DNA of 62,320 nt, filler included, from Basidiobolus ranarum (lineage: Eukaryota), in assembly GCA_040143965.1 (NCBI GenBank). It is 8 parts of 8 records of this genome, joined end to end, with 100 filler letters (N's around TTAATTAATTAA, not from the genome) between each part and the next. Parts side by side here need not be neighbours in the genome. Positions count along the whole stretch, not along the records: positions 1 to 7,726 come from JASJQH010007950.1; 7 more parts are not named here. The stretch is one strand, 5' to 3'. The position numbers and the translations under genes are program-made. The notes beneath the pieces are model-generated. The model searched no databases and was not told the origin of the DNA. It saw only the letters and a program-made list of their open reading frames with translations. Within the stretch, counting starts at the first letter, position 1. Every line of letters begins with the position of its first letter. Shown here piece by piece: positions 1 to 62,320 of this stretch.

Positions 1-1
1 C

Positions 2-559
2 ATTAAGGACGAGGCCTCTGAATCTCAACATACCAGGGATGATGGTGACACAAGCCCACATTCTGACAGCGACGCAAGTCCTTACACCAATAGTGATACC
101 CCAACCCCAAGCCAAGACCCAAGCACGACTGGTCCAGTTACTGACACCACTGGCACACCTACAAACACTACTACCCCTACTAATGGAACCACAAGTGTTG
201 GAACTGGAAAACTTGAGTTTCGTTTCCACAATGGGCAATGTACTGACTGGGCTGATGCTCGATATGCTCAACTCACCGGCCATCATGTCAGCTGGTCTGG
301 GGACGCACGGACCTGGGCGAGCGCGGCAAAGAAAGCCAAAGGGTGGACAGTATCACCAACACCAAAACAGCCGAGCATCATTGTGTTACAACCTGGAGTT
401 CAAGGAACCGGTAGTGCTGGACATGTTGCAGTTGTAGAGAAGATTCTATCACCTACCAGTGTATCCACAAGCAATTACAACTACAACGGTGGGCCTTATA
501 TCAAAAAAACTGTGACATTCAAGACGGGAAATGGGGTTGATTTTATCTGGTACACTTAG
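2..559 (+). CDS. CHAP-domain (cysteine/histidine amidohydrolase) protein, 5'-truncated by the window edge; paralog of 1334..1996
   Basis: Frame +2 is open from base 2 to TAG 557-559. An acidic, Thr/Pro-rich linker leads into GKLEFRFHNGQCTDWADARYAQLTGHH...PSIIVLQPGVQGTGSAGHVAVVE...SNYNYNGGPY...FIWYT*, with catalytic Cys (GQCT) and His (GHVAVVE). The ORF track lists the wrong frame (39..437). Confidence 0.9.
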   Translation: MKDEASESQHTRDDGDTSPHSDSDASPYTNSDTPTPSQDPSTTGPVTDTTGTPTNTTTPTNGTTSVGTGKLEFRFHNGQCTDWADARYAQLTGHHVSWSGDARTWASAAKKAKGWTVSPTPKQPSIIVLQPGVQGTGSAGHVAVVEKILSPTSVSTSNYNYNGGPYIKKTVTFKTGNGVDFIWYT

Positions 560-1333
560 GTCAATGCACAATCAGCAGCAGTTCTTCTGAATTTATTCAA
601 ATCTGTACGAATTTGATTTTTTACCAATTCAAAAACACAAGTAGTTCAATCCGACACTGGCTGTCAATTTTCAACAAGAAACAAATCAGTAAATGATATT
701 CATGTATCACAAATAAATCTCGAATGAAAACCAATATTCTGAAATCTTCAATGTTGCATTAACGCCTGTTTACTAATGAGGGTCCACATTTTAGCGAAAT
801 TAATAATTAAAGTACCGGTGAGATGTGAAACAACCTAGTGGTATTAATACCCTGTTTTAACAAAAAAAGGCTTAGAGCTATCGCAACTAAGTGATATTGC
901 TACCTTACGACCTAATTGGGCAATTCTTGTTTAAAATCAAAATGAAATGGAGGTTGAGTCACGCACTTTTTAGGCCCCATACCCTTGAACTGACTGGAAT
1001 AGAGACAAAGAAAACATGATTGATGTACAAGACTAAAGGATATTAACTCATAAAGGGATGCTGCAGAGAATAACCACAAAATAGGCTTTACCCGATCCTA
1101 ACAGTACGCTTCCACATCTAAATCATTTCGACCTTGAAGTATTAGTAGAGGATTACCAATTCAGCCCCACCTTTTTGAAAATCAGTTTCCGAAATCTAGT
1201 CCTGAAGGTACAAATGCCATTAATTATCAATAGCAAGGGCACTTGTTCATCGGTCTATATAAACTCGAGTAGACTCGGAATATTAATGTTAATCATAAGC
1301 TATCTTTCTGGCAAAGTAGTAACTCTAAGAATC

Positions 1334-1996
1334 ATGTACTCAACCATCCATTTCTGTGCTTTGGCGATCATTCTATCTAGCTTTCTGGTGCAAGCTCTGC
1401 CTGTGCCTGACGGTTATTCTACGGATCAGATTGCGACAAAGATCAAACCTCGTTATTACTATTCTTACGAAAATACTTGGAGCTCCAAATGGGGCGATTA
1501 TAATGGAGATAACACTAACCACCAGCCAAAGAAACCCACATCTAGGCCAAAGAAACCGGTATCTACATCAAAAACCCCCAGTAAAGGTTACAACAAGTCA
1601 CATACTCCGAAAGTTAGCAATAACTCTGGTACTGGTGATATTGGGAAACTCGTGTTTCGTTTCCACAATGGACAATGCACCGATTGGGCTGATGCTCGTT
1701 ACGCTCAGCTTACTGGTCACCATATAGAGTGGTGGGGTGATGCTCGAGTTTGGGCCAGTAAGGCACAAAACACTCCAGGATGGTCGGTATCAACAAAAGC
1801 GATGAAGCCAAGTATAATTGTCTTACAGTCTGGAGTTCAGGGGGCAGGTAGTGCTGGTCATGTTGCTGTGGTTGAAAATATCGAATCGAATGGAGATGTA
1901 TACACAAGTAACTATAACTATAATGGAGGTCCCTACATCAAGAAATTTGCAACGTTTAGACCGGGCAATGGTGTCAGCTTTATTTGGCACAATTGA
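1334..1996 (+). CDS. Secreted CHAP-domain protein (putative peptidoglycan amidase/endopeptidase), intronless
   Basis: ATG 1334 gives a signal peptide (MYSTIHFCALAIILSSFLVQA-LP), a Lys/Pro/Ser linker, then a CHAP domain with GQCTDW and GHVAVVE. TATATAAA lies at ~1256-1263. Confidence 0.9.
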   Translation: MYSTIHFCALAIILSSFLVQALPVPDGYSTDQIATKIKPRYYYSYENTWSSKWGDYNGDNTNHQPKKPTSRPKKPVSTSKTPSKGYNKSHTPKVSNNSGTGDIGKLVFRFHNGQCTDWADARYAQLTGHHIEWWGDARVWASKAQNTPGWSVSTKAMKPSIIVLQSGVQGAGSAGHVAVVENIESNGDVYTSNYNYNGGPYIKKFATFRPGNGVSFIWHN

Positions 1997-2441
1997 CGCT
2001 GATCCAAGGTCACTTTTACTCTATCCATTTCAGACCCTTAAGACAAGCACAACATTCTTTCGATTTTGAAGAGTATCGTATTGTTGGTCTCTATTACTCA
2101 ATTGAAATAAATAACATGTTAAAAATCCATATTTAAACACCTTCTAGAGAACTTCATAATACAGGAGTAGAGAATGGATGAGTCTGCTTTGATCCATGTT
2201 TGTTAAATTGTATATGGGGTAGTGTGAGAAAATGAAACGTGACGGTGGATAGCTGGATCCTCGAATCCCAATAATGCGCTAACCCGTAACACATCAGCAA
2301 TCCTCAATCTGTATATGATGAAATTAATACGGGAAATTAGTCATTCTAAGTTACACAATATAGTTCACATTATTTTTGATTTTTACCTCGTATAGTGATG
2401 CCGTTACTGCACAGCCATTCTCTTACAAACATTAAGGAAAA

Positions 2442-4270
2442 TCAACTGAAGCCAGGTTGGAATGCGGGAAAGTTTTGGTTGGAAAACATATTTGCCACGC
2501 CTAACAAACCGATTGCCAGTCTCGGCGAAGTGTCTTTTGGTACAATCGCATTTTTCCTTGCTACCAGAACGTATTTTAGTTTTCTACAAAGAAACGATCC
2601 TTTCTTCTTGACATAGATCTTTTTACCGTTTTGTGAGGTTACATCTACTCGTTGTTCCAGATTGATATATATATAAGTTCTTCAGTCACCAATCATCATG
2701 ATGAGTTTTGACTTGCTTTATGGAATGGCCTAAACACCGGGCGGATAAAATTGGCATGTTATGTTTTTGTAAGTTATTTCGGTAAGATGGTATAAACGTG
2801 TTTCATAAGTAACACTTTACCTTCTCCATCTACTATACACTGTCTGTCAGATTTATACCTTTCGGCAGAATCGTTTATTTTGAATTTCTAGAAACTTTGC
2901 CTTCCTCGCTTATCTTTAGAATGATAAAAATCTCGAAAGGCCTGACGATGTTGATGTTGATTGTTACACACAATATGCAATTCATTGCAGTTTGAGATTT
3001 TTTCCAATGGTATTTTAGACATTTCGTTTTCGATTTTCTGGATTTTTTTGCCAGCTACTGTACCATTTTTTCACAAGCCTCCTCATCTTTCTATTCTCAC
3101 ACCCTACATCTATATCCGCTGCTGCGATTTTACAGCTAGGTGACGTGTTTAAGAAATCACGGCTATTTTTGTTTTACCACTGTTTTCACCCGGCTCCTTT
3201 TTATTGTATTTCTGAATAATATCTTCAGTCGTTTTATGGTTATTGTCACGATCATTTAGAACTCGAAATCTATTGTAAAGTTCTAAATGAAATTTGAAAT
3301 GATCCAAGGTGAAGCCAATTGTATTGGTCTTCGTGACAACTCCGTTACCTGTCGCTGAAAAAAAATCATTTTTGCTCATTGTGGTCCTGTCTATATATCC
3401 TCGGTTTGTGTGACTCCATGACTTGAGGTTGCAAGGTTGTATCGAGTGGAAACATCTTTCTCAAAGGAAAGCGATTCTTCTTTCTAAGCTAAAACGTCAG
3501 CTTCGTCATTATCACTACGATCTATAGTCAAATTCTTGTCGAATAACCTGTGTACGTAAATAATACAAGGGTAATGAAATAAAATAAGTTTGTCTACTTC
3601 GTTCAGATCATCTTTCGTTGCTTTCGTCTTATACTCAGCGTGAATAATATTCCTCGTTCGACTCCGATTGAACATGTGGATGTTGCTTGAATTTTAATCG
3701 TCCTCTTGCTTTTGTTTTGCTTTGCTTGCCTTCATCTCTAGCAGTCTTCAGTAAGTTCTCTCTCTTGTGGGAGCTGGATTCCCTGATAGTATATTTCCTA
3801 CTATAACTAGAATAGTCAAACGAGCAGTGATTTGTGAATAACTCTATACCACAATTACTTATCATAGCAATGCTTACTTTCGAGAAGTTGAGTAGAATCA
3901 CGAACATGAGGTTGAGAAAGTCCTAAAACTAGTCTAAGAGCGTTATCACCATTCGAAATATCCTGTGTAACAGCATGAAAATACTGAAAGAATCGATTTT
4001 TCAGCAGTCAATAAAATTCGGAGTTTGCCCCTACATACTAATTTGGCAAAGCATCTGTGATAAATGAGTTTTACCTCGTATCACTTTGATTATAAACTTC
4101 GCCAACCTCAGGGCTGAAGTCTCTTTACTCCACATCTTTAAAACTAAATGAATTTCGCATTGGGTAGAAGATTCATAGGCAGTATTGTCATTTGGCGAGG
4201 ATACATGAGCGAAACTCCTGCGTCTAATATTCAAGCGTAATAGATGTTTGACTCTGATTGAAGGCTCCAA
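2442..4270 (-). pseudogene. Decayed Fanzor (eukaryotic TnpB-like RuvC nuclease), Mucoromycota Fanzor1-like
   Basis: Minus-strand fragments occur in the expected order: FSATGNGVVTKTNTIGFTLDHFKFHLELYNRF (RuvC-I region, ~3265-3360), KIAAADIDVGC, RQAFRDFYHSK, KLIMMIGD (~2685-2710), GSFLC..KYVLVARKNAIVPKDTSPRLAIGLLG..FPAFQP (Zn-finger/RuvC-III region). Many stops, frameshifts and an internal deletion. The 5' limit is approximate, and the family call is recalled, not searched. Confidence 0.65.
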
Positions 4271-5019
4271 ATTGACTGAACATTATGATATATATAATTA
4301 CATTTGGATCGGGTCAAGTGCCAATGGAGATTGACATTGAAGCTAGTCAATTTAGAGCAAACCTTGATATACATTCTACATGAATATCAAACAATCCAGA
4401 GACCAGGGTGGATTGAAACAATACTAGGGCTTTCAGTTTCTTCATCTACAACTAGTTAGGCCTTCAGGCTATTCGTGACTTCGACATTGTTTCTTTTGTA
4501 CCTCTTTTGCCTGCAAAATTATTCCAGCGCAAGCCAGAACTATTGTAGATGAACAGACTATTGAGATAAGCAGTTGGCATGTAACAAGAGAATGAGTTCA
4601 CACTCCACTAATCACAAACACCGAGATGACCCTAAGCCAAAAACGTAGGTGAACAAAGTAATCAACAAGCAGACTACCTAGCCGTACTATCCCTTCAATC
4701 ATTGTTTTACTCCCTAGCTTGAGTTTTCGAATCAGGCTATTAAATCGGTTGCCTTCCCATCAAATTACCTTGTTACTTGGTTCTAAAGTCAAACTAGAAC
4801 TACTTGATAGTATTATATTGATGACCGATGCGCAAATAAGTGGTGGAGCTTATTTAAAATATCTTTTATTTATACAAAGATGAAATTGTTGAAAATGGGG
4901 GAGAGAGTTGATGTTGTATCGGTAGAAGTGTGGTTGTTTTATTATAGCGACCAAAAGATGAAATTAACTCCCGCGAATGCATCCTTTCTAATTTCAACTC
5001 AATAAAGTTTGCCCGAAAC

Positions 5020-6840
5020 TTAGTGCTTCTTCTTCTTTCCCTCAAATCCTGGTCTAGATTTCTAGTGAATTGATTGCATGTTTAGATTTCTGAATATAAA
5101 AGAAGCAAGTATATCAAATACTAACCTTCTTGTCTTTGCCCTTGTCTTTACCCTTGGTATCTTTACCCTTACCCTTGCCCTTATTCTTCTTGGCGTCAAT
5201 TCTAGCTTTGAGATTCTCGTTTCTCTTCTTTTGCTTATTCGCAATAGAATCAGCAATTTGTGTCTTACGTTCAGTCCTACAATGGCACATTAGAATGGAT
5301 AGCACAAAGACCAAATAAAATAAGAGTCGCAACATACCATTCCTTATTGCTCTTCTTCTTCTTAACCTCATCACGCTTGATGGTCTTCTTGAGAAGCTTG
5401 GGGTCATCCTTAAGTTTAACACCGGCAGACATCTGGAGAGCCTTCTTCCATTGTTCATTTTCTATAATCTTTTCGGCCTATTAAGATGAAGAAAACAGTG
5501 GTTAATATAGGCAATTTCATACTTATAATTATTGCGTGTTCTCATTACCTTCTCCTTGTCTGTGGCCTTCAACTTATCCAGCTTTTCTTTCTTGGCTTCG
5601 ACCTGGTGAATTCAATTAATATTTTGATGAGTTAAATACCGGCTACTAATAATGCATACCTGTTTCAAAGCAATAGCGGCAGAGACGGGTCCCTTCTTCT
5701 TCTTGGCAGGGCCATCAAATTCGAATTTACTGAATGCAATATCACCATCCATGTTGATGGCATTGGAGGAGGTACCCACTGAAGTAGACTACAATAAAAA
5801 ATCACACATTAAAATAAGTTTCAGAATTTGAAAAGTCCAGGAACACTAACTTTAGTATTCGATTCTGAGATGATTTCCTCAGTACCGGTCTTCATCTTCT
5901 TCTGTTCTTGTTTGCGCTTCTCCTTCTTTTCACTCTTTCTCTTCTTTCTACTTTCTAAAATACCATCTCGTGTCTCACCATTGCTGGAAGGAACCTTTCT
6001 ATTGGCACGGAGTTCAGCGATACGGTTTTGAAGACGAGCTTTGAGATCTTCAATAGAGGAGCTGGGAAGAGGTTGGACAATTTCTATAAAGGAAATCCGG
6101 TTAGATTTTGGAGAATAGGGACATGAGTAGGAATAAGCTGTGTACCTTCGGTTTCCTCATCACTTGATTCCTGTTGAGCTGAATCAACCTCAATTTTAGA
6201 GTCTTCATCTACGGACATGGCGTCCTCATCGAGTTCGGCCTCGGATTCTGAGTCTTCGGATTCATCCTCAGCAACATTTGCTTTTTCAGCTTGTATTTCA
6301 AGGATAGACTTATGGTTTTCAGGATCGAGCTAAAATGAAAAAATATTATATTAATAACTAGTACTAAAAACACCACTCAGCAATGAAATAGTAGGAGCTA
6401 ATGAGCGGTGTCACAAAATATATGTAGGGTAATCAGGCTCTCATCGAGGAATTTACCTTGGCTTTCTTGGCCTTTTTGGTTCTCTCTTTAATTTCTTGTC
6501 TTGGGGCACGTTTGTTTTTGTTGTGCTGATATTTTGTGTTCTGGAAAAAAGAAAATGCGCATGTTTAGTAAAGGTTCATCAATCAAAAGCTGTTGGCATG
6601 GATTAGGAAATCCCCTCATTAATTTGAAAGTACATACCTCCTGAGAATCTTCCGAGATGTAATACTTGGAAGGTATCAGACTTAATAGAGAGTCAAAAGC
6701 TTGACTGTATTCTTGAAGGCGATCCTATAAAGCAAATAAGGATTAAGACCATAGCTCCTTGAGTGGGAAGAATACATATAGGTATATATGCTTCTATAGT
6801 GTCGCGAAGTTACCTCAAGTCCGGAAAGTGAATATGCCAT
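5020..6840 (-). CDS. RRP14: RRP14/SURF6 nucleolar ribosome-biogenesis protein, multi-exon
   Basis: ATG 6840 (MAYSLSGLE) is followed by several GT-AG introns. The exons include AKKAKLDPENHK, an acidic tract, IAFSKFEF, KLKDDPKLLKKT, KQKKRNENLKAR and the SURF6 C-terminal signature KSRPGFEGKKKKH* (TAA 5020-5022). Confidence 0.88.
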
Positions 6841-7726
6841 AGTTAACGGTATAGAAGAACTCAAGTAAAACAAAAGCACTACTAAAGTTTCTCTTTGTAA
6901 AATCAACCAGTCCGAGAAAAAAAAACTATTGATTCATAGATTTCTATTATGGGTACATATTAATCTTCTACATATCAACTATATCATATCAATTTTTACA
7001 AAGAAAAAAAACTCAAACTATTTTTTTTTCCAGAAAAATATGAGTGATGAGACTGGCTTTTTAGGAAAAAAAATTTCGATCAACGAGAGAGATTCTGGAA
7101 TATCTTAATATAGAAAACTCAGCAGAATCACTTGGATATTTGGGAAGTTTTCGTGACAAGGTAACATCCATTCCTGAACAAATCCTTTCATTTGGCTGAC
7201 AGAAAGCCAACAGGAAGTTCGGGCAGCTCCTTGTCAATAGCACCTCTGTTATCATGTTGTATTCGATATTCATTGACTGAAGATGTAATACTTACTCAGC
7301 ACTGTTATTGGCAGACGATGTTTCTTCAACATCGAAATTCATTGCATTGATCACCTGTTTTTCTCAACCTTTGCACGTAGGTGTTGGCGATCAGTTGGGT
7401 AATTGTGCGAATATACCATTTACGAAATATGGCTGTCGTGTCACGAACTTCTCCAGTTTGATTGGTATTAAGTAGTGACTTTGTTTTTACACTGTTCCCA
7501 TTATGTGCTCACCCACTATATTGAAAACTGAGGCATCTGAGAAAAAGAAAAATAAATCTTTACCCAATTGTAGCATTGTTGTTGGTGGATTCAAGGCATA
7601 ATACACTTCAAATATTATGGGATGGATTTACGGTAGATCCTACAAGTCCAAACTTTATGAAATCCCTTGACCTTTACTGTGATAAAACCGGACCCAACTA
7701 TAATGCATATATGAATGAGGCTATGG

Positions 7727-7826
7727 NNNNNNNNNNNNNNNNNNNNNNNNNNNNNNNNNNNNNNNNNNNNTTAATTAATTAANNNNNNNNNNNNNNNNNN
7801 NNNNNNNNNNNNNNNNNNNNNNNNNN
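7727..7826. other. Artificial concatenation linker (N44-TTAATTAATTAA-N44)
   Basis: The 100-nt spacer has stops in all six frames. Identical copies at 15543-15642, 23356-23455, 31160-31259, 38961-39060, 46754-46853 and 54542-54641; genes are cut at these points. Confidence 0.98.
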
Positions 7827-7879
7827 TTTTTGCTATAATGCTATGCTCAAGACTACCAAATAAATCACTCTGACTTTTT

Positions 7880-7937
7880 CTAGCTAAGCAAAGAAGTATA
7901 AATTGGAACTAGCTAAGCAAAGAAGTATAAATTGGAA
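7880..7937. repeat. 29-bp perfect tandem duplication
   Basis: CTAGCTAAGCAAAGAAGTATAAATTGGAA x2. Confidence 0.9.
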
Positions 7938-8912
7938 ATTTCACATGAATGAATACAATATTCACATTTATGTACAACCGCATCATATTTTCAGTACAAC
8001 GCATGTGCTCGTTTATCTAGTCTGCTATCCAATTACTATAATCTAGAAGAACCAATCGTGAGAAATTACCTCGTTGAAGCCTCGAGTTCTCTCATTTACC
8101 CATAGTCTTATTTTAATGGCTTGGCTGTTCTTTTGTTCTGCATAGCTTTACTGATAAACCTAGTCAGATGAGTGTGTGAATGTTTAATAACTGATGAAGT
8201 AATCTATATATTCAACCACTTGTCTTTGAACCGCAATTAATCCGTGCCCAAAGCCTGAGGACTTGGTATGTTTATTGTCTGTTCGGTTCCATTATTCAAT
8301 TAAGGAGTCCAATTCAATACTGTTCCTTCGGTAAATGTTGCCTCTCAGTTGTTTTTATCTTATTGCTTAATCATGCATGTATATACCTCTGTTGCTAATG
8401 AAATACCTAGCCGTAGTTGAAGCAAATTATATCGATTAAATAATGAACTATACTTGTCTGATGAGAAATTTAGGTCTGAGAAGCAATTGAGTGCTGGCAA
8501 CCTAAGCACAGTTCTCTAATAAATGCGCTAATATTCCTGCTATTCCATAATGATCTATTGGAGGATTGTTTTCGTTCATACTTCAAATGACTTTTTCCGC
8601 TGAATACATTCCACCACAACAGCAACCACCACAACAGCAACCACCACTTGGCTGCCTTAAAGTGAAACATTTTATTAACCAACGCATTGCCATGGGTCTT
8701 CTAGAACAGTAGAATGAACATATCATAGCTTACAAGAATTCAATGAAGGTGTATCCTTGACAACACTTTGAATATCACATGACAAATGTAACTTCTATAT
8801 GAATAGACATATTGAAAGATGTATTTGTTCCTCACTGCCATACTTGACCACAAAGGTTCAAAAGACACTGACTGCTATTAGGTTAAGCAAATTTAGTGCA
8901 GCATATCTGCTA

Positions 8913-8977
8913 GCAAATTACTCACAAATGTTAATAAAGAGATGCCTGCAAATTACTCACAAGTGTTAATAGAGAGA
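8913..8977. repeat. Imperfect 35-bp-period tandem duplication
   Basis: GCAAATTACTCACAA(A/G)TGTTAATA(A/G)AGAGA at 8913 and 8948. Confidence 0.8.
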
Positions 8978-10480
8978 AAATAGTGAGTGAAAACTTCTTG
9001 AAACCAGGCCTACATTGATGAGGGTATTCTCACAGATTGACTCGAATATCTGAATATGGCCGCAAATCAGTGGATTAATACCAAATTTGTGTCTTCTTAT
9101 GCCTTGATATAGTGGATACGGAAAGCAGAAAGTCAAACAGATGGCCCAATTAACATTTATTGTTTGTTGTTGTACTCACCATCCAAGGAGTTATTGAAAT
9201 GCTCTCAGAATTAGTGAATTGCACAAAAGACATTCTTCAGCCATAAATATTCAATGCTATCCGATAGCGTACGTTGGTAATCAATACTTTTAAATATCTT
9301 CAAAACCACGATGTTGAGTTACCACGTAAAACATATCTTTTATAAAAATAGCGCAAGAATTTTTTATACCTATGGCACAAAGTACAACAGACCAATGCTC
9401 TGATAATCACTATTCCTCTATCTGTGGGCAAAGACGAGTTAAAACATGCATATAACGTTGGGACTAGATGATAGCACCTGTAGCTTGTGAACTCCATAAA
9501 CTGAAGGACATTTTCTTGGAGATCCTACCTGGTCATTCTTTGAAGGATTCTCAGTGAGAATCAAGGTGTAATTGCCTGCGAATTGACTGGTGATTGGGAA
9601 CAGTAATTCAATAGCACCTTTCTAACTTTGAATATCTACATTATTTATTTGATGCACCAAACCCACGGCCAGAACCAGCAGGATACAACTCCACCCTCAC
9701 ATCAGTACTGGTAATAACCACTTGAGATGGAATATGGAATTGTAACTTCATACTACATCTAGCATGTATTACATTAAGATTTCCACATTAGTGGCACGGT
9801 TGTTGGGAAGTTGTGCTGAAAGTCCCAAACCAAGCAGTGCGAATGAAAACAGAGTAGAAGCAAGCATTTTACGTGTGTATCTAAGGGCTTGATTGAAAGA
9901 GGATTGCAAAGGAAATCGATACTAAGTAATGCTACTGTGTATTGACTAACGATGCATTTACATTCATGAGTGGCCATAGACGAAACGTGTTCATAATTTG
10001 AGCAAGTATTACTTGTCATTTTCTTGTTTCTACAAATACATAAAAGGCATCGTGACCGGGTAAATATCTCTAGTTAGTCATCGTAATAACAAGGAATTTG
10101 ATGACTACAGTGTTCTCTTAAACACCTAACAACAATTCTATTGTGTAAATTATTCTTGGAATATTTTGACTAGTTTTAGGTACCGAAAAATACCGAGAAA
10201 AGAAATAACACTTGCCTTCAATGGATAAAGTGCATAAACTAAGTTTTGATCAACTCTGTTAAGTTGCTTTGGTACTAACTCGACCATCATACGCAAATCC
10301 TTCAGTTAGTTACATTTATTATTCATGATTTTAAAGTGCCACTGAAAGCATTAGGCAGCCCAAAAATAGGAGTTGGTGGGTGGATGTGTACTCTAGAAGG
10401 TAATAGGACAATTGTACTTGAAGGGATGCTTATTATACTTATTAGGGGATCGTCAATGTCGGCTTAGCACTAAAGGGTAT

Positions 10481-11590
10481 CTAGACTTCAGGTTGATCAT
10501 GAGTTGCACAATGTATGCCTCCGCCACCTGTTGCGATATAGTCGATGTTCAAGGGAACAATCTGTCGTCCAGGGAACACTCCTCGAAGAATACCCTGGGC
10601 CGCCCGATCCGCTTCTACATCCCCAAATTCTGGCATGATGATGGCTCCATTGGCGATGTAAAAATTAGCATAGGATGCCAAAAATGAGTCTCCGAACACC
10701 TCTAGGGACACTTCATCAGTCTCTCCTTCGGCAGGCATCCCTCTGATTTTTTCATAATCAGGTTCTGGTAGTTGTATGATCTTCAGTCGGTTCCCCTTTG
10801 CATCAGTAGCTTGCGTCAAGACTTGCATAGCTTGAGTATATTGCTGGGCCCAGATAGCAGAGTCTGGGTCATTCTTTTTAGCTGGCCCTGGACGACTAAC
10901 TACCACAACGCCTGGTGCAACAAATCGAGCCAAGGTATCCACATGCGAGTCTGTGATATCCTTTCCTTTGACCCCCTTGAGCCAAATGATCTTCTGAACC
11001 CCAAGCTCAGACTTAAGAGTAGCCTCAATCTCCTTCCGACTCTTACCAGGATTCCGGTTGTTATTCACGATACTACTCTCAGTCAGTAGTAGAGTTCCCT
11101 GGCCATCAGTCTCGATGGCTCCTCCTTCAGCAATCAGACTAGATTGGAACCTAGGAAGTTTGTAGTGAGCCAGATAGCTGCGGGATACACTTCCATCATT
11201 CTTGCGGTACTTGAGAGGAATTTTCTTCCCCCAGCCATTGAAGTTGTAATCGACCCCAACTGTATCTTTTCCTTTCGTAAGAAACAAAGGTATAGTGTCC
11301 CGAGTCCAAAAATCATCGACTGGAATTGGGATCACCTCGATCTTACTTCCCAATACTTTTTTAGCATGGTGGACTTGATCGGGTGAGACTAAGACTTGGA
11401 CTGGTTCAAAGCGAGAAATGGCTTGGGCCAGTTGAGCAATATTTCTTTGAGTGCCAGTGAGTAGATTTCGCCATATGTATCTCGAAGCAGGCCAAGCCAT
11501 GATGGTACGCTTGTGAGACTCCCATTCAGGGGCAATTCGGTAGCCTTCAGGGATCTTGGATAGAGACTTGTTTAAGCTTGGATGATTCAT
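10481..11590 (-). CDS. aguA: Agmatine deiminase / PPAD-family (AguA-like) enzyme, intronless, bacterial-type
   Basis: 369 aa. Motifs: PEWESHKRTIMAWP, DDFWTRD, DYNFNGWG, EGGAIETDGQGTLL, TDSHVD, ASYANFY, and C-terminal GGGGIHCATHDQP with the catalytic Cys. Confidence 0.93.
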   Translation of the reverse strand: MNHPSLNKSLSKIPEGYRIAPEWESHKRTIMAWPASRYIWRNLLTGTQRNIAQLAQAISRFEPVQVLVSPDQVHHAKKVLGSKIEVIPIPVDDFWTRDTIPLFLTKGKDTVGVDYNFNGWGKKIPLKYRKNDGSVSRSYLAHYKLPRFQSSLIAEGGAIETDGQGTLLLTESSIVNNNRNPGKSRKEIEATLKSELGVQKIIWLKGVKGKDITDSHVDTLARFVAPGVVVVSRPGPAKKNDPDSAIWAQQYTQAMQVLTQATDAKGNRLKIIQLPEPDYEKIRGMPAEGETDEVSLEVFGDSFLASYANFYIANGAIIMPEFGDVEADRAAQGILRGVFPGRQIVPLNIDYIATGGGGIHCATHDQPEV

Positions 11591-12376
11591 TCTATAGTTT
11601 GTAAAGTAGTTACAAGGTGATGAGATATGGTATATATAAGGATCAGTGAAAATTCTGTCCTGGGATTCTGTCCTTGCGGTTTATCCACTGCCAAGACTCC
11701 AATTTGTCAACTGGCCAACGAATGGTCTAATCGCATTTCCACCCCTTTGCACAAATCCCACGGTTGGTATAGATATAAGGTTTGGTGAGGTTTTGTTACC
11801 AGTTTGACAGTTTATTGGATACTGGTGACGCAGCCAAGCACGTGCCACCATACATGCAGAATCTATCTTCCATTATTGGATGCATTGTTTGTGGGTGGAT
11901 TATGGACGAATGGATGATTGAAATACTGGCTGAATGATCGGTAAAAGAAATCTCATTAACAGGTATGCATTGCCAATTAGCTATATCTCCTCCAATTAAA
12001 CTATTAACTGATGTATGGTAAAGCGTATGGTAAAGCATAGGCATATTGCTAAAATTAACGGGTATACTAAGTTCCCTTGCTCAAGAAAGTGTTTACTCCC
12101 ATTACTAGAAAATATAATACATACAACTTGAACAATACAAATATCAATGGGAAAGAAAATTCTGACCTCAAATATCTTGTTTCTCTGATCAGAACAATGA
12201 GCAGCTTGCAATTTTTATTTTCGATACTAGAAAGCAGGATAATTGAATGGTGCGAGTTTCTTTTTTTATGTGAAGTATCAGCCCGATCTGAGCATTGAAA
12301 TGGAGAGTAACACTGCTAAAGAGAGAAGTTACAGAATCCAGGTCCAATTAGAGAATAATCTTTTACCTCAGCCTGA

Positions 12377-13260
12377 TCATTTGTGTAGAAACTCAGCAAT
12401 ACCAACCCATTTTTCTAGTTGAATCTGATCAATCTCCAACTCCTTGATTCTATCAGGGGAGGCCTTTGACCAGACATAATTGATTTGTTCTGCACGAGTC
12501 AAGGTGTGAAGATGAGGGGAAAACCTCTTGGCTTCTTCTTTAGTGATAAGGTCTAGGAAGTAAGATAAATTCAAAAATCCTTCAGTCCAATTAATTCTGA
12601 GCTTCCAATCGTTTAGCAATCTCATATGCTACCGCCCCACCTTAAGAATGGACGTTCATTCACATAATACTTGGCCAAGTTCACAAAGATAAGGACTTCA
12701 CCCACACCAGGGTGGACAAAGAATATAGGCACACCTGATCCTGTTACTTGTAATGCAACAACTGGATCATAGTTCTGGTTGGGCAAACCTCCAGTGGCAT
12801 TCGATATGTTGCAAGTGCTCGAATAGTTGGATACTGTATAATTCTGATGACTGGCCAATTCTGTAATGGAAAATATGAATTAGTTAAAAACCCATGATAA
12901 TTACATAGTACAACTCTAGTCTTACCCTGGCTAAATTGAAGTGTTCAATAATTCTTGCTTTGTATCTATACAATAGAAACCTACTTGCTAAATGCATAAA
13001 ATCATCGAATAAAGAAAATCAACTTACTGTACGGCTTGTAGAGACGAGCCTCCCTTACTGAAGAAGTTCTCTTCTATACACATAGCACCCGAAGGTATAT
13101 TTTACACAAGAAGGAAGCCAAAGCGATTTCCGCAGTTGGTTTCTTTTATTTCAAAGTCTTTCTTGTTTGGACAATTTGTTCTACGGCGACTTGTTCGGTT
13201 TGAGAGCCCTTTGGCCGGGTGGGACAAACAGCGACAAATGAAGGGACAATTTCGTTTATA
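12377..13260 (-). pseudogene. NRPS-like (A-T-TE) enzyme pseudogene, C-terminal part
   Basis: A-domain tail EIVPSFVAVCPTRPKGSQTEQ. T domain NFFSKGGSSLQAVQ|YKARIIEHFNLAR|NWPVIRIIQYPTIRALATY, with introns 13027-12966 and 12925-12861. TE domain YDPVVALQVTGSGVPIFFVHPGVGEVLIFVNLAKY..ERPF, GGAVAYEIAKRLEAQ, INWTEGFLNLSYFLDLI. Deletions remove most of the A domain and the TE GxSxG serine. Confidence 0.85.
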
Positions 13261-14371
13261 TGTGGTATTGTGACTGCAGAAATTCAGTGATTCGAGTTCA
13301 GTAAAATCTGTATTAGCATCTCTTGGCAGATATGATTGGTTAAAACATGGTCATGTTGCAACGATTAGGATAACAATATGGTTGTAACAATAGTATATTT
13401 TCACAGTTACCTCCGCTTCTACCTAGACCATACAAGTGACTATTTTTACGGCTTATATCTGTCTTTCCAATTTACTGGAATATCTTATACATTTAGCAAA
13501 GTAGGTTATACTCGGACGCTTGAATTCTAACCTAGAACAAAGAGAAACTGTGATCGCCGCCATGAACTTTGACTAACTAGTATTTAGCCGTCATTATTAT
13601 AACTAAATTAGGGACGTAAGTAATGCACCTTAAGTAATGCACGTAATATCATAGCTTCAATTACTCAACACTTACGAATTATCTAAACAGACAAAATAAA
13701 ATTATATATATTTAAACAAATGTAAGATCTAGTTACTTATCTAGTTGCTTGATCTTCTGATTCAGGACATAGCAAGTCCAATTAAGGATATGACTTGGAT
13801 GTAATTAAGGATTTGACTTGTAACTTACCGTTACATTGTGTATTTACCTCATGAATATCACGCCTAAGCAGTAAATCTTCAAAAATAGGTTGACTTTATT
13901 CTAAAGCTAGGTAATGAAAATGCCATTGTAACTTTCAAGGGAATGTAAGTGGTATTGTCCTAACCATGATAGTAACCGATAGGGCAGGGCCAACAACTCA
14001 CCGCCAACACATGCATTATCAGTATATTTCTGACATTTACTGAAATTATATCTCTTAACGACCATCAGAAATAGGTGTGATTTTAGCAACCAATCAGGAT
14101 ATCCACCAATCTGTATATCTACTGCAGCTGATGATTATGTAGATCCCAACATTACAGGAGGCAGCAGGAGAGTGCTCGCTGGGAACCTAATCATTGATAA
14201 TAAGAGTGTTTTCAGGTAATCAATTACGTAATCAGTAAAGGCCAAGCGGCCAGAATATGCTGCTCTATATGCACTGCCCTGCGCTTGTCCCTACTTTCAT
14301 TAAGTGACTTTGTTATAAAAATGGCAGTCTTGTTTGTTCAGAAAAAGAGAAAGCAAGAAGATACTTACGCA

Positions 14372-14656
14372 ATGAAGTTTCCAGTTCTAATTACTCTCTT
14401 CGCCATAGCTATTGGAGCAAAGGCTTGTGAAAACGCATGCACTACTGTAGGGCTGAGGAATGGACGCTGTTTCTATCAATGCGCAAATAATGTATGTAGA
14501 ATGCCAGCAACACGTCACCGTAGCCAGTTCCTAAACAGTCTTCAAGCCAGTGGGTATACTTGTGAAAGTGAATCTGCAAATGGAGTATCTTGTCAGCAAA
14601 ATGCTCAGTTTGGTCAATGTGCGCAGCATAAGTGGACTTGTGGTCCGGGATGTTGA
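14372..14656 (+). CDS. Small secreted cysteine-rich protein (94 aa, 10 Cys)
   Basis: Signal peptide MKFPVLITLFAIAIGAKA, then a mature ~76 aa with 10 Cys ending WTCGPGC*. TATAAAA lies ~55 nt upstream. Confidence 0.8.
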   Translation: MKFPVLITLFAIAIGAKACENACTTVGLRNGRCFYQCANNVCRMPATRHRSQFLNSLQASGYTCESESANGVSCQQNAQFGQCAQHKWTCGPGC

Positions 14657-15642
14657 ACAGATTAACATATAATAAACCATAACTCATATTGAGCTATCTA
14701 AACATATTTACTAAACTGATCACTTTTATTTCTCAATATTGCACTTATTGGCGCAAAGTGATTTGATTGATTGGGCAAAATGGGCTAGGGTTGTGGTGAT
14801 TTTGGTAAGAGTGCATTTTTCCAGCATAATCATATTTTAGGCCAATGTAGAGGGTATCTTAGGGGGGAGAAAGTCACCAACAGGTGAAATCTTTATTTCA
14901 AACAAAACTAAGAAGCCATAACTACTTTTGTAGTTTCTTAACTAATGTATGGAGATCAGGAGTATTGGTATGAATGTTGCAAAGTAGAAAAGTTAAGACA
15001 GTAGAGTCTAAGATACTATTGAGTGGAGTGGAAGGGAGTAACAAAGGTAAAAATGGTTTGTCAACAATGGGAATTAGTGGAATGAGACTAGGATTAACAT
15101 AAAGCATAAAGGGAGTATGTTTCTGAAGATATTGCTGTCAAAGGTCCACCAAGTATTCCTTGTAGGCAAGGGAAGGCTTCTCAGCTTGTTCTATAAAGGA
15201 ACCAAATTTTCTGACTTCATGATCTCCTAGCAGTATTCTCCAGCAAGAAGAACAATCAGTCAAGTGGGAGCTTCTCCAGGACTTAATCAGAGGGTTCTGA
15301 CTTTTGCAAATCCTGATGAACAGTCTAGTCTTAAGGTAGAGAATTCTAAGACTATATGTAAGTAAACCAAAAGCCCCAAGAATGGCATGTCTGTAAGGGC
15401 ACTCAGGCAGATGAGAAACTAGGGTTAGGGGGATGAAAAGCACCAGATGGTGTGGACTTTATTTAGCTTAAATACTAATCTAAACAAAGTGACAATCAAG
15501 ACATCAATCTTTTAAGATATTGTGACAATGCTGGATCATATCNNNNNNNNNNNNNNNNNNNNNNNNNNNNNNNNNNNNNNNNNNNNTTAATTAATTAANN
15601 NNNNNNNNNNNNNNNNNNNNNNNNNNNNNNNNNNNNNNNNNN

Positions 15643-16118
15643 TGATGCTGATGACGGTGACGGTGATCCGGAATATTCCAATTTTGATAACATCTATGAC
15701 AGGTAGATTTTGGTACCAAACTTATCCCAAAACATGTCGAGCTCATGATTAACTTTTGTAATTTAGGCTACTACACTGCACCAGATTATATGCAGGGTCT
15801 ATATCCAAATTCTCTACGTCAGCCAATGTACCCAACAGTACTGCACTGTTTTCAGCTTCACTAAATGCTAGTCATCTAAAGCGTGCTAGTAGTTTTAAAC
15901 CCAATACATTGGGTTCTAAAGGTAGCCCCGGCATGTTTCACATAAATAGTATTCCAAAGGGTGTCAAACCCGAATTGCCCACCTATATTAATATGTACGG
16001 AAAGTCGATGAACGGTAATCCCTCAAAAATGAGTAAAAATAGTATCCAGCATCAACCCAATGAACTCCATGGGCTACCAAACGAATCTACTTCATTCCCT
16101 TCTTCGCCAAGACAGTAG
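15643..16118 (+). CDS. 3' end of an unidentified spliced gene
   Basis: DADDGDGDPEYSNFDNIYDR, intron 15703-15766 (GT..TTAAC..TAG), then an in-frame exon LLHCTRLYAGS...SSPRQ* ending at TAG 16118. Confidence 0.5.
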
Positions 16119-18164
16119 ATATGGATTCGATGGCTTGACACGCTTCCTAGTAAAGCCGTAGTTGAGAATTTCAGTACATTTCTTTCGTTTGAATATCCTC
16201 CAATGGCCATTCTTTTTCATCGTATTTACCGTATTTTGTGACTCCACCTTAATATCCAAACATCATTTCCCTGTACACTGTAGTAACCTGGACATTCTCA
16301 AAAATTCATTATATTTTTGTATACTTACACAATCATATGAAATCCATTCCTCACCTTCCGTCCACTTAAATTTGTAGAACTGTCTTAATGTCATAAAGAA
16401 ACAAATTACACTCCACAATAGCCAAGTAGTTTAAGCAAGATCCATAGAAATTTGTTTGTCTTTTGATGGTCTTGTACCAAGCCTACAGAGAAACCCTTTA
16501 ACTTAAGATCAAACCATAAAGATCACAAAATAAGACTAGCGAGCGTTAAACTACCTCAATGAAAATCAATATTCGCCACCAGAGCCAAGTCAACGAATGA
16601 AAGACGCCTTATGGTCATGTCTTGAAGAAGTGTTTTAGACGCAAACGGGTCTAGTATGCTCGAGCCTCCGTGAATGGGCCAGTGAGCTCTCAGGTTACTT
16701 GCAACCACAATGCTACACCAGAACAAGTAGAGTTCGAAGGGTAGCAGAAATTAAGGAAAATATCACCGAGTCAAGCCATTTTTTTTGTAGCATCTAGCAC
16801 ACCCATTCCTTATATATATATATTTCATGTCAATTCAAAGGCTAATCAAGGTTAAATCTGATTTAGAGCCTGAATAAGTAGTTCTTAATATCTGATTTGA
16901 TGTGAAATTGGATGGGACATTGGTGGGTAATCTGTTGCGATAAGAGATGCGAATCGTTGCCACATTGAAGAACCTACGTAATTAAGTATGCATCGACATA
17001 TTTATCCAATTAGTGAGCTATATATATCGGAAAATCCACAAATTATTTCTCCAATGCGCAAACAAACACCAAATACTATATTAGAAAGCGTGGAGTCACT
17101 CAAGTGACGTGCCAGTCAAACCCAGCCTCCCTGTGATATCTTAAAATAATTACAGTTCTCTTTAGTCTTTAAGGGGTCGCAGATCTGCTTATATACGAAC
17201 ACCGAATGCTACTAAGCCCCTAAAGAGCAAGTCCACTCAATGTAAACAAACACAGGCTAGCAACGATTGCCAAGGCATGGGTCGAGAGTGATGGGCGGCA
17301 AATGCTGACAAGTCTCCAATTACCCAATTACCCAATACATCAAACTATGCTGGCGTCTCTTACATCCAATGCATTCACAACCAAGCTTTCAACATCATCC
17401 ATCCTTCTGGAGATGCAGTTGCTTGGGTGTCAGCTCCTTCGTCGTACAACAATCAATATGAAGTGGGCGGTGCAACTATTGGTTTTTAGAAAACTCTAAT
17501 ACTATGACCAGGTGTAGCCTGAAATCACCGTTCCATCGAGTATTGATCAACCAGGCATTAGCCACATTGATCTATGTTGGACTTGCCTTTGGTTGGCAGT
17601 CCAGCCTCCTCGCTGTCACATATGATTGGCTATAATGTATGGGTCAACAAGGGGTTGTCGAAATGAAATTTAGGGCAACAAAGAGGAATCCATCATCTTT
17701 GAGTAGTGAACCCAATCATAGTCTAACAGCATTCACCTTTGCAAGTATTCTCTGGTGACCTTGCTTTGTTGCCAGCAGTTGATTGGATGAAATGGCCTTC
17801 AGACAGATTCGTCGTCAGAGATACAGATGAGTTCTATATGAATAATTACCAAATAAATATACCAATATATGCAAATGGGTCGTTTTCCTGGGGAATATTA
17901 TCGAGCTTGGATCTATTCCACCAGGGAATTTGTTCACCATTGGCGCCATTTAAAAACTTACTAGTTAAAAATGGTAATATCAAGTGTACCTTAAGCTTAT
18001 ATTTTCACCTAGCGATTCTGGGCTTTAGAATATCTTAGGCTCTTTGTTCTGTCTTCGAACACCTAAAGTTGACTCCTTCTTAGGCTCAGTACTTTATTCT
18101 CGATATTTACTAGATACCTATCCTTCGGTTTAGTTAAGCATCTTGCGTGCCCCATTCTTCCACA

Positions 18165-20190
18165 ATGAAGTACGAATATGATGAATCTGGAGTAACCTTT
18201 AATTACTTCCTCTTGTCGGTTGTAGGAATGGCCCTTGTCCCTACAACCGTATCTCTTTTTAGAAAGCCTAAAGGCAAGTCAATGGTTTGTCTTACTATCA
18301 CTCTATTAAAACCAAATACTTACTTTGTTCCTTGGTTCAATAGTCTCTGTAAAGGATCCACGTTCATGCCGTTGCGAGCTCTGTCTGAAGAAAGAGCTCC
18401 ATTTAAGCAGTCAAAAGAAGACCAGCGTTATCAGTAAAAAGTATGTTCTCCTAGCCATAGTGAATACGTAAAGTTCCAATGCTTAAATTTGCTGCTTATT
18501 TTTCAGACTCATTTTCGTCCTTCTCGGCTGGGTATTATTTGGTTTCCTTGCTTATAAGGCTTCCACCACTAAAATTGAAACCAATATTTGGGATCCATAT
18601 GAAATTCTTGGCCTTGACCCTGGATCCACTACAAAGCAGGTCAAAAAGCATTACAAGAAACTTAGTTTGAAGTGGCATCCTGATAAGGTTAGCTCCGAGA
18701 TGGCTGAAGAAGCTGAGAACAAATTCGTAGAAATTACAAAGGCCTATAAGGTACTTACCGACGATGAGATTAGAAAGAATTATGAAGAGTTTGGTCATCC
18801 TGATGGTCGTCAATCCATGTCTCTTGGTATTGCTCTTCCTTCTTGGTTAGTGGACTCCGGTAACTCCTTCTTTGTTTTGGCCATTTACGGAGTGCTATTC
18901 GGGGGTTTACTTCCTCTTTATGTAGGGCGTTGGTGCTACCAATCTCTTCGTTATACAACAGACAGAATCCTCAATCAAACTATGGCCACTTATTTCATAC
19001 AACTGAAGGATGACATTTCTCTTAGGGGATTGGTCGATCTTCTCTCTACTAGTGCTGAATTCAAGGAGGAAGTACCTCTTAAACCCACTGATGCAGTTGA
19101 GGTCCCCAAATTGATCAAACTAATTGAGCAGACACTTGAGGAGCGTGGGGAATTATATGTGGGATCCAAGAAGTACACAGCACCTTACTGTGTCAAAGCA
19201 CATGCTTTGCTGTCTGCACATATCAATCGTATTCCCGTTGAAGACCCGAGCTTAGCAGCCGATCAGCAAGAAATCATCAAGAAATCGATTCATTTAGTCT
19301 TAGGAATGCTTCAAATCTCCACAGCACACAGCTGGTTAGAAACTAGTTTACGTTGTATGGAACTGTCACAAATGTTGGTTCATGGTCTTCAGGTTAACAA
19401 AGCGCCCATCCTTGAACTCCCCCACATTAATGAGGAAATCGCCCGAGCATTTGCCAAGAAGAAGGTTCATTCTGTCAAGCACCTCGTTGAATTCCCTAAT
19501 GATGAAAGAAAATTGATTCTTCGCGACATCTCCAATGAAAACTACGAGAATCTCATGAACGTCGCAATGGATCATCCAACTGTGCAAGTACTTAAGGCAT
19601 ATTTTAAAGTCATTGGAGACGAGGCCATTACCCCTGGTGCTATTGTCACTTGTGTTGTTAAGTTGAACTTGACCTCAGCTCGTTATCGTGCTGAGCATCC
19701 TCAAAAGCCCGCCGAGGAGAATGACGGAGATATGTCCGATGAGGAAGTAGACCGTTTCTTCTCCAAGAAGGGAGAGGATGACCAAAAGCCAATCCGAATT
19801 CACTCACCTCATTTCCCATTAGACAAGAGATCTTTCTGGTGGGTTATAATTTGTGACCCCAGAGGCAATCGTATCATTCTTCCTCCCACTAAGGTTAGCA
19901 ACTTATCATTTGATAAGACTGAGACAGTGAAATTCCAATTCCAAGCGCCACAGCGCCCTGGCCATTATCCTTTCACTGTATTTGTCAAGAGTGATTCCCA
20001 GGTTGGCACAGACTTGAGACGCGATATTCAACTTCATGTCCAAGACTCCTCAGTTCTTCCGGCTGAGGAAGAGATTGAAGATGATATCTCAGAGCCTGAG
20101 GAGGATTCTATTGCTGGGCAAATGGCGCAACTTCGTGCACAACAACAAGGACGAGGAAACGATGGCGATGAAACTTCGGATGAGGAATAG
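18165..20190 (+). CDS. SEC63: Sec63, ER translocon J-domain protein
   Basis: MKYEYDESGVTFNYFLL start. Introns 18274-18343 (GC-AG) and 18441-18506. J domain WDPYEILG...KWHPDK...YGHPDG-like, a Sec63/Brl domain and an acidic tail EEEIEDDISEPEEDSIAGQM. Confidence 0.96.
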
Positions 20191-20911
20191 ATCCCATCAG
20201 ATTCTTACCAATTGACCGGGAAAATTTCTTTCTAAGACTTTGGTATCATCAAATTCGAGAAACCCTGAATGACGCACTCATATATTCATTTCGTATTGAG
20301 TCAGGTTTGATTAAAATACAAGTTTCTCATGACTCTTAATGTTATGTATATCAGTTTTCACCCCCCCCTCTTCACCTTTGATCTTCCCCACACGTATTCG
20401 ACGTGTCTATGACCCATCTTAAAGAATGGTTATTCCTTTTCTCTAAACTATCCATTTTCTTTATCACTATTTCCCCTTATATAATGACCACCCCCAAAAT
20501 CCAAGCCACAATAAATTCCTATTTTGGATAGCCGAAAGATGCACTGTGTAATGTTATGCTGAAGAGAAAACATGTACGTATTGTGTGTACTTGCCTGGAT
20601 CGGAGAATATTTGTGAACATATGTAATCTAATATCCATACAGAATGATCGACCATTTTGAATGCAACTATTGAATTACTCATATTAGCCATAGAATGCCA
20701 AAGAAACAATGTGCATTGTCCTGTCTTTCTATTACAACACTAAGTGGTGGGTGCTTTCGATAATGTTAAGTTAACACAGGTTCTATAGATCGATGTATTT
20801 TATTCATTTGTCATCAAAATAACAATGATACTTATTCAATGAATGATGGTACCAATAGATAGTTCATAAGTAGATCTTGCTCATGAAATGTAATGTATGT
20901 GGCTCTCAGTC

Positions 20912-21220
20912 CATACATAGTCATATTTAACTTAGTATTTAGTCATCTTATATTTCACGAAGATATTACCCATTATTCTCAATCGGAATTTACTTAGAAT
21001 ATTTTTACCAACTTAGTTCTCAGATATATAGATTTTTAAATTTATGCTAGAAGCCCCACTTTCCACACATGTTCCTGGGACCTTCCTTAACACATTCTAC
21101 ATGTTAGTTTGTTTACATCTAGACAAAACTATAAATGTTAACTGAATACTCAATAAGTGAAAACCACCAATTTCTCTAATTCTCCAAACCACTTTCAACA
21201 GGCTCCCAAATACTTTAACA
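20912..21220. mobile_element. LTR copy, truncated at one end, inverted relative to 21355..21683
   Basis: Reverse complement of the LTR at 21355-21683 and 61090-61417; ends in ...TACTTTAACA at 21220. Confidence 0.85.
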
Positions 21221-21354
21221 CTCTTATCTATATATATATACCTAATTTCAACATGATACAATTGCAAGTGTAATTTATATATCTCTTCAAATATCTTAAG
21301 CATTTCCAAAACTACAAACATTACTCAGCATTCTCTTCAATATCATCTACTTTC

Positions 21355-21683
21355 TGTTAAAGTACTTTGGGAGCCTGTTGGAAGTGGTTTGGAGAATTAG
21401 GGAAATTGGTGGTTTTCACTTATTGATTTATTGAGCATTCAGTTGACATTTATAGTTTTGTCAAGATGTAAGCAAACTAATGAGTAGAATGTATTAAGGA
21501 AGGTCCCAGGAACATGTGTGCAAAGTTTGGGGTTTCTAGCACAAGTTTGAAAATCTATATATCTGAGAACTTCTAAGTAAATTCTGATTGAGAATAATGG
21601 GTAATATCTTAGTGAAATATTGGATAACTAAGTACTAAGCTATATATGACTATATAGGTGTTTAGGCAATGCTAATTTCAACA
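21355..21683. mobile_element. Solo LTR (TG...CA) with 5-bp TSD CTTTC
   Basis: TGTTAAAG...ATTTCAACA, flanked by CTTTC at 21350-21354 and 21684-21688; same family as 61090-61417. Confidence 0.92.
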
Positions 21684-22867
21684 CTTTCTACTCCGATCAG
21701 CATGAATAAACAACTTGACTATTGTGACAATATATCTACACATTAATTCATTCCGTTGCTTAAGATGACCTCATTCGTCTCTTGACAGTATTCAAATAGC
21801 CCCCATACCCACAACTTTCCTATTAATGAATATATATGACATGGCGCAACATGCAGAATGACCTCATGTTATTCTACGAAAATCAAATACCCTATGGTGA
21901 CAACATCGGAATATTTATCCAGAAGTGCTCAATAACTGAAATTTGAGTACAAGGATTCTATACCCAGTAATGAATCCCACTTGTATCTTCCATTCCAGTA
22001 TCTACCACAATTCTGAATACCTGAAACCGATCAACCATTCTCTTTTTGGGGGGGAGGGTGAACTCCCATCTCTTCGCCCAAACATCCCGTCGATCGAAGT
22101 ATCCTGAGTTGGAGTTATTAGGTAATCAGAAGCTCCCTCATGTTGGTAATGATTTGGGAAGTATTGGAAAGTTTATTCTGAAGTCACCCAAATCAAAAGA
22201 TACCTCTTGCGACCCCCCCAACCTACAAGTAACCATGACCATAGTGTGTCACACAATCCTGTTAGCACTCATGTGTCCGATTGGATAGATATGGTTGGTA
22301 TCATCCAGATTGGATTCAACTTGCTTTCAGATCAGTATTTTCTATGGTTATCTTCGATGGTGATTCCATACCCAACCTATTCTCCTTGTTCCACCGCCGT
22401 TTGATGTCAGAAAAGCCCGCTTGATTCCAGATCTTGATAGTAGCCAATACAGAATGGGTTTCATTTGACATACTGCCAGAATTGGTGATGGTGATGATAT
22501 GGCTTACCATTTCAAGATATCTACATACATATTGTCATACTGTGCTGATATATCGAGGCAATTAGGGATATTTGGAAATTGGTTGTTATTGAACTGTAAT
22601 ATATAGAAATAATATGCCTAAAAAGTAAATACGAGATGATCTGTGGGTTCAATGTCTTCGCGAATAATACTTAGTTATGATACAGGTGATATATACAAAA
22701 ACACTCGGGCTGGAATTACACCAAATGTTGGATTTGTTCGAGGGAATAGGGGCCTAATGGTTTTGCAACTAATAATTAGGTAACGTGTTTGGTCATATAA
22801 GAAAATTATTATGCAAAATAAGAAACGTCCGTTAGCCGATTCTCTTGATTTTGACCTGCTTCATGCA

Positions 22868-23355
22868 TCATCCAAAATAGGATGTGCGCCTTGGGTCGCT
22901 GAAGGTAAGTGTGGTGTTTTGGCTGGGGGAAATGGCAAAGTAGTCTGCTCCAGATTTGGGTGATACTACAGACAATGGTATGGATAGATTAAGCCCTATC
23001 TTTAAGGCTTCCTGCTGAATTGGGTTATGAGAGTTACTGGAGTTTAGCCTCTCACATCCAGGCGCACCCATTAGTCTCCACAGTACCGCTTCGTAGCAAA
23101 AAACGAATTGTCGCAAAGTTTGCACCATAGAAAGACGTTGATCTCGGAATTGATCGACGGTTTCTGCAATCAAATCCTCTTTCATGGTATGTATCTGATT
23201 TCGCGATAGAGATTCAAGTACAGTATCAATAGTACAGAAGGCTCCCGTTCTACCACAACCAGCACTACAATGAACAATCATTGGACCGGCTCTTTTTGAC
23301 TCTTGCATATCACGAGCAAGATCACGTAATGCTAACACACTAGAAGGGTCACTGG
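22868..23355 (-). CDS. Protein tyrosine phosphatase, 3' part (cut by linker)
   Basis: P-loop VHCSAGCGRTGAF and Q-loop QRLSMVQTLRQFVFCY. Confidence 0.93.
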
Positions 23356-24170
23356 NNNNNNNNNNNNNNNNNNNNNNNNNNNNNNNNNNNNNNNNNNNNT
23401 TAATTAATTAANNNNNNNNNNNNNNNNNNNNNNNNNNNNNNNNNNNNNNNNNNNNTAACTAGGGAATCTGGGCATTCTTAAATGATGGTGTATGTAAAGC
23501 TCGGCAATAAACAGTTGCCAAAGGCCTGTATCATCACCATGAATGCACTTTCATCCCCATCAATAGAATATACCAATGGGGAATGCGCATTATCATAGCA
23601 CATACTCATCCTATCTCTCAGTTGATGAATGTTGCATTCACAATATCTGGACTCAAGCCGAAAACAACCCCTACTTCTGGAGCCCTCGCACCCTCATTGT
23701 TTATCTATGGCCAGAGTGTTGGCTGTGCTTGACATAATGTCCGTCTTGGTTAGCTCTCTATCTATCTAACTTGTGGTCAGTTGGTATTGTCTCTTCCTTT
23801 TTTGGAAAGAGCTGCGTAGTATAGGGATATGAGACTGACGTATTACAAAGACGTTCTGAATAGTAATATGGCAATTCATCTTGAAACTTCAAAAAGAATG
23901 GGATACTGCAGTTAAAATTATTACATTGTGAAAATAAAAAAATCAAAGTGATCGCTTCGAGTAGTGCTTAAGTGTGTGTGATCTTCGACCCCTTAAGAGC
24001 ATCATCATTGCTGTGTTATTCTAATAGTTTTCCTTCTCTAAAGAAAACTATTGGCATTCGCAAGGATCTTTTATCCAGTTATCTGCGAAGCCATCTATCC
24101 ATAGAACTTCCAACTTCTTTTCTATTGTTTGCTTTTTCTCTATTTTTGTAATTTGCTAAACACATAAGTT

Positions 24171-27100
24171 ATGAATTCAAAGCCCAATCCCAACAAAACT
24201 ACACCTCAGTTTACTTACGCTCAATTAGCTCAGAAAGCCAAAAACTCTACTTCTTCTGCATCTCCTCAACCGCAATTGGCTAAACCTTCTCAGAGCAAAA
24301 CTGAAAAACCCCCCTCTCAACCTAAAAAACCTCAACCACCTACTGCATCTAATGGCAATGGTTCTCAACCTGAGCCCATACCTAATGCTTGGGTAAAGAA
24401 GCCGGTCATTTCAGCTTCTAAAGGTTCTGGTGTTCAATTTCCTACTCGCCAACCCTCTACCGGCGGTGCTCCATCCATTCAATTTGGTTCAATCAACCAG
24501 ACCACAACTGATAATGACTCTCCTTCAGATCCCATTGTTTCTGGTAAAGACTCGTTGAAAGAGGCCCCAACGCAACAACAAGAGCAGCCTGCTGTTGGAA
24601 TGAAGTCTACCAAGCCTGTATTTGGATCTTCCAATACCAAGAACTCTGAAGGCTCCAAAGCTTTTAAGCCTCAGCCTGAGGCTATCCCTCAAAATATTAC
24701 TATTCCAGCTAACATTGAGCCTAAACCGTTTCAGCAATCCCCTCGTCCACATCCAATACTTTCACCCAATGCTTCCTATTCTCCTCACCCGCTTCAACCT
24801 CAGGAATTTTCCCCTCGACAAGGACACATGCCACATCCTTCTAGTCAACCTCATATTCGTCCACATCATTACCCCAATTCTCCTATGTCAGGACCTATAG
24901 TTCCTGGTTCACCCTCTATGACTGGCAGTCCTATCATGCCTCCCGCTTTCTCTCCTCAGCAAAGACCAAGAGACCAACCTATGCATAGTCCAATCCAACC
25001 CTCTATGTCACCTACTATGGCTCAGGTAAAGTATTCATTCCAACCATTCATCTCCAGGATATAAATATATATGGTTTATATGGAATTCTTATTGACTGAT
25101 TCTACCTTCATTCTAGTATCCTTACCAATATCCTGGCTATCAACCTCAATATGATCCTAACAATCAACAAGGTTTCTATCGTCCAGTATACACTGTACCA
25201 TATCCAGTACCTCCCCATATTCCCGTTATGCAACCGGGTGTTCAACCTCGTATGAATACTGGAGCTCCTACATTCGTTCCACCTCAATCTAATAGAGCCA
25301 TTAAAATCGTGAATCCAAAGACAGGTGGTGTTGTGGATCTTAAAGGTTCACCTCCAGTTGGAAATAAAGAATTACCAGTCACTTCGACATCCATTCCTAA
25401 TAATGAGGAAAAGAATGGTAAAGAAGAGAAAATCTCTGAACCAAAAAAAGATTTCACCTTACCCAAGAAAAACCCCTCTAAAGCTATTCCAATCATTAAT
25501 CCTGCTATGAAAGAATCAGAAGATTCAATTAATACTTCCAACATTTCTGAGACTCTTACCACTCCAAAATCTGATGAGGTGAAGACTCCCGAAATTGGTG
25601 ATAAGCCTATCCCCACTGTGGAGGAAGATCAAGTTAAATCTACATCACCTATAAACGAAATATCTGATGATTCCGTCAAAGATGAAAAAAAAATGGACGA
25701 CGCTTTACCTGAAGATAATCTAGCTTCTAAAACTTCTAAAGTATCTCAGTTACTTGATTCTCAAGCGTCCAAGGTGGAAGAGAAAACGATTACCGAAGAT
25801 ACTGTGAAAGAGGATATTGTAGTACCTAGTACTATTGAGGAAAGCGAGAAGGACGATGCTGTAGTTCCTAATGTTATCGAAGAAACCAAAGCGGATGATG
25901 TTGTAGTCCCTAATGTTACTGAGGAAACCCAGAAAGATGATGTTGCTGAGAAAAAAGATGATGTCACTGATACAAAGATTTCCAACAATGAATCTACTAC
26001 ACCTCAAGCTAATATTGTTGAAGATACCAAAGAAGAATCATCAAAAGAGCCTAGTAAGAGTGTTTCTTCTAACATTGAAGAACAAGCCAAACCTTCTGAA
26101 AACGGAAGCGACTCAAAACCCACCGATACTAGTAATTCGGTCCCTGCTAGTGTTCTTAACCCAGATCAACTCAATCAAGTCCCTTATCCTCCCAACATCA
26201 ATGCACCTAAGAGTATAGCCAATTCTGGTACCCTTAAGTACGATACATCTTTCTTGCTTCAATTCAAAGATGTTTGTAAAGATAGACCTAATAATATGCC
26301 AACTTTGGAGTCTCTTGGTATTGAAGAGAACTCTCGTGATGATAAGAGATCTTCAAGCAGTGCTGGTAGACGCGGGGGACGAGGTGGTAGCAGCGGACCC
26401 AGAGGCGCTAATACCTTCCAAGGTGGCGATATGGGCTCATTTAAGCATACTCCTAAGACTAGTGAAGAGAGATTTGCTGCTTCTCAAGGCGCAGGAGGCC
26501 GTGGTTTTAATCGTGGCTCTATGGGTGGTAGATCTGCTAGTGGAAGCAATAATATGCCTAACATGGGTAGTCGTGAGGGTCGTGGATCTCGTTCTGGACG
26601 TCATAAGGGTAAGGGCGATCGCCAACAACAAGGAGGACCTACTATTCCTCTTGACGAAGTTGCTCCTCTTGCATTCTCTAAAGAACGCTGGGTTCCCAAT
26701 GCCAATGTCGCTTCTTCAACTGATGAGGAAAACAACAAGAAGGAGATTCTTTGTCGTAAGGTTAAAGGTCTTTTGAATAAGTTAACTCTTGAAAAATTCG
26801 AATCTATCTCCGATAAAATCATCGACTTCGCTAACCAAGCTACAGAAGAAAAGAACGGATCTACATTGCAAACTATAATTCAACTTGTCTTCGAAAAAGC
26901 CACTGATGAGCCTAACTTCATTATGGTGTATGCCTCCCTTTGCAGAAAGATGATGGACAAGATCAGCCCTGATGTTATGGACGAAAGCATCAGAGGTAAA
27001 GACAATAAACCCGTTTCTGGTGGTGCTTTATTCCGCAAATATCTTCTCAGTAGATGCCAAGAAGAATTCGAAAAGGGATGGAAAGTTGACCTGGCTGATG

Positions 27101-28578
27101 GCGCATCTTTAGATAATCCTAATGCCTTGTTGACCGATGAATATTATGTAGCCGCAAAGGCTAAACGTAGAGGTCTTGGGTTGATGGCATTTATCGGTGA
27201 ACTTTTCAAATTACAAATGCTTACAGAGCGTATTATGCACGAATGCATCAAGCGACTTTTAAGTAATGTTCAAACTCCAGAGGAAGAGGAGACAGAAAGT
27301 CTCTGTAAGTTGATGAGTACTGTTGGTAAACAACTCGACCGTAAGGAAGCGAAGAACTACATGGATGCTTACTTCCAACGTATGAAGGAGATGTCAGTCA
27401 ACAAAAATTTAAATAGTAGAATTAGATTTATGATTCTGGACGTCATCGATTTACGTTCTAACAAATGGATCCCACGTCGTGAGGTTGCAGGACCTAAGAC
27501 TATCTCCCAAATTCATCAGGATGCACAAAAGCAAAAAGAGGAAACTGCAGAGATGTTGAAGAAAACTGCCAGCTCTGGTGGTAGATTGCCCCACATGAAT
27601 CAACAACTTTCACGTTCTAATTCGGGACGTCGCGACAGACGTGGGCCTCCTGGCCAAGGCCCAGATGGTTGGAATACCGTTGGTAATGCCCCTTCATCCC
27701 GAAAAACTGGAGACTTGACTGCGTTTGGCAATTTGGCCCGTAGTAAGAGCGGTGCCAATGTTAGTCTTGGCCCTGGTGGAGGCGTTTTCGGTGCTCTTGG
27801 TGGTGGAAGTAAAGGATGGAAAACGGTAGATGGCAAACCCAAAGAAGAGCCTAAACCTTCTTCTGGTAATATGTTCAGCGCTTTGATGTCCTCTGAAAGC
27901 CCCAAGAAGGATGACAAATCCTTTGAACGTAAGCCTCTGAATCTGCGCCCTAGAAGTGTTCTGGAAACTCCACCTGAGCCTGTTAAACTCACCAAAGAAG
28001 AAGTCGAGTCGAAGATCAAAGCGATGGTGGAAGAGTATCTCTCCGTTAAGGATGTTCCTGAAGTTACAACGTGTATCAAAGAACTTGATAGCTCGGAATC
28101 CCACTCCATGGTTGTTTCCGAGTTCATCAACGAAGCTATTGACAAGAAAAAGGCTGATATTGATGCTGTGATCAAACTGTTCAAGATATTATCTTCTGAA
28201 GATGTGATCAATCGTGAGTCATTTGTTGCAGGTATACTTGAAGTCATGGAGTACTTGGAAGACATAGCTATTGATGTACCTCAAGCATATGAACACTTGG
28301 CTCTTATGATGTCCGGAGCCCCTATTGAATTGGAGGATCTTCCCAAGATTCTCGAGACTCTTTTATCCGGTTCTGGTTCCAATCCACCAGCAAACAAAGT
28401 TTTGGGCAACTACCTAAAGGCACTTTCATCAGATATTGGGCCGGAAAAGCTCACCGAGAAGTTCCAAAAATCTGGTTTGGAATGGTCCCAAGTATTACCT
28501 AAACATCAACATTCCGAAGATAAAATCGAGGAATTTATGAAGAAATACGATCTGGAGATTGTACCAAAGTCCGATTAA
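24171..28578 (+). CDS. TIF4631: Translation initiation factor eIF4G (2 exons, ~1438 aa)
   Basis: Exon 24171-25025, intron 25026-25116, exon 25117-28578 (in frame). eIF4E-binding motif YDTSFLL, MIF4G domain (VKGLLNKLTLEKF...FIGELFKL...SRIRFMILDVIDLR) and an MA3 domain. Confidence 0.95.
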
Positions 28579-29233
28579 ATGGCCTTACGCAGCAATTCAC
28601 GCCGAAACCCCACAACACAACACAAAAGGACATCCTACTTTGTTTATTTATTGTTCTATGCATCGAATATTGGTTGTCAGAACTCCATATTACTCGCACC
28701 TTGACTATTATGAAGAGAAATCCATATAATCCACTACTACTTCCATATATACTACATTTTACCACAAGCTACTATTTTGTTTATTGTATTCTCTTTTTCC
28801 TATATACATCTTCCCCATCCAATCTGCTTCCTCAAGATTCTACCCTTCACCTCACCCAAAATAATATAGGCCTCTATTTTCTCCCAAACGTATACACCAG
28901 ACTATTATCAAACTTGACATACATATATAAACATGAAATCAAAAATTCATTTGCTGTTCTCCATCCAGAGGTTATTTTATCTACAACATTCCAGACATAA
29001 GATAATTGAGGGAATCAATACTACATACACCATAAACCATTCCAGAAAATGGCTGACTAAGAGACATGGCATTAAATGTAATGTACATGAGGAGATAAAG
29101 GCATCTGGACCAATTCGAGGGGTAAAGTACAACATAAATTCGAGCAGCCTAAATCATTCGCTAATTAAGTACATCTAGAAGTTCAAACCGGATTATCTAA
29201 CAGAAACCATCCCAAATTACGGCTAGCAAACAA

Positions 29234-30042
29234 CTACATGTTTCCTTTTGCTTCCCAACGCTCTTTACCAACAAAAGTCCATTTTAGTTTGGGCTTTTTC
29301 GGTTTGGATAAATTGAACTCAGTTTCTTGCTGCTTAATATGGAAATCTCTGGCCTCCATAGCTTCCAACAATCTTTCTTCCTGTAACTGACGTATTAAAC
29401 GTTCGTTCAAACTCTGTGCTTCCTTTAGAGCGCCACATTCCACTTTTTCGTCTATCGCTCGTTCCAATTGTTTCTGAGGTTAAGAAAATCATGGGTTTAC
29501 GTGAGGAATTAATTTGTATGGTTGCAGTTTTAACTTGAGGAACTTACCACTGCTTGGGTTTTTTCATTCTCCTTAAGTTGAGGGTTGGGATTAAGATAAG
29601 TAGCAAGTTTCCGTGGTACAAAAGGTTTGGAATCTTCGTGAGAATTGGTTTCCTCCTTTGTAATCGTTTCATAAATATCATTTTCCATTTGAGAGGTACT
29701 TGAGATAACTTCCCTTTCTGGAGAAGCACACTCTCTTTCCACTAAAAAGGAAAGGTTTAAGTTTGAAAAGTAGAAAGCGAAGTTTGAGTTTGAAGAGAAG
29801 TAAAAATCAGTTTTGTTTATTTTACCTCTTTTAAGTATACGTTTCTTTAACTGAGAGGTCTTTTTCCTTTGTTGTTTACCACCACCCCGAACTTCCTCTC
29901 TTCGCCTCTTAAGACTTTGTAAACGTTTCCAACGTTCTGTGTTAGTTTCTTTCTCTTGAATTTCTTTGGTTTGTGGTAGTTCACCCTCATCGTTAGATGA
30001 GGTATCGGAAGGGGAAAGAGAGGTTGGTTGAAGAGATAACAT
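29234..30042 (-). CDS. FAM204A-like protein (3 exons)
   Basis: ATG 30042, with introns 29825-29742 and 29547-29474. C-terminus LERAIDEKVECG...KKPKLKWTFVGKERWEAKGNM* resembles the FAM204A C-terminal W-x-F-x-x-K-x-R-W-E-x-K-x-N-M motif. Confidence 0.7.
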
Positions 30043-30292
30043 ACTTTGGTTCAACTAAAATTGTGACGATACCTCACTTTGATTTAATCATGTCAAATAA
30101 TAATTCTATAAAAATGTTGAAATTTCCGAATTAAATAGTCGATTTTTTCTATTTTTATTTTATCACTTGTAAAAAATATCCCCTGGTGAGCGAATATGAA
30201 ATTCGATTCAATAAAGAAAACTCCTTGTTTAAATGATGATGTATTGAGAGGTTCGTAACTTCATTCAAAATATATCAGCCATTTCTTGGAAT

Positions 30293-31159
30293 TTAATGGT
30301 CAACTAAATCCAACATATCTTTTACATACTTCGTACTAGTTCTAGGGGTTAGTTTTCGAGTCAGACGTTGCGGTTTCGATGGTAAAATCGGATTCTGAAG
30401 GGCCAGACCAGAGGTATTAGGTGTAGCTTGTGCGTTGTCTAACGACTCATCTAATACACTCGGATGCTGAGTAGGAGTAGCGATATGTGGGCTGTTACGA
30501 TTGGCAGCTGAGCGTCGAATATTAAGATTTAATATACCGGTGTTTAATCCGTTTCCATCGATATCGATGCTCACTAATCCAGAATCATCTTTTCTGCTAT
30601 GGTCTGGGGAAGCACTCTCACTTGATGAAGATGAATCTTCGCTTGTATCGCTTTCAGTGTCATCTTCTTGATCAGATGTAATATTGTGTCTATTCTCGGA
30701 AGATCCGGGAGATTCTGTCATAATTGGTGAGTCAAAATCAATGAGATCTCCAGTGGGAACTTCACTAGGTCGAGATACAGTGGATGGGTTTGGTCGGATT
30801 TCGTTGGCTTTCATTGGCTTTGGATTTAATTTACTTAGAGTGGACGGTGATCGTGGTGGTCTAGGTGGAGGTACTTCACAAACATCAATGTTAGTCACAA
30901 CTGTCCTAAAGACATGATTCAATCTATATTACATACTCCTGTTAGCGGCAGGAGTTCTAAGCAGAGAATTTCGAAGTGTTCGCTTGGAATCTCTCGACAC
31001 TGACACTGAGCTGCTGGGAGCAATCTCTGACTCTTTCGGGTTCGACCTTCGAGGAAGAGGAAAGACTGTGCCCACATGATTAACAAGCGCAGTGAACAAC
31101 AAAGAGCCAATCAACAGAGTGGGACAGAATATTAGTCCTAGATTTGAAATGGTCATTTT
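30293..31159 (-). CDS. RhoGAP-domain protein, 3' part (cut by linker)
   Basis: KMTISNLGLIFCPTL matches the RhoGAP C-terminal motif. Intron 30936-30874 (GTATGT..CTAAC..AAG) joins it in frame to a Pro/Ser-rich tail ending at 30293. Confidence 0.8.
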
Positions 31160-31259
31160 NNNNNNNNNNNNNNNNNNNNNNNNNNNNNNNNNNNNNNNNN
31201 NNNTTAATTAATTAANNNNNNNNNNNNNNNNNNNNNNNNNNNNNNNNNNNNNNNNNNNN

Positions 31260-31525
31260 TGCCATTCAAAAACATGTGTTTAATGCTCTACGTTACAGAA
31301 ATATTAATTAGATCACTTATACCAATTTTCACTATTTTCTCAAAACGTTTCCAAAAAATGTCAAATTATTACCCTTGCTCTACAGGGCTGTTTCTTTTGA
31401 TCCATTTAGTCCTATTTCTTAGTAAACTATAACTAGGACATATTCAATTCAATAAAACTAAGTGTCAAATTCACAAATCCAAATCTTGTCCAAAACACTT
31501 CCAAGTCCACTAAACACTTTTGTCA
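31260..31525 (+). mobile_element. Copia-family LTR fragment
   Basis: Matches the 3' part of the LTR at 34931-35282 and ends CACTTTTGTCA. Confidence 0.8.
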
Positions 31526-31937
31526 AAAAATACCACACTCACTTAGTGGGTGTTCTTTTTCTACCAAATCCTTCTCATACCTCATAACAAACATTTAAAG
31601 AAGCCCTGCTACTATTTTCACCAATTCTGGTGCTACAAATACCAGCTGCTGCATAGAAAAACAATTGCAAGCATGATCTTTTACAAAGCTACTAGCTGCA
31701 AAAGCCTGGGGAGTGTCAATAGTAATAAGTAAACAAAAACAACTTTAGCTATGCCCACTGAGTCCATTGGCTGAATACTCTACCTGAAAGTTTTTGAAAT
31801 CCAGCTGAAAGTTATAATGCTGTGGGGTTATCCATTAATATGCTCAAAATGACTTATGTAGAAGTTCAAATTTGGTCTAAACAGCAAGTCCAGACAACTT
31901 TGAGGACAAGCTGATGTATGATGACCTTGGTTATTCC

Positions 31938-33487
31938 TGTTGAAATTAGATAATTAACAATGCCTTATTTGCTAGTTAGCTTGTTCAGATTGTGATCATT
32001 TAGCACACAATTCTGACATTCTAAAATCTGAGTATATTTGTTTTAGTTGATAAATCACATTTACCAATTATCACTATTTTCTCTAAACTTCTCTAAATCA
32101 GATTTAATTTTATTCATGCTTCACAGGCATATTTGTCATGATCTAAGCACATTCCATAGACCTATTTCATAATAAACTATAAATAGGACATAATCAATTC
32201 AATAAAACTCAAGTAGCTAATTTACAAATCCAAATCTTGTCCAAAACACTTCAGATCCCCTAAACACTTTTATCAGATCATGAGCCTTGGGCCAGTGGTT
32301 TAAGGAATATCTACCAGTACTACTACCAAATTCTTTACATACATAGAGTAGTCTGATGGTTAGGAATTTTTACCTTTTGAAGTTTAAGATGCAAATTGTG
32401 CTAGAAGACAAGGGCTTCTGGTGGTTTGTTAAAGGGGAAGAAATAAAGCCAAAGAGACCCTTGGAAGCTATCCTTGCCTTTCACAAGAAGCAGAAAAAAG
32501 CACTCTCTTCACTTTGTCAACCTCTCAGAGACTCTTATTAGAGGAACATGCTTTCAGCAAAAAACATCTAAAATGCTTGAGAAGAACTTGAGAGACTATA
32601 TGAGACTACAAGTGTGGCTAATAGGTATTATCTCTGATGAAAATTATTCTCAGTTTGGATGAATTCTGATGATTTAATGCTTATTGTAGAAATCAGATAG
32701 AAATACAATAGATCAGCTGGCATCCATTATAAGGATTTTTACCAAAAAGCTACAATTGGAACAAGTATAGCAAGTAAGCACTGAGTTGGATCATCATTTG
32801 GTGTCTGCCCTACCAGCTACCATTAAGGAAGACTCAGAAATGTAGCACATTGATTCAAGGGCTGCCCAGCATATGTCAAACAAGATAGATTAGTTTTTCA
32901 GCTTAAAAACCATCCAAACAATGAAAGACTACTTAGGAGATGACTATGCACTAGATGCAGTTGGCAAGAGCACAGTTCTGCTCATATTACATTAAAAATC
33001 AGCTACACTATTAACATGATTTTATGATGTTCTGTGAGTACCAAGTATAGCCATGAGTTGACTTTCAGTAAGCCTAGGAACAGCCCAAAGACTGATTTTG
33101 TGCTTGCCAAGGCTTCATGACTTTCACAGATCAGAATAATAACAAATTATCTTCTGGAATCAAGACTCAAACATTACACAAGCTGCCATTCAACAAACTG
33201 CATTCTGAGCATGCATATTTGGCCAAAACTGGTGAAATAAGCTGCCTAATTTGGCATAAAAGAGTTTGCCACATTGGGTAACAAAAATGGATGCAAAAAT
33301 TCAAAAATCAACTTGTTTCAGGCTTAAAATTGAAAAAATTACTGAATTTCAGCGGTATGAAGGTTACATACAAGGTTTACATCTCAGACAGTAATTTTAA
33401 TGCTCTGGAGAGACTTGATTTGCTTTGAACCTTGCCTTGATTAATCCTGAACTATTTGGGCCAGTAGAAAATAACTTGGTGTCAAGC
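31938..33487 (+). mobile_element. Decayed Ty1/copia 5' remnant (LTR 31938-32275, degenerate PBS, gag/protease/GAG-pre-integrase)
   Basis: TGTTGAAA...TTTTATCA, then GATCATGAGCC. Gag NFYLLKFKMQIVLEDKG and protease IDSRAAQHMS; interrupted by an opposite-strand element. Confidence 0.85.
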
Positions 33488-34925
33488 TGATAAAGGTGTT
33501 CAGGGGATCTGGAAGTGTTTTAGACAAAATTTGGATTTGTGCATTAGACACTTAAGTTTTATTGAATTGAATATGCCCTATTTATAGTTTGCTTTGAAAT
33601 AGGACTATTGGACATGCTTATATCATAACAAGTATGCCTGTTAAGCATGGGTAAAAATTTGAGGCAATTTGCAGAAGATTTGAGAAAGTGGTCAAAATTG
33701 GTAAAAAAAATCTTATTGATATATTAGTAAAATAGAGCAACAAAGACATGTTTTTGAATTGCATAATTGAGTACTAAGTAATCAGAGTATGGATGGATTA
33801 ACTTCTAAATAATGAGTTGCTATTTACTTAAAATCAATATTCCCAATTAACAAACTATATTGTTTTTTCTTAAATAAACTTATATTCTAATAATCCAAAA
33901 TGTGCTTTGGCTTCAGGATTGGCTGAGACATCAGCAATGATTTCTTCAGAAGGGGAATACACAAGTTCAATTATATCATTCTCCATTGCTTCACTAGCAA
34001 TATGATGCCTAATATCTATATGGTTTGTTCTAACATGAAGTGCAGGGTTTTTAGCTTATGAAATATAACTTTGATTATCCCCAAATACAGTTATAGCACA
34101 TTTTTGCCTGTATCCTAATTCTGAAAATAGCTTCCTTAACCATAGAGCTTCTTGTGTAGTAGCAGAGGCAGCCATATGCTCTGCTTTGGTAGTGGAAAGT
34201 GCTATGGTTGATTGTTTCTTACTTTTCCAAGTTAAGGTTCCATTACTATAGAGGAACGTGTATGCAGCTGTTAATTTTCTATCATTAAGGTTTACTCCCC
34301 AGTCTGCATCACTATAGCCTTCAAACTTTGGGCATCTGGAGAGCCAGTGTATTCCTGAACTAGATCTACAGTTCCTCTCAAATACCTGAATGTTTGTTTT
34401 ACCACAGTTTTGTGCTTGAATCCTAGATTTTTGAGGTATGGGCTGACAGTTCCCACTGCCACAACAATGTTTGGATGTGTCCCAGCTATGGTATAAGTTA
34501 AGCTACCCACCATGGATTGCTAAATGAACTCCCAGCTTTGATTTAAGTAATTTTGGGCTAAATCAGATGAAATCTTGATTAATTTCACATTGGTATCCAT
34601 GGGTGTTGATGCAGGTTTGCTTTCTCTGAGTTGAAGCATTTTAGGATGTCTTGGATGTATCAAGACTGATTCAGTATGCTTCTTTGATTGAGTTAATCTT
34701 GGTTGCTTTGGATTCCAAGGAAATAACTTCATTCACCCATATTTGTCATATGAATATGCAGTAATAGCATGTTTATACATTCATCCTAAGTCTATAAATA
34801 CCTTCCTGAAAGAGAGGGCTTCTTGTGTAGCTAAAAAGGCAGCCATATACTATTCTTCTGTGGTGCAAATGCTATAGTTGGATGCTTCTTACTATTACAA
34901 GTCATGGCTCCATTACCATAGAGAA
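33488..34925 (-). mobile_element. Decayed Ty1/copia 3' remnant(s): RT end/RNase H plus LTR (33488-~33839)
   Basis: Minus-strand FRYLRGT, GYSDADWG, WKSKKQSTIALSTTKAEHMA, RTNHIDIRHH. A second RNase H fragment lies at ~34800-34925. Confidence 0.88.
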
Positions 34926-34930
34926 GAGTA

Positions 34931-37900
34931 TGTTAAAATTAGGTAAATAGCAAGTCATTATTTAGTAGTTAGTTTATTCATATTCTTATTATTTAGCACT
35001 CAACTCTGTCATTCAAAAATGTGTGTTTATTGTGATAATTGATATTTCTATCAATTAGATTACTTTTACAAATTTTCACTGTTTTCTCCAAACTTCTCCA
35101 AATCACCTCAAATTTTCACCCATGCTTTACAGGTATGTTTGTTATGTTCTAAGCATGTGCAATAGTCCTATTTCATAGTAAACTATCAATAGGACATATT
35201 CAATACAATAAAATTTAAGTGTCTAATTCACAAATTCAAAAATTGTCCAAAACACTTCCAAATCCTCTGAACACTTTTATCAGGTTATGAGCCCCAAGCT
35301 AGCTGTTGAAGGAATGTCTACCAGTACTATTACCAAAGTTTTTGCATCTACAGAGAAGTTTGATGGTGAAGACTTTCACCTTTGGAAGTTCAATATGCAA
35401 ATGGTGCTAGAAGACAAGGACCATTGGGGATTTGTTACAGGAGAGGAAATAGAGCCAAAGGGACCACCAGAAGCTATTCTTGCCTTTCACCAGAAGCAGA
35501 GGAAGCACTCCTTACATCTTGTCTACATCTCAGAGACTCTCAATTGCAACAGATACAACCAGCCAAAAACATCCAAAATGCTTTGGAAACAGTTGAGGGA
35601 CTATATGAGACTAAAAGTCTGGCTAATAGGCTATATCTTAGGTAAAAATTATTCTCAATTCAGATGAATCCTAATGATTCCATGCTTAATCATATAAATT
35701 GGATAAAAACTGTGGCATCTCAGCTCCCATCCATTGGAGCACCTCTAAATGAAGATGACTTAGTCATGACACTACTTGGGAGCCTGCCAAAACAGTTTGG
35801 GAACATCATAATTGCCCTAGAATCAAGATCAGAGCCATCAACAATGGAATATGTTGGTGCTAGGCTTTCAAACAAATAATTAAGAGATCTAATTCTCAGC
35901 AAAATAATGCAGAACAGGCATTTTTTGGAGCTGTAAAACATCCAGCAGGCTTCAATAACGTTGCCCCAAATAAGAAATTAATCATCTGCAAGTATTGCAA
36001 GAAACCAGGCCATTTAAGCAACAATTGCAGAAAGAGGATTTTTTAAAAAAGATAAAATCGGAACAAGCAAATCATGTAAGCACTGATAGGGATCATCTAT
36101 TTGTGTCTGTCCTATCAGTCACCACAAAAGAAGACTCATAACTGTGGTGCATTGATTCAGAAGCTTCCCAGCATATGTCAAACAGGAAAGATTGGTTTTC
36201 CAGCTTAAAACCAATCCAAACAAGGAAAGTCTACTTGGGTGATGACTTTGAACTAGATGCAGTTTGTACGGGGACACTTGTACACAATTTAGACCAAAAT
36301 TCAGCTACACCATCTGCAAAGTTAGATGATATATTCTATGTACAAAATATTGCCAAGAATCTAGTATCAATAAGCCAAGCAACAGCTCAAGGACTAAATT
36401 TTGTGTTCAGTAAGGCTTGATACACTATCACAGATCAAAATAATACCAAATTAACTGGGATCAGAACTCAAAACTTATACAAGCTAGAAATCAACAAATT
36501 GCATTCTGAGCATGCAAACTTGGACAAAACTGATGAAATAAGCTGTCAAACATGGCATAGAAGATTTGGCCACATTGGAGAAAGAAACTGACCCAAATAA
36601 TCAGAAATCAGCTAGTTTCAGGCTTGGAAATTGGGAATATCACTAAATTAGATCTGTGTGAAGGTTAAATATATGCAAAACATCACAGACAGCCATTTTC
36701 AAGCTCTGGAGAGATCAAATCCACTTAGAATCTTACCCTGATTCATGCTGACCTATGTGGGCCAATGAAAATGTATCACTAGGTGGGAAAAGGTACTTCA
36801 TGACCTTTATCAATGACAAAACAAGATATACTTGGGTATTCTTTCTCAAATCAAAATCTGAAGCCTTAGCTACATTTAAGCACTACAAAGCAATGGTAGA
36901 GAAAGAATCAGCACTAAGAATAAGGGTACCAAGGAGTGATAATGGTGGAGAATACCACTCTAAAGTCTTTGTTAGTTTTTGCTCTAAACATGGAATTAAG
37001 CAACAAACTACTGTACCTTATACTCCATAGCAAAATGGTGTTGCAGAACATGCTAATAGGACTATAGTGGAGATGGCAAGTACAATGTTACATGATCAAA
37101 AGTTAGGTTACCAATATTGGGCTGAATCTGTCTCAACTGCAATCTAAATAAAAAACAGATGCTCAACAAGATTGCTACATAATTCTACTCCATTTGAAGC
37201 ACTATATGGATCAAAACAAAGTGTGGATCATCTCAAAATCTTTGGTTTCACAGCATATTGCCTAATTCCAGCTCAAAGATGCTCTAAATTGGAACAAAAA
37301 AGCAGAAAATGCTTATTTTATGGTTAATGCAATGGATCTAAGACCTACAGACTGTTTGATAACAAAATTCAGAAGTTAATCAAGTGCAGAGATGTGATTT
37401 TTGATGAAAAGGCAAATTTTTTGCCTCAAATCACAGTTCTTGATCCAGAAAATGCAATCAGCAATATTCAGGAATTGTCTGACAAAATTCCAGTTGTATC
37501 TGAGCCCTTTTCTACCAAGATTCTAGTGCCAATTAAATCAGAGGATGATCCAGGGCCCAAAATATCATCCAGAAGGAGAAATAAGCCAGGAAACTGGTGG
37601 AACACCTCCAATGATGATGTGTATGCCTATGCAGCATTCTGTACAAAGCCACAGACTTTGGATCAAGCTCTGGAGTGTCCAAACAAAAAATAATGGGAAA
37701 AAGCAATGTCAGATGAGTTTTCTTCACTTCAGGACAATAAAGCATGGGTGTTAAGTCCTCTTCCTTCAGGGAGAAAGCCAATAGGTTGCAAATGGGTCTA
37801 CAAAGTCAAAAACTAAGCTGATGGAACTATAGAATGGTACAAAGCAATATTAATTGCAAAAGGCTATTACCAGACTCCAGGAGTTGATTTTAATGAAACC

Positions 37901-38960
37901 TTTGCTCCACTATCTAGGTTTAGCTCTATTAGATCAATCCTGGCACTCTCAGCCACCCATAACCTTGATCAACATCAAATGGATGGTAAAACAACCTTTA
38001 TGAATGCAAATCTAGAAGATGTGATCTATATTGAGCTACCAGATGGATTTGTTGATCCAAAACATCCTGATATGGTCTGTACCTGCAAAATTGCTATATG
38101 GACTCAAGCAAGCACCCAGGGCATGGTACAACAAGATAGATACTTACTTGGAATCACTAGAATTCCAAAGATGCATGCCAGATCACAGTATTTACATCAA
38201 AACAGCCAAAGATGGGATCCTTATCTTGGCACTATATGTAGAGGACTTAATCATACCCACAAATAATATAGAAGCACTTAACCAGACAAAAAGCAGCTAA
38301 TCAAGCCAATTTCAGATGACCACTATTGATGAAATAACTTATTTTCTTGGAATCCAAATCAAGAGAGAAAAACCCAATCAGAAAATAATGCTGAATCAGT
38401 TTAGATAAATCCTGGACATCTTAAAACACTTCAACATGGAGAATAGCAAGCCTGTATCGATGCCAATGCATCCCAATGTGAAATTAATTAAAATTTTATC
38501 CAATTTGGCCAAAAATGACTCAAATCAAAGCCAGGAGTTCCATTATCAATCCATGGCAGGTAGTTTAATGTATACAATGGCTGGAACATGTCCTGACATT
38601 GCTGTGGCAGTGGGAATGGTGAGCCAATATCTCAAAATCCAAGATCTGATCACAAAGCAGCAGTTAAGCAAATATTCAGATATTTGAGAGGAACTGTAGA
38701 TCTAGTTCTGGAATATTCTGCCTCTCCTATGCACAGAGTTTTGAAGGTTACAGTGATGCTGACTGGGGAAGAAACCTTGGTGATAGAAGATAACAACTGG
38801 GTACACTTTTCTCTATGGTAATGGAGCCATAACTTGGAATTGTAAGCAGCAACCCACCATAGCACTTTCCACTACAGAAGCAGAGTATATGGCAGCCTCT
38901 GCTACTACACAAGAAGCTATGTGGTCAAGGAAGTTTCTTACAGACTTGTATACATGCAAA
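34931..38960 (+). mobile_element. Near full-length degenerate Ty1/copia retrotransposon (5' LTR 34931-35282; gag-PR-INT-RT-RH), cut by linker
   Basis: TG..CA LTR, then PBS GGTTATGAGCCC (35283-35294). Gag KFDGEDFHLWKF, zinc knuckle CKYCKKPGH, integrase RSDNGGEY and PYTP.QNGVAE, RT QMDGKTTF and LYGLKQAPRAWY, RH ALSTTEAEYMA. Many stops and frameshifts. Confidence 0.95.
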
Positions 38961-39060
38961 NNNNNNNNNNNNNNNNNNNNNNNNNNNNNNNNNNNNNNNN
39001 NNNNTTAATTAATTAANNNNNNNNNNNNNNNNNNNNNNNNNNNNNNNNNNNNNNNNNNNN

Positions 39061-39296
39061 TGTAAACAAACTAACGTGTAGAATATGTTAAGGAAGGTCC
39101 TAGGAACATGTGTGCAAAGTTTGGGGCTTCTAGCACAAGTTTGAAAAATCTATATATATGAGAACTTCTAAGTTGGTAAAAATATTCTAAGTAAAATCCA
39201 ATTGAGAATAATTGATATATCTTAGTGAATTATAAGATAACTAAGTACTAAGCTATATATGACTATATAGGTGTTTAGGCAATGCTAATTTCAACA
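39061..39296. mobile_element. Partial LTR (same family as 21355 and 61090), cut by linker
   Basis: Near-identical to the distal ~235 nt of those LTRs; ends GCTAATTTCAACA. Confidence 0.9.
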
Positions 39297-39322
39297 ATAT
39301 TTGCGTAACTTTCTCGGTCACT

Positions 39323-39510
39323 ATGGGTCGTAAAACATCCGAATTCAAGCTTTTGAAAATGTCTGTCAAAAGAGGATTACATTTGCTCATCGTCGAAGTG
39401 GGCTAATCAAGAGAGTTCATTAGGTAGGTGTGCTATGTGACAGCAAAATCACTCTGCTTATGTTTGATGCCAAAGATGGCTATCATGTAGTAAATGCTGT
39501 TACTACATAA
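39323..39510 (+). pseudogene. MADS-box (MEF2/Rlm1-type) transcription factor pseudogene
   Basis: MGRK/(frameshift)IRIQAFENVCQKRITFAHRRSGLIKRVH*VGVLCDSKITLLMFDAKDGYHV matches the MADS consensus MGRKKI.I..I......TF.KRR.GL.KKAHELSVLCD..IAL.IF. Confidence 0.85.
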
Positions 39511-40301
39511 ATAATCAATCAAGGGAAATGAGCTACCAACTTGATATGATCTCTCAAGTATTTTTTTGAAGAGTACAATCCAGAAACAGAGGGGAAAGTT
39601 TGTGTTAAACAAGGGAAAGGTGATGAGTAGAAGTAATACAAAAAGTACCATTATCCTTAATATATAATTGATAAACACTAGCGACTAGTCTTATGTTTAG
39701 AGATATTTGCTTTGTTTATAAGACTTGAAAGTGGCATTAGTGACTATTAGCAGTGATCCATTTCTGGAGCATCTCCATGAGAACAACTCTGGTGCCCTGT
39801 TTGTCAAATACATCTTCAGTTAAAACATGACTCTTCCATGAATTCATTGGCTGTGCGTACCTGGTTGGTGGTCCCTGTCAAACTATCATTACCACGATCT
39901 AAGATATATATTGAAACACTTACAGTTCCAATTCCTTTAACGTAACCATTGAATCGCTAGATCATCTCTTGCTGTTGATCACAATAATATAGATCTAGCA
40001 TTCTCCCCTCGTTACCGAGACACGAGGCAGTTGAGACCAACTCTCTTCAACAATATATTAACCTGCGATCAAGTCGCCCACAATGAAATAAGCATACTGA
40101 CCTGTCAAGTTCTGGGTACAATTTCTCCTTTGAGTAATCCGTAAAAGTTACAAAATGAAACTAGAGGAATTTTGACCAAATAATAACCCATGAAACACTC
40201 AACCTTTTAGATTTCAATGATTTTATTCATTTGTATCACTGAGATGTCGGTAATAGTATCTTCCGTTGTGGCAATTTCGTGAGTTTATCCATGGATCAAG
40301 C

Positions 40302-40691
40302 TCAGATATACTTTTGAGCGTTACTCTTAGCATATTCTGCCATTGCTTGAGCATTTTGCTCACCGGTATATTCCTCAATGTACTGCCCGTTGTGAAAGAG
40401 ATTGATAGTAGGGTAGCCATTAACCTTGTTTTGGTCACAGATTGAGCCATATTGTGTACAGTCCAGCTCACCAATATGAAGATTATTGGCGGAGAGTCCT
40501 TGCTCATTTGAGAATTGTTCCCAAATTGGTGCCAACCTTTTACAATAGCCACAGTATGGTGAGAAGAACTTTATCATCCAGGTGCCACTGGCCACTTGAG
40601 CAGAGAAATTTTCATCAGTAAGGGTGACATCCTCACCAAAGATGGAAATTGCGTAGAGAAGTCCGGCGACTATAATAGCGAAGAGTTGCAT
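40302..40691 (-). CDS. Single-domain PDI/thioredoxin-like protein with signal peptide
   Basis: Signal peptide MQLFAIIVAGLLYAISIFG; LTDENF, WMIKFFSPYCGYCKRLAPIW, ELDCT, VNGYPTINLF. 129 aa, no HDEL/KDEL. Confidence 0.88.
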   Translation of the reverse strand: MQLFAIIVAGLLYAISIFGEDVTLTDENFSAQVASGTWMIKFFSPYCGYCKRLAPIWEQFSNEQGLSANNLHIGELDCTQYGSICDQNKVNGYPTINLFHNGQYIEEYTGEQNAQAMAEYAKSNAQKYI

Positions 40692-43600
40692 GATTGGAAA
40701 TATCGTATTGTTATATGGTAAAAGAAGAAATACGGGTCTTATATATCCCAACCATGTTGTTTTGACCAAGTGGAGTGATCGAAAATAGCCTGTGAAATAC
40801 ATCAGGGTTAATATTAGATCGTCAGTAATTCGATTCACCACCATTCAATCCTATAATTCAGTCCTAAATATAACGATGTATGATTCATGCATACGTTGTC
40901 ATCGAGAATTATTAATACTTCATGCTTGCGTCTATAGCTAATTATACATACTTGGAACGGATTCTCTACCTTAACTTGTTCGAGTGTGGTTGCTTTTAAG
41001 TAGATTGGACCTGGTAGAATTATTCTTCGGAAATTTGGTCAGTCGTATTTTAAACCAAATCATGTGACTGATGTTACAATAACGATACCAGAAATCAGTA
41101 TAATATGGTAGGCGTCTAGTAGCATTATGTAAAGGATGTTATTGAAATTTTAGATACGAGGGAGAACTGCTGAACTAGTATTTTAGTCGTATGCTTGTGA
41201 TCTTACTCTTGGTGAGTACTATATTGCGAGTACATTAAGATATACAGCAATAGGAAGTCATATTTAGGATGCATGGAACTACTGAATAAAGAGAGCCTTT
41301 AACTATTAAAGAATGAAGTAGAAGTAATACCGAAGGGGAAATGAAAGTGTATACTAATTCAAAGTATTTTCTAGAAGTGATGAAGTTTGCTAAGAGACCT
41401 ATAGCCCAACATAAAAATGTTGGTTGAATCCATTTTCTACATAGTAACATTATCACTTGTCAATCAAATGACTATTGGCTGATATATATGTATATAGGTT
41501 TCTCAGTTTAGCTTCTATTCAAGGGGGTTCTTAAATTTGTATTTTCATATTTCTGAGATATATTTTATATGTTCCGTTTTTACCTTATCTACATTTCTGA
41601 TATAAAAGCTCTTATGTTATAGCTAGTATATGAATATCAGATGCTTAACTGCAATGCTTCATAAGACTAGTTAGTAAAGAATATTGTTGCGAAGGCCATA
41701 TTCCTCGTCACACCACATCGATAAGAAATAAAAAAAGCTAATAGGTAGTAAATTTACTAATTTGTGCAAGCATTAGTGCTACACACAAAAGAAAGTGAGA
41801 TATTTCAGGGAGACGTTATTTGCTAGAGTAACAAAATTCAATCATGCCTAACCAAAATCGAAAGGGAATACTTCCGGATATATGAATCAACGCTCTGCTG
41901 CAAGGTATACATATATATATTTATCGTTGACAAAGACAATGAGGTATGATTTTATTGAGGAGCGGTTTGGCAAATATACGAGCATATTAAACAGACATTT
42001 GAGAACTGAGGTCAATTCTAATTTCAGACTTTAATCCATGTGTGTTATATTGATTTGTAACGGCAATAATATACACCTATACCTTGGAAATTACTAGACC
42101 ACCACTGACTGCCACCCTCCTACAAGCGAAAAATAAATAGCAGCGAGTCATACACTCTGACTAAGAGTCCCAAAGATACACCATAAAAAACATTGATGAG
42201 TTCAAAATCTCTCACCATTTTTGCTTCAAATCTTCAAGAGTCACTGCTTGCGCGATTGGTATGTGTATCCTAGCCTTAAAGATATCGATTACCAATTATT
42301 TAATGGCACGAATCATCACGGATCCTCAAAATTCCACATTTCTCTTTCTATTTCTGGATTATTCGAGATAAATCGGTGAAGTGCAAATCAATGTATTCGT
42401 TATACAAGGTTGAGAACACTTTCATAATCCCAACCCCATAGCTAATAAGATTGAGTCAATATTGAATAATCGTGAAAATCGGAATGGATGATTTACCTTC
42501 AGTAGTAGTAGAAAGGGGTTTGACTCTACCTGAAGATATTGTAAAAGCACTCAAGGATTAAGGGTCACAACGCAAATATACGGGGATACCCCATGAGGTG
42601 CATGTTTCAATGTCAACTTCGATTTAGATGTACACGGGTTTACTGTGTTACCGCTACGACAGTAGCCATCTCGAGCCACTTCAAAAGAGCTGGTAACTCA
42701 CTTAGCATATTGGGGTTTCTTCAAATCACCATTCAAAACTAAACGACGAGAAGTAAGCCTTAGGTAATGTAGGGGATACTCGCGGATTAGTTGATTTCGC
42801 CAGATGTGCTTGGAGTGGCGGTTGCCCTGAAAGGAACCTCATCTTCAACCATATTCAGCTAAAACTATACAACACATTCCCCCCGTAGTATCACGTCAAT
42901 TACAACACGGAGTCATTTAATGCAGACGTCAATTCGTGACTTCACTTGCCTCTGACTGGATTATTTGTTGGTTGTAGTTGCACAAAACAGACTGCCTTCC
43001 GGGTATCCATATTTGGTGCTGCTAGATTATCAAGGATCTGGAACAGCGGCATCTTACCATATTAACCGTGAGTTGACCATTTAAAATTTGGATCGATCTA
43101 TCTATTCATTAACACGGTGTTACAGCCTATTTGACGCCGGATCAATGTTTGTCACAGTTTTCCTCCCACACTGAGAAACCCTGAAATCCTTCAATACTCA
43201 GATGAAATTACACAGGTTTCAACATAATGCCTTCATAACGTGTTACAGCTTGTGGATCATCCCTGGATTGACCTTGAGTTTTAAATTGAATTTGATCCAG
43301 TTGGGATTACACGGAAGTAACAAGTCCAGCATATGGACTAAATGAAAGAAACGTGGCATCATCGTCAGTATGATGCTTGGGAATTGCAATAAAACATTCT
43401 AAAACACGCACTCTTGTAACGTCAGATTGCTGATGACTATATCGTAGTTGGGATTACAGAAGACCACCTCTTATGATGGGACGAGCACATTAAGTTACCA
43501 GTAGTGGCATGTTGGCTCACATGCATTGGTAAAACACGGGATCAAGACTACGGCTTTGATTCATCTTTGCTATTTTGATGGCTGCTCTCCAACTGAACCA

Positions 43601-45919
43601 AGTCTAGCAGTAGTTCTATCAGCCAATCTGTACCAGGTTGACCTCTTCCTTGACGCTCTATGCCTTGGTATTCTAGATAATCCGGCACATAGTGGAGATC
43701 TATGCCAAACTTCTCCCTGCATAAACTACCTAATCGAGGGGATTTTTCCATAGGGCCTGATTTATTTGGAGGTAGGGTCAGAGCAATCACAGTCGGATTT
43801 ATCGAACGGTTTAGAAGACGCAAACCAGATAGCACTCCAGGGCAGATACGAAGTTTAATCCATAACAATACTTGAATACAGCTTCCAGACTTGTGACACG
43901 ATGCCACTGGTAGTTATTGCTGAATAAATAATTATGCATTTGTTCTATGATACCATGACCTGTATCTATCAGGAAACTTCTCTATTCCACTACATAGATT
44001 CATTCAGATACGATAAGATCTAAGAAAGGGTTTCAATCACACTTTCCGTTGATGCTTGCATATTAAGTCAATCTTGGCTGTCAATGGTTATCCCCGTAGT
44101 TTATCTGAATCAACATAGAGGAAAAGGAGATGGGAGGTGCTGTATTACTGTGACAGCAAACTCCTTTCCTGAATATTCGTGCGAGGGCTCTAGTGCGGGG
44201 CGCTAGAAATAAGCAGCCACAAGAAATGCGCCTGAAGGTATATACACATGTATGCTGAGTGGCAAGGTAGGGTATTGATTGATCTCGATACAAGACATAT
44301 TGTGGCCTCTATGATTTACTGTTTCATATGAAGTTTAATCTTGGGACGTTCTACACTCTATCTAGATCATCAAACCAAGTATATCTCTATATGTGCTAAA
44401 GGCTCATAACCATCTAAATATATGTTCATTTGTGCTTGAAACTCTCTAGTCTCGCAATGCACAAAAGTAGACACAATCTATTAAGATCCGATTCATGATT
44501 GCAGTCAAATGAGTCTTCCTAATTTGGCCAATTGCTGAGTAACTGATTATCAATCTTAGATTAGAAACCGGGCCCGGTTTGAAGGAAAGACAAGTACCAG
44601 TTTGCAAAGCAAAACTTAATTATTTGTATAGAGCACCAGGGGCCACTCTAGGAACATATTCCTTCTCGAACTGCTTCTCAACTGTCCATTCAAATACTTG
44701 AATCACCTTAGCCAAGAGAAAGCAAGGTTTGCCTTGCAGATGTCGAGTGATTTTGTTGTCATTTGCAGCTCAATTTGGTTTGGAGATACAGGATTTGGTA
44801 TCGGAGGATTAACTTCTGGGAAATACCCATTTGGGATATGGATTCCAATCTGAGCGATGAAATCGAGACATCATTTGAGATCCTAAAACATTCATTCAAA
44901 AATTCTTCTTGGGTATGCGGTGGGACTGCCATCATAGTGAAGCTATATTAATCCTGAATTCGTATCCCCTTTGGGAATATCCAATTTATTTGTGCTGTAT
45001 CAGAAGTTGAGGGTGGCCGCTCTGCTATGAGCCGTAGACAACCACCAATGAAATTTGTTGGTTTATTTGCTCAGATAATGTAGGTGTTGGGTGTAAGCGC
45101 GGGGATGATAATTCGTTCCTGTTAGGGAAGTCCCCACTACAGTTGGTCAGATCCAACGAGAGGCTATACTGATGAAGAGAATGTCGAAAGTCTAAACACC
45201 CCGAGGCGGCTGTTACCAAGTTTGAAGAAGTTAATGGTCGATATACCCAGTGAAAAGCGGATACTGAACTGAATTGCCATTGGTTTTTAGTGATTTTGAC
45301 CCAGGTCCGTTTCTGACGTAGAAGCTGGAAGTAAGGGAAGCCAAGCATCATGTATCCGCAAATATTTTAGATTACTGATATTCGGAAACTGTGTAACCCA
45401 AGACGAATACAGTTTCCTTATTCATTGCTATTTGATGTTACAACCCACAGTTTACCCTAGATGTCGTTGCTATTTTATAATTTACCATATGTATACCACA
45501 AGTCATTCTTTTGAGCAGATTTTTGTAAACGTAACCCAAAGTTATTTAGCTTGACCCAAATCTTGTGATTCGAACTTCCAGTTTCACCAAGCCAGTTTGT
45601 TAACTGGCCATACCAAACCTTCCATGAAAGAATTCAGCGGTTTTCACCACATCATTCATTGGCTGGTCAAGTATGGAATGAGGGTGATATACTAATTTCA
45701 AAAACCTGTTCTCGCAGAGGCACGTTAACCTGTGTGCAGCAACCGATCCAAAATGTCTATATATACCTCTACAAATCCATTTCACCTCTAACTAGTCAAC
45801 ACCATTGTAGTGAACAAAACATCAGTTCTCAATATTGATCACATTGTTTGCAACTTGAATTCATCCAATTTTCCGTAATGTATACTGATTGTTCCTGGCT
45901 TTCATCCTTTCCAAATCAC

Positions 45920-46753
45920 ATGAACCCCTTTAGTATTAAATCGGAAAAACCTATGCATGTCGAAAATTCACTTCTTCCTGATGTGTGGTCTGAATCACCT
46001 CCTTCCTCACCTTCTTCATCCTCGACTAGCGGAGACATTCGACCAAAGATTTCATCTAAACCCTTCGAATCGCCAATAGTCTGTTCAAAGCCCAAGATCA
46101 CTCCTCTATATTTATTTCCAGCTTCAAGTTTGGCTTCGGACTTGATTTCTTCTTCTCGAGTAACTAACAGAGCCAACTTGAGCTCTGGTCCATCTTATGA
46201 CTACTCCAGTCTTGAGGAGAACTTTAATACTACGGCAGACTTTGATATTTCAAATCTGGATATGCTTCCCTCATGTCTCAGTGATTTGAGTGCATCTTGG
46301 GACAGCTCCATCCATGGGCAAACAATGCCTTCTCCAGATCGTCGCCATAGTATGGACTCTACCACCCAACTCTCAACTGGAGTATGGGATGGCTTCAAAT
46401 CTCCCGAATTTCTACACGTTCAAGATGCACATATGGAAAATGCTCTATTACTTACCTGCTCTTATACACCTTCTTCAAATATAGAGCAACTAGGCTCCGC
46501 AATCATTGAAACAACTACTACCCAGGACAGTAAAAACCTTTCTTCTTTGAAGTGCCCATATGTTGGGTGTAAAAAGCTATTTACAAGCACTCATTCACTA
46601 CGTGTTCATCTACGCCTACATGACCCTGAACGGCCCTATCATTGCGATCAATGTGGCAAATACTTTGACAGAATCCATGATTTACAACGTCATTCGTTGA
46701 CACACTTACCGGTGAAAGGGTTTCCCTGTCCTACATGTGGACGAGGATTCAGC
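45920..46753 (+). CDS. C2H2 zinc-finger transcription factor (3'-truncated by linker)
   Basis: Ser-rich N-terminus, then CPYVGC..HLRLH, linker DPERPYH, CDQC..HSLTH and the start of a third finger CPTCGRGFS. Confidence 0.9.
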
Positions 46754-46853
46754 NNNNNNNNNNNNNNNNNNNNNNNNNNNNNNNNNNNNNNNNNNNNTTA
46801 ATTAATTAANNNNNNNNNNNNNNNNNNNNNNNNNNNNNNNNNNNNNNNNNNNN

Positions 46854-47205
46854 GAAAAATTGGATGGAACCAATTATCAAGTTTGGAAAATTAAAATGAA
46901 AATGCTACTGCAAGAAAAAGGACTTTGGGACACTGTTGTAGGAGAAGAAAACAATGCAAAACTACTGGAAACCAAAGCTTTACTTCAGGTTAAAAAGAAA
47001 AAAGTGCCTTTGACACAATTTGTCTTAATGTTAAAGACAAATTGCTAATTCAATATTCAAGAGCAAAAACTGCCAAGAAGGTATGGCAAGCCTTGGAAAA
47101 CACCTACCAAACATGTTCTGCTGCTCAATAAATTAGTAAGTGAAAACCACCAATTCTTCTAGTTCTCCAAACCACTTCCAACAAACTCCCTAAAAAACCT
47201 TGACA
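46854..47205 (+). mobile_element. Copia gag fragment fused to an LTR end
   Basis: KLDGTNYQVWKIKMKMLLQEKGLWDTV (copia gag N-terminus), then 47137-47205 matching the reverse complement of the 21355/61090 LTR start. Confidence 0.8.
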
Positions 47206-48251
47206 TAAAGAGCATCAACAATAATATGATATTTTTCTTTCACTTTGTTATCTCTGGAGATATACCTTTGGCTGCTGAGGCACTTGTACTAATATATTAC
47301 ATAAGATTCCTTAGTGTAGACCCTTCTCCATGTAGTGACTGGCTTGAATCTTTCAATATGAAGATATATCTTGAAATCATTTACACTTTCACAAATATGG
47401 CTTCCAAGAGGCTAGTATTCTAATTCTACATTTGGAGAATGCTAAAATCATCACCATTATTCTTCAATGTGTTTTTAACCACAGTTGAGTGTTAAAAAAT
47501 TCCTACTGATATCTCGGATTTTATTATACCACAAATGAAGCTGGATTGCTGGGATAGTTATTCCTTCATATCTACTTTGACACAGTATTTCAAGATTAAT
47601 TCGGGTTACCCACGGATTTAAATATCGAGTTGAGGGTCCCTTTCATCATGTGGTTTACCAAATTAGATTAAAACTGCATAGATTGCACAACACCAACGTT
47701 GTCCAATAGTGCCCATTGGAGCATCGCACAAATCTCACAAAGAGTGAGCCCCCTTAATTATCTTGGCTGAGTAATTGCGATACTTTATATAGTCGTGAAG
47801 CCAGCAAAATTGGCCCCTTAAATCTCCAAAATTGGTATGATGAGAGAGTGTGGGAATTGGGATATCAGCGGAGAGACAATTAACATCATTGGTTTCACAA
47901 AATTAGGCAGGTTAGAAATTGGCTTGGGTAAAAAAATATTGGATACTTTCCACATGAATTCATCCACGGAGAGAATCATAGATGTGAAGAGTGATGTAAT
48001 TTATTACACGTGAATATGTTCCTTCGGTTTCCTCACAAAAGTACTGGCAAGGAACTGAAGGAAGCACGTAGGTAGATGAAGATGGTCCCATGTAGCTATG
48101 TTTTAGATAGCTATTGAGGGCAAAAAGTGAGGGCGAGAGTATTATCAAAGTAATTCACAGGATGGTTAGATGGTTGTAAAAGGGAGTGGGAATTAAGAGT
48201 TATTCGAGGAGTTCAAGTACCAAGTGCATACAGATTCATTCCTTCTGAAAG

Positions 48252-49565
48252 TTAAATTACTATTTTTTCTAAGGAATTGACCAAGTTTTGCAGATCACTC
48301 TTGATGTTGTGTGCATATCTTACAACTCTATCTCGAGTGTCCAAAACTTCAACGGTCTCAGTGTATGGATTGTAACGAACATCAAATGGTCGGTTTAGAC
48401 CACGAGCAAATTCTCGCACCTTATCTTTAGCATCCTTGAAGCTCTCAGCGACAAAGTAAACTGGTTGATATTCTGTAATGGGATACTTCTGTACTGCGGC
48501 TTTGGAGGGATCAAATGGTATCTTTGTGGGCTTATCTGACAAACAGTATTCCAACTCTCCAAATGACGACAGTAAACCAGCACCGAACGCCTTAACTTCA
48601 TCACCTTGTCTACAAAGACCGAACTCTACTGTGAACCAATAAATGGTGGAAAGTTTTTCAATATCTTCATCACTAGCACCAAGAGAGGCGAGACCAATTT
48701 CTTGTGAGAAATCGGCAAAATCTTGATTTGCGAACAAAGGAACATGTCCCAAGAGCTCATGACAACAGTCTGGCTCAGGTGTGTATAATGGCTTTGAGTG
48801 ATGACGGATGTATTGTGTAGAATGGAATACCCGGAAAGCTAGCCCGTTTAAGAAATCTCTTGATGTCAGTAAACCCATGACTGGGCGAAGTGAGAAGCCA
48901 GTACAATCTTTCAAGAAGCGGGAGATGTCATCGATCTGTGGGATGTTATCCTCGCGATATCCGCAGTTTTCAATCAACAATGGGAACACATATTGATGCT
49001 CACGACAGGCATGAGATGGATACATGGCTGTGAGCTGGCGAAATACTGCCCCCCATGTGGCAATTTCCTGATCGGTGTACTTGATTCTAGGCAATGGCTG
49101 GCCATGTTGGTAAGTACGAGCGATACGAGTAATCTCAGCACGACGTGCACGGTAAACAGGGTCGTGGGCACCCGGATGGTCGGAATTCAACTCTTCGCCC
49201 ATCTCCAATACCTTTTCGGCGAAGCTATCCAAATCGGACTTCTTTCTTGGGAACCAAGGAACACTGTTACCAGCTGCGTTAGATGCACCGGTGCTGACTA
49301 CTTTAACGTTGCCAGATACACCTTCAAGAGATTTTACAACGGTTTGTACTGTCTCCAAATTATCGGTGAAGAAGTCGACGAAGAAATCGTAATCCCAACC
49401 ACTAGTCTTACTAGGACGTGACTCGATACGAGTCAAGGAAACGTTCAAAGCATTGATAGCTTTGAGGGCTTCATCGAGAACACCAACTCTGTCGTTAACT
49501 GAGAATAGTAAGGTGATACGCATGGAAGCTCCGTTGGTGGTGGCTTTTGGTGCAGTTTTATCCAT
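48252..49565 (-). CDS. PAH: Phenylalanine-4-hydroxylase (biopterin-dependent, N-terminal ACT domain), intronless
   Basis: ACT domain with LTRIESRPS; VPWFPR, DHPGAHDPVYRARR, FHSTQYIRH, PEPDCCHELLGHVPL (Fe ligands), YWFTVEFGL, GAGLLSSFGE. Confidence 0.96.
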   Translation of the reverse strand: MDKTAPKATTNGASMRITLLFSVNDRVGVLDEALKAINALNVSLTRIESRPSKTSGWDYDFFVDFFTDNLETVQTVVKSLEGVSGNVKVVSTGASNAAGNSVPWFPRKKSDLDSFAEKVLEMGEELNSDHPGAHDPVYRARRAEITRIARTYQHGQPLPRIKYTDQEIATWGAVFRQLTAMYPSHACREHQYVFPLLIENCGYREDNIPQIDDISRFLKDCTGFSLRPVMGLLTSRDFLNGLAFRVFHSTQYIRHHSKPLYTPEPDCCHELLGHVPLFANQDFADFSQEIGLASLGASDEDIEKLSTIYWFTVEFGLCRQGDEVKAFGAGLLSSFGELEYCLSDKPTKIPFDPSKAAVQKYPITEYQPVYFVAESFKDAKDKVREFARGLNRPFDVRYNPYTETVEVLDTRDRVVRYAHNIKSDLQNLVNSLEKIVI

Positions 49566-50992
49566 CGTGAAGAATAAGTTTTTTGAGAGAGGGGGGATTG
49601 AGATTGTGTCAACTAGAACAGTAAGGTTGATTGCCTGACAAAAAATAAATTGGAGGCTGGTGCCTGTTTATAAGAAGATTGCCATGAATCATGTGGACGT
49701 GAGAAGTTGAAACAACAGTAGGGTGATATTTTTGAAGGGTTGGTGTTTGCTCAGCATTAGAATGTCAAATGTATATAAATGTATTGACGAATGAGAATTT
49801 CTGATCCATGTTGCTGAGGATTGATCGTTGACAAGATCGCACATGATCTATGGATAATATAGCTCGCTCAAGGATGGACTGCGGCTCATTCTCTTTTAAA
49901 TCCATAATGATGGGAAAATAATCCTAGATCGTGTGAATTTTAACTCTTCATTATGTCGTGGTAAAGAGTTGGTGAAAAGGTACCCCTGCTATGAGTTGTG
50001 TGGATTGTGGGAGAGTTCCCACAAGTCAAATACAGTACTTCCTATAGAAAGTGTTCGAAAAGAAAAATCCCTATTGTGCGCATAGTTTATCTTCAAGCAC
50101 AGTTTGGTGGACAACGGGTTGATACTGGATTTTCTCATTTGGTTCGTTCACAAGGAGCTTCATTTTTATTACAATACAAGTGAACGTTGTTGTTTCAGTT
50201 TCATCTGATCTATCAAGGGCTAAAAAGCTCCACTGCTTGGAGCCGATTCGGTAAACATTCGGCTTGTCGCACAAGGTGAATACCGGTTTTTATTTGGTGA
50301 TAGACTCAAAGAGGAATACTTAGATGTCATGAAATGAGATGAAAAAAGAATCCAAGTCACTAAAATGAATACACCTTCCTTAATCTGTCCCTCTTCCGTC
50401 AGGGAACTCATTGCTCAAAAAAAGGAATTCACGTGCTCACTTTCTCAGGGTCAGATATTTTCTGGAGGAATTACAAGTAATTCGAGCTAAACTCTAATCT
50501 CTAACCCAGATTAACAGTTTTTGCTGGCCAATAGCAGGGGTTGTTAGGAATTTAATCTAGTACAAATATTCACCTAAATAACACGATATTATCTTCATTA
50601 TCGAAACATCTTCCTACATATAAACCAGGGTTCTGTTATTGTCAGCTGAGGATTTATCTGCCTGAATGGATGATTATTTTCTCAGACATGACTCCTTTCC
50701 ACAATACAATCTGCATTGAGCATCTCAGAGAGCCAAGGTTACAATGGCAAAAATGGCCGGAATGTTACAGGCAAAAAACCCAATCACTTCAAAGCTAGCG
50801 GGGTGATATATTCGTGAGTATTTTAGAAGATATGTACATTTACAATTGTAATTAGACTGAGAATATGTCAAGCAGGAGAAAACCACATAAAGATGTGTTG
50901 TTTTGGATAGTTATGGTGGTATAGAATTTGAAGTTTTAATTTATTAGCGTAATTTGTTGACATCAAATGGAAATAATAGATCTCTGCTGATA

Positions 50993-51022
50993 ATATATAT
51001 ATATATATAGAGAGAGAGAGAG
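50993..51022. repeat. Compound (AT)n(AG)n microsatellite
   Basis: ATATATATATATATATAGAGAGAGAGAGAG. Confidence 0.85.
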
Positions 51023-51200
51023 CATAGAACTACTTGGATCTTGCTGCTTAATGATGAGTTTTTTTAAATCAAACAGGGTAAGAGTTTGAAATCAGTATTG
51101 AAAAAGGATTTACCATTACATAGGGTTGATTGATATGAGTAAAGTATGAGGAATATTTGTAAAATTAAATGAAGTTAATTACAAGACTGGAGTTTCAGCT

Positions 51201-51848
51201 TTAATAGCAGGCAATATAACTGCCTTCGGAGTTGTGGCACTTAGTTCCTGTTGCACATTGACGCTTTAACCATTTGCCAAATACACATTGATCAAAATCG
51301 TCTCCGTTACAACGATAGTGATTAGCTTCGCAATCATCAGATTGAGGGGTTGGTAAAGCAGTAGATGTTGTTTGCTTGGTACTTGTAGCATTAGTAGAGG
51401 CGGCTGAAGTATGCCCTGAAGTTGATGAATGTTCATTTGATGCAGTAGTTATGATGGTACTATCAGTGGATGAGGTTGGCATGACTTCTGTTAGGCTGTT
51501 TGAATTTGTGGATGTTACGGTGACAGTTACTGTACTATCATATGTTTCGGTAGGGGTGGAATTTATGGGCGGAATGCTGCAAACAGACGACTGGGTTCCC
51601 TCATCAGAGAGAGTCGGGGTAGCAGTTTCAGTAACCACCACCGTGCTATCAACGTCTGTAGGTTCGGAAATTGAGGTGGGAGTTAAAGTTTCAATTAAAG
51701 GGGTACTTGTTTCTTCTGTGGCTGTGACCGTCACCCATACCGTAGAGGTTATGTCAGTATTTTCGCCAACTGCACTGCTGCTTTGTGCCTTGATTAATAT
51801 TGGACTACTAAGAACGAGAACAGTACTGAGAAATTGCTTGAATAACAT
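51201..51848 (-). CDS. Secreted Ser/Thr-rich protein with C-terminal CBM19-like chitin-binding module
   Basis: Signal peptide MLFKQFLSTVLVLSSPILIKA, a mucin-like stalk, and C-terminal CEANHYRCNGDDFDQCVFGKWLKRQCATGTKC...ACY. Confidence 0.82.
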   Translation of the reverse strand: MLFKQFLSTVLVLSSPILIKAQSSSAVGENTDITSTVWVTVTATEETSTPLIETLTPTSISEPTDVDSTVVVTETATPTLSDEGTQSSVCSIPPINSTPTETYDSTVTVTVTSTNSNSLTEVMPTSSTDSTIITTASNEHSSTSGHTSAASTNATSTKQTTSTALPTPQSDDCEANHYRCNGDDFDQCVFGKWLKRQCATGTKCHNSEGSYIACY

Positions 51849-54800
51849 ATTTGGTATCTTTAGTTTTTTGCGGCGAGTGAGAAGGCTAACGCTCCCTTAT
51901 ATGCTCATTATTTTCTCGAACACTCTTCCCTTACTGTTTCAAATCTGGTTCTATCCAAAATCTACCTTGTTTAATTTCTTCACGTCATTCATTACCGATG
52001 AATACCTGATTTAGCAATTTTTATACAAAATGCAGTATACACGCGAAGCGATTGATGAGAATTTGATTGAAGGTTGTGCTTTCTCGGTATTGTAGCGACG
52101 TCAGATTACATTGACTCCTTAAACAAGTATTGCCATCAAAAAACACATTATCGCGCCAATGAATATTCGTCACCCAATTTCATTTATCAGTTTATGGAAG
52201 AACATTACCACCCATTACGCTTGAACCAGATATCCTTCAGTTAAACATTGCAGTCCGATGCTGGAGAATGAAAGTAGCAGCAATGCTTAAGAATGTTGAT
52301 TCAGACTAGCCATCGTAGTCTATTTAGAAATGAATACGAACAGGCAGTAAATGTCTACTTCACCACTAACCAAACGACGTGTATTTATGTAGGTTTAGTT
52401 TAAGAAGTTGCTCATCTAACAATCACCATTGGATTTCAGATCAGGTGCAGCTCTAATGGATTCAGACGTTGTGATTCATATCTGTTGATCAGCGTTCGAT
52501 ATGAAGACTGGACTTGAGGTCACATATCAATATAGACCATTATTTTCCGGTTGAGCCTTGAAATAGTTCGTTGACCCTGCACCTATCCTAAGACCTTACC
52601 TTTGGGCCATCTTGGCGTATTCTAAACCGATCGTGGATGGCAATCTAGCACTTTGCTTAACAAGTACGGTCACTGTAATCCAAATGATGCTTCTGTTATC
52701 AATCCATCATGTGATTTGATTCGTAGAGAGCTGTTGATAGAAAGGACACTAATGCTTTAAGGATATCAAATGTCCATTGTATGCTCAGCATCTCGGTGAC
52801 ATCCATCAGCAGGATTGTACTAACGATTTCTAAAAATATCTACCACTTATAAGTGATCGGAATTGGTTTCTGGCGTTGAGTAAAAATGAATCTATGCTGC
52901 CAACATGGTGAGTGGGGAACCTTTAAATCCGGTAGTGGTTCTTGGGTGACTGGTCGTTCAAGTTCAGATGGAGAATTCGATCAAATAAGGTGTATGTGTG
53001 TGAAGTGATGGTACCTGACTAATCAGATTAACCCCACACTCTTCTAATCTTACAATTTGATCTCTGGACATCAACTCTCAGATAGCATCTTAGCCTTGGA
53101 CATTGACATGCCAAGTCTAGTGAATCTGATTGGCGTATCTTTGTTAATCTTCCAACACGATAAAAAGTTTAATATCTGTGAGGAATATTACATCATAAAT
53201 CATCGGATTTGGAACGGAGTTCATCATGGTCGTTCAATCTGTCAGAAATGCTCAGTCACCAGAGTGACTGAATTATGCAAGCCATCTTATTTCTTTCTTA
53301 TTGGCTCGATCGGGGTAAGAATAAATTAAAAACCAACCAGTCGATTTACGTGATTTTTAATTCACAGCTCAAGCCACGAGAATCTTCGAGCACTGCCGGG
53401 TTCACTGTTGGTAGTTGATTGAAAGTGTATATGATGTTCTTGATGGGGATATTCTTCATAATTTAGTTCACTGCTTTCCTTATGGTATTAATATATGCTA
53501 AGAACATCAAATTTACTTTACAGAATTCACTTCCGACTAGTTTGGAATTTTCCACACACAACTAGCACCATCAGTGCTAAGTAGTGATGCACATTTCTTC
53601 GGTTCGTTAATATGTGGGCGATGATGAGATTTATTATCTTATTTTCTTGGCAAACCTTGACTAGCTCTGTCCATTCATGGCCTCCAAGAAATCGTACTGT
53701 ATCGTATTCTGTGGTATTTCGAACTTTTGGCCAATTTTGGAAGTGGCTTAGGTCAATCCCTGCTCAATCTTTTTTTCGAAAAGCACATGTTTGATTCTTA
53801 GTGGTAGAGAGGAAAACTCTACCATTTAGAAGTTACTTCGTCAAATGATACGGTAGGATTTTAGTTCAGGTTCAAGAGGTAGCCGAGTTTACAGGTCCAG
53901 TCATACTTCAAACACGGGTTACAAATGAAGGTAATGAGGCTCCATATATATCTTCTTTTTCAATCCAAAGTATTCTTCTCCTATAGGAGAGTGACCATGT
54001 GTACCGATGAATTTGACTATACGTTCACTCGGATTGGTAAAAGATAGTGAAAGGATAAAAAATGCAAGGTGAGAGTTGCACTATGGAAGATTCTCCTAAA
54101 TGGACACGTAGGATGTCAGCATAAACGCCAACTGGTGAGAGGTAAGCTATTTCTCCAACTATAAAGCTGGCCTTTTTCGTAGATTGAATTCGTCGTTTCT
54201 TCAACTTCATTCAACTTCTTCTCTAACTTGAACATTGCATTTTATTATTCCAAACCTATTGTCCATTGATCTCAATGTTGCTGAATAAAACTACCATATG
54301 GTATTTAGGGATACTTTCCATCACTTTGCTAGTCCCAGTAAACGCTCAATCTACTGTGAATGATGGTTTTACTTTTGCTACCAACGAACCTAGTCAAGGA
54401 GGAGGTGGTGGTGGAGATGGACAAAATAACGGAAATAAACTTTGGATTAATTATATTACCAATAGTAATTATAGCTGGAACATTAAATCTTAGTTCAATT
54501 ATTGAATCACAAAAAGCTATTTGGTTCTTATTTCCTTTATTNNNNNNNNNNNNNNNNNNNNNNNNNNNNNNNNNNNNNNNNNNNNTTAATTAATTAANNN
54601 NNNNNNNNNNNNNNNNNNNNNNNNNNNNNNNNNNNNNNNNNGGCCGATTATATTCAAATGGGATTGGGCGAGTTTCTCAGAAAGGATTATGCTACCAAGT
54701 ACCATATATGGATTGGAAAGGGTAACTTACCTTATGAGCAAATATTTGCCACAGATAATCATGAGAGAATTTCGAATGGATAAACTACTTTGAGGGTGGT

Positions 54801-56052
54801 ACAAGGGATTAAGTTTGGGATCAGCAAGCAGAATCTTTGTTTTTCGACCTCTCTACATGTAGACTGAGTGTATTCGTGTTCTCCAACTTCGAATTCTATA
54901 TAAGGTGATTAGTAGCGAAATTGGCAATGCTACTATTACAACGCAAGCATGCAACAGCATTATTAATCCAACTGCGCTATTGACCTACATACTGATCTTG
55001 AATATTCGATTTGGAGCAAGCTGAAGCAGTACAGCATTTGCGTTTGTACATAGTAATTAAGTCAATTGTCTAGATCTTTATTTGCTGAGCAAACAGCACA
55101 AAATTTGGGTTGTGGTTTGGCGTAATGCTTTGGTCCTACAGTAGTCACACTGAGAAGCCTGAAGGACTACAGAGATGCCAGTTTTTAGAATAAACCAGTG
55201 AGTAGTAAATAATACATGCCACATAGTTTACTATTTTTGTATGTATGACTTCCAAACTCGGTACTTTACCTGATGGACGATATGGATCAACATATTCTAC
55301 AAATACCACCGTTCGAGAAAAGTAGACGAGATGGACTGATAAGAAGCAGTAAACCTAAAACTGCATGAAACCTCGACCTTTTGGGCGGATGTTTGAATGT
55401 GTAGAGAGTACTTTCTATCGTCGAAAACTTGGTGATTACGAGTTCTAGTTATCTCAGTGCATATCGTACATTTCCCCAGACTGCACATCAAGTAGCTAGT
55501 CCAGACATGGTGACTACCAGAAAATATTTTTGGCGTACGAAGGTTGTAAAAATGCATGAAAATAAAGGGCTCAACGAGTTGAACTGTTGTATCTAAAAAG
55601 GAATTGACTTTACAGATGTCTTGCTCTAACAGATTTGTAACTAGGCGCTTTCATGTGATTAAAATTGCTTCTCCTGATCAGCAAGCTTTCTTTAATAACG
55701 TAGAAACCGGTTAAGTGGTTGAACAATTAAAGATGATTTCACATGCATTTGAGTTTGGAATGCCAAAATGGGATTTAGTTCGCCAACAACTTAACTGGTG
55801 GAAGGGGTGGGATAAGCTATCAACACAAAAGGTAATAATGCAATGGGTAATTAAAAGAATTTATTAACATTCTGATGACAACCACTCGAGAATGAACTAC
55901 CATTACTAGAAATAACTTATGGGAAGAAAACATAGCAGAGGAATATCGATATCAATATCGAGGCACAAAGGGAGGGCTAGTTGATATAAATATCGCTCTT
56001 GGCTTAGAAAGATTCCTTACCAAAATATCTTTTGATATCTTCACTCGTATCC

Positions 56053-57131
56053 ATGAAGCTCATCTCAGCCTTGTCCTTCTTCTCCGTGGCCGTCTCCTTG
56101 GTAGTCGCAGTGCCATTTGTTAAGCGTGGTGGATCTGAAGTCGAAGCAGGAACGAAAGATATGTTAATCCGCCATGGTAACTACGCCGCTGCCACTTACT
56201 GCTTGAAGCCACGAGTGATGAAGTGGGATTGCGGTAGCCGATGCGAAGGAGACGTCAAAGTCACTTCGTATTTTGAAGATTTATTGAGTGGCCTCGCTGG
56301 TTATGTCGGTGTAAACCATAAGGAGAAGAAGATTATTGTAGCATTTAGAGGGTATGATATTGTGTAACGTACCCCACATCCGCAATTCTGTTAATAAGTC
56401 ATTTTTTTGTATTAGAACATCTAATATTCGTAACTGGATTCACGATTTCGATTTCCTACCTTTGGACTTTGTGTATCCCGATTCTGAAAAGAACACCATA
56501 GTTCATGGGGGATTCTTGAAAGCATTCAACAGTGTGTCAGAGGATGTGATTTCTGGACTAAAGAAAGCAATCGATCAACTACCAACCAATCCCGAAGACT
56601 ATGAGCTATTAGTAACTGGACACTCACTTGTAAGATACAATTTCCGCTCTTAGTTCTCTTTTTTGCATGCTAATGATTTGTATAATGTAGGGTGGTGCTG
56701 TTGCAGTCTTAGGTGCTATGGAGATCAAAAACCATCTCTTGAACCCCCAGAGTCCTCGTTGCATCACTTCACCAACAAAGACCATCAACCCATCCAAGAT
56801 TATTATCCATACTTTCGGACAGCCTAGAGTGGGAAATCAAAATTTCGCCAAGCTTGTGTACAAGACCCTTTCTAACTCTACCATAAGTAACAACTTGATC
56901 CGTGTCACTTCCAAGAACGATCCCGTACCTCATCTTCCTCCCGACTCTTTCGGATTTGTTCATTCCCCACACGAAGTATATATTCATTGGTTGACTGGAA
57001 AGACTGTTAGCTGCAATGATGGATCCAGTGCTACAATTAGCGAAGATCAAGATTGCATCCGTTCTTACTTGCCTGTCGATGTTATCTCCCATATGACTTA
57101 CTGGGATCTTAGATTTGGTCCTTGGTGCTAG
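56053..57131 (+). CDS. Secreted class 3 lipase (3 exons)
   Basis: Signal peptide; introns 56352-56415 and 56630-56690 give AFRG|TSN, VHGGF, TGHSL|GGA (nucleophile), TFGQPRVGN, DPVPHLPP and a catalytic His in SHMTYW. Confidence 0.94.
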
Positions 57132-58774
57132 AGTAGCTGGGCATTCAAATATCCAATATATTCAATAAACTAAATCTCACTATAAGTTCATCATTAAGTC
57201 CTTGGTGCCACTCATTAGGATACATACTCTACATCCCGAGTGTTATAAGCATCAACAATCGGAAAATCGTGTGAATAACAGGACAGTTTGAGGAATGATC
57301 GTCTCGGGCATTCTAACCAGTGTTAGGTATGACAGTAACATCACATATATCCGAATATTCCTCTAGTAGATTATCACGCGTCTCCTTGGCCTTAGCGGGA
57401 ATATACTTTACTCCGTCGGATAACTGTGACGTTACACGGCGTGGTTTGGTATGAGCTTAACCAAACTTGGAGCTGTAGAATGCGAAAAATCCCTAATTGA
57501 GGCACCATGCGAAACGGGCAATCTCATTTGGCATCTTGATCCTACCAATAGTTGACATCGATTCGTCATTGCAATTTGAAGGTACAGGTATATACACCAT
57601 CACATTTACATAGTCGTAACATCTGACAATATCGGCTGAAGGCGAAATATACAACATTGCTTTTTGTGCAATAAGTCCAATACTACTGGTGCCTAATATG
57701 GATTTGGAATTCCTCCAGCAAAGTATCAATCCAATGTATACTTCAACAATGACTGTTTAAGGAAATCTCGGGGGCTGTGGTACTGACAAGGGCTCTATGT
57801 TAAATGAGCTACCCCTCTACTTGTCCACACAGCAATCGGCTACTTGCATGAACTTTGATACCCATCGAGCCATCCCTAACTTTTAGTTTAAATGTTGGTA
57901 ATAAATACATCGGTGAAGATGAAGAGTTGTAGTAAAAATCTTTCATTTTGATAAACTTGCCTAACCCTAGAAACACCTTTTCTCCTGGTGAATCTACCAC
58001 TTATTTGGGGTTTTGGTTCATTTATGTAAGATATTAATCCCTTAGCTAATATTGATCTTTCTCTGACCAAGTTCCTCTAGTCAAAAAGAGACGGTATTTC
58101 TTATCCCGAAGGCATTACTATATACCTAATGAATGATTGATTAGTAATCGACAAGACTACCGACTTGGTTTACAAGTGTTCTTAATTTCCAATTTAATAA
58201 CTGGAAAATGTTGACATTGTACCTGTCAAATCGTTGGGCCGCATCTACTAATTCTCTTACCGTGATAAGCCTCATACTTCATGGGACCATGAGAATTGCC
58301 ATATTTATTGGCATATTTTTATATGTAGTTGAGCAGAGGCCACGCCCTTCCAACCTTTTAATGCACAACAGCAGCAAAATCGATGAAGCTATTAAGGAGC
58401 GATCGAATTATTTTCTTCATAGTTTGTGAACTTGTAATTTGTCTATTTTCTACAGCAGTGTTGCTGTGGTTACTTTGTCATACAGTTGATAATATGAGAT
58501 AGCACAAGTGATCTTCATCGCCTCAAAAAGTTGACTCAATATGAGTCAAAAGCTTAAGTTGTCAAAAATTAAGTTCGAGGGTTTAATTACATCATTAACT
58601 AAGGATACTGGCCAAGGAGGAGGAGTTAAACCATGTAAAGTCTATAAAAAAATATAACACAAGCTGTATCTATAATCATGTAATCCACCTGTAGTTCAAA
58701 TATTTCAAATCAGATCCAATCCATAAACCCTGAAAATAAAAGCGGCAAAGTGACGAATGACCGAAATTAATGCT

Positions 58775-60314
58775 TCAACTCCAGACCATCATTCTTCCGC
58801 TTCCATTTGCCGACGCAACAATAGGCATGTTTGGATGGAATGCATTTACAGCAGGGACGGCGGTGATTCTATCAGGGTCTGAGAGGGTATGCAACAGCTT
58901 ACCACTAGTACCAGAATAAATATCAACCCAGCGATTCATATTTCCTACAATAAGGAAAGGGGGAGTCTGGTAGGTGACAGGGCTCCAAACAGGTCTAAAT
59001 AGAGTTAACCACCTAAAGTAGCGTTACATTTTTGTCGACTAAAGTTCAAGAATAGCACATGAATTACCTTCCAGTCCGGTTGTTGTGTGAGATACGAATT
59101 GGTTTATCAAATTTGTCACCTTCGTGCTGGAAAATACGAATCGCATCATCAAAGCATGTGTTGGCGATACGCGACCCATCAGAACTCCAGCATGCAGCAG
59201 TCACCGCTCTTGTATGATCAAATCTGGCTAATGCCTGGTACTCACTATCTTTGTTTTTCTTCATCAGTCTAAGATCCCATACACACATTGATCGATCATT
59301 AGAAGCTGTCAAAAGAATGTCCGGTCTTAAAGGGTTGAGGTGGATTCCACCAATTTTTTTGTCATGAAGTTGATACACGTTCGTCGTTGATTCTCCTTCA
59401 GATTTTTTCACTCTCATATCACATATGATCAGTTCGCCATTGACATTGGAGATGTACACTAACTGATCGTTGTTTGGGTCAATATCCATACAGTTGTTAA
59501 TCAGACTTGTAGAGTTATCATCCATTTTAGCATTATACGCTTCTACAAATTGCTCCTGGTTAATGTCCAGATATTTTACCGTTCCATCGTAAGAAGCGGA
59601 GTATAACCGATGATTGTTTAACGGCGAATACATAACGGTTGAGATGGTGGATGGATGTGCTTTATAATGATGAACAACCGACTCCTCGTTAGAATCTTCC
59701 GAGTTTACATCCCAAATGCCTAAAGTACCGAATTTATCGCCAGCACAAACAAGAATTTTTTCTTTAGAAGGATGGAATGCAGTTGAGTATATCCGCTCAG
59801 GGGTAACTTTTATTGTTGCTTCCTGATGGCGAATACGTAAATTCTGCAACTTGGAGAGTAAGGCCTGTTCGTCACGAGCCTCTATAGCGGTAGTTTTGGC
59901 AGCTCGAGAGCGTGGACTACTCCGGGTTTTCCGAGTTGAATGGTTCTCTTCTTTCAGAGAAGCTAACAAATTAATAAACTCTCGATCTAAAGCTGGATCG
60001 CGAACTTCTTCCACTACTCTCACCTTCTCGACTTTCTCTTCATCCAGCTGAAGTAAAGCCGCTTTAGCCGGTATTCCACGTAATCTTAAAGATTTTCGGG
60101 TTGGTTCTAGATTCACAGATTCCTTTGCTGGAGACTTTTTTATGGGCGTTTCCGCCTTACGTTTCTGAACTGGAGTTCTTAAAGGAGATAAACTTGCGGT
60201 TGGAGCAAAGTTTAAAGATAACAGCAATTCTTGGTTTCGTCTAATGTTCTCTTGTCTTTTTCTTTCATATTCAGTCAAACTATCAGCACTGTTCGAGTTG
60301 GGGCTTTCAGGCAT
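58775..60314 (-). CDS. CMR1: CMR1/WDR76 WD40 DNA-damage-binding protein (2 exons)
   Basis: EYERKRQENIRRNQELL, PTRKSLRLRG, KVTPERIYSTAFHPS, GDKFGTLGIW, HNNRTGR|WLTLFRP across intron 59067-59013, GNMNR, AVPAVNAFHP; TGA at 58775-58777. Confidence 0.92.
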
Positions 60315-61089
60315 TATAACTATTGAGCTACCTAATTCCTTCAAAGTTTAGAACTGTATTTTATTGTGTTTGGTGATATTTTATGATAAGGATGTCTACG
60401 ATTGATTTGTGTAAATAAAACTTGAACTAACCAGTAAGAGTAATTAGCATCATCTACTTATTGCGGCAAAGTGAAAGAAATTATTGCAAATTTAAGCAAT
60501 AATAATGAGTTCCTATGAATCTTTCATCGGATAATTATTAAATCAAGGTTTTTTTATTTGTATTAAGCTTCAACATATCTAGTTACATCAGGAATATCCA
60601 AGTGATGTATGGTAACAAGAGAGCATTTGTCAGACCTTCAGCGTCCCTACTTGATATCGATACAATAATGAACTTGACAATATAAACCAAAAAAGAATTA
60701 AGGATTATATTAATTATGCGCGTACAAAAGAATATCTTGCCTTGATGCCTCAGTATACTTCTATTATCGATTGAACTCGCACGAGGTGTATGTATCGTAT
60801 TGTATGCTTGGTGAGACTGGCGACTACTACGGCGATATGAAAGTATTTACCTATGCCGTATATGCTTAGCTGTTACCAAGATGGTGGTGCACTTATAATT
60901 TGATAAGAACAATATGGGAATATAAGATGGATAGACGAATATTCAAGGTTGTCCAGATAATTGCTAGACACTTTATCTGTCTTTTATAAATAGCTTCTGG
61001 GCTGTTCCCGAAACATGGTCAAACTAAGCCTTAAAGTACTAGGTGATTAGCATAAATATTATGTAGTTTGGGTATAATGGTGAACATTC

Positions 61090-61417
61090 TGTTAAAGCAT
61101 TTGGGAGCCTGTTGGAAGTGGTTTGGAGAATTAGAGAAATTGGTGGTATTCACTTACTGAATTATTGAGTATTCAGTTGACATTTATAGTTTGTCAAGAT
61201 GTAAGCAAACTAACGTGTAGAATGTGTTAAGAAAGGTTTCAGGAACATGTGTGCAAAGTTTGGGGCTTCTAGCACAAGTTTGAAAAATCTATATATCTGA
61301 GAACTTCTAAGTAAATTCCTCATGAGAACAATGGGTAATATCTTAGTGAAGTATAAGATAACTAAGTACTAAGCTATATATGACTATATAGTTGTTTAGG
61401 CAATGCTAATTTCAACA
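61090..61417. mobile_element. Solo LTR (TG...CA) with 5-bp TSD CATTC
   Basis: TGTTAAAG...ATTTCAACA, flanked by CATTC at 61085-61089 and 61418-61422. Confidence 0.93.
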
Positions 61418-62320
61418 CATTCAAGCAAGGACGAGCGTTGCCTCATCTTCACACGTTTGTAGGTTACAAAAAGAAAGATTTTAAGTAGCTTTGATGAAAT
61501 GCATTGCTTGTTGTAATGAACGCTATTTCACGTGGTGAATGTGCTTTGGAATTTTAAATCAAGGAATAGTGGCCCTTCTAGAGTTAGATTTGATCATTAT
61601 TCTCACTATATTCTCGATCATGTTACCTGAACGCTTTATTTATCAAGTAGGTAACAAAAATACTAAAATGACAGTCTAGGAACTATAGATACTCTCTTCA
61701 AATCTTTGAACTTAAGAGTCATATACAAGTAAACATCTATGCAAAGACTCCTTACTCTCGAGACCAGTGAGCCATCTGTCACTCCTCTGTATCTTGATAG
61801 CCATGCCAAGCATCCCAATGCTGATTTGTCCTCAGATGAAGAAACATCGATCCTACTAACCTACCTGAATTGGTTTGCGTGATTATACTCACAAACAGAG
61901 TCAGCGCTTGGTATTATGTTCTAGCTTACGAGGAATCTTAGTTCAGGTTTAAGTAATTTTACTAATGAATATTCATGATTTTAAGGTTTGTTTATAGATT
62001 GGTCAAGCATCTTCAAATGAACTGGAACTGTTTACTATTATTAGAACATATATACAGTACTTGATGAGTCTAATGTTGATTTGGCTCAAGATTGCTAACT
62101 CCAAATGCCACATAATAAATGTAACTTAGTGTGACTGCTAATTCATGGCGTAAATCCTGTTTTTTGGATAGTTTTCAAATTTCAGAGATGATATTTACCA
62201 GTAGACCATATCATTGTCATCACCACCTGTACCAACGGGGAGATGTTTGCAACAAACATAACGACTTTAACAATCTATCCATAATACTATGGGTAAAGGT
62301 GCAGATGTTCTCGTTCTCAT

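What the first reader, a model, noticed from the sequence alone, without database searches (positions are those of the whole stretch)
2..1996. Tandem array of bacterial-type CHAP peptidoglycan-hydrolase genes in a fungus
Seen: two head-to-tail, intronless genes share a near-identical CHAP domain (FRFHNGQCTDWADARYAQLTGHH...GHVAVVE...SNYNYNGGPY) with intact catalytic Cys and His, but have different linkers (acidic Thr/Pro versus basic Lys/Pro). Copy 2 has a eukaryotic signal peptide and a TATA box. Copy 1 is absent from the ORF track and runs off the window, so the array may be larger. Established: CHAP domains are bacterial/phage cell-wall amidases and endopeptidases, and fungi lack peptidoglycan. 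Inference: a horizontally acquired, duplicated, secreted antibacterial effector family. From memory the domain resembles Ktedonobacteria/Chloroflexi CHAP proteins (unverified).
Basis: partly seen in the sequence, partly recalled or inferred. Interest (0 to 1): 0.85.

Follow-up and report, generated by a model that had tools for sequence, protein, structure and literature searches.

The report
Bacterial-derived secreted CHAP hydrolase genes, Basidiobolus
Two neighbouring genes in this Basidiobolus fungus encode secreted enzymes of a bacterial cell-wall-cutting type, part of a large gene family that an ancestor of this fungal group apparently took from soil bacteria and probably uses to break open bacteria.

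Summary
Window 2-559 (+, cut by the window edge) and 1334-1996 (+) are two head-to-tail, uninterrupted CHAP genes (PF05257, E 2e-14 and 2.8e-13). They are 74% identical over 116 residues, and both keep the Cys, His and Asn catalytic residues.

The window is eukaryotic. Its eIF4G exon is 100% identical to a Basidiobolus ranarum protein.

The pair is not an isolated novelty. It belongs to a family of at least 17 genes in B. ranarum and 13 in B. meristosporus. Relatives occur in Conidiobolus, Entomophthora and Massospora.

In a mixture-model ML tree all 30 fungal sequences form one clade (99/97) inside CHAP proteins whose named members are all Chloroflexota, mostly Ktedonobacteria. The exact bacterial sister is unresolved, and an AU test does not reject a near alternative (p 0.46).

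The best reading is an old bacterium-to-fungus transfer, probably a single one into an ancestor of Basidiobolus plus Entomophthorales. The bacterial membrane anchor was then replaced by a signal peptide and a low-complexity linker, and the family expanded in tandem. The function, a secreted peptidoglycan hydrolase acting on bacteria, is inferred and not shown. Expression could not be tested.

This is a new member of a known kind, comparable to GH25 lysozymes, Trichomonas NlpC/P60 and Saprolegnia CHAP. I found no paper that describes it.

The parts
2..559 (+). CHAP gene copy 1. It is a 3' fragment of 185 codons plus TAG; the N-terminus with the presumed signal peptide lies beyond the window edge.
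   Evidence: Open frame. PF05257 E 2e-14. Sister to B. ranarum K7432_005995 (P0009, 276 aa with a signal peptide) at 100/97.
2..205 (+). Copy 1 acidic Ser/Thr/Pro-rich linker (residues 1-68 of the fragment)
   Evidence: Net charge -9, 43% S+T, 12% P.
206..556 (+). Copy 1 CHAP catalytic domain: Cys codon 239-241, His 422-424, Asn 473-475 and 479-481
560..1333 (.). Intergenic spacer (774 bases, GC 0.35). It holds AATAAA at 712 after copy 1 and TATATAAA at 1256-1263 before copy 2.
   Evidence: Both motifs are weak evidence on their own.
1334..1996 (+). CHAP gene copy 2, complete and uninterrupted (220 codons plus TGA)
   Evidence: PF05257 E 2.8e-13. Aligns end to end with B. ranarum K7432_005994 (221 aa, 61% identity, 100% coverage), so no intron is needed.
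1334..1396 (+). Predicted signal peptide (residues 1-21, ...FLVQA / LP)
   Evidence: Hydrophobic core with KD 2.66. AF2 helix 3-17. The same pattern occurs in paralogues P0003, P0005 and P0009. No SignalP was available.
1397..1642 (+). Copy 2 basic Lys/Pro/Ser/Thr linker (residues 22-103), disordered. It contains a 21-nt tandem repeat at 1525-1566 (PKKPTSR/PKKPVST).
   Evidence: Net charge +7. pLDDT below 50 for residues 27-106. Repeat D2.
1643..1993 (+). Copy 2 CHAP catalytic domain: Cys115 codon 1676-1678, His176 1859-1861, Asn193 1910-1912, Asn195 1916-1918
   Evidence: pLDDT 83-98. Foldseek top hits are staphylococcal and phage CHAP peptidoglycan hydrolases, E down to 3.3e-08. Conservation.
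5114..6724 (-). Context: RRP14/SURF6-type ribosome-biogenesis gene split over several frames. It is the nearest recognisable eukaryotic gene.
   Evidence: PF15459 E 1.4e-07 at 6488-6724 and PF04935 E 2.7e-06 at 5114-5461.

Best explanation
The two genes belong to a fungal family of secreted papain-fold CHAP amidases/endopeptidases that descends from a membrane-anchored CHAP protein of a Ktedonobacteria-like (Chloroflexota) bacterium.

The gene entered the fungal lineage long ago. It most probably entered once, into a common ancestor of Basidiobolus and the Entomophthorales. It then lost the bacterial cytoplasmic tail and transmembrane helix and gained a cleavable signal peptide plus a fast-evolving low-complexity linker. 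In Basidiobolus it multiplied by tandem and segmental duplication, to at least 17 genes in B. ranarum.

The proposed mechanism is as follows. The protein is exported through the ER. The C-terminal domain uses a Cys115-His176-Asn193 triad (copy 2 numbering) to cut a peptide or amide bond of bacterial peptidoglycan. This lets a gut, dung or soil fungus, or an insect-killing relative, lyse surrounding bacteria for competition or food.

Shown here: gene structure, domain, fold, conserved catalytic residues, linkage to eukaryotic genes, the family's size and distribution, and its nesting among Chloroflexota proteins.

Inferred: a single transfer event, secretion, peptidoglycan as substrate, and the ecological role.
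For: Domain and fold:
- PF05257 scores above cut-off in both copies and in 29 of 29 other fungal family members scanned.
- The AF2 domain has pLDDT 83-98.
- The Foldseek best hits are 5t1q (S. aureus amidase), the phi812 CHAP domain (9euf, 9eum), 2k3a, 2lrj, PcsB, LysK CHAPK and LysGH15. 21 hits have E <= 0.001.
- PDB sequence hits: 2k3a at 3.6e-11, and others.

Catalytic residues:
- Cys and His are both kept in 33 of 35 fungal domains, including both window copies.
- Position 193 is Asn or Asp in 35 of 35, and Asn195 is kept in 35 of 35.

Selection: pN is 0.155 against a saturated pS of 0.80 between the two copies.

Eukaryotic setting:
- eIF4G, Sec63, and RRP14/SURF6 with introns lie in the same window.
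- The eIF4G exon is 100% identical to a B. ranarum protein.
- GC3 of the CHAP genes is 0.40 and 0.395. Six host coding stretches give 0.33-0.43. Nine bacterial homologues give 0.41-0.67 over the whole frame and 0.40-0.71 over the CHAP part.

Donor:
- In an exhaustive HMMER search of 1.84 billion representatives, the 13 hits at E <= 1e-30 are the window protein and Basidiobolus clusters. Scores then drop from 134 to 118 bits.
- Every taxon-named bacterial relative is Chloroflexota, mostly Ktedonobacteria: 6 of 6, 7 of 7, 5 of 5, and 3 of 3 loci.
- 45 of 301 sampled Chloroflexota genomes match at E <= 1e-5, and 22 of them at E <= 1e-20.

Tree (IQ-TREE LG+C20 PMSF, 89 rows x 124 columns):
- All 30 fungal rows form one clade, 99/97.
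- Basidiobolus 99/83; Entomophthorales 98/80.
- (Conidiobolus,(Massospora,Entomophthora)) 99/83.
- Rooted on two distant Chloroflexota CHAP paralogues, the fungi fall inside the bacterial radiation.
- Five B. ranarum/B. meristosporus pairs have support of 100/92 or higher.

Architecture:
- 27 of 35 fungal proteins have a signal-peptide-like N-terminus.
- 13 of 14 bacterial relatives examined have no such N-terminus. They have an internal transmembrane helix at residues 52-157 (alignment).
Against: - Function was not tested. No cell-wall-binding module (LysM, SH3b, PG_binding) occurs in any of the 29 other fungal proteins scanned.
- A single origin is not secure. The AU test does not reject a tree that joins Basidiobolus with Ktedonobacteraceae P0101 and excludes the Entomophthorales (delta lnL 1.41, p-AU 0.464).
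- The bacterial sister changes between analyses: P0107 in the quick tree and P0101 at 44/89 in the careful tree.
- With Basidiobolus removed, the Entomophthorales move next to P0062/P0166 with 0 support.
- The backbone is poorly supported, the Entomophthorales branches are long (0.97-2.35), and the bootstrap had not fully converged.
- Only about 120 columns are available.
- Low-GC Ktedonobacteria-type homologues have GC3 of 0.40-0.47, so composition does not discriminate strongly.
- Only the best 150 of 619 representative hits were visible. More distant CHAP genes in other fungi cannot be excluded.
- 8 of 35 fungal proteins lack a signal-like N-terminus. Some of these are probably truncated gene models.
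Confidence: 0.6

Rival explanations
1. There were two or more independent transfers. Basidiobolus and the Entomophthorales (or Conidiobolus and the Entomophthoraceae separately) each acquired a CHAP gene from closely related Ktedonobacteria, or one fungus passed it to another. Their grouping in the tree would then reflect related donors or long-branch effects.
For: The AU test does not reject Basidiobolus + P0101 without the Entomophthorales (p 0.464). The Entomophthorales alone attach elsewhere with 0 support. Their branches are long and Massospora has deviant composition. The linkers share no similarity between the groups.
Against: The joint ML tree gives fungal monophyly at 99/97, and FastTree on 244 rows gives 89. 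The internal order matches the accepted relationships. Long-branch attraction would be expected to pull the long Entomophthorales branches toward the 3.9-long outgroup branch, not toward the short Basidiobolus stem. All fungi share Asp/Glu after the QCT motif, where the 12 bacterial sequences of alignment A1 have Tyr (10), Asp (P0107) or Trp (P0206).
Confidence: 0.25
2. The enzymes are secreted but do not act on peptidoglycan. They would be cysteine peptidases or amidases for another substrate, such as host or insect proteins, fungal wall glycoproteins or small amides like glutathionylspermidine. Alternatively they trim peptidoglycan fragments to blunt host immune sensing rather than to kill bacteria.
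For: The CHAP family also contains non-wall amidases: E. coli Gsp amidase and trypanothione synthetase appear among the weaker fold hits (ranks 32-47). No wall-binding domain was found. The carriers include insect pathogens.
Against: The best sequence and fold matches are all peptidoglycan hydrolases or lysins. The bacterial sister proteins are extracytoplasmic and membrane-anchored, and one related cluster carries LysM. Gsp-type amidases are intracellular, whereas these proteins carry signal peptides.
Confidence: 0.15
3. The genes are bacterial contamination or a chimeric assembly and are not fungal genes.
For: The domain is otherwise almost wholly bacterial.
Against: The genes lie on one 62-kb stretch with eIF4G, Sec63, RRP14/SURF6 with introns, thioredoxin and WD40 genes. 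GC3 matches the neighbouring genes. The N-terminus is a eukaryote-type signal peptide instead of the bacterial tail plus transmembrane helix. Paralogues occur in independent assemblies of two Basidiobolus species and three other fungal genera, on contigs of up to 316 kb. The closest bacterial protein is at most about 60% identical.
Confidence: 0.01
4. The family was inherited vertically from an early eukaryotic or fungal ancestor, with massive loss everywhere except the Entomophthoromycotina. The Ktedonobacteria would then be the recipients.
For: The rooted position of the fungal clade rests on a weakly supported backbone.
Against: Fungal sequences form one clade confined to one subphylum among the 150 best representatives. 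The bacterial subfamily is diverse, multi-copy and present in 22 of 301 sampled Chloroflexota genomes at E <= 1e-20. It sits within a family that is overwhelmingly bacterial (control genomes). The 89/92 branch places fungi with 49 bacterial rows, apart from the Dictyobacter-type rows and the outgroup.
Confidence: 0.03

Closest known systems
Ktedonobacteria / Chloroflexota CHAP ('Peptidase C51', 'surface antigen') proteins, e.g. from Dictyobacter, Thermogemmatispora and Ktedonospora formicarum
   Same: Same CHAP subfamily: 47-62% identical over the domain. Same C-terminal position of the domain, the same Cys/His/Asn residues, and the shared motifs GQCT.WA, PSIIVLQPGVQGAG, GHVAVVE and YTSNYN. 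They are also multi-copy and often in tandem triplets.
   Different: The bacterial proteins carry a 50-150-residue cytoplasmic tail, one transmembrane helix and a conserved 'AQ.ATATAVTQDGYD' linker. The fungal ones have a cleavable signal peptide and unrelated low-complexity linkers. Fungi have Asp/Glu after QCT and a shorter NYNGGPY loop.
Staphylococcal and phage CHAP peptidoglycan hydrolases (SsaA-like 2k3a/2lrj, S. aureus 5t1q, phage K LysK CHAPK 4csh, phi812 hub 9eum)
   Same: Same fold and catalytic Cys-His arrangement: Foldseek E 3e-08 to 2e-05, rmsd 1.9-4 A over 110-125 columns. phmmer E 3.6e-11 to 5.9e-05.
   Different: Only 20-32% identity. The position that aligns with Glu in 2k3a is Asn193 here. 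That this Glu is the third catalytic residue is recalled, not taken from a call. There is no SH3b, LysM or amidase partner domain. Bond specificity is unknown.
CHAP family of the oomycete Saprolegnia parasitica (PMC3681718; passages read)
   Same: A eukaryote with a secreted, repeatedly duplicated CHAP family (7 genes) attributed to acquisition from bacteria.
   Different: A different eukaryotic kingdom, with no donor named there. Whether it is the same CHAP subfamily was not tested here. No Saprolegnia protein was recognised among the best 150 representatives, most of which are unnamed.
Other antibacterial wall hydrolases moved from bacteria to eukaryotes: GH25 lysozyme (PMC4241558), Trichomonas NlpC/P60 (PMC6299479, PMC12612818), tick Dae/Tae amidases (recalled)
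   Same: The same evolutionary logic: a bacterial peptidoglycan hydrolase is captured, given a eukaryotic secretion signal, duplicated, and used against bacteria.
   Different: Different enzyme families and recipients. For these papers only the search listing and abstract starts were seen. The Dae/Tae case is recalled from memory. Activity has been shown for those cases and not for this one.

Membership tests
CHAP domain (Pfam PF05257, MEROPS C51) | Significant match to the family profile above the curated cut-off | tested here: met
   50.6 and 54.3 bits against a cut-off of 26.
CHAP domain (Pfam PF05257, MEROPS C51) | Invariant catalytic Cys at the N-terminus of a helix, and His in a beta-strand | tested here: met
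   C115 and H176 are invariant in the 29-sequence alignment. Both are present in 33 of 35 fungal domains. Helix 115-127 and strand 176-183 appear in the model.
CHAP domain (Pfam PF05257, MEROPS C51) | Third polar triad residue (Asn, Asp or Glu) about 17 residues after the His | tested here: met
   Position 193 is Asn (30) or Asp (5) in 35 of 35 fungal domains. It aligns with a Glu in 2k3a. The catalytic role of that Glu is recalled, not tested.
CHAP domain (Pfam PF05257, MEROPS C51) | Papain-like alpha+beta fold | tested here: met
   The AF2 domain has pLDDT 83-98. 21 PDB chains match at Foldseek E <= 0.001; all of those listed are CHAP enzymes.
CHAP domain (Pfam PF05257, MEROPS C51) | Amidase or endopeptidase activity on peptidoglycan | not testable with these tools
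   Needs a zymogram or muropeptide assay.
Horizontally acquired bacterial gene in a eukaryote | Eukaryotic sequences nested within a bacterial clade | tested here: met
   The fungal clade (99/97) lies inside the Chloroflexota radiation when rooted on distant paralogues. One separating branch has 89/92, and the rest of the backbone is weak.
Horizontally acquired bacterial gene in a eukaryote | Patchy, restricted distribution among eukaryotes | tested here: inconclusive
   Among the best 150 of 619 representative hits, only Basidiobolus, Conidiobolus, Entomophthora, Massospora and one Conidiobolus-like metagenome protein are fungal by name or tree position. Lower hits were not visible and eukaryotic genomes could not be scanned.
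Horizontally acquired bacterial gene in a eukaryote | Physical linkage to bona fide host genes; not contamination | tested here: met
   RRP14/SURF6 lies 3-5 kb away, and eIF4G, Sec63 and others are in the same window.
Secreted effector | Cleavable N-terminal signal peptide | tested here: inconclusive
   A hydrophobic core with a small-x-small site (VQA) is present in copy 2 and in 27 of 35 family members by a simple hydropathy rule. No dedicated predictor or secretome data were available. The N-terminus of copy 1 lies outside the window.
Secreted effector | Expressed, and induced by bacteria | not testable with these tools

The most novel reading that the evidence does not exclude
The CHAP family is a single, ancient Ktedonobacteria-to-fungus transfer shared only by Basidiobolus and the Entomophthorales. 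If so, it is a rare genomic change that ties the contested genus Basidiobolus to the Entomophthoromycotina rather than to the Mucoromycota. It would also mark the origin of a bacteriolytic enzyme arsenal of 13-17 or more paralogues with diversified charged linkers. Gut-dwelling Basidiobolus would use this arsenal to shape the herptile gut bacterial community.
Probability: 0.3. Interest if true: 0.7.

Novelty: new member of a known kind. Interest (0 to 1): 0.55.

Why it matters
Fungi have no peptidoglycan, so a large, conserved, secreted CHAP family under purifying selection points to direct enzymatic action on bacteria. Its carriers live among dense bacterial communities: amphibian and reptile guts, dung, soil and insect cadavers. 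This would add a protein-based weapon, or a feeding tool, to the secondary metabolites already attributed to bacterial gene transfer in Basidiobolus (PMC7466969). The family offers natural lysin scaffolds with eukaryotic secretion signals. If the single-transfer reading holds, it also gives an independent character for the disputed placement of Basidiobolus. That placement is called an open problem in PMC12592215 (passage read).

Tried and rejected
- Whole-genome copy count: no genome is held for the window. Copy numbers therefore come from protein-database hits and are minima.
- Further copies in the window: tblastn found none beyond the two. No third gene corresponding to K7432_005993 lies downstream.
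- Extra domains: Pfam found nothing but CHAP in the 29 other fungal proteins scanned. LysM occurs only in one bacterial relative.
- TATA box as evidence: the motif is no more frequent than chance.
- Composition as evidence of transfer: the genes are fully ameliorated, and low-GC donors overlap the host range.
- dN/dS: dS is saturated, so only pN and pS are given.
- More Entomophthorales relatives: a search with the Conidiobolus domain returned only itself and two metagenome proteins, 3 hits in all.
- Protein Atlas: all nearest clusters are bacterial. The best structural cluster is Chloroflexota, and no eukaryotic cluster of 50 or more members appeared.
- Literature searches:
  - 0 papers for Basidiobolus + CHAP.
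  - 0 for Conidiobolus + 'CHAP domain'.
  - 0 for Entomophthoromycotina + HGT + peptidoglycan.
  - 0 for 'CHAP domain' + Zoopagomycota.
  - 1 irrelevant paper for Entomophthora + CHAP.
  - 5 irrelevant papers for PF05257 + fungal.
- The main texts of PMC7466969 and PMC11291939 contain no 'CHAP' or 'peptidoglycan'.
- The one held supplement of PMC11291939 has 0 occurrences of CHAP, PF05257 or Peptidase C51.
They may list these genes.
- Contamination and ancient vertical inheritance were considered and rejected (see rival explanations).
Full report
OBSERVATION

The window begins inside an open frame (bases 2-559, + strand, 185 codons, TAG at 557-559). A second frame follows after 774 bases of AT-rich spacer (ATG 1334 to TGA 1994-1996, 220 codons).

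Both frames match Pfam CHAP (PF05257) well above the 26-bit cut-off: E 2e-14 and 2.8e-13. Their C-terminal 116 residues align without gaps at 74% identity (E 5e-63). At nucleotide level the domains are 70% identical. Synonymous differences are saturated (pS 0.80) and pN is 0.155. This is therefore an old duplicate pair kept under purifying selection.

Copy 1 has net charge -9 and 43% Ser+Thr. Copy 2 has net charge +7, is Lys/Pro-rich, and contains a 21-nt tandem repeat encoding PKKPTSR/PKKPVST.

tblastn finds no further copy in the 62 kb window. Copy 1 lacks its 5' end because of the window edge.

Copy 2 starts with MYSTIHFCALAIILSSFLVQA/LP. This is a hydrophobic core (KD 2.66) that AlphaFold models as a helix and that is followed by a small-x-small site. 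A TATATAAA lies 71 bases upstream, and AATAAA hexamers follow both stop codons (712 and 2106). For TATATAAA the count was checked and is at chance level, 5 found against 5.9 expected; AATAAA was not tested against chance. I give neither motif any weight.

WHAT ORGANISM

The window is eukaryotic. It holds eIF4G (MIF4G, MA3), Sec63/DnaJ, thioredoxin, WD40 and C2H2 genes. An RRP14/SURF6 gene lies 3-5 kb from the array and is split over several frames. Residues 540-1080 of the long eIF4G exon are 100% identical to a Basidiobolus ranarum protein. The next best hits, at 63%, are a second B. ranarum protein and a B. meristosporus protein. I therefore take the window to be B. ranarum or something nearly identical to it. 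No whole genome was held for the window.

THE FAMILY

A word-indexed search returned 94 proteins in all, the two window-encoded ones among them. The best named ones are 13 B. ranarum and 13 B. meristosporus 'Peptidase C51 domain-containing' proteins. After them come bacterial CHAP proteins at 41-62% identity over the domain.

An exhaustive HMMER scan of 1.84 billion representatives gave 619 hits at E <= 1e-3. Of these, 13 have E <= 1e-30: the window protein itself, ten clusters already named as Basidiobolus, and two named. Bit scores then drop from 134 to 118.

With the two further B. ranarum clusters, B. ranarum holds at least 17 genes: 15 named plus the two of the window. B. meristosporus holds at least 13. 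These are minima, because the database is clustered and length-filtered.

Locus tags and shared contigs show other arrays. These include K7432_005993/4/5 on one contig, K7432_005503/4, and in B. meristosporus three proteins on one contig plus two pairs on two further contigs.

In the tree, window copy 1 is sister to K7432_005995 (100/97) and copy 2 is sister to K7432_005994 (100/93). The window pair and that array are therefore duplicated arrays within one species. Five B. ranarum/B. meristosporus pairs have support of 100/92 or higher. The family had thus already diversified before those species split.

BEYOND BASIDIOBOLUS

Name look-ups of lower-ranking representatives showed fungal proteins from three more genera:
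- Massospora cicadina (P0197)
- Entomophthora muscae (P0226, P0227)
- Conidiobolus coronatus (P0194)

There is also a Conidiobolus-like metagenome protein (P0213). Except for the Massospora entry, which is a partial protein without its N-terminus, each has a signal-peptide-like N-terminus, a long low-complexity Pro/Gln/Lys/Asn linker and a C-terminal CHAP domain. All of these fungi belong to the Entomophthoromycotina.

DONOR

Every bacterial relative that carries a taxon name is Chloroflexota, mostly Ktedonobacteria:
- Thermogemmatispora, Ktedonobacteraceae and Ktedonobacteria bacterium brp13: 6 of 6.
- Dictyobacter, Ktedonobacteraceae and Chloroflexota: 7 of 7.
- Dictyobacter and a LysM-CHAP Chloroflexota protein: 5 of 5.
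- A Chloroflexia MAG, a Ktedonobacteraceae MAG and Ktedonospora formicarum: 3 of 3 genome loci.

K. formicarum alone has 14 PF05257 matches.

In 301 sampled Chloroflexota genomes, 45 match the window domain at E <= 1e-5. Of these, 22 match at E <= 1e-20, often as tandem triplets. One of the 45, G041, is an unpublished genome with a weak match, and no other claim rests on it.

The Atlas's nearest structural cluster is also Chloroflexota (TM 0.90).

PHYLOGENY

A FastTree of 244 domain rows puts the 30 Basidiobolus rows in one clade (95). That clade is sister (89) to the five Entomophthorales-type rows.

A careful IQ-TREE run used LG+C20+F+G4 PMSF on 89 rows and 124 columns. It was rooted on two distant Chloroflexota CHAP paralogues. 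It gives:
- all 30 fungal rows as one clade, 99/97;
- Basidiobolus 99/83;
- Entomophthorales 98/80;
- (Conidiobolus,(Massospora,Entomophthora)) 99/83, which is the accepted species order.

The fungal clade lies inside the bacterial radiation. A branch of 89/92 separates it and 49 bacterial rows from the Dictyobacter-type rows and the outgroup.

The cautions are real:
- The bacterial backbone is weak.
- The immediate sister differs between runs: P0107 in one, P0101 at 44/89 in the other.
- The bootstrap had not fully settled.
- The Entomophthorales branches are long.
- An AU test does not reject a tree that holds Basidiobolus with P0101 and excludes the Entomophthorales (delta lnL 1.41, p 0.464).
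- With Basidiobolus left out, the Entomophthorales attach elsewhere with zero support. With the Entomophthorales left out, Basidiobolus sits next to P0107 (85).

A single transfer is therefore the best-supported reading but is not proven. Two transfers from related donors remain possible.

STRUCTURE AND CHEMISTRY

With a 29-sequence alignment, AlphaFold2 models residues 108-220 of copy 2 at pLDDT 83-98. It models the 27-106 linker as disordered and residues 3-17 as a helix.

The Foldseek best matches are peptidoglycan hydrolases:
- S. aureus 5t1q (E 3.3e-08; rmsd 1.9 A over 111 columns for chain D);
- the CHAP 'lytic cleaver' of phage phi812;
- S. saprophyticus 2k3a and the SsaA-like 2lrj;
- PcsB;
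- LysK CHAPK and LysGH15.

Gsp amidase and trypanothione synthetase come much lower. Sequence search of the PDB agrees (2k3a, E 3.6e-11).

Cys115 and His176 are invariant in alignment A1, and Asn195 is nearly so. Position 193, which aligns with a Glu of 2k3a, is Asn or Asp in all 35 fungal domains. Cys and His are both kept in 33 of 35. The exceptions are P0012 (His to Tyr) and P0029, whose N-terminal part is missing or misaligned.

WHAT CHANGED ON ENTERING THE FUNGUS

The bacterial relatives have a 50-150-residue N-terminal tail, one transmembrane helix and a conserved linker before the CHAP domain. Of 14 examined, 13 show no N-terminal signal-like segment. The fungal proteins have a short cleavable-looking signal peptide instead (27 of 35) and unrelated, rapidly changing low-complexity linkers.

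GC3 of the two genes (0.40 and 0.395) lies within the range of six neighbouring host coding stretches (0.33-0.43). Bacterial homologues range from 0.41 to 0.67 over the whole frame (0.40-0.71 over the CHAP part).

FUNCTION

I infer a secreted Cys-His-Asn amidase or endopeptidase that cuts peptidoglycan of surrounding bacteria, either to compete with them or to feed on them. The grounds are:
- the fold neighbours;
- the extracytoplasmic bacterial ancestors;
- the signal peptides;
- purifying selection;
- the expansion in fungi that live among dense bacterial populations.

None of this was tested. No wall-binding module was found. The bond cleaved cannot be read from sequence.

COMPARISON AND NOVELTY

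The kind of event is known. Precedents are:
- the secreted, duplicated CHAP family of the oomycete Saprolegnia parasitica (PMC3681718, passages read);
- GH25 lysozymes moved across domains (PMC4241558, listing only);
- Trichomonas NlpC/P60 (PMC6299479 and PMC12612818, listings only);
- tick Dae amidases (recalled).

The proteins themselves are in public databases with automatic 'Peptidase C51' labels. I found no paper that describes them:
- Six full-text searches returned nothing relevant.
- The two main papers on gene transfer in early-diverging fungi do not mention CHAP or peptidoglycan in their main text.
- The one held supplement of PMC11291939 has no CHAP entry.

I therefore class this as a new member of a known kind.

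The most interesting open possibility concerns the placement of Basidiobolus, which PMC12592215 calls unresolved (passage). A single shared transfer would link Basidiobolus with the Entomophthorales.

VERDICT

Transfer from Chloroflexota is well supported (about 0.9). A single ancient event is likely (about 0.6). A secreted peptidoglycan-hydrolase role is plausible but untested (about 0.65). Interest is moderate.

Noticed in passing
window 25117-28578 (+): The eIF4G exon is 100% identical to one B. ranarum protein (K7432_012422). A second B. ranarum eIF4G (K7432_010686) is only 63% identical, the same distance as the B. meristosporus copy. This hints at an old large-scale duplication or divergent subgenomes, and matches the duplicated CHAP arrays.
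   Followed up: no
window 10481-11680 (-): An uninterrupted 399-codon frame has a very strong Porphyromonas-type peptidyl-arginine/agmatine deiminase match (PF04371, E 1.3e-106). It is a bacterial-type enzyme in one exon and may be another acquired gene.
   Followed up: no
window 48252-49667 (-): A single 471-codon frame encodes a biopterin-dependent aromatic amino-acid hydroxylase with an ACT domain (PF00351, E 1.7e-171). From recall, this enzyme is uncommon in fungi.
   Followed up: no
G204:C39, G244:C54, G236:C1, G141:C1, G033:C1 (loci L026, L029, L037, L039, L040): In the Chloroflexota genomes the closest CHAP homologues also sit in head-to-tail triplets spaced about 1.2-1.5 kb apart. Tandem amplification of this gene has therefore happened independently in donor and recipient lineages.
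   Followed up: partly
window 1457-1474 (copy 2 residues 42-47) and paralogues P0003, P0004, P0005, P0009: A conserved 'P-R-Y-Y-(Y)-S-Y' motif follows the signal peptide in copy-2-like paralogues. Other paralogues have RR or KR sites at the same place. This may be a pro-peptide processing site.
   Followed up: no
proteins P0017, P0020, P0021, P0028: One Basidiobolus subclade carries a Cys-rich N-terminal module ('CPDGNGLYCG...') between the signal peptide and the linker. It has no Pfam match and could be a binding module.
   Followed up: no
window 1525-1566: A 21-nt tandem duplication inside the copy 2 linker (81% identity) encodes PKKPTSR/PKKPVST. The linker appears to grow by short repeat expansion, as in the Conidiobolus and Entomophthora proteins.
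   Followed up: partly
window 7061-7291 (-): A weak inverse-autotransporter beta-domain hit (PF11924, E 7.4e-4, 19.6 bits, below the 22.3 cut-off). It is most likely chance.
   Followed up: no

Follow-up and report, generated by a model that had tools for sequence, protein, structure and literature searches.

A dead C-terminal relic of a Mucorales protein family, probably related to TnpB/Fanzor, in Basidiobolus ranarum

The window (the whole stretch of 62,320 nucleotides from Basidiobolus ranarum that was analysed here, filler included) carries on its minus strand a row of peptide fragments that an initial annotation had read as an inactive copy of a Fanzor/TnpB-like endonuclease extending over positions 2442-4270. 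Translation recovers, exactly where they had been reported, all five peptide strings on which that reading was built: FSATGNG...YNRF falls within the open frame 3149-3460, KIAAADIDVGC within 3015-3173, AFRDFYHSK within 2888-3070 and GKKIYVKKKGSFLC...PKDTSPRLAIGLLG within 2442-2681, while IMMIGD and RTYIY, at 2679-2702, are separated by a TGA codon that is in frame with both. The extent of the feature has to be reduced, since the homology described below is confined to about 3460-2442. The G+C content of the region is 36%. The parts of the relic are listed in Table 1.

Table 1. Parts of the relic and remainder of the span first proposed, in window coordinates
Feature	Position	Strand	Content and evidence
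Whole recognisable relic	2442..3460	-	C-terminal ~45% of a Mucorales, probably Fanzor-like gene, in two alternating frames; profile and tblastn
Segment 1, open frame	3179..3460	-	Contains FSATGNGVVTKTNTIGFTLDHFKFHLELYNRF; matches the most conserved block of the family; phmmer, translation
FSATGNG, candidate RuvC-I	3341..3361	-	Counterpart of the near-invariant FSGTDNG; Asp codon now GGT (Gly), 3347-3349
Frameshift 1	3162..3178	-	Between EPGENS and RDFLNTSP; three-frame reading against P0002 and P0004
Segment 2	3072..3161	-	RDFLNTSPSCKIAAADIDVGCENRKMRRLVKK; profile alignment, translation
DIDVG, other RuvC-I candidate	3102..3116	-	The family's other conserved Asp motif, intact in the window; codons read
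Frameshift 2	3066..3071	-	Within a run of six A; relatives read KK-N-T..GK..IE unbroken
Segment 3	2915..3065	-	NGTVAGKKIQKIENEMSKIPLEK...AFRDFYHSK; profile alignment
Frameshift 3	2910..2914	-	Immediately past FYHSK; the next frame reads ARKAKFLEIQNKRFCRKV, matching ...EIQ.KKF.D.L. of the family
Segment 4, C-terminal part	2445..2909	-	Six in-frame stops past ARKAKF; translation, profile alignment
TGA at junction of ~52-codon in-frame loss	2682..2684	-	Comparison with the P0039, P0041, P0036 alignment
Retained Asp, putative RuvC-III	2532..2534	-	GAC, counterpart of the family RD; the window reads KD
Terminal TGA of last open frame	2442..2444	-	Translation
Remainder of the proposed span	3461..4270	-	No match with the family or in Pfam; not shown to be part of the relic

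When the fragment 3149-3460 was compared by phmmer with 1.84 billion representative proteins, 35 matches were obtained at E<=1e-3 and two at E<=1e-10 (2.6e-18 for P0001, with 56% identity, and 3.6e-15). The motif F[SC][GSA]T[DNG][NS]G is present in 26 of the 35; one of the 35, P0006, is a repetitive protein unrelated to the rest. A profile built from 18 relatives matches the six-frame translation of the window at 3406-2888 (E = 9.3e-31) and at 3176-2439 (E = 2.4e-12), covering positions 364-628 of its 646, and positions 1-363 have no match in any of the six frames. All 14 family proteins used as tblastn queries were placed between 3460 and 2412. This significant and collinear similarity across the conserved blocks makes the relic a member of a Mucorales family (P0001-P0054, the "FSGTDNG" family), whose sequences come from Mucor hiemalis, Helicostylum pulchrum and Rhizopus microsporus and are always entered as "hypothetical" or "unnamed" proteins. 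Full-length members have 713-1129 residues and the window fragments follow their order, which bears out the view of an inactive copy of a family; the motif strings given in the initial annotation for fungal Fanzors match these proteins almost letter for letter. Within the family alignment F421, T424 and G427 of FSGTDNG are invariant and D425 is conserved in at least 90% of the sequences. No second relic copy was found within the window.

Pfam searches with the four fragments and the neighbouring frames returned chance matches only, as did phmmer searches of the PDB with the fragments (e.g. allophycocyanin, E 0.009-1.3), and the read-through translations of all six frames matched 0 Pfam families. 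The AT-rich composition and this lack of Pfam or PDB matches would fit chance open frames in intergenic DNA, a reading of negligible probability that is refuted by the E values of 2.6e-18 and 9.3e-31: the similarity of the window peptides to the family is not due to chance. The ESM Atlas gave no usable match for fragment D, and a word-index search of longer proteins with fragment A gave no match, which reflects its limited sensitivity because the exhaustive search then recovered the family.

The relic is heavily damaged. Nothing recognisable is left of the N-terminal half, some 360 profile positions long, three short frameshifts and six in-frame stops interrupt the remainder, the Asp of FSGTDNG is replaced by Gly, and about 52 codons including a glutamate and the first CxxC are lost. 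As had been supposed, this last deletion lies in frame between IGD and RTYIY: P0039 and P0041 carry there about 52 residues (RG.G.G..IKG...TNE.KTSQTCVYCFS..HP) before the block that matches RTYIY, and the missing stretch would have held GDRG.G.G..IKG, the alternative glutamate discussed below, TSQTC and the first CxxC. The readings of a Gly codon at the candidate RuvC-I position and of a kept Asp codon at the RuvC-III position were also correct. Both the homology to the family and every one of these lesions are matters of observation.

In a eukaryotic window the frame changes might be taken for introns, which are possible in Fanzor genes according to the available part of one article (PMC10530073), and the four long fragments, each of them open, for the exons of a live gene encoding a shortened, domesticated derivative. 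This is highly improbable. The frame changes are short indels and not introns, because the zones in which they occur span 5-17 nt, too short for an intron, and the relatives are continuous there; this holds also for frameshift 1, the longest of them. Moreover, the six stops fall within conserved sequence of the last segment, the catalytic Glu and the zinc block are missing, and the N-terminal half is absent. The window copy is non-functional, an ordinary pseudogene relic that probably derives from a transposon. Neither terminal inverted repeats nor target site duplications were found flanking it, the inverted and direct repeats being only short and imperfect pairs. The RNA fold of its 3' flank (2230-2500), where a Fanzor1 element would carry its omegaRNA (reRNA), is no better than that of shuffled sequences (z = +0.59), Rfam has 0 matches over the whole window, and DNA of the relatives was not found in viral or metagenome contigs.

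The affiliation of the family itself was examined on its intact members. The motif D-X(125,275)-[TS][TS]-X-X-C4-X(5,50)-RD is said to be exclusive to TnpB and Fanzor (Bao & Jurka, PMC3627910, in the part of the article available). With the second Cys pair allowed as C.{2,4}C, it is matched by six of the seven proteins tested (P0041, P0039, P0036 and three cluster members), among them all three independent full-length members, and by 0 of 6000 shuffles. The sole miss is P0035, whose C-terminal gene model is divergent; the window copy itself fails, its [TS][TS]xxCxxC block being deleted. The order of motifs in full-length members, D...E-x6-CxxC...Cx4C...RD, is that of the published TnpB/Fanzor motif. 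Two further features recall Fanzors, as far as the accessible text of the respective sources goes. The alternative glutamate or "Ealt" fingerprint, a Glu six residues before CxxC (Yoon et al. 2023, PMC10711439), is present as E627-x6-C634 in P0041 and likewise in P0039 and P0036, in the block that the window copy has lost. It occurs in 0 of 32 ordinary TnpBs compared, and 42 TnpB frames from 325 genomes contained 0 real cases. The family also has Gly at the canonical RuvC-II Glu site, a replacement described for Fanzors (Jiang et al., PMC10530073).

Profile comparisons by hhalign of the family with TnpB alignments gave P values of 0.0025, 0.0034, 0.00048, 0.0013, 0.00068 and 0.0013, with probabilities of only 10-32%. 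Every run paired TSQTCxxC, the second Cys pair and RD..A..I, the family RD aligning with RD/AD of TnpB, and the real score (36.3) exceeds the maximum of 150 column permutations (24.4) and that of the reversed alignment (14.2). The ESM Atlas neighbours of residues 400-741 of P0041 (score 0.97) belong to clusters with DUF8286 (Mucoromycota) and PF07282 Cas12f1-like_TNB; they are the only pointer to PF07282 and are best treated as a lead.

Direct searches of libraries with intact members were negative. PF07282 (Cas12f1-like_TNB / OrfB_Zn_ribbon), PF01385 and the NCBIfam guided_TnpB model gave nothing at E<=10 for P0036, P0039 and P0041, PHROGs gave no TnpB/Fanzor match, and phmmer and profile searches of the PDB with the fragments and full-length members found no Fanzor/TnpB match at E<=10 in a set that includes Fanzor1 structures. 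The weight of this last result is reduced because a control TnpB profile, which matches TnpB, Cas12 and the mimivirus TnpB-like L79, also misses Fanzor1 (no such chain among the 60 of its 79 matches listed), so that HMMER may be too weak for the comparison. On a RuvC (RNase H-like) fold with an inserted zinc ribbon, structure prediction added little: the AlphaFold2 models of P0041 (18 sequences, pLDDT 52.5) and of P0043, a C-terminal fragment of 137 residues (7 sequences, pLDDT 47.7), are both of low confidence, Foldseek found nothing below E 0.1 with either, and its matches, coiled-coil or random, were discarded.

Some published Fanzor signatures are absent. The RuvC-I fingerprint DPG (Yoon et al. 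2023) is not found, the family having GTDNG or the alternative motif D-[VFLI]-G, and the regular expressions in the consulted portion of PMC10711439 do not match. Those expressions specify DxG-x(120,160)-E and CxxC-x(12,18)-CxxC-x(4,8)-D, whereas in P0041 D425 and E627 are 201 residues apart (145 when counted from D482, in the DIDVG motif), and the two Cys pairs of the family are 27 residues apart, the second being Cx4C and followed after 12 residues by the Asp.

In a rival reading the family is no relative of TnpB/Fanzor and [TS][TS]xxCxxC...CxxxxC...RD is a convergent zinc ribbon of some other (transposon) protein, the window copy being a pseudogene of that family all the same. Such convergence would account for the negative HMMER-level comparisons with Pfam, NCBIfam, PHROGs and the PDB, for hhalign probabilities of at most 32%, for the missing DPG and the unusual spacings, for the resemblance of the zinc block to the zinc domain of the ATCase regulatory chain (E 0.94) and for a long coiled-coil N-terminal half that is atypical of TnpB. 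Nevertheless, it is improbable: the Asp, the Gly, Glu-x6-CxxC, the Cys pair and RD..SA..I are collinear with TnpB in all hhalign runs and better than in 150 permutations, the long motif is absent from all shuffles, PF07282 appears on the Atlas neighbours, and Fanzor1 families are already known from Mucor, Rhizopus and Phycomyces (PMC3627910, available text). The part of the initial annotation that called the locus Fanzor/TnpB-like is carried, with moderate strength, by the motif, the Glu-x6-CxxC, hhalign and the Atlas neighbours and opposed by the libraries and the missing DPG; the label is probable for the family, not proven.

Two aspartates are candidates for RuvC-I. The initial annotation had chosen that of FSGTDNG; the other is that of DIDVG, intact in the window. 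A TnpB RuvC-I sub-profile is uninformative on both (scores <=0.2 bits). The TnpB GxDxG was placed on FSGTDNG by hhalign with a narrow TnpB profile, and also in a region-restricted run (P 0.44), and on DIDVG with a diverse profile at low mact.

The interpretation favored here is that 2442-3460 is a dead C-terminal pseudogene of a multi-copy Mucorales family, the intact members of which probably belong to the TnpB/Fanzor superfamily. These members would most likely be transposon-borne, RNA-guided RuvC endonucleases; that the family encodes nucleases, uses RNA guides and arose in transposons is inferred. The Asp of FSGTDNG (less likely that of DIDVG) would serve as RuvC-I, IGDRG would present a Gly-Asp where the canonical RuvC-II Glu is expected, the alternative Glu would lie six residues upstream of the CxxC...Cx4C zinc ribbon, and the RD motif would form RuvC-III. 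The lesions described above, from the N-terminal loss to the Asp-to-Gly change, rule out any such activity for the window copy.

As one more dead, intergenic fragment of a probable transposon gene, the relic has little weight of its own. Yet its recognition shows that Fanzor-like fossils missed by Pfam and PDB searches can be spotted directly in raw sequence, and it leads to a group of Mucorales "hypothetical proteins" in which the catalytic constellation of TnpB/Fanzor is complete and which carry no label in current domain libraries. A tentative further step, which is rather doubtful, would make the parent family a never-annotated, divergent Fanzor1-like clade of Mucorales, possibly absent from published Fanzor catalogues, with the window copy as its fossil. 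The features behind it are DNG in place of DPG, the Cx4C half-ribbon, the gap of about 200 residues between RuvC-I and Glu, the long coiled coil and a length of up to 1129 residues. No literature was found on DUF8286/PF26935, and the accessible portions of the Fanzor literature on Mucor and the Mucorales do not describe the family by name. If intact members were active RNA-guided nucleases, they would be a divergent fungal addition to the compact genome-editing candidates and would help to trace how Fanzor1 diversified in early-diverging fungi.

Among known systems, prokaryotic TnpB (E. coli IS609 InsQ and its relatives, ISDra2 TnpB) shares the TSQxCxxC ribbon and the RD..A..I helix of RuvC-III in collinear order. 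In TnpB, of about 400 residues, the canonical RuvC-II Glu sits in xxEDL, some 50 residues upstream of the zinc finger, whereas the family, of 713-1129 residues, has Gly at that site and its Glu six residues ahead of the finger. Fanzor1, with structures for SpuFz1 (Spizellomyces punctatus) and PpFz1 (Parasitella parasitica; PDB 8GKH and entries starting with 9CE and 9CF, PMC11423790), resembles the family in being a large eukaryotic (fungal, including Mucorales) protein with the order Asp...Glu-x6-CxxC...Cys pair...RD, Gly for the canonical RuvC-II Glu and a long helical insertion past the first Asp. The distance from Glu to the last Asp is 56 in P0041 and 65 in SpuFz1 (D383/E541/D606), but that from the first Asp to Glu is 201 residues (from D425) against 158. 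The family further differs in matching no Fanzor chain of the PDB by sequence or profile, in having DNG (or D-V/F/L-G) for DPG and Cx4C as second Cys pair, and in a coiled coil of about 100 residues upstream; the window copy, moreover, is dead.

The remaining comparisons rest on the available part of Bao & Jurka 2013 (PMC3627910). CRe-1, 2 and 3, Fanzor1 elements of Chlamydomonas, resemble the relic in a kept 3' part, a lost 5' part and an internal deletion, but these copies are recent, are carried by Helitron2 and still show their ends and target site duplications, whereas the window copy is heavily mutated and its ends are not recognisable. In the Mucorales, Fanzor1 families number 10 in Mucor circinelloides, four in Rhizopus oryzae and three in Phycomyces blakesleeanus, some of them in MuDR-like non-autonomous elements with 9-bp target site duplications; in the window copy, neither terminal inverted repeats nor such duplications are recognisable. 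Compared by description only, these families share with the present one the host order and the long motif, and their elements, like those of the present family, are multi-copy and often degenerate.

The minus-strand peptides of the initial annotation, which lie between 2442 and 3460, were recovered exactly on re-reading, as were the two codons it had named, GGT at 3347-3349 and GAC at 2532-2534. They are borne by four open stretches: 3149-3460 and 2888-3070 in one frame, 3015-3173 and 2442-2681 in another, where a TGA (2682-2684) parts LIMMIGD from RTYIY in the same frame. The first tests of these fragments, against Pfam, against PDB chains with phmmer and by a word-index search of longer proteins only, gave no match. 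phmmer, run exhaustively over 1.84 billion representatives, then retrieved 35 proteins at E<=1e-3 for the fragment 3149-3460, led by hits at 2.6e-18 (56% identity) and 3.6e-15; the motif F[SC][GSA]T[DNG][NS]G is present in 26 of them, and one, the repeat protein P0006, is unrelated. A profile of 18 relatives was searched against the six-frame translation of the window, where the relic is its sole match site: profile positions 364-520 align with 3406-2888 (E = 9.3e-31), and 422-628 with 3176-2439 (E = 2.4e-12). These phmmer and profile matches show that the relic peptides represent real homology. The window holds no second relic copy.

The sources of the family include Mucor hiemalis, Helicostylum pulchrum and Rhizopus microsporus, all with proteins labelled "hypothetical" or "unnamed". 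The majority of the gene models end shortly past the FSGTDNG...YNRY block, and three complete, mutually distant proteins are available: P0041 (741 aa), P0039 (713 aa) and P0036 (1129 aa). Some 55 residues past FSGTDNG, the family has a second acidic motif that is likewise conserved, [AS][AGS]-D-[IVM]-D-[VILF]-G. The only high-confidence part of the AlphaFold2 model of P0041 (residues 267-381, pLDDT 80-93) consists of two long helices, ~100 residues together, ahead of FSGTDNG; this part belongs to the family protein and is absent from the window copy. In P0043, a C-terminal fragment, the VKGAFLCRNPHC segment of the zinc block (34-73) aligns with the ATCase regulatory-chain zinc domain (PDB 1pg5_B, E = 0.94), which hints weakly at a rubredoxin-like zinc knuckle formed by the second Cys pair of the family.

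Features of the relic, of its family (P0041 numbering, alignment with P0036, P0039 and P0041) and of the window
Feature	Position	Strand	Remarks
Segment 1	3179-3460	minus	aligned with the family from immediately ahead of FSGTDNG up to ...KYN..EPG; FSGTDNG Asp -> Gly
Frameshift 1	within 3162-3178	minus	relatives unbroken at site
Segment 2	3072-3161	minus	RDFLNTSPSCKIAAADIDVGCENRKMRRLVKK
Frameshift 2	3066-3071	minus	A6 run
Segment 3	2915-3065	minus	ends at AFRDFYHSK
Frameshift 3	within 2910-2914	minus	
Segment 4	2445-2909	minus	ARKAKFLEIQNKRF...; 6 in-frame stops
Invariant block	F421-S-G-T-D425-N-G		
Invariant block	G591-D-R-G		then G.G..IKG.R.YGG.W
Invariant block	V-C-x-T-x-E627-x-x-T-S-Q-T-C634-V-Y-C637-F-S		
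Invariant block	C665...N		
Conserved residues	C670 and R682-D683		in the 3 complete proteins; then ..SA.AI.L.G
Porphyromonas-type peptidyl-arginine (agmatine) deiminase ORF	10481-11680	minus	intron-free; E 1e-106
eIF4G ORF	25117-28578	plus	intron-free; 1153 aa in one frame
Biopterin-dependent aromatic amino-acid hydroxylase ORF + ACT domain	48252-49667	minus	intron-free; E 2e-171
N-run pairs	7727-7826, 15543-15642, 23356-23455, 31160-31259, 38961-39060, 46754-46853, 54542-54641		

Since each frame change in the relic falls within 5-17 nt, these are indels, and introns are ruled out as their cause. At the A6 run a single-base indel would be typical; a sequencing error is the alternative. Segment 4 continues as LIMMIGD, TGA, RTYIYINLEQ...GSFLCRKLKYV...PKDTSPRLAIGLLG...FPAFQ, and comparison with P0039 and P0041 bears out the in-frame loss proposed between IGD and RTYIY: about 52 residues are absent at the TGA, and with them RG.G.G..IKG, the Glu, TSQTC and the first CxxC. 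In the second Cys pair, the latter residue is Lys. The RuvC-III Asp is kept, as annotated, but the RD of the family reads KD. Profile positions 1-363 have no match in the window and no Pfam family was found in read-through translations of 3459-5103, so the copy is 5'-truncated or decayed past recognition upstream of ~3460. The extension of the element to 4270 thus lacks support, as 3461-4270 matches neither the family profile nor Pfam.

The initial annotation considered the element to be related to Fanzor/TnpB. In the definition given by Bao & Jurka (PMC3627910), these proteins carry D-X(125,275)-[TS][TS]-X-X-C4 zinc finger-X(5,50)-RD, a motif that their text reports in those proteins only. 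It is present in six of the seven family members tested (3 independent) and in none of 6000 shuffles; the sole miss, P0035, has a divergent C-terminal model. The Fanzor fingerprints described by Yoon et al. (PMC10711439) include DPG at RuvC-I and, six residues ahead of the zinc finger, a glutamate. E-x6-CxxC is exactly what the family shows, and it occurs in 0/32 of the ordinary TnpBs examined. According to Jiang et al. (PMC10530073), Fanzors carry Pro or Gly for the canonical RuvC-II Glu; setting the MMIGD of the family against the xxEDL of TnpB fits this with a Gly, a reading rather than a computation. When the family was compared by hhalign with TnpB alignments made from E. coli InsQ relatives and PF07282 loci of other genomes, P was 0.0025, 0.0034, 0.00048, 0.0013, 0.00068 and 0.0013, every run pairing TSQTCxxC, the second Cys pair and RD..A..I; the score of the true alignment was 36.3, against a maximum of 24.4 in 150 column permutations and 14.2 for the reversed alignment. 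An ESM Atlas feature search with P0041 400-741 gave clusters, scoring 0.97, with DUF8286 (Mucoromycota) and PF07282 (giant viruses, eukaryotes), a lead and not a test.

Against this label, full-length members have no TnpB/Fanzor match in Pfam, NCBIfam, PHROGs or PDB (phmmer and profile), DPG is absent and the spacings of the family depart from Yoon's rules. A control TnpB profile recovered TnpB, Cas12f, other Cas12 chains and the mimivirus TnpB-like L79 from PDB, but no Fanzor1 chain among the best 60 of 79 matches, so the silence of HMMER towards Fanzor1 is weak evidence. Both AlphaFold2 models are poor (pLDDT 52.5 and 47.7) and the Foldseek results for them are meaningless. Kinship of the family to TnpB/Fanzor is quite likely. 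The family is not classed as a strict Fanzor1 member.

The RuvC-I Asp had been described as mutated to Gly. The GGT codon is there, but FSGTDNG is one of two RuvC-I candidates. It is the best-conserved block of the family, and its GxDxG-[IV] leads into short hydrophobic runs with a helix behind them, a pattern that we take to resemble the strand-strand-strand-helix start of the TnpB RuvC; hhalign placed the TnpB GxDxG on it with a narrow TnpB profile and in a region-restricted run (P = 0.44). Alternatively, the second acidic motif, DIDVG in the window, may be the true RuvC-I, with FSGTDNG in a preceding domain. Its distance to the Glu (145 in P0041) fits Yoon's 120-160 window and is near the 158 of SpuFz1 (D383/E541), whereas the 201 of FSGTDNG fits published Fanzor spacing less well, and hhalign placed GxDxG on DIDVG with a diverse profile at low stringency. 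A TnpB RuvC-I sub-profile test was uninformative between the two. Since the window copy keeps an intact DIDVG (3102-3116, minus), the choice bears only on the mutated RuvC-I Asp; whichever Asp is RuvC-I, the window copy is dead. The original interpretation, a dead copy with Fanzor/TnpB kinship, was largely right.

Long unbroken eukaryotic ORFs (eIF4G, Sec63, the biopterin-dependent hydroxylase and others) occur in the window, and the relic sits in a ~3 kb gap between the end of a CHAP-domain ORF at 1996 and the next ORFs past 5100. Two adjacent CHAP ORFs, 2-559 (+) and 1085-1996 (+) (Pfam E = 2e-14 and 5e-13), are a tandem duplication with 70% nucleotide identity over 353 nt; CHAP is a bacterial-type cell-wall peptidase/amidase domain, here in a eukaryotic window. 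Fourteen 44-N runs, paired and recurring about every 7.8 kb, none near the relic, are so regularly spaced that they suggest masking more than gaps in the assembly. The relic is not bordered by terminal inverted repeats or duplications, RNA structure in its 3' flank is not above random, and Rfam has no match in the window.

The relic is an ordinary dead transposon-gene fragment, and only mildly interesting in that its parent family bears the full TnpB/Fanzor catalytic constellation without a label in current domain libraries. Most likely, a Fanzor1-type element or a 5'-truncated copy of such an element inserted here and then decayed neutrally. Bao & Jurka (PMC3627910) report comparable truncated Fanzor1 copies among the CRe elements of Chlamydomonas.
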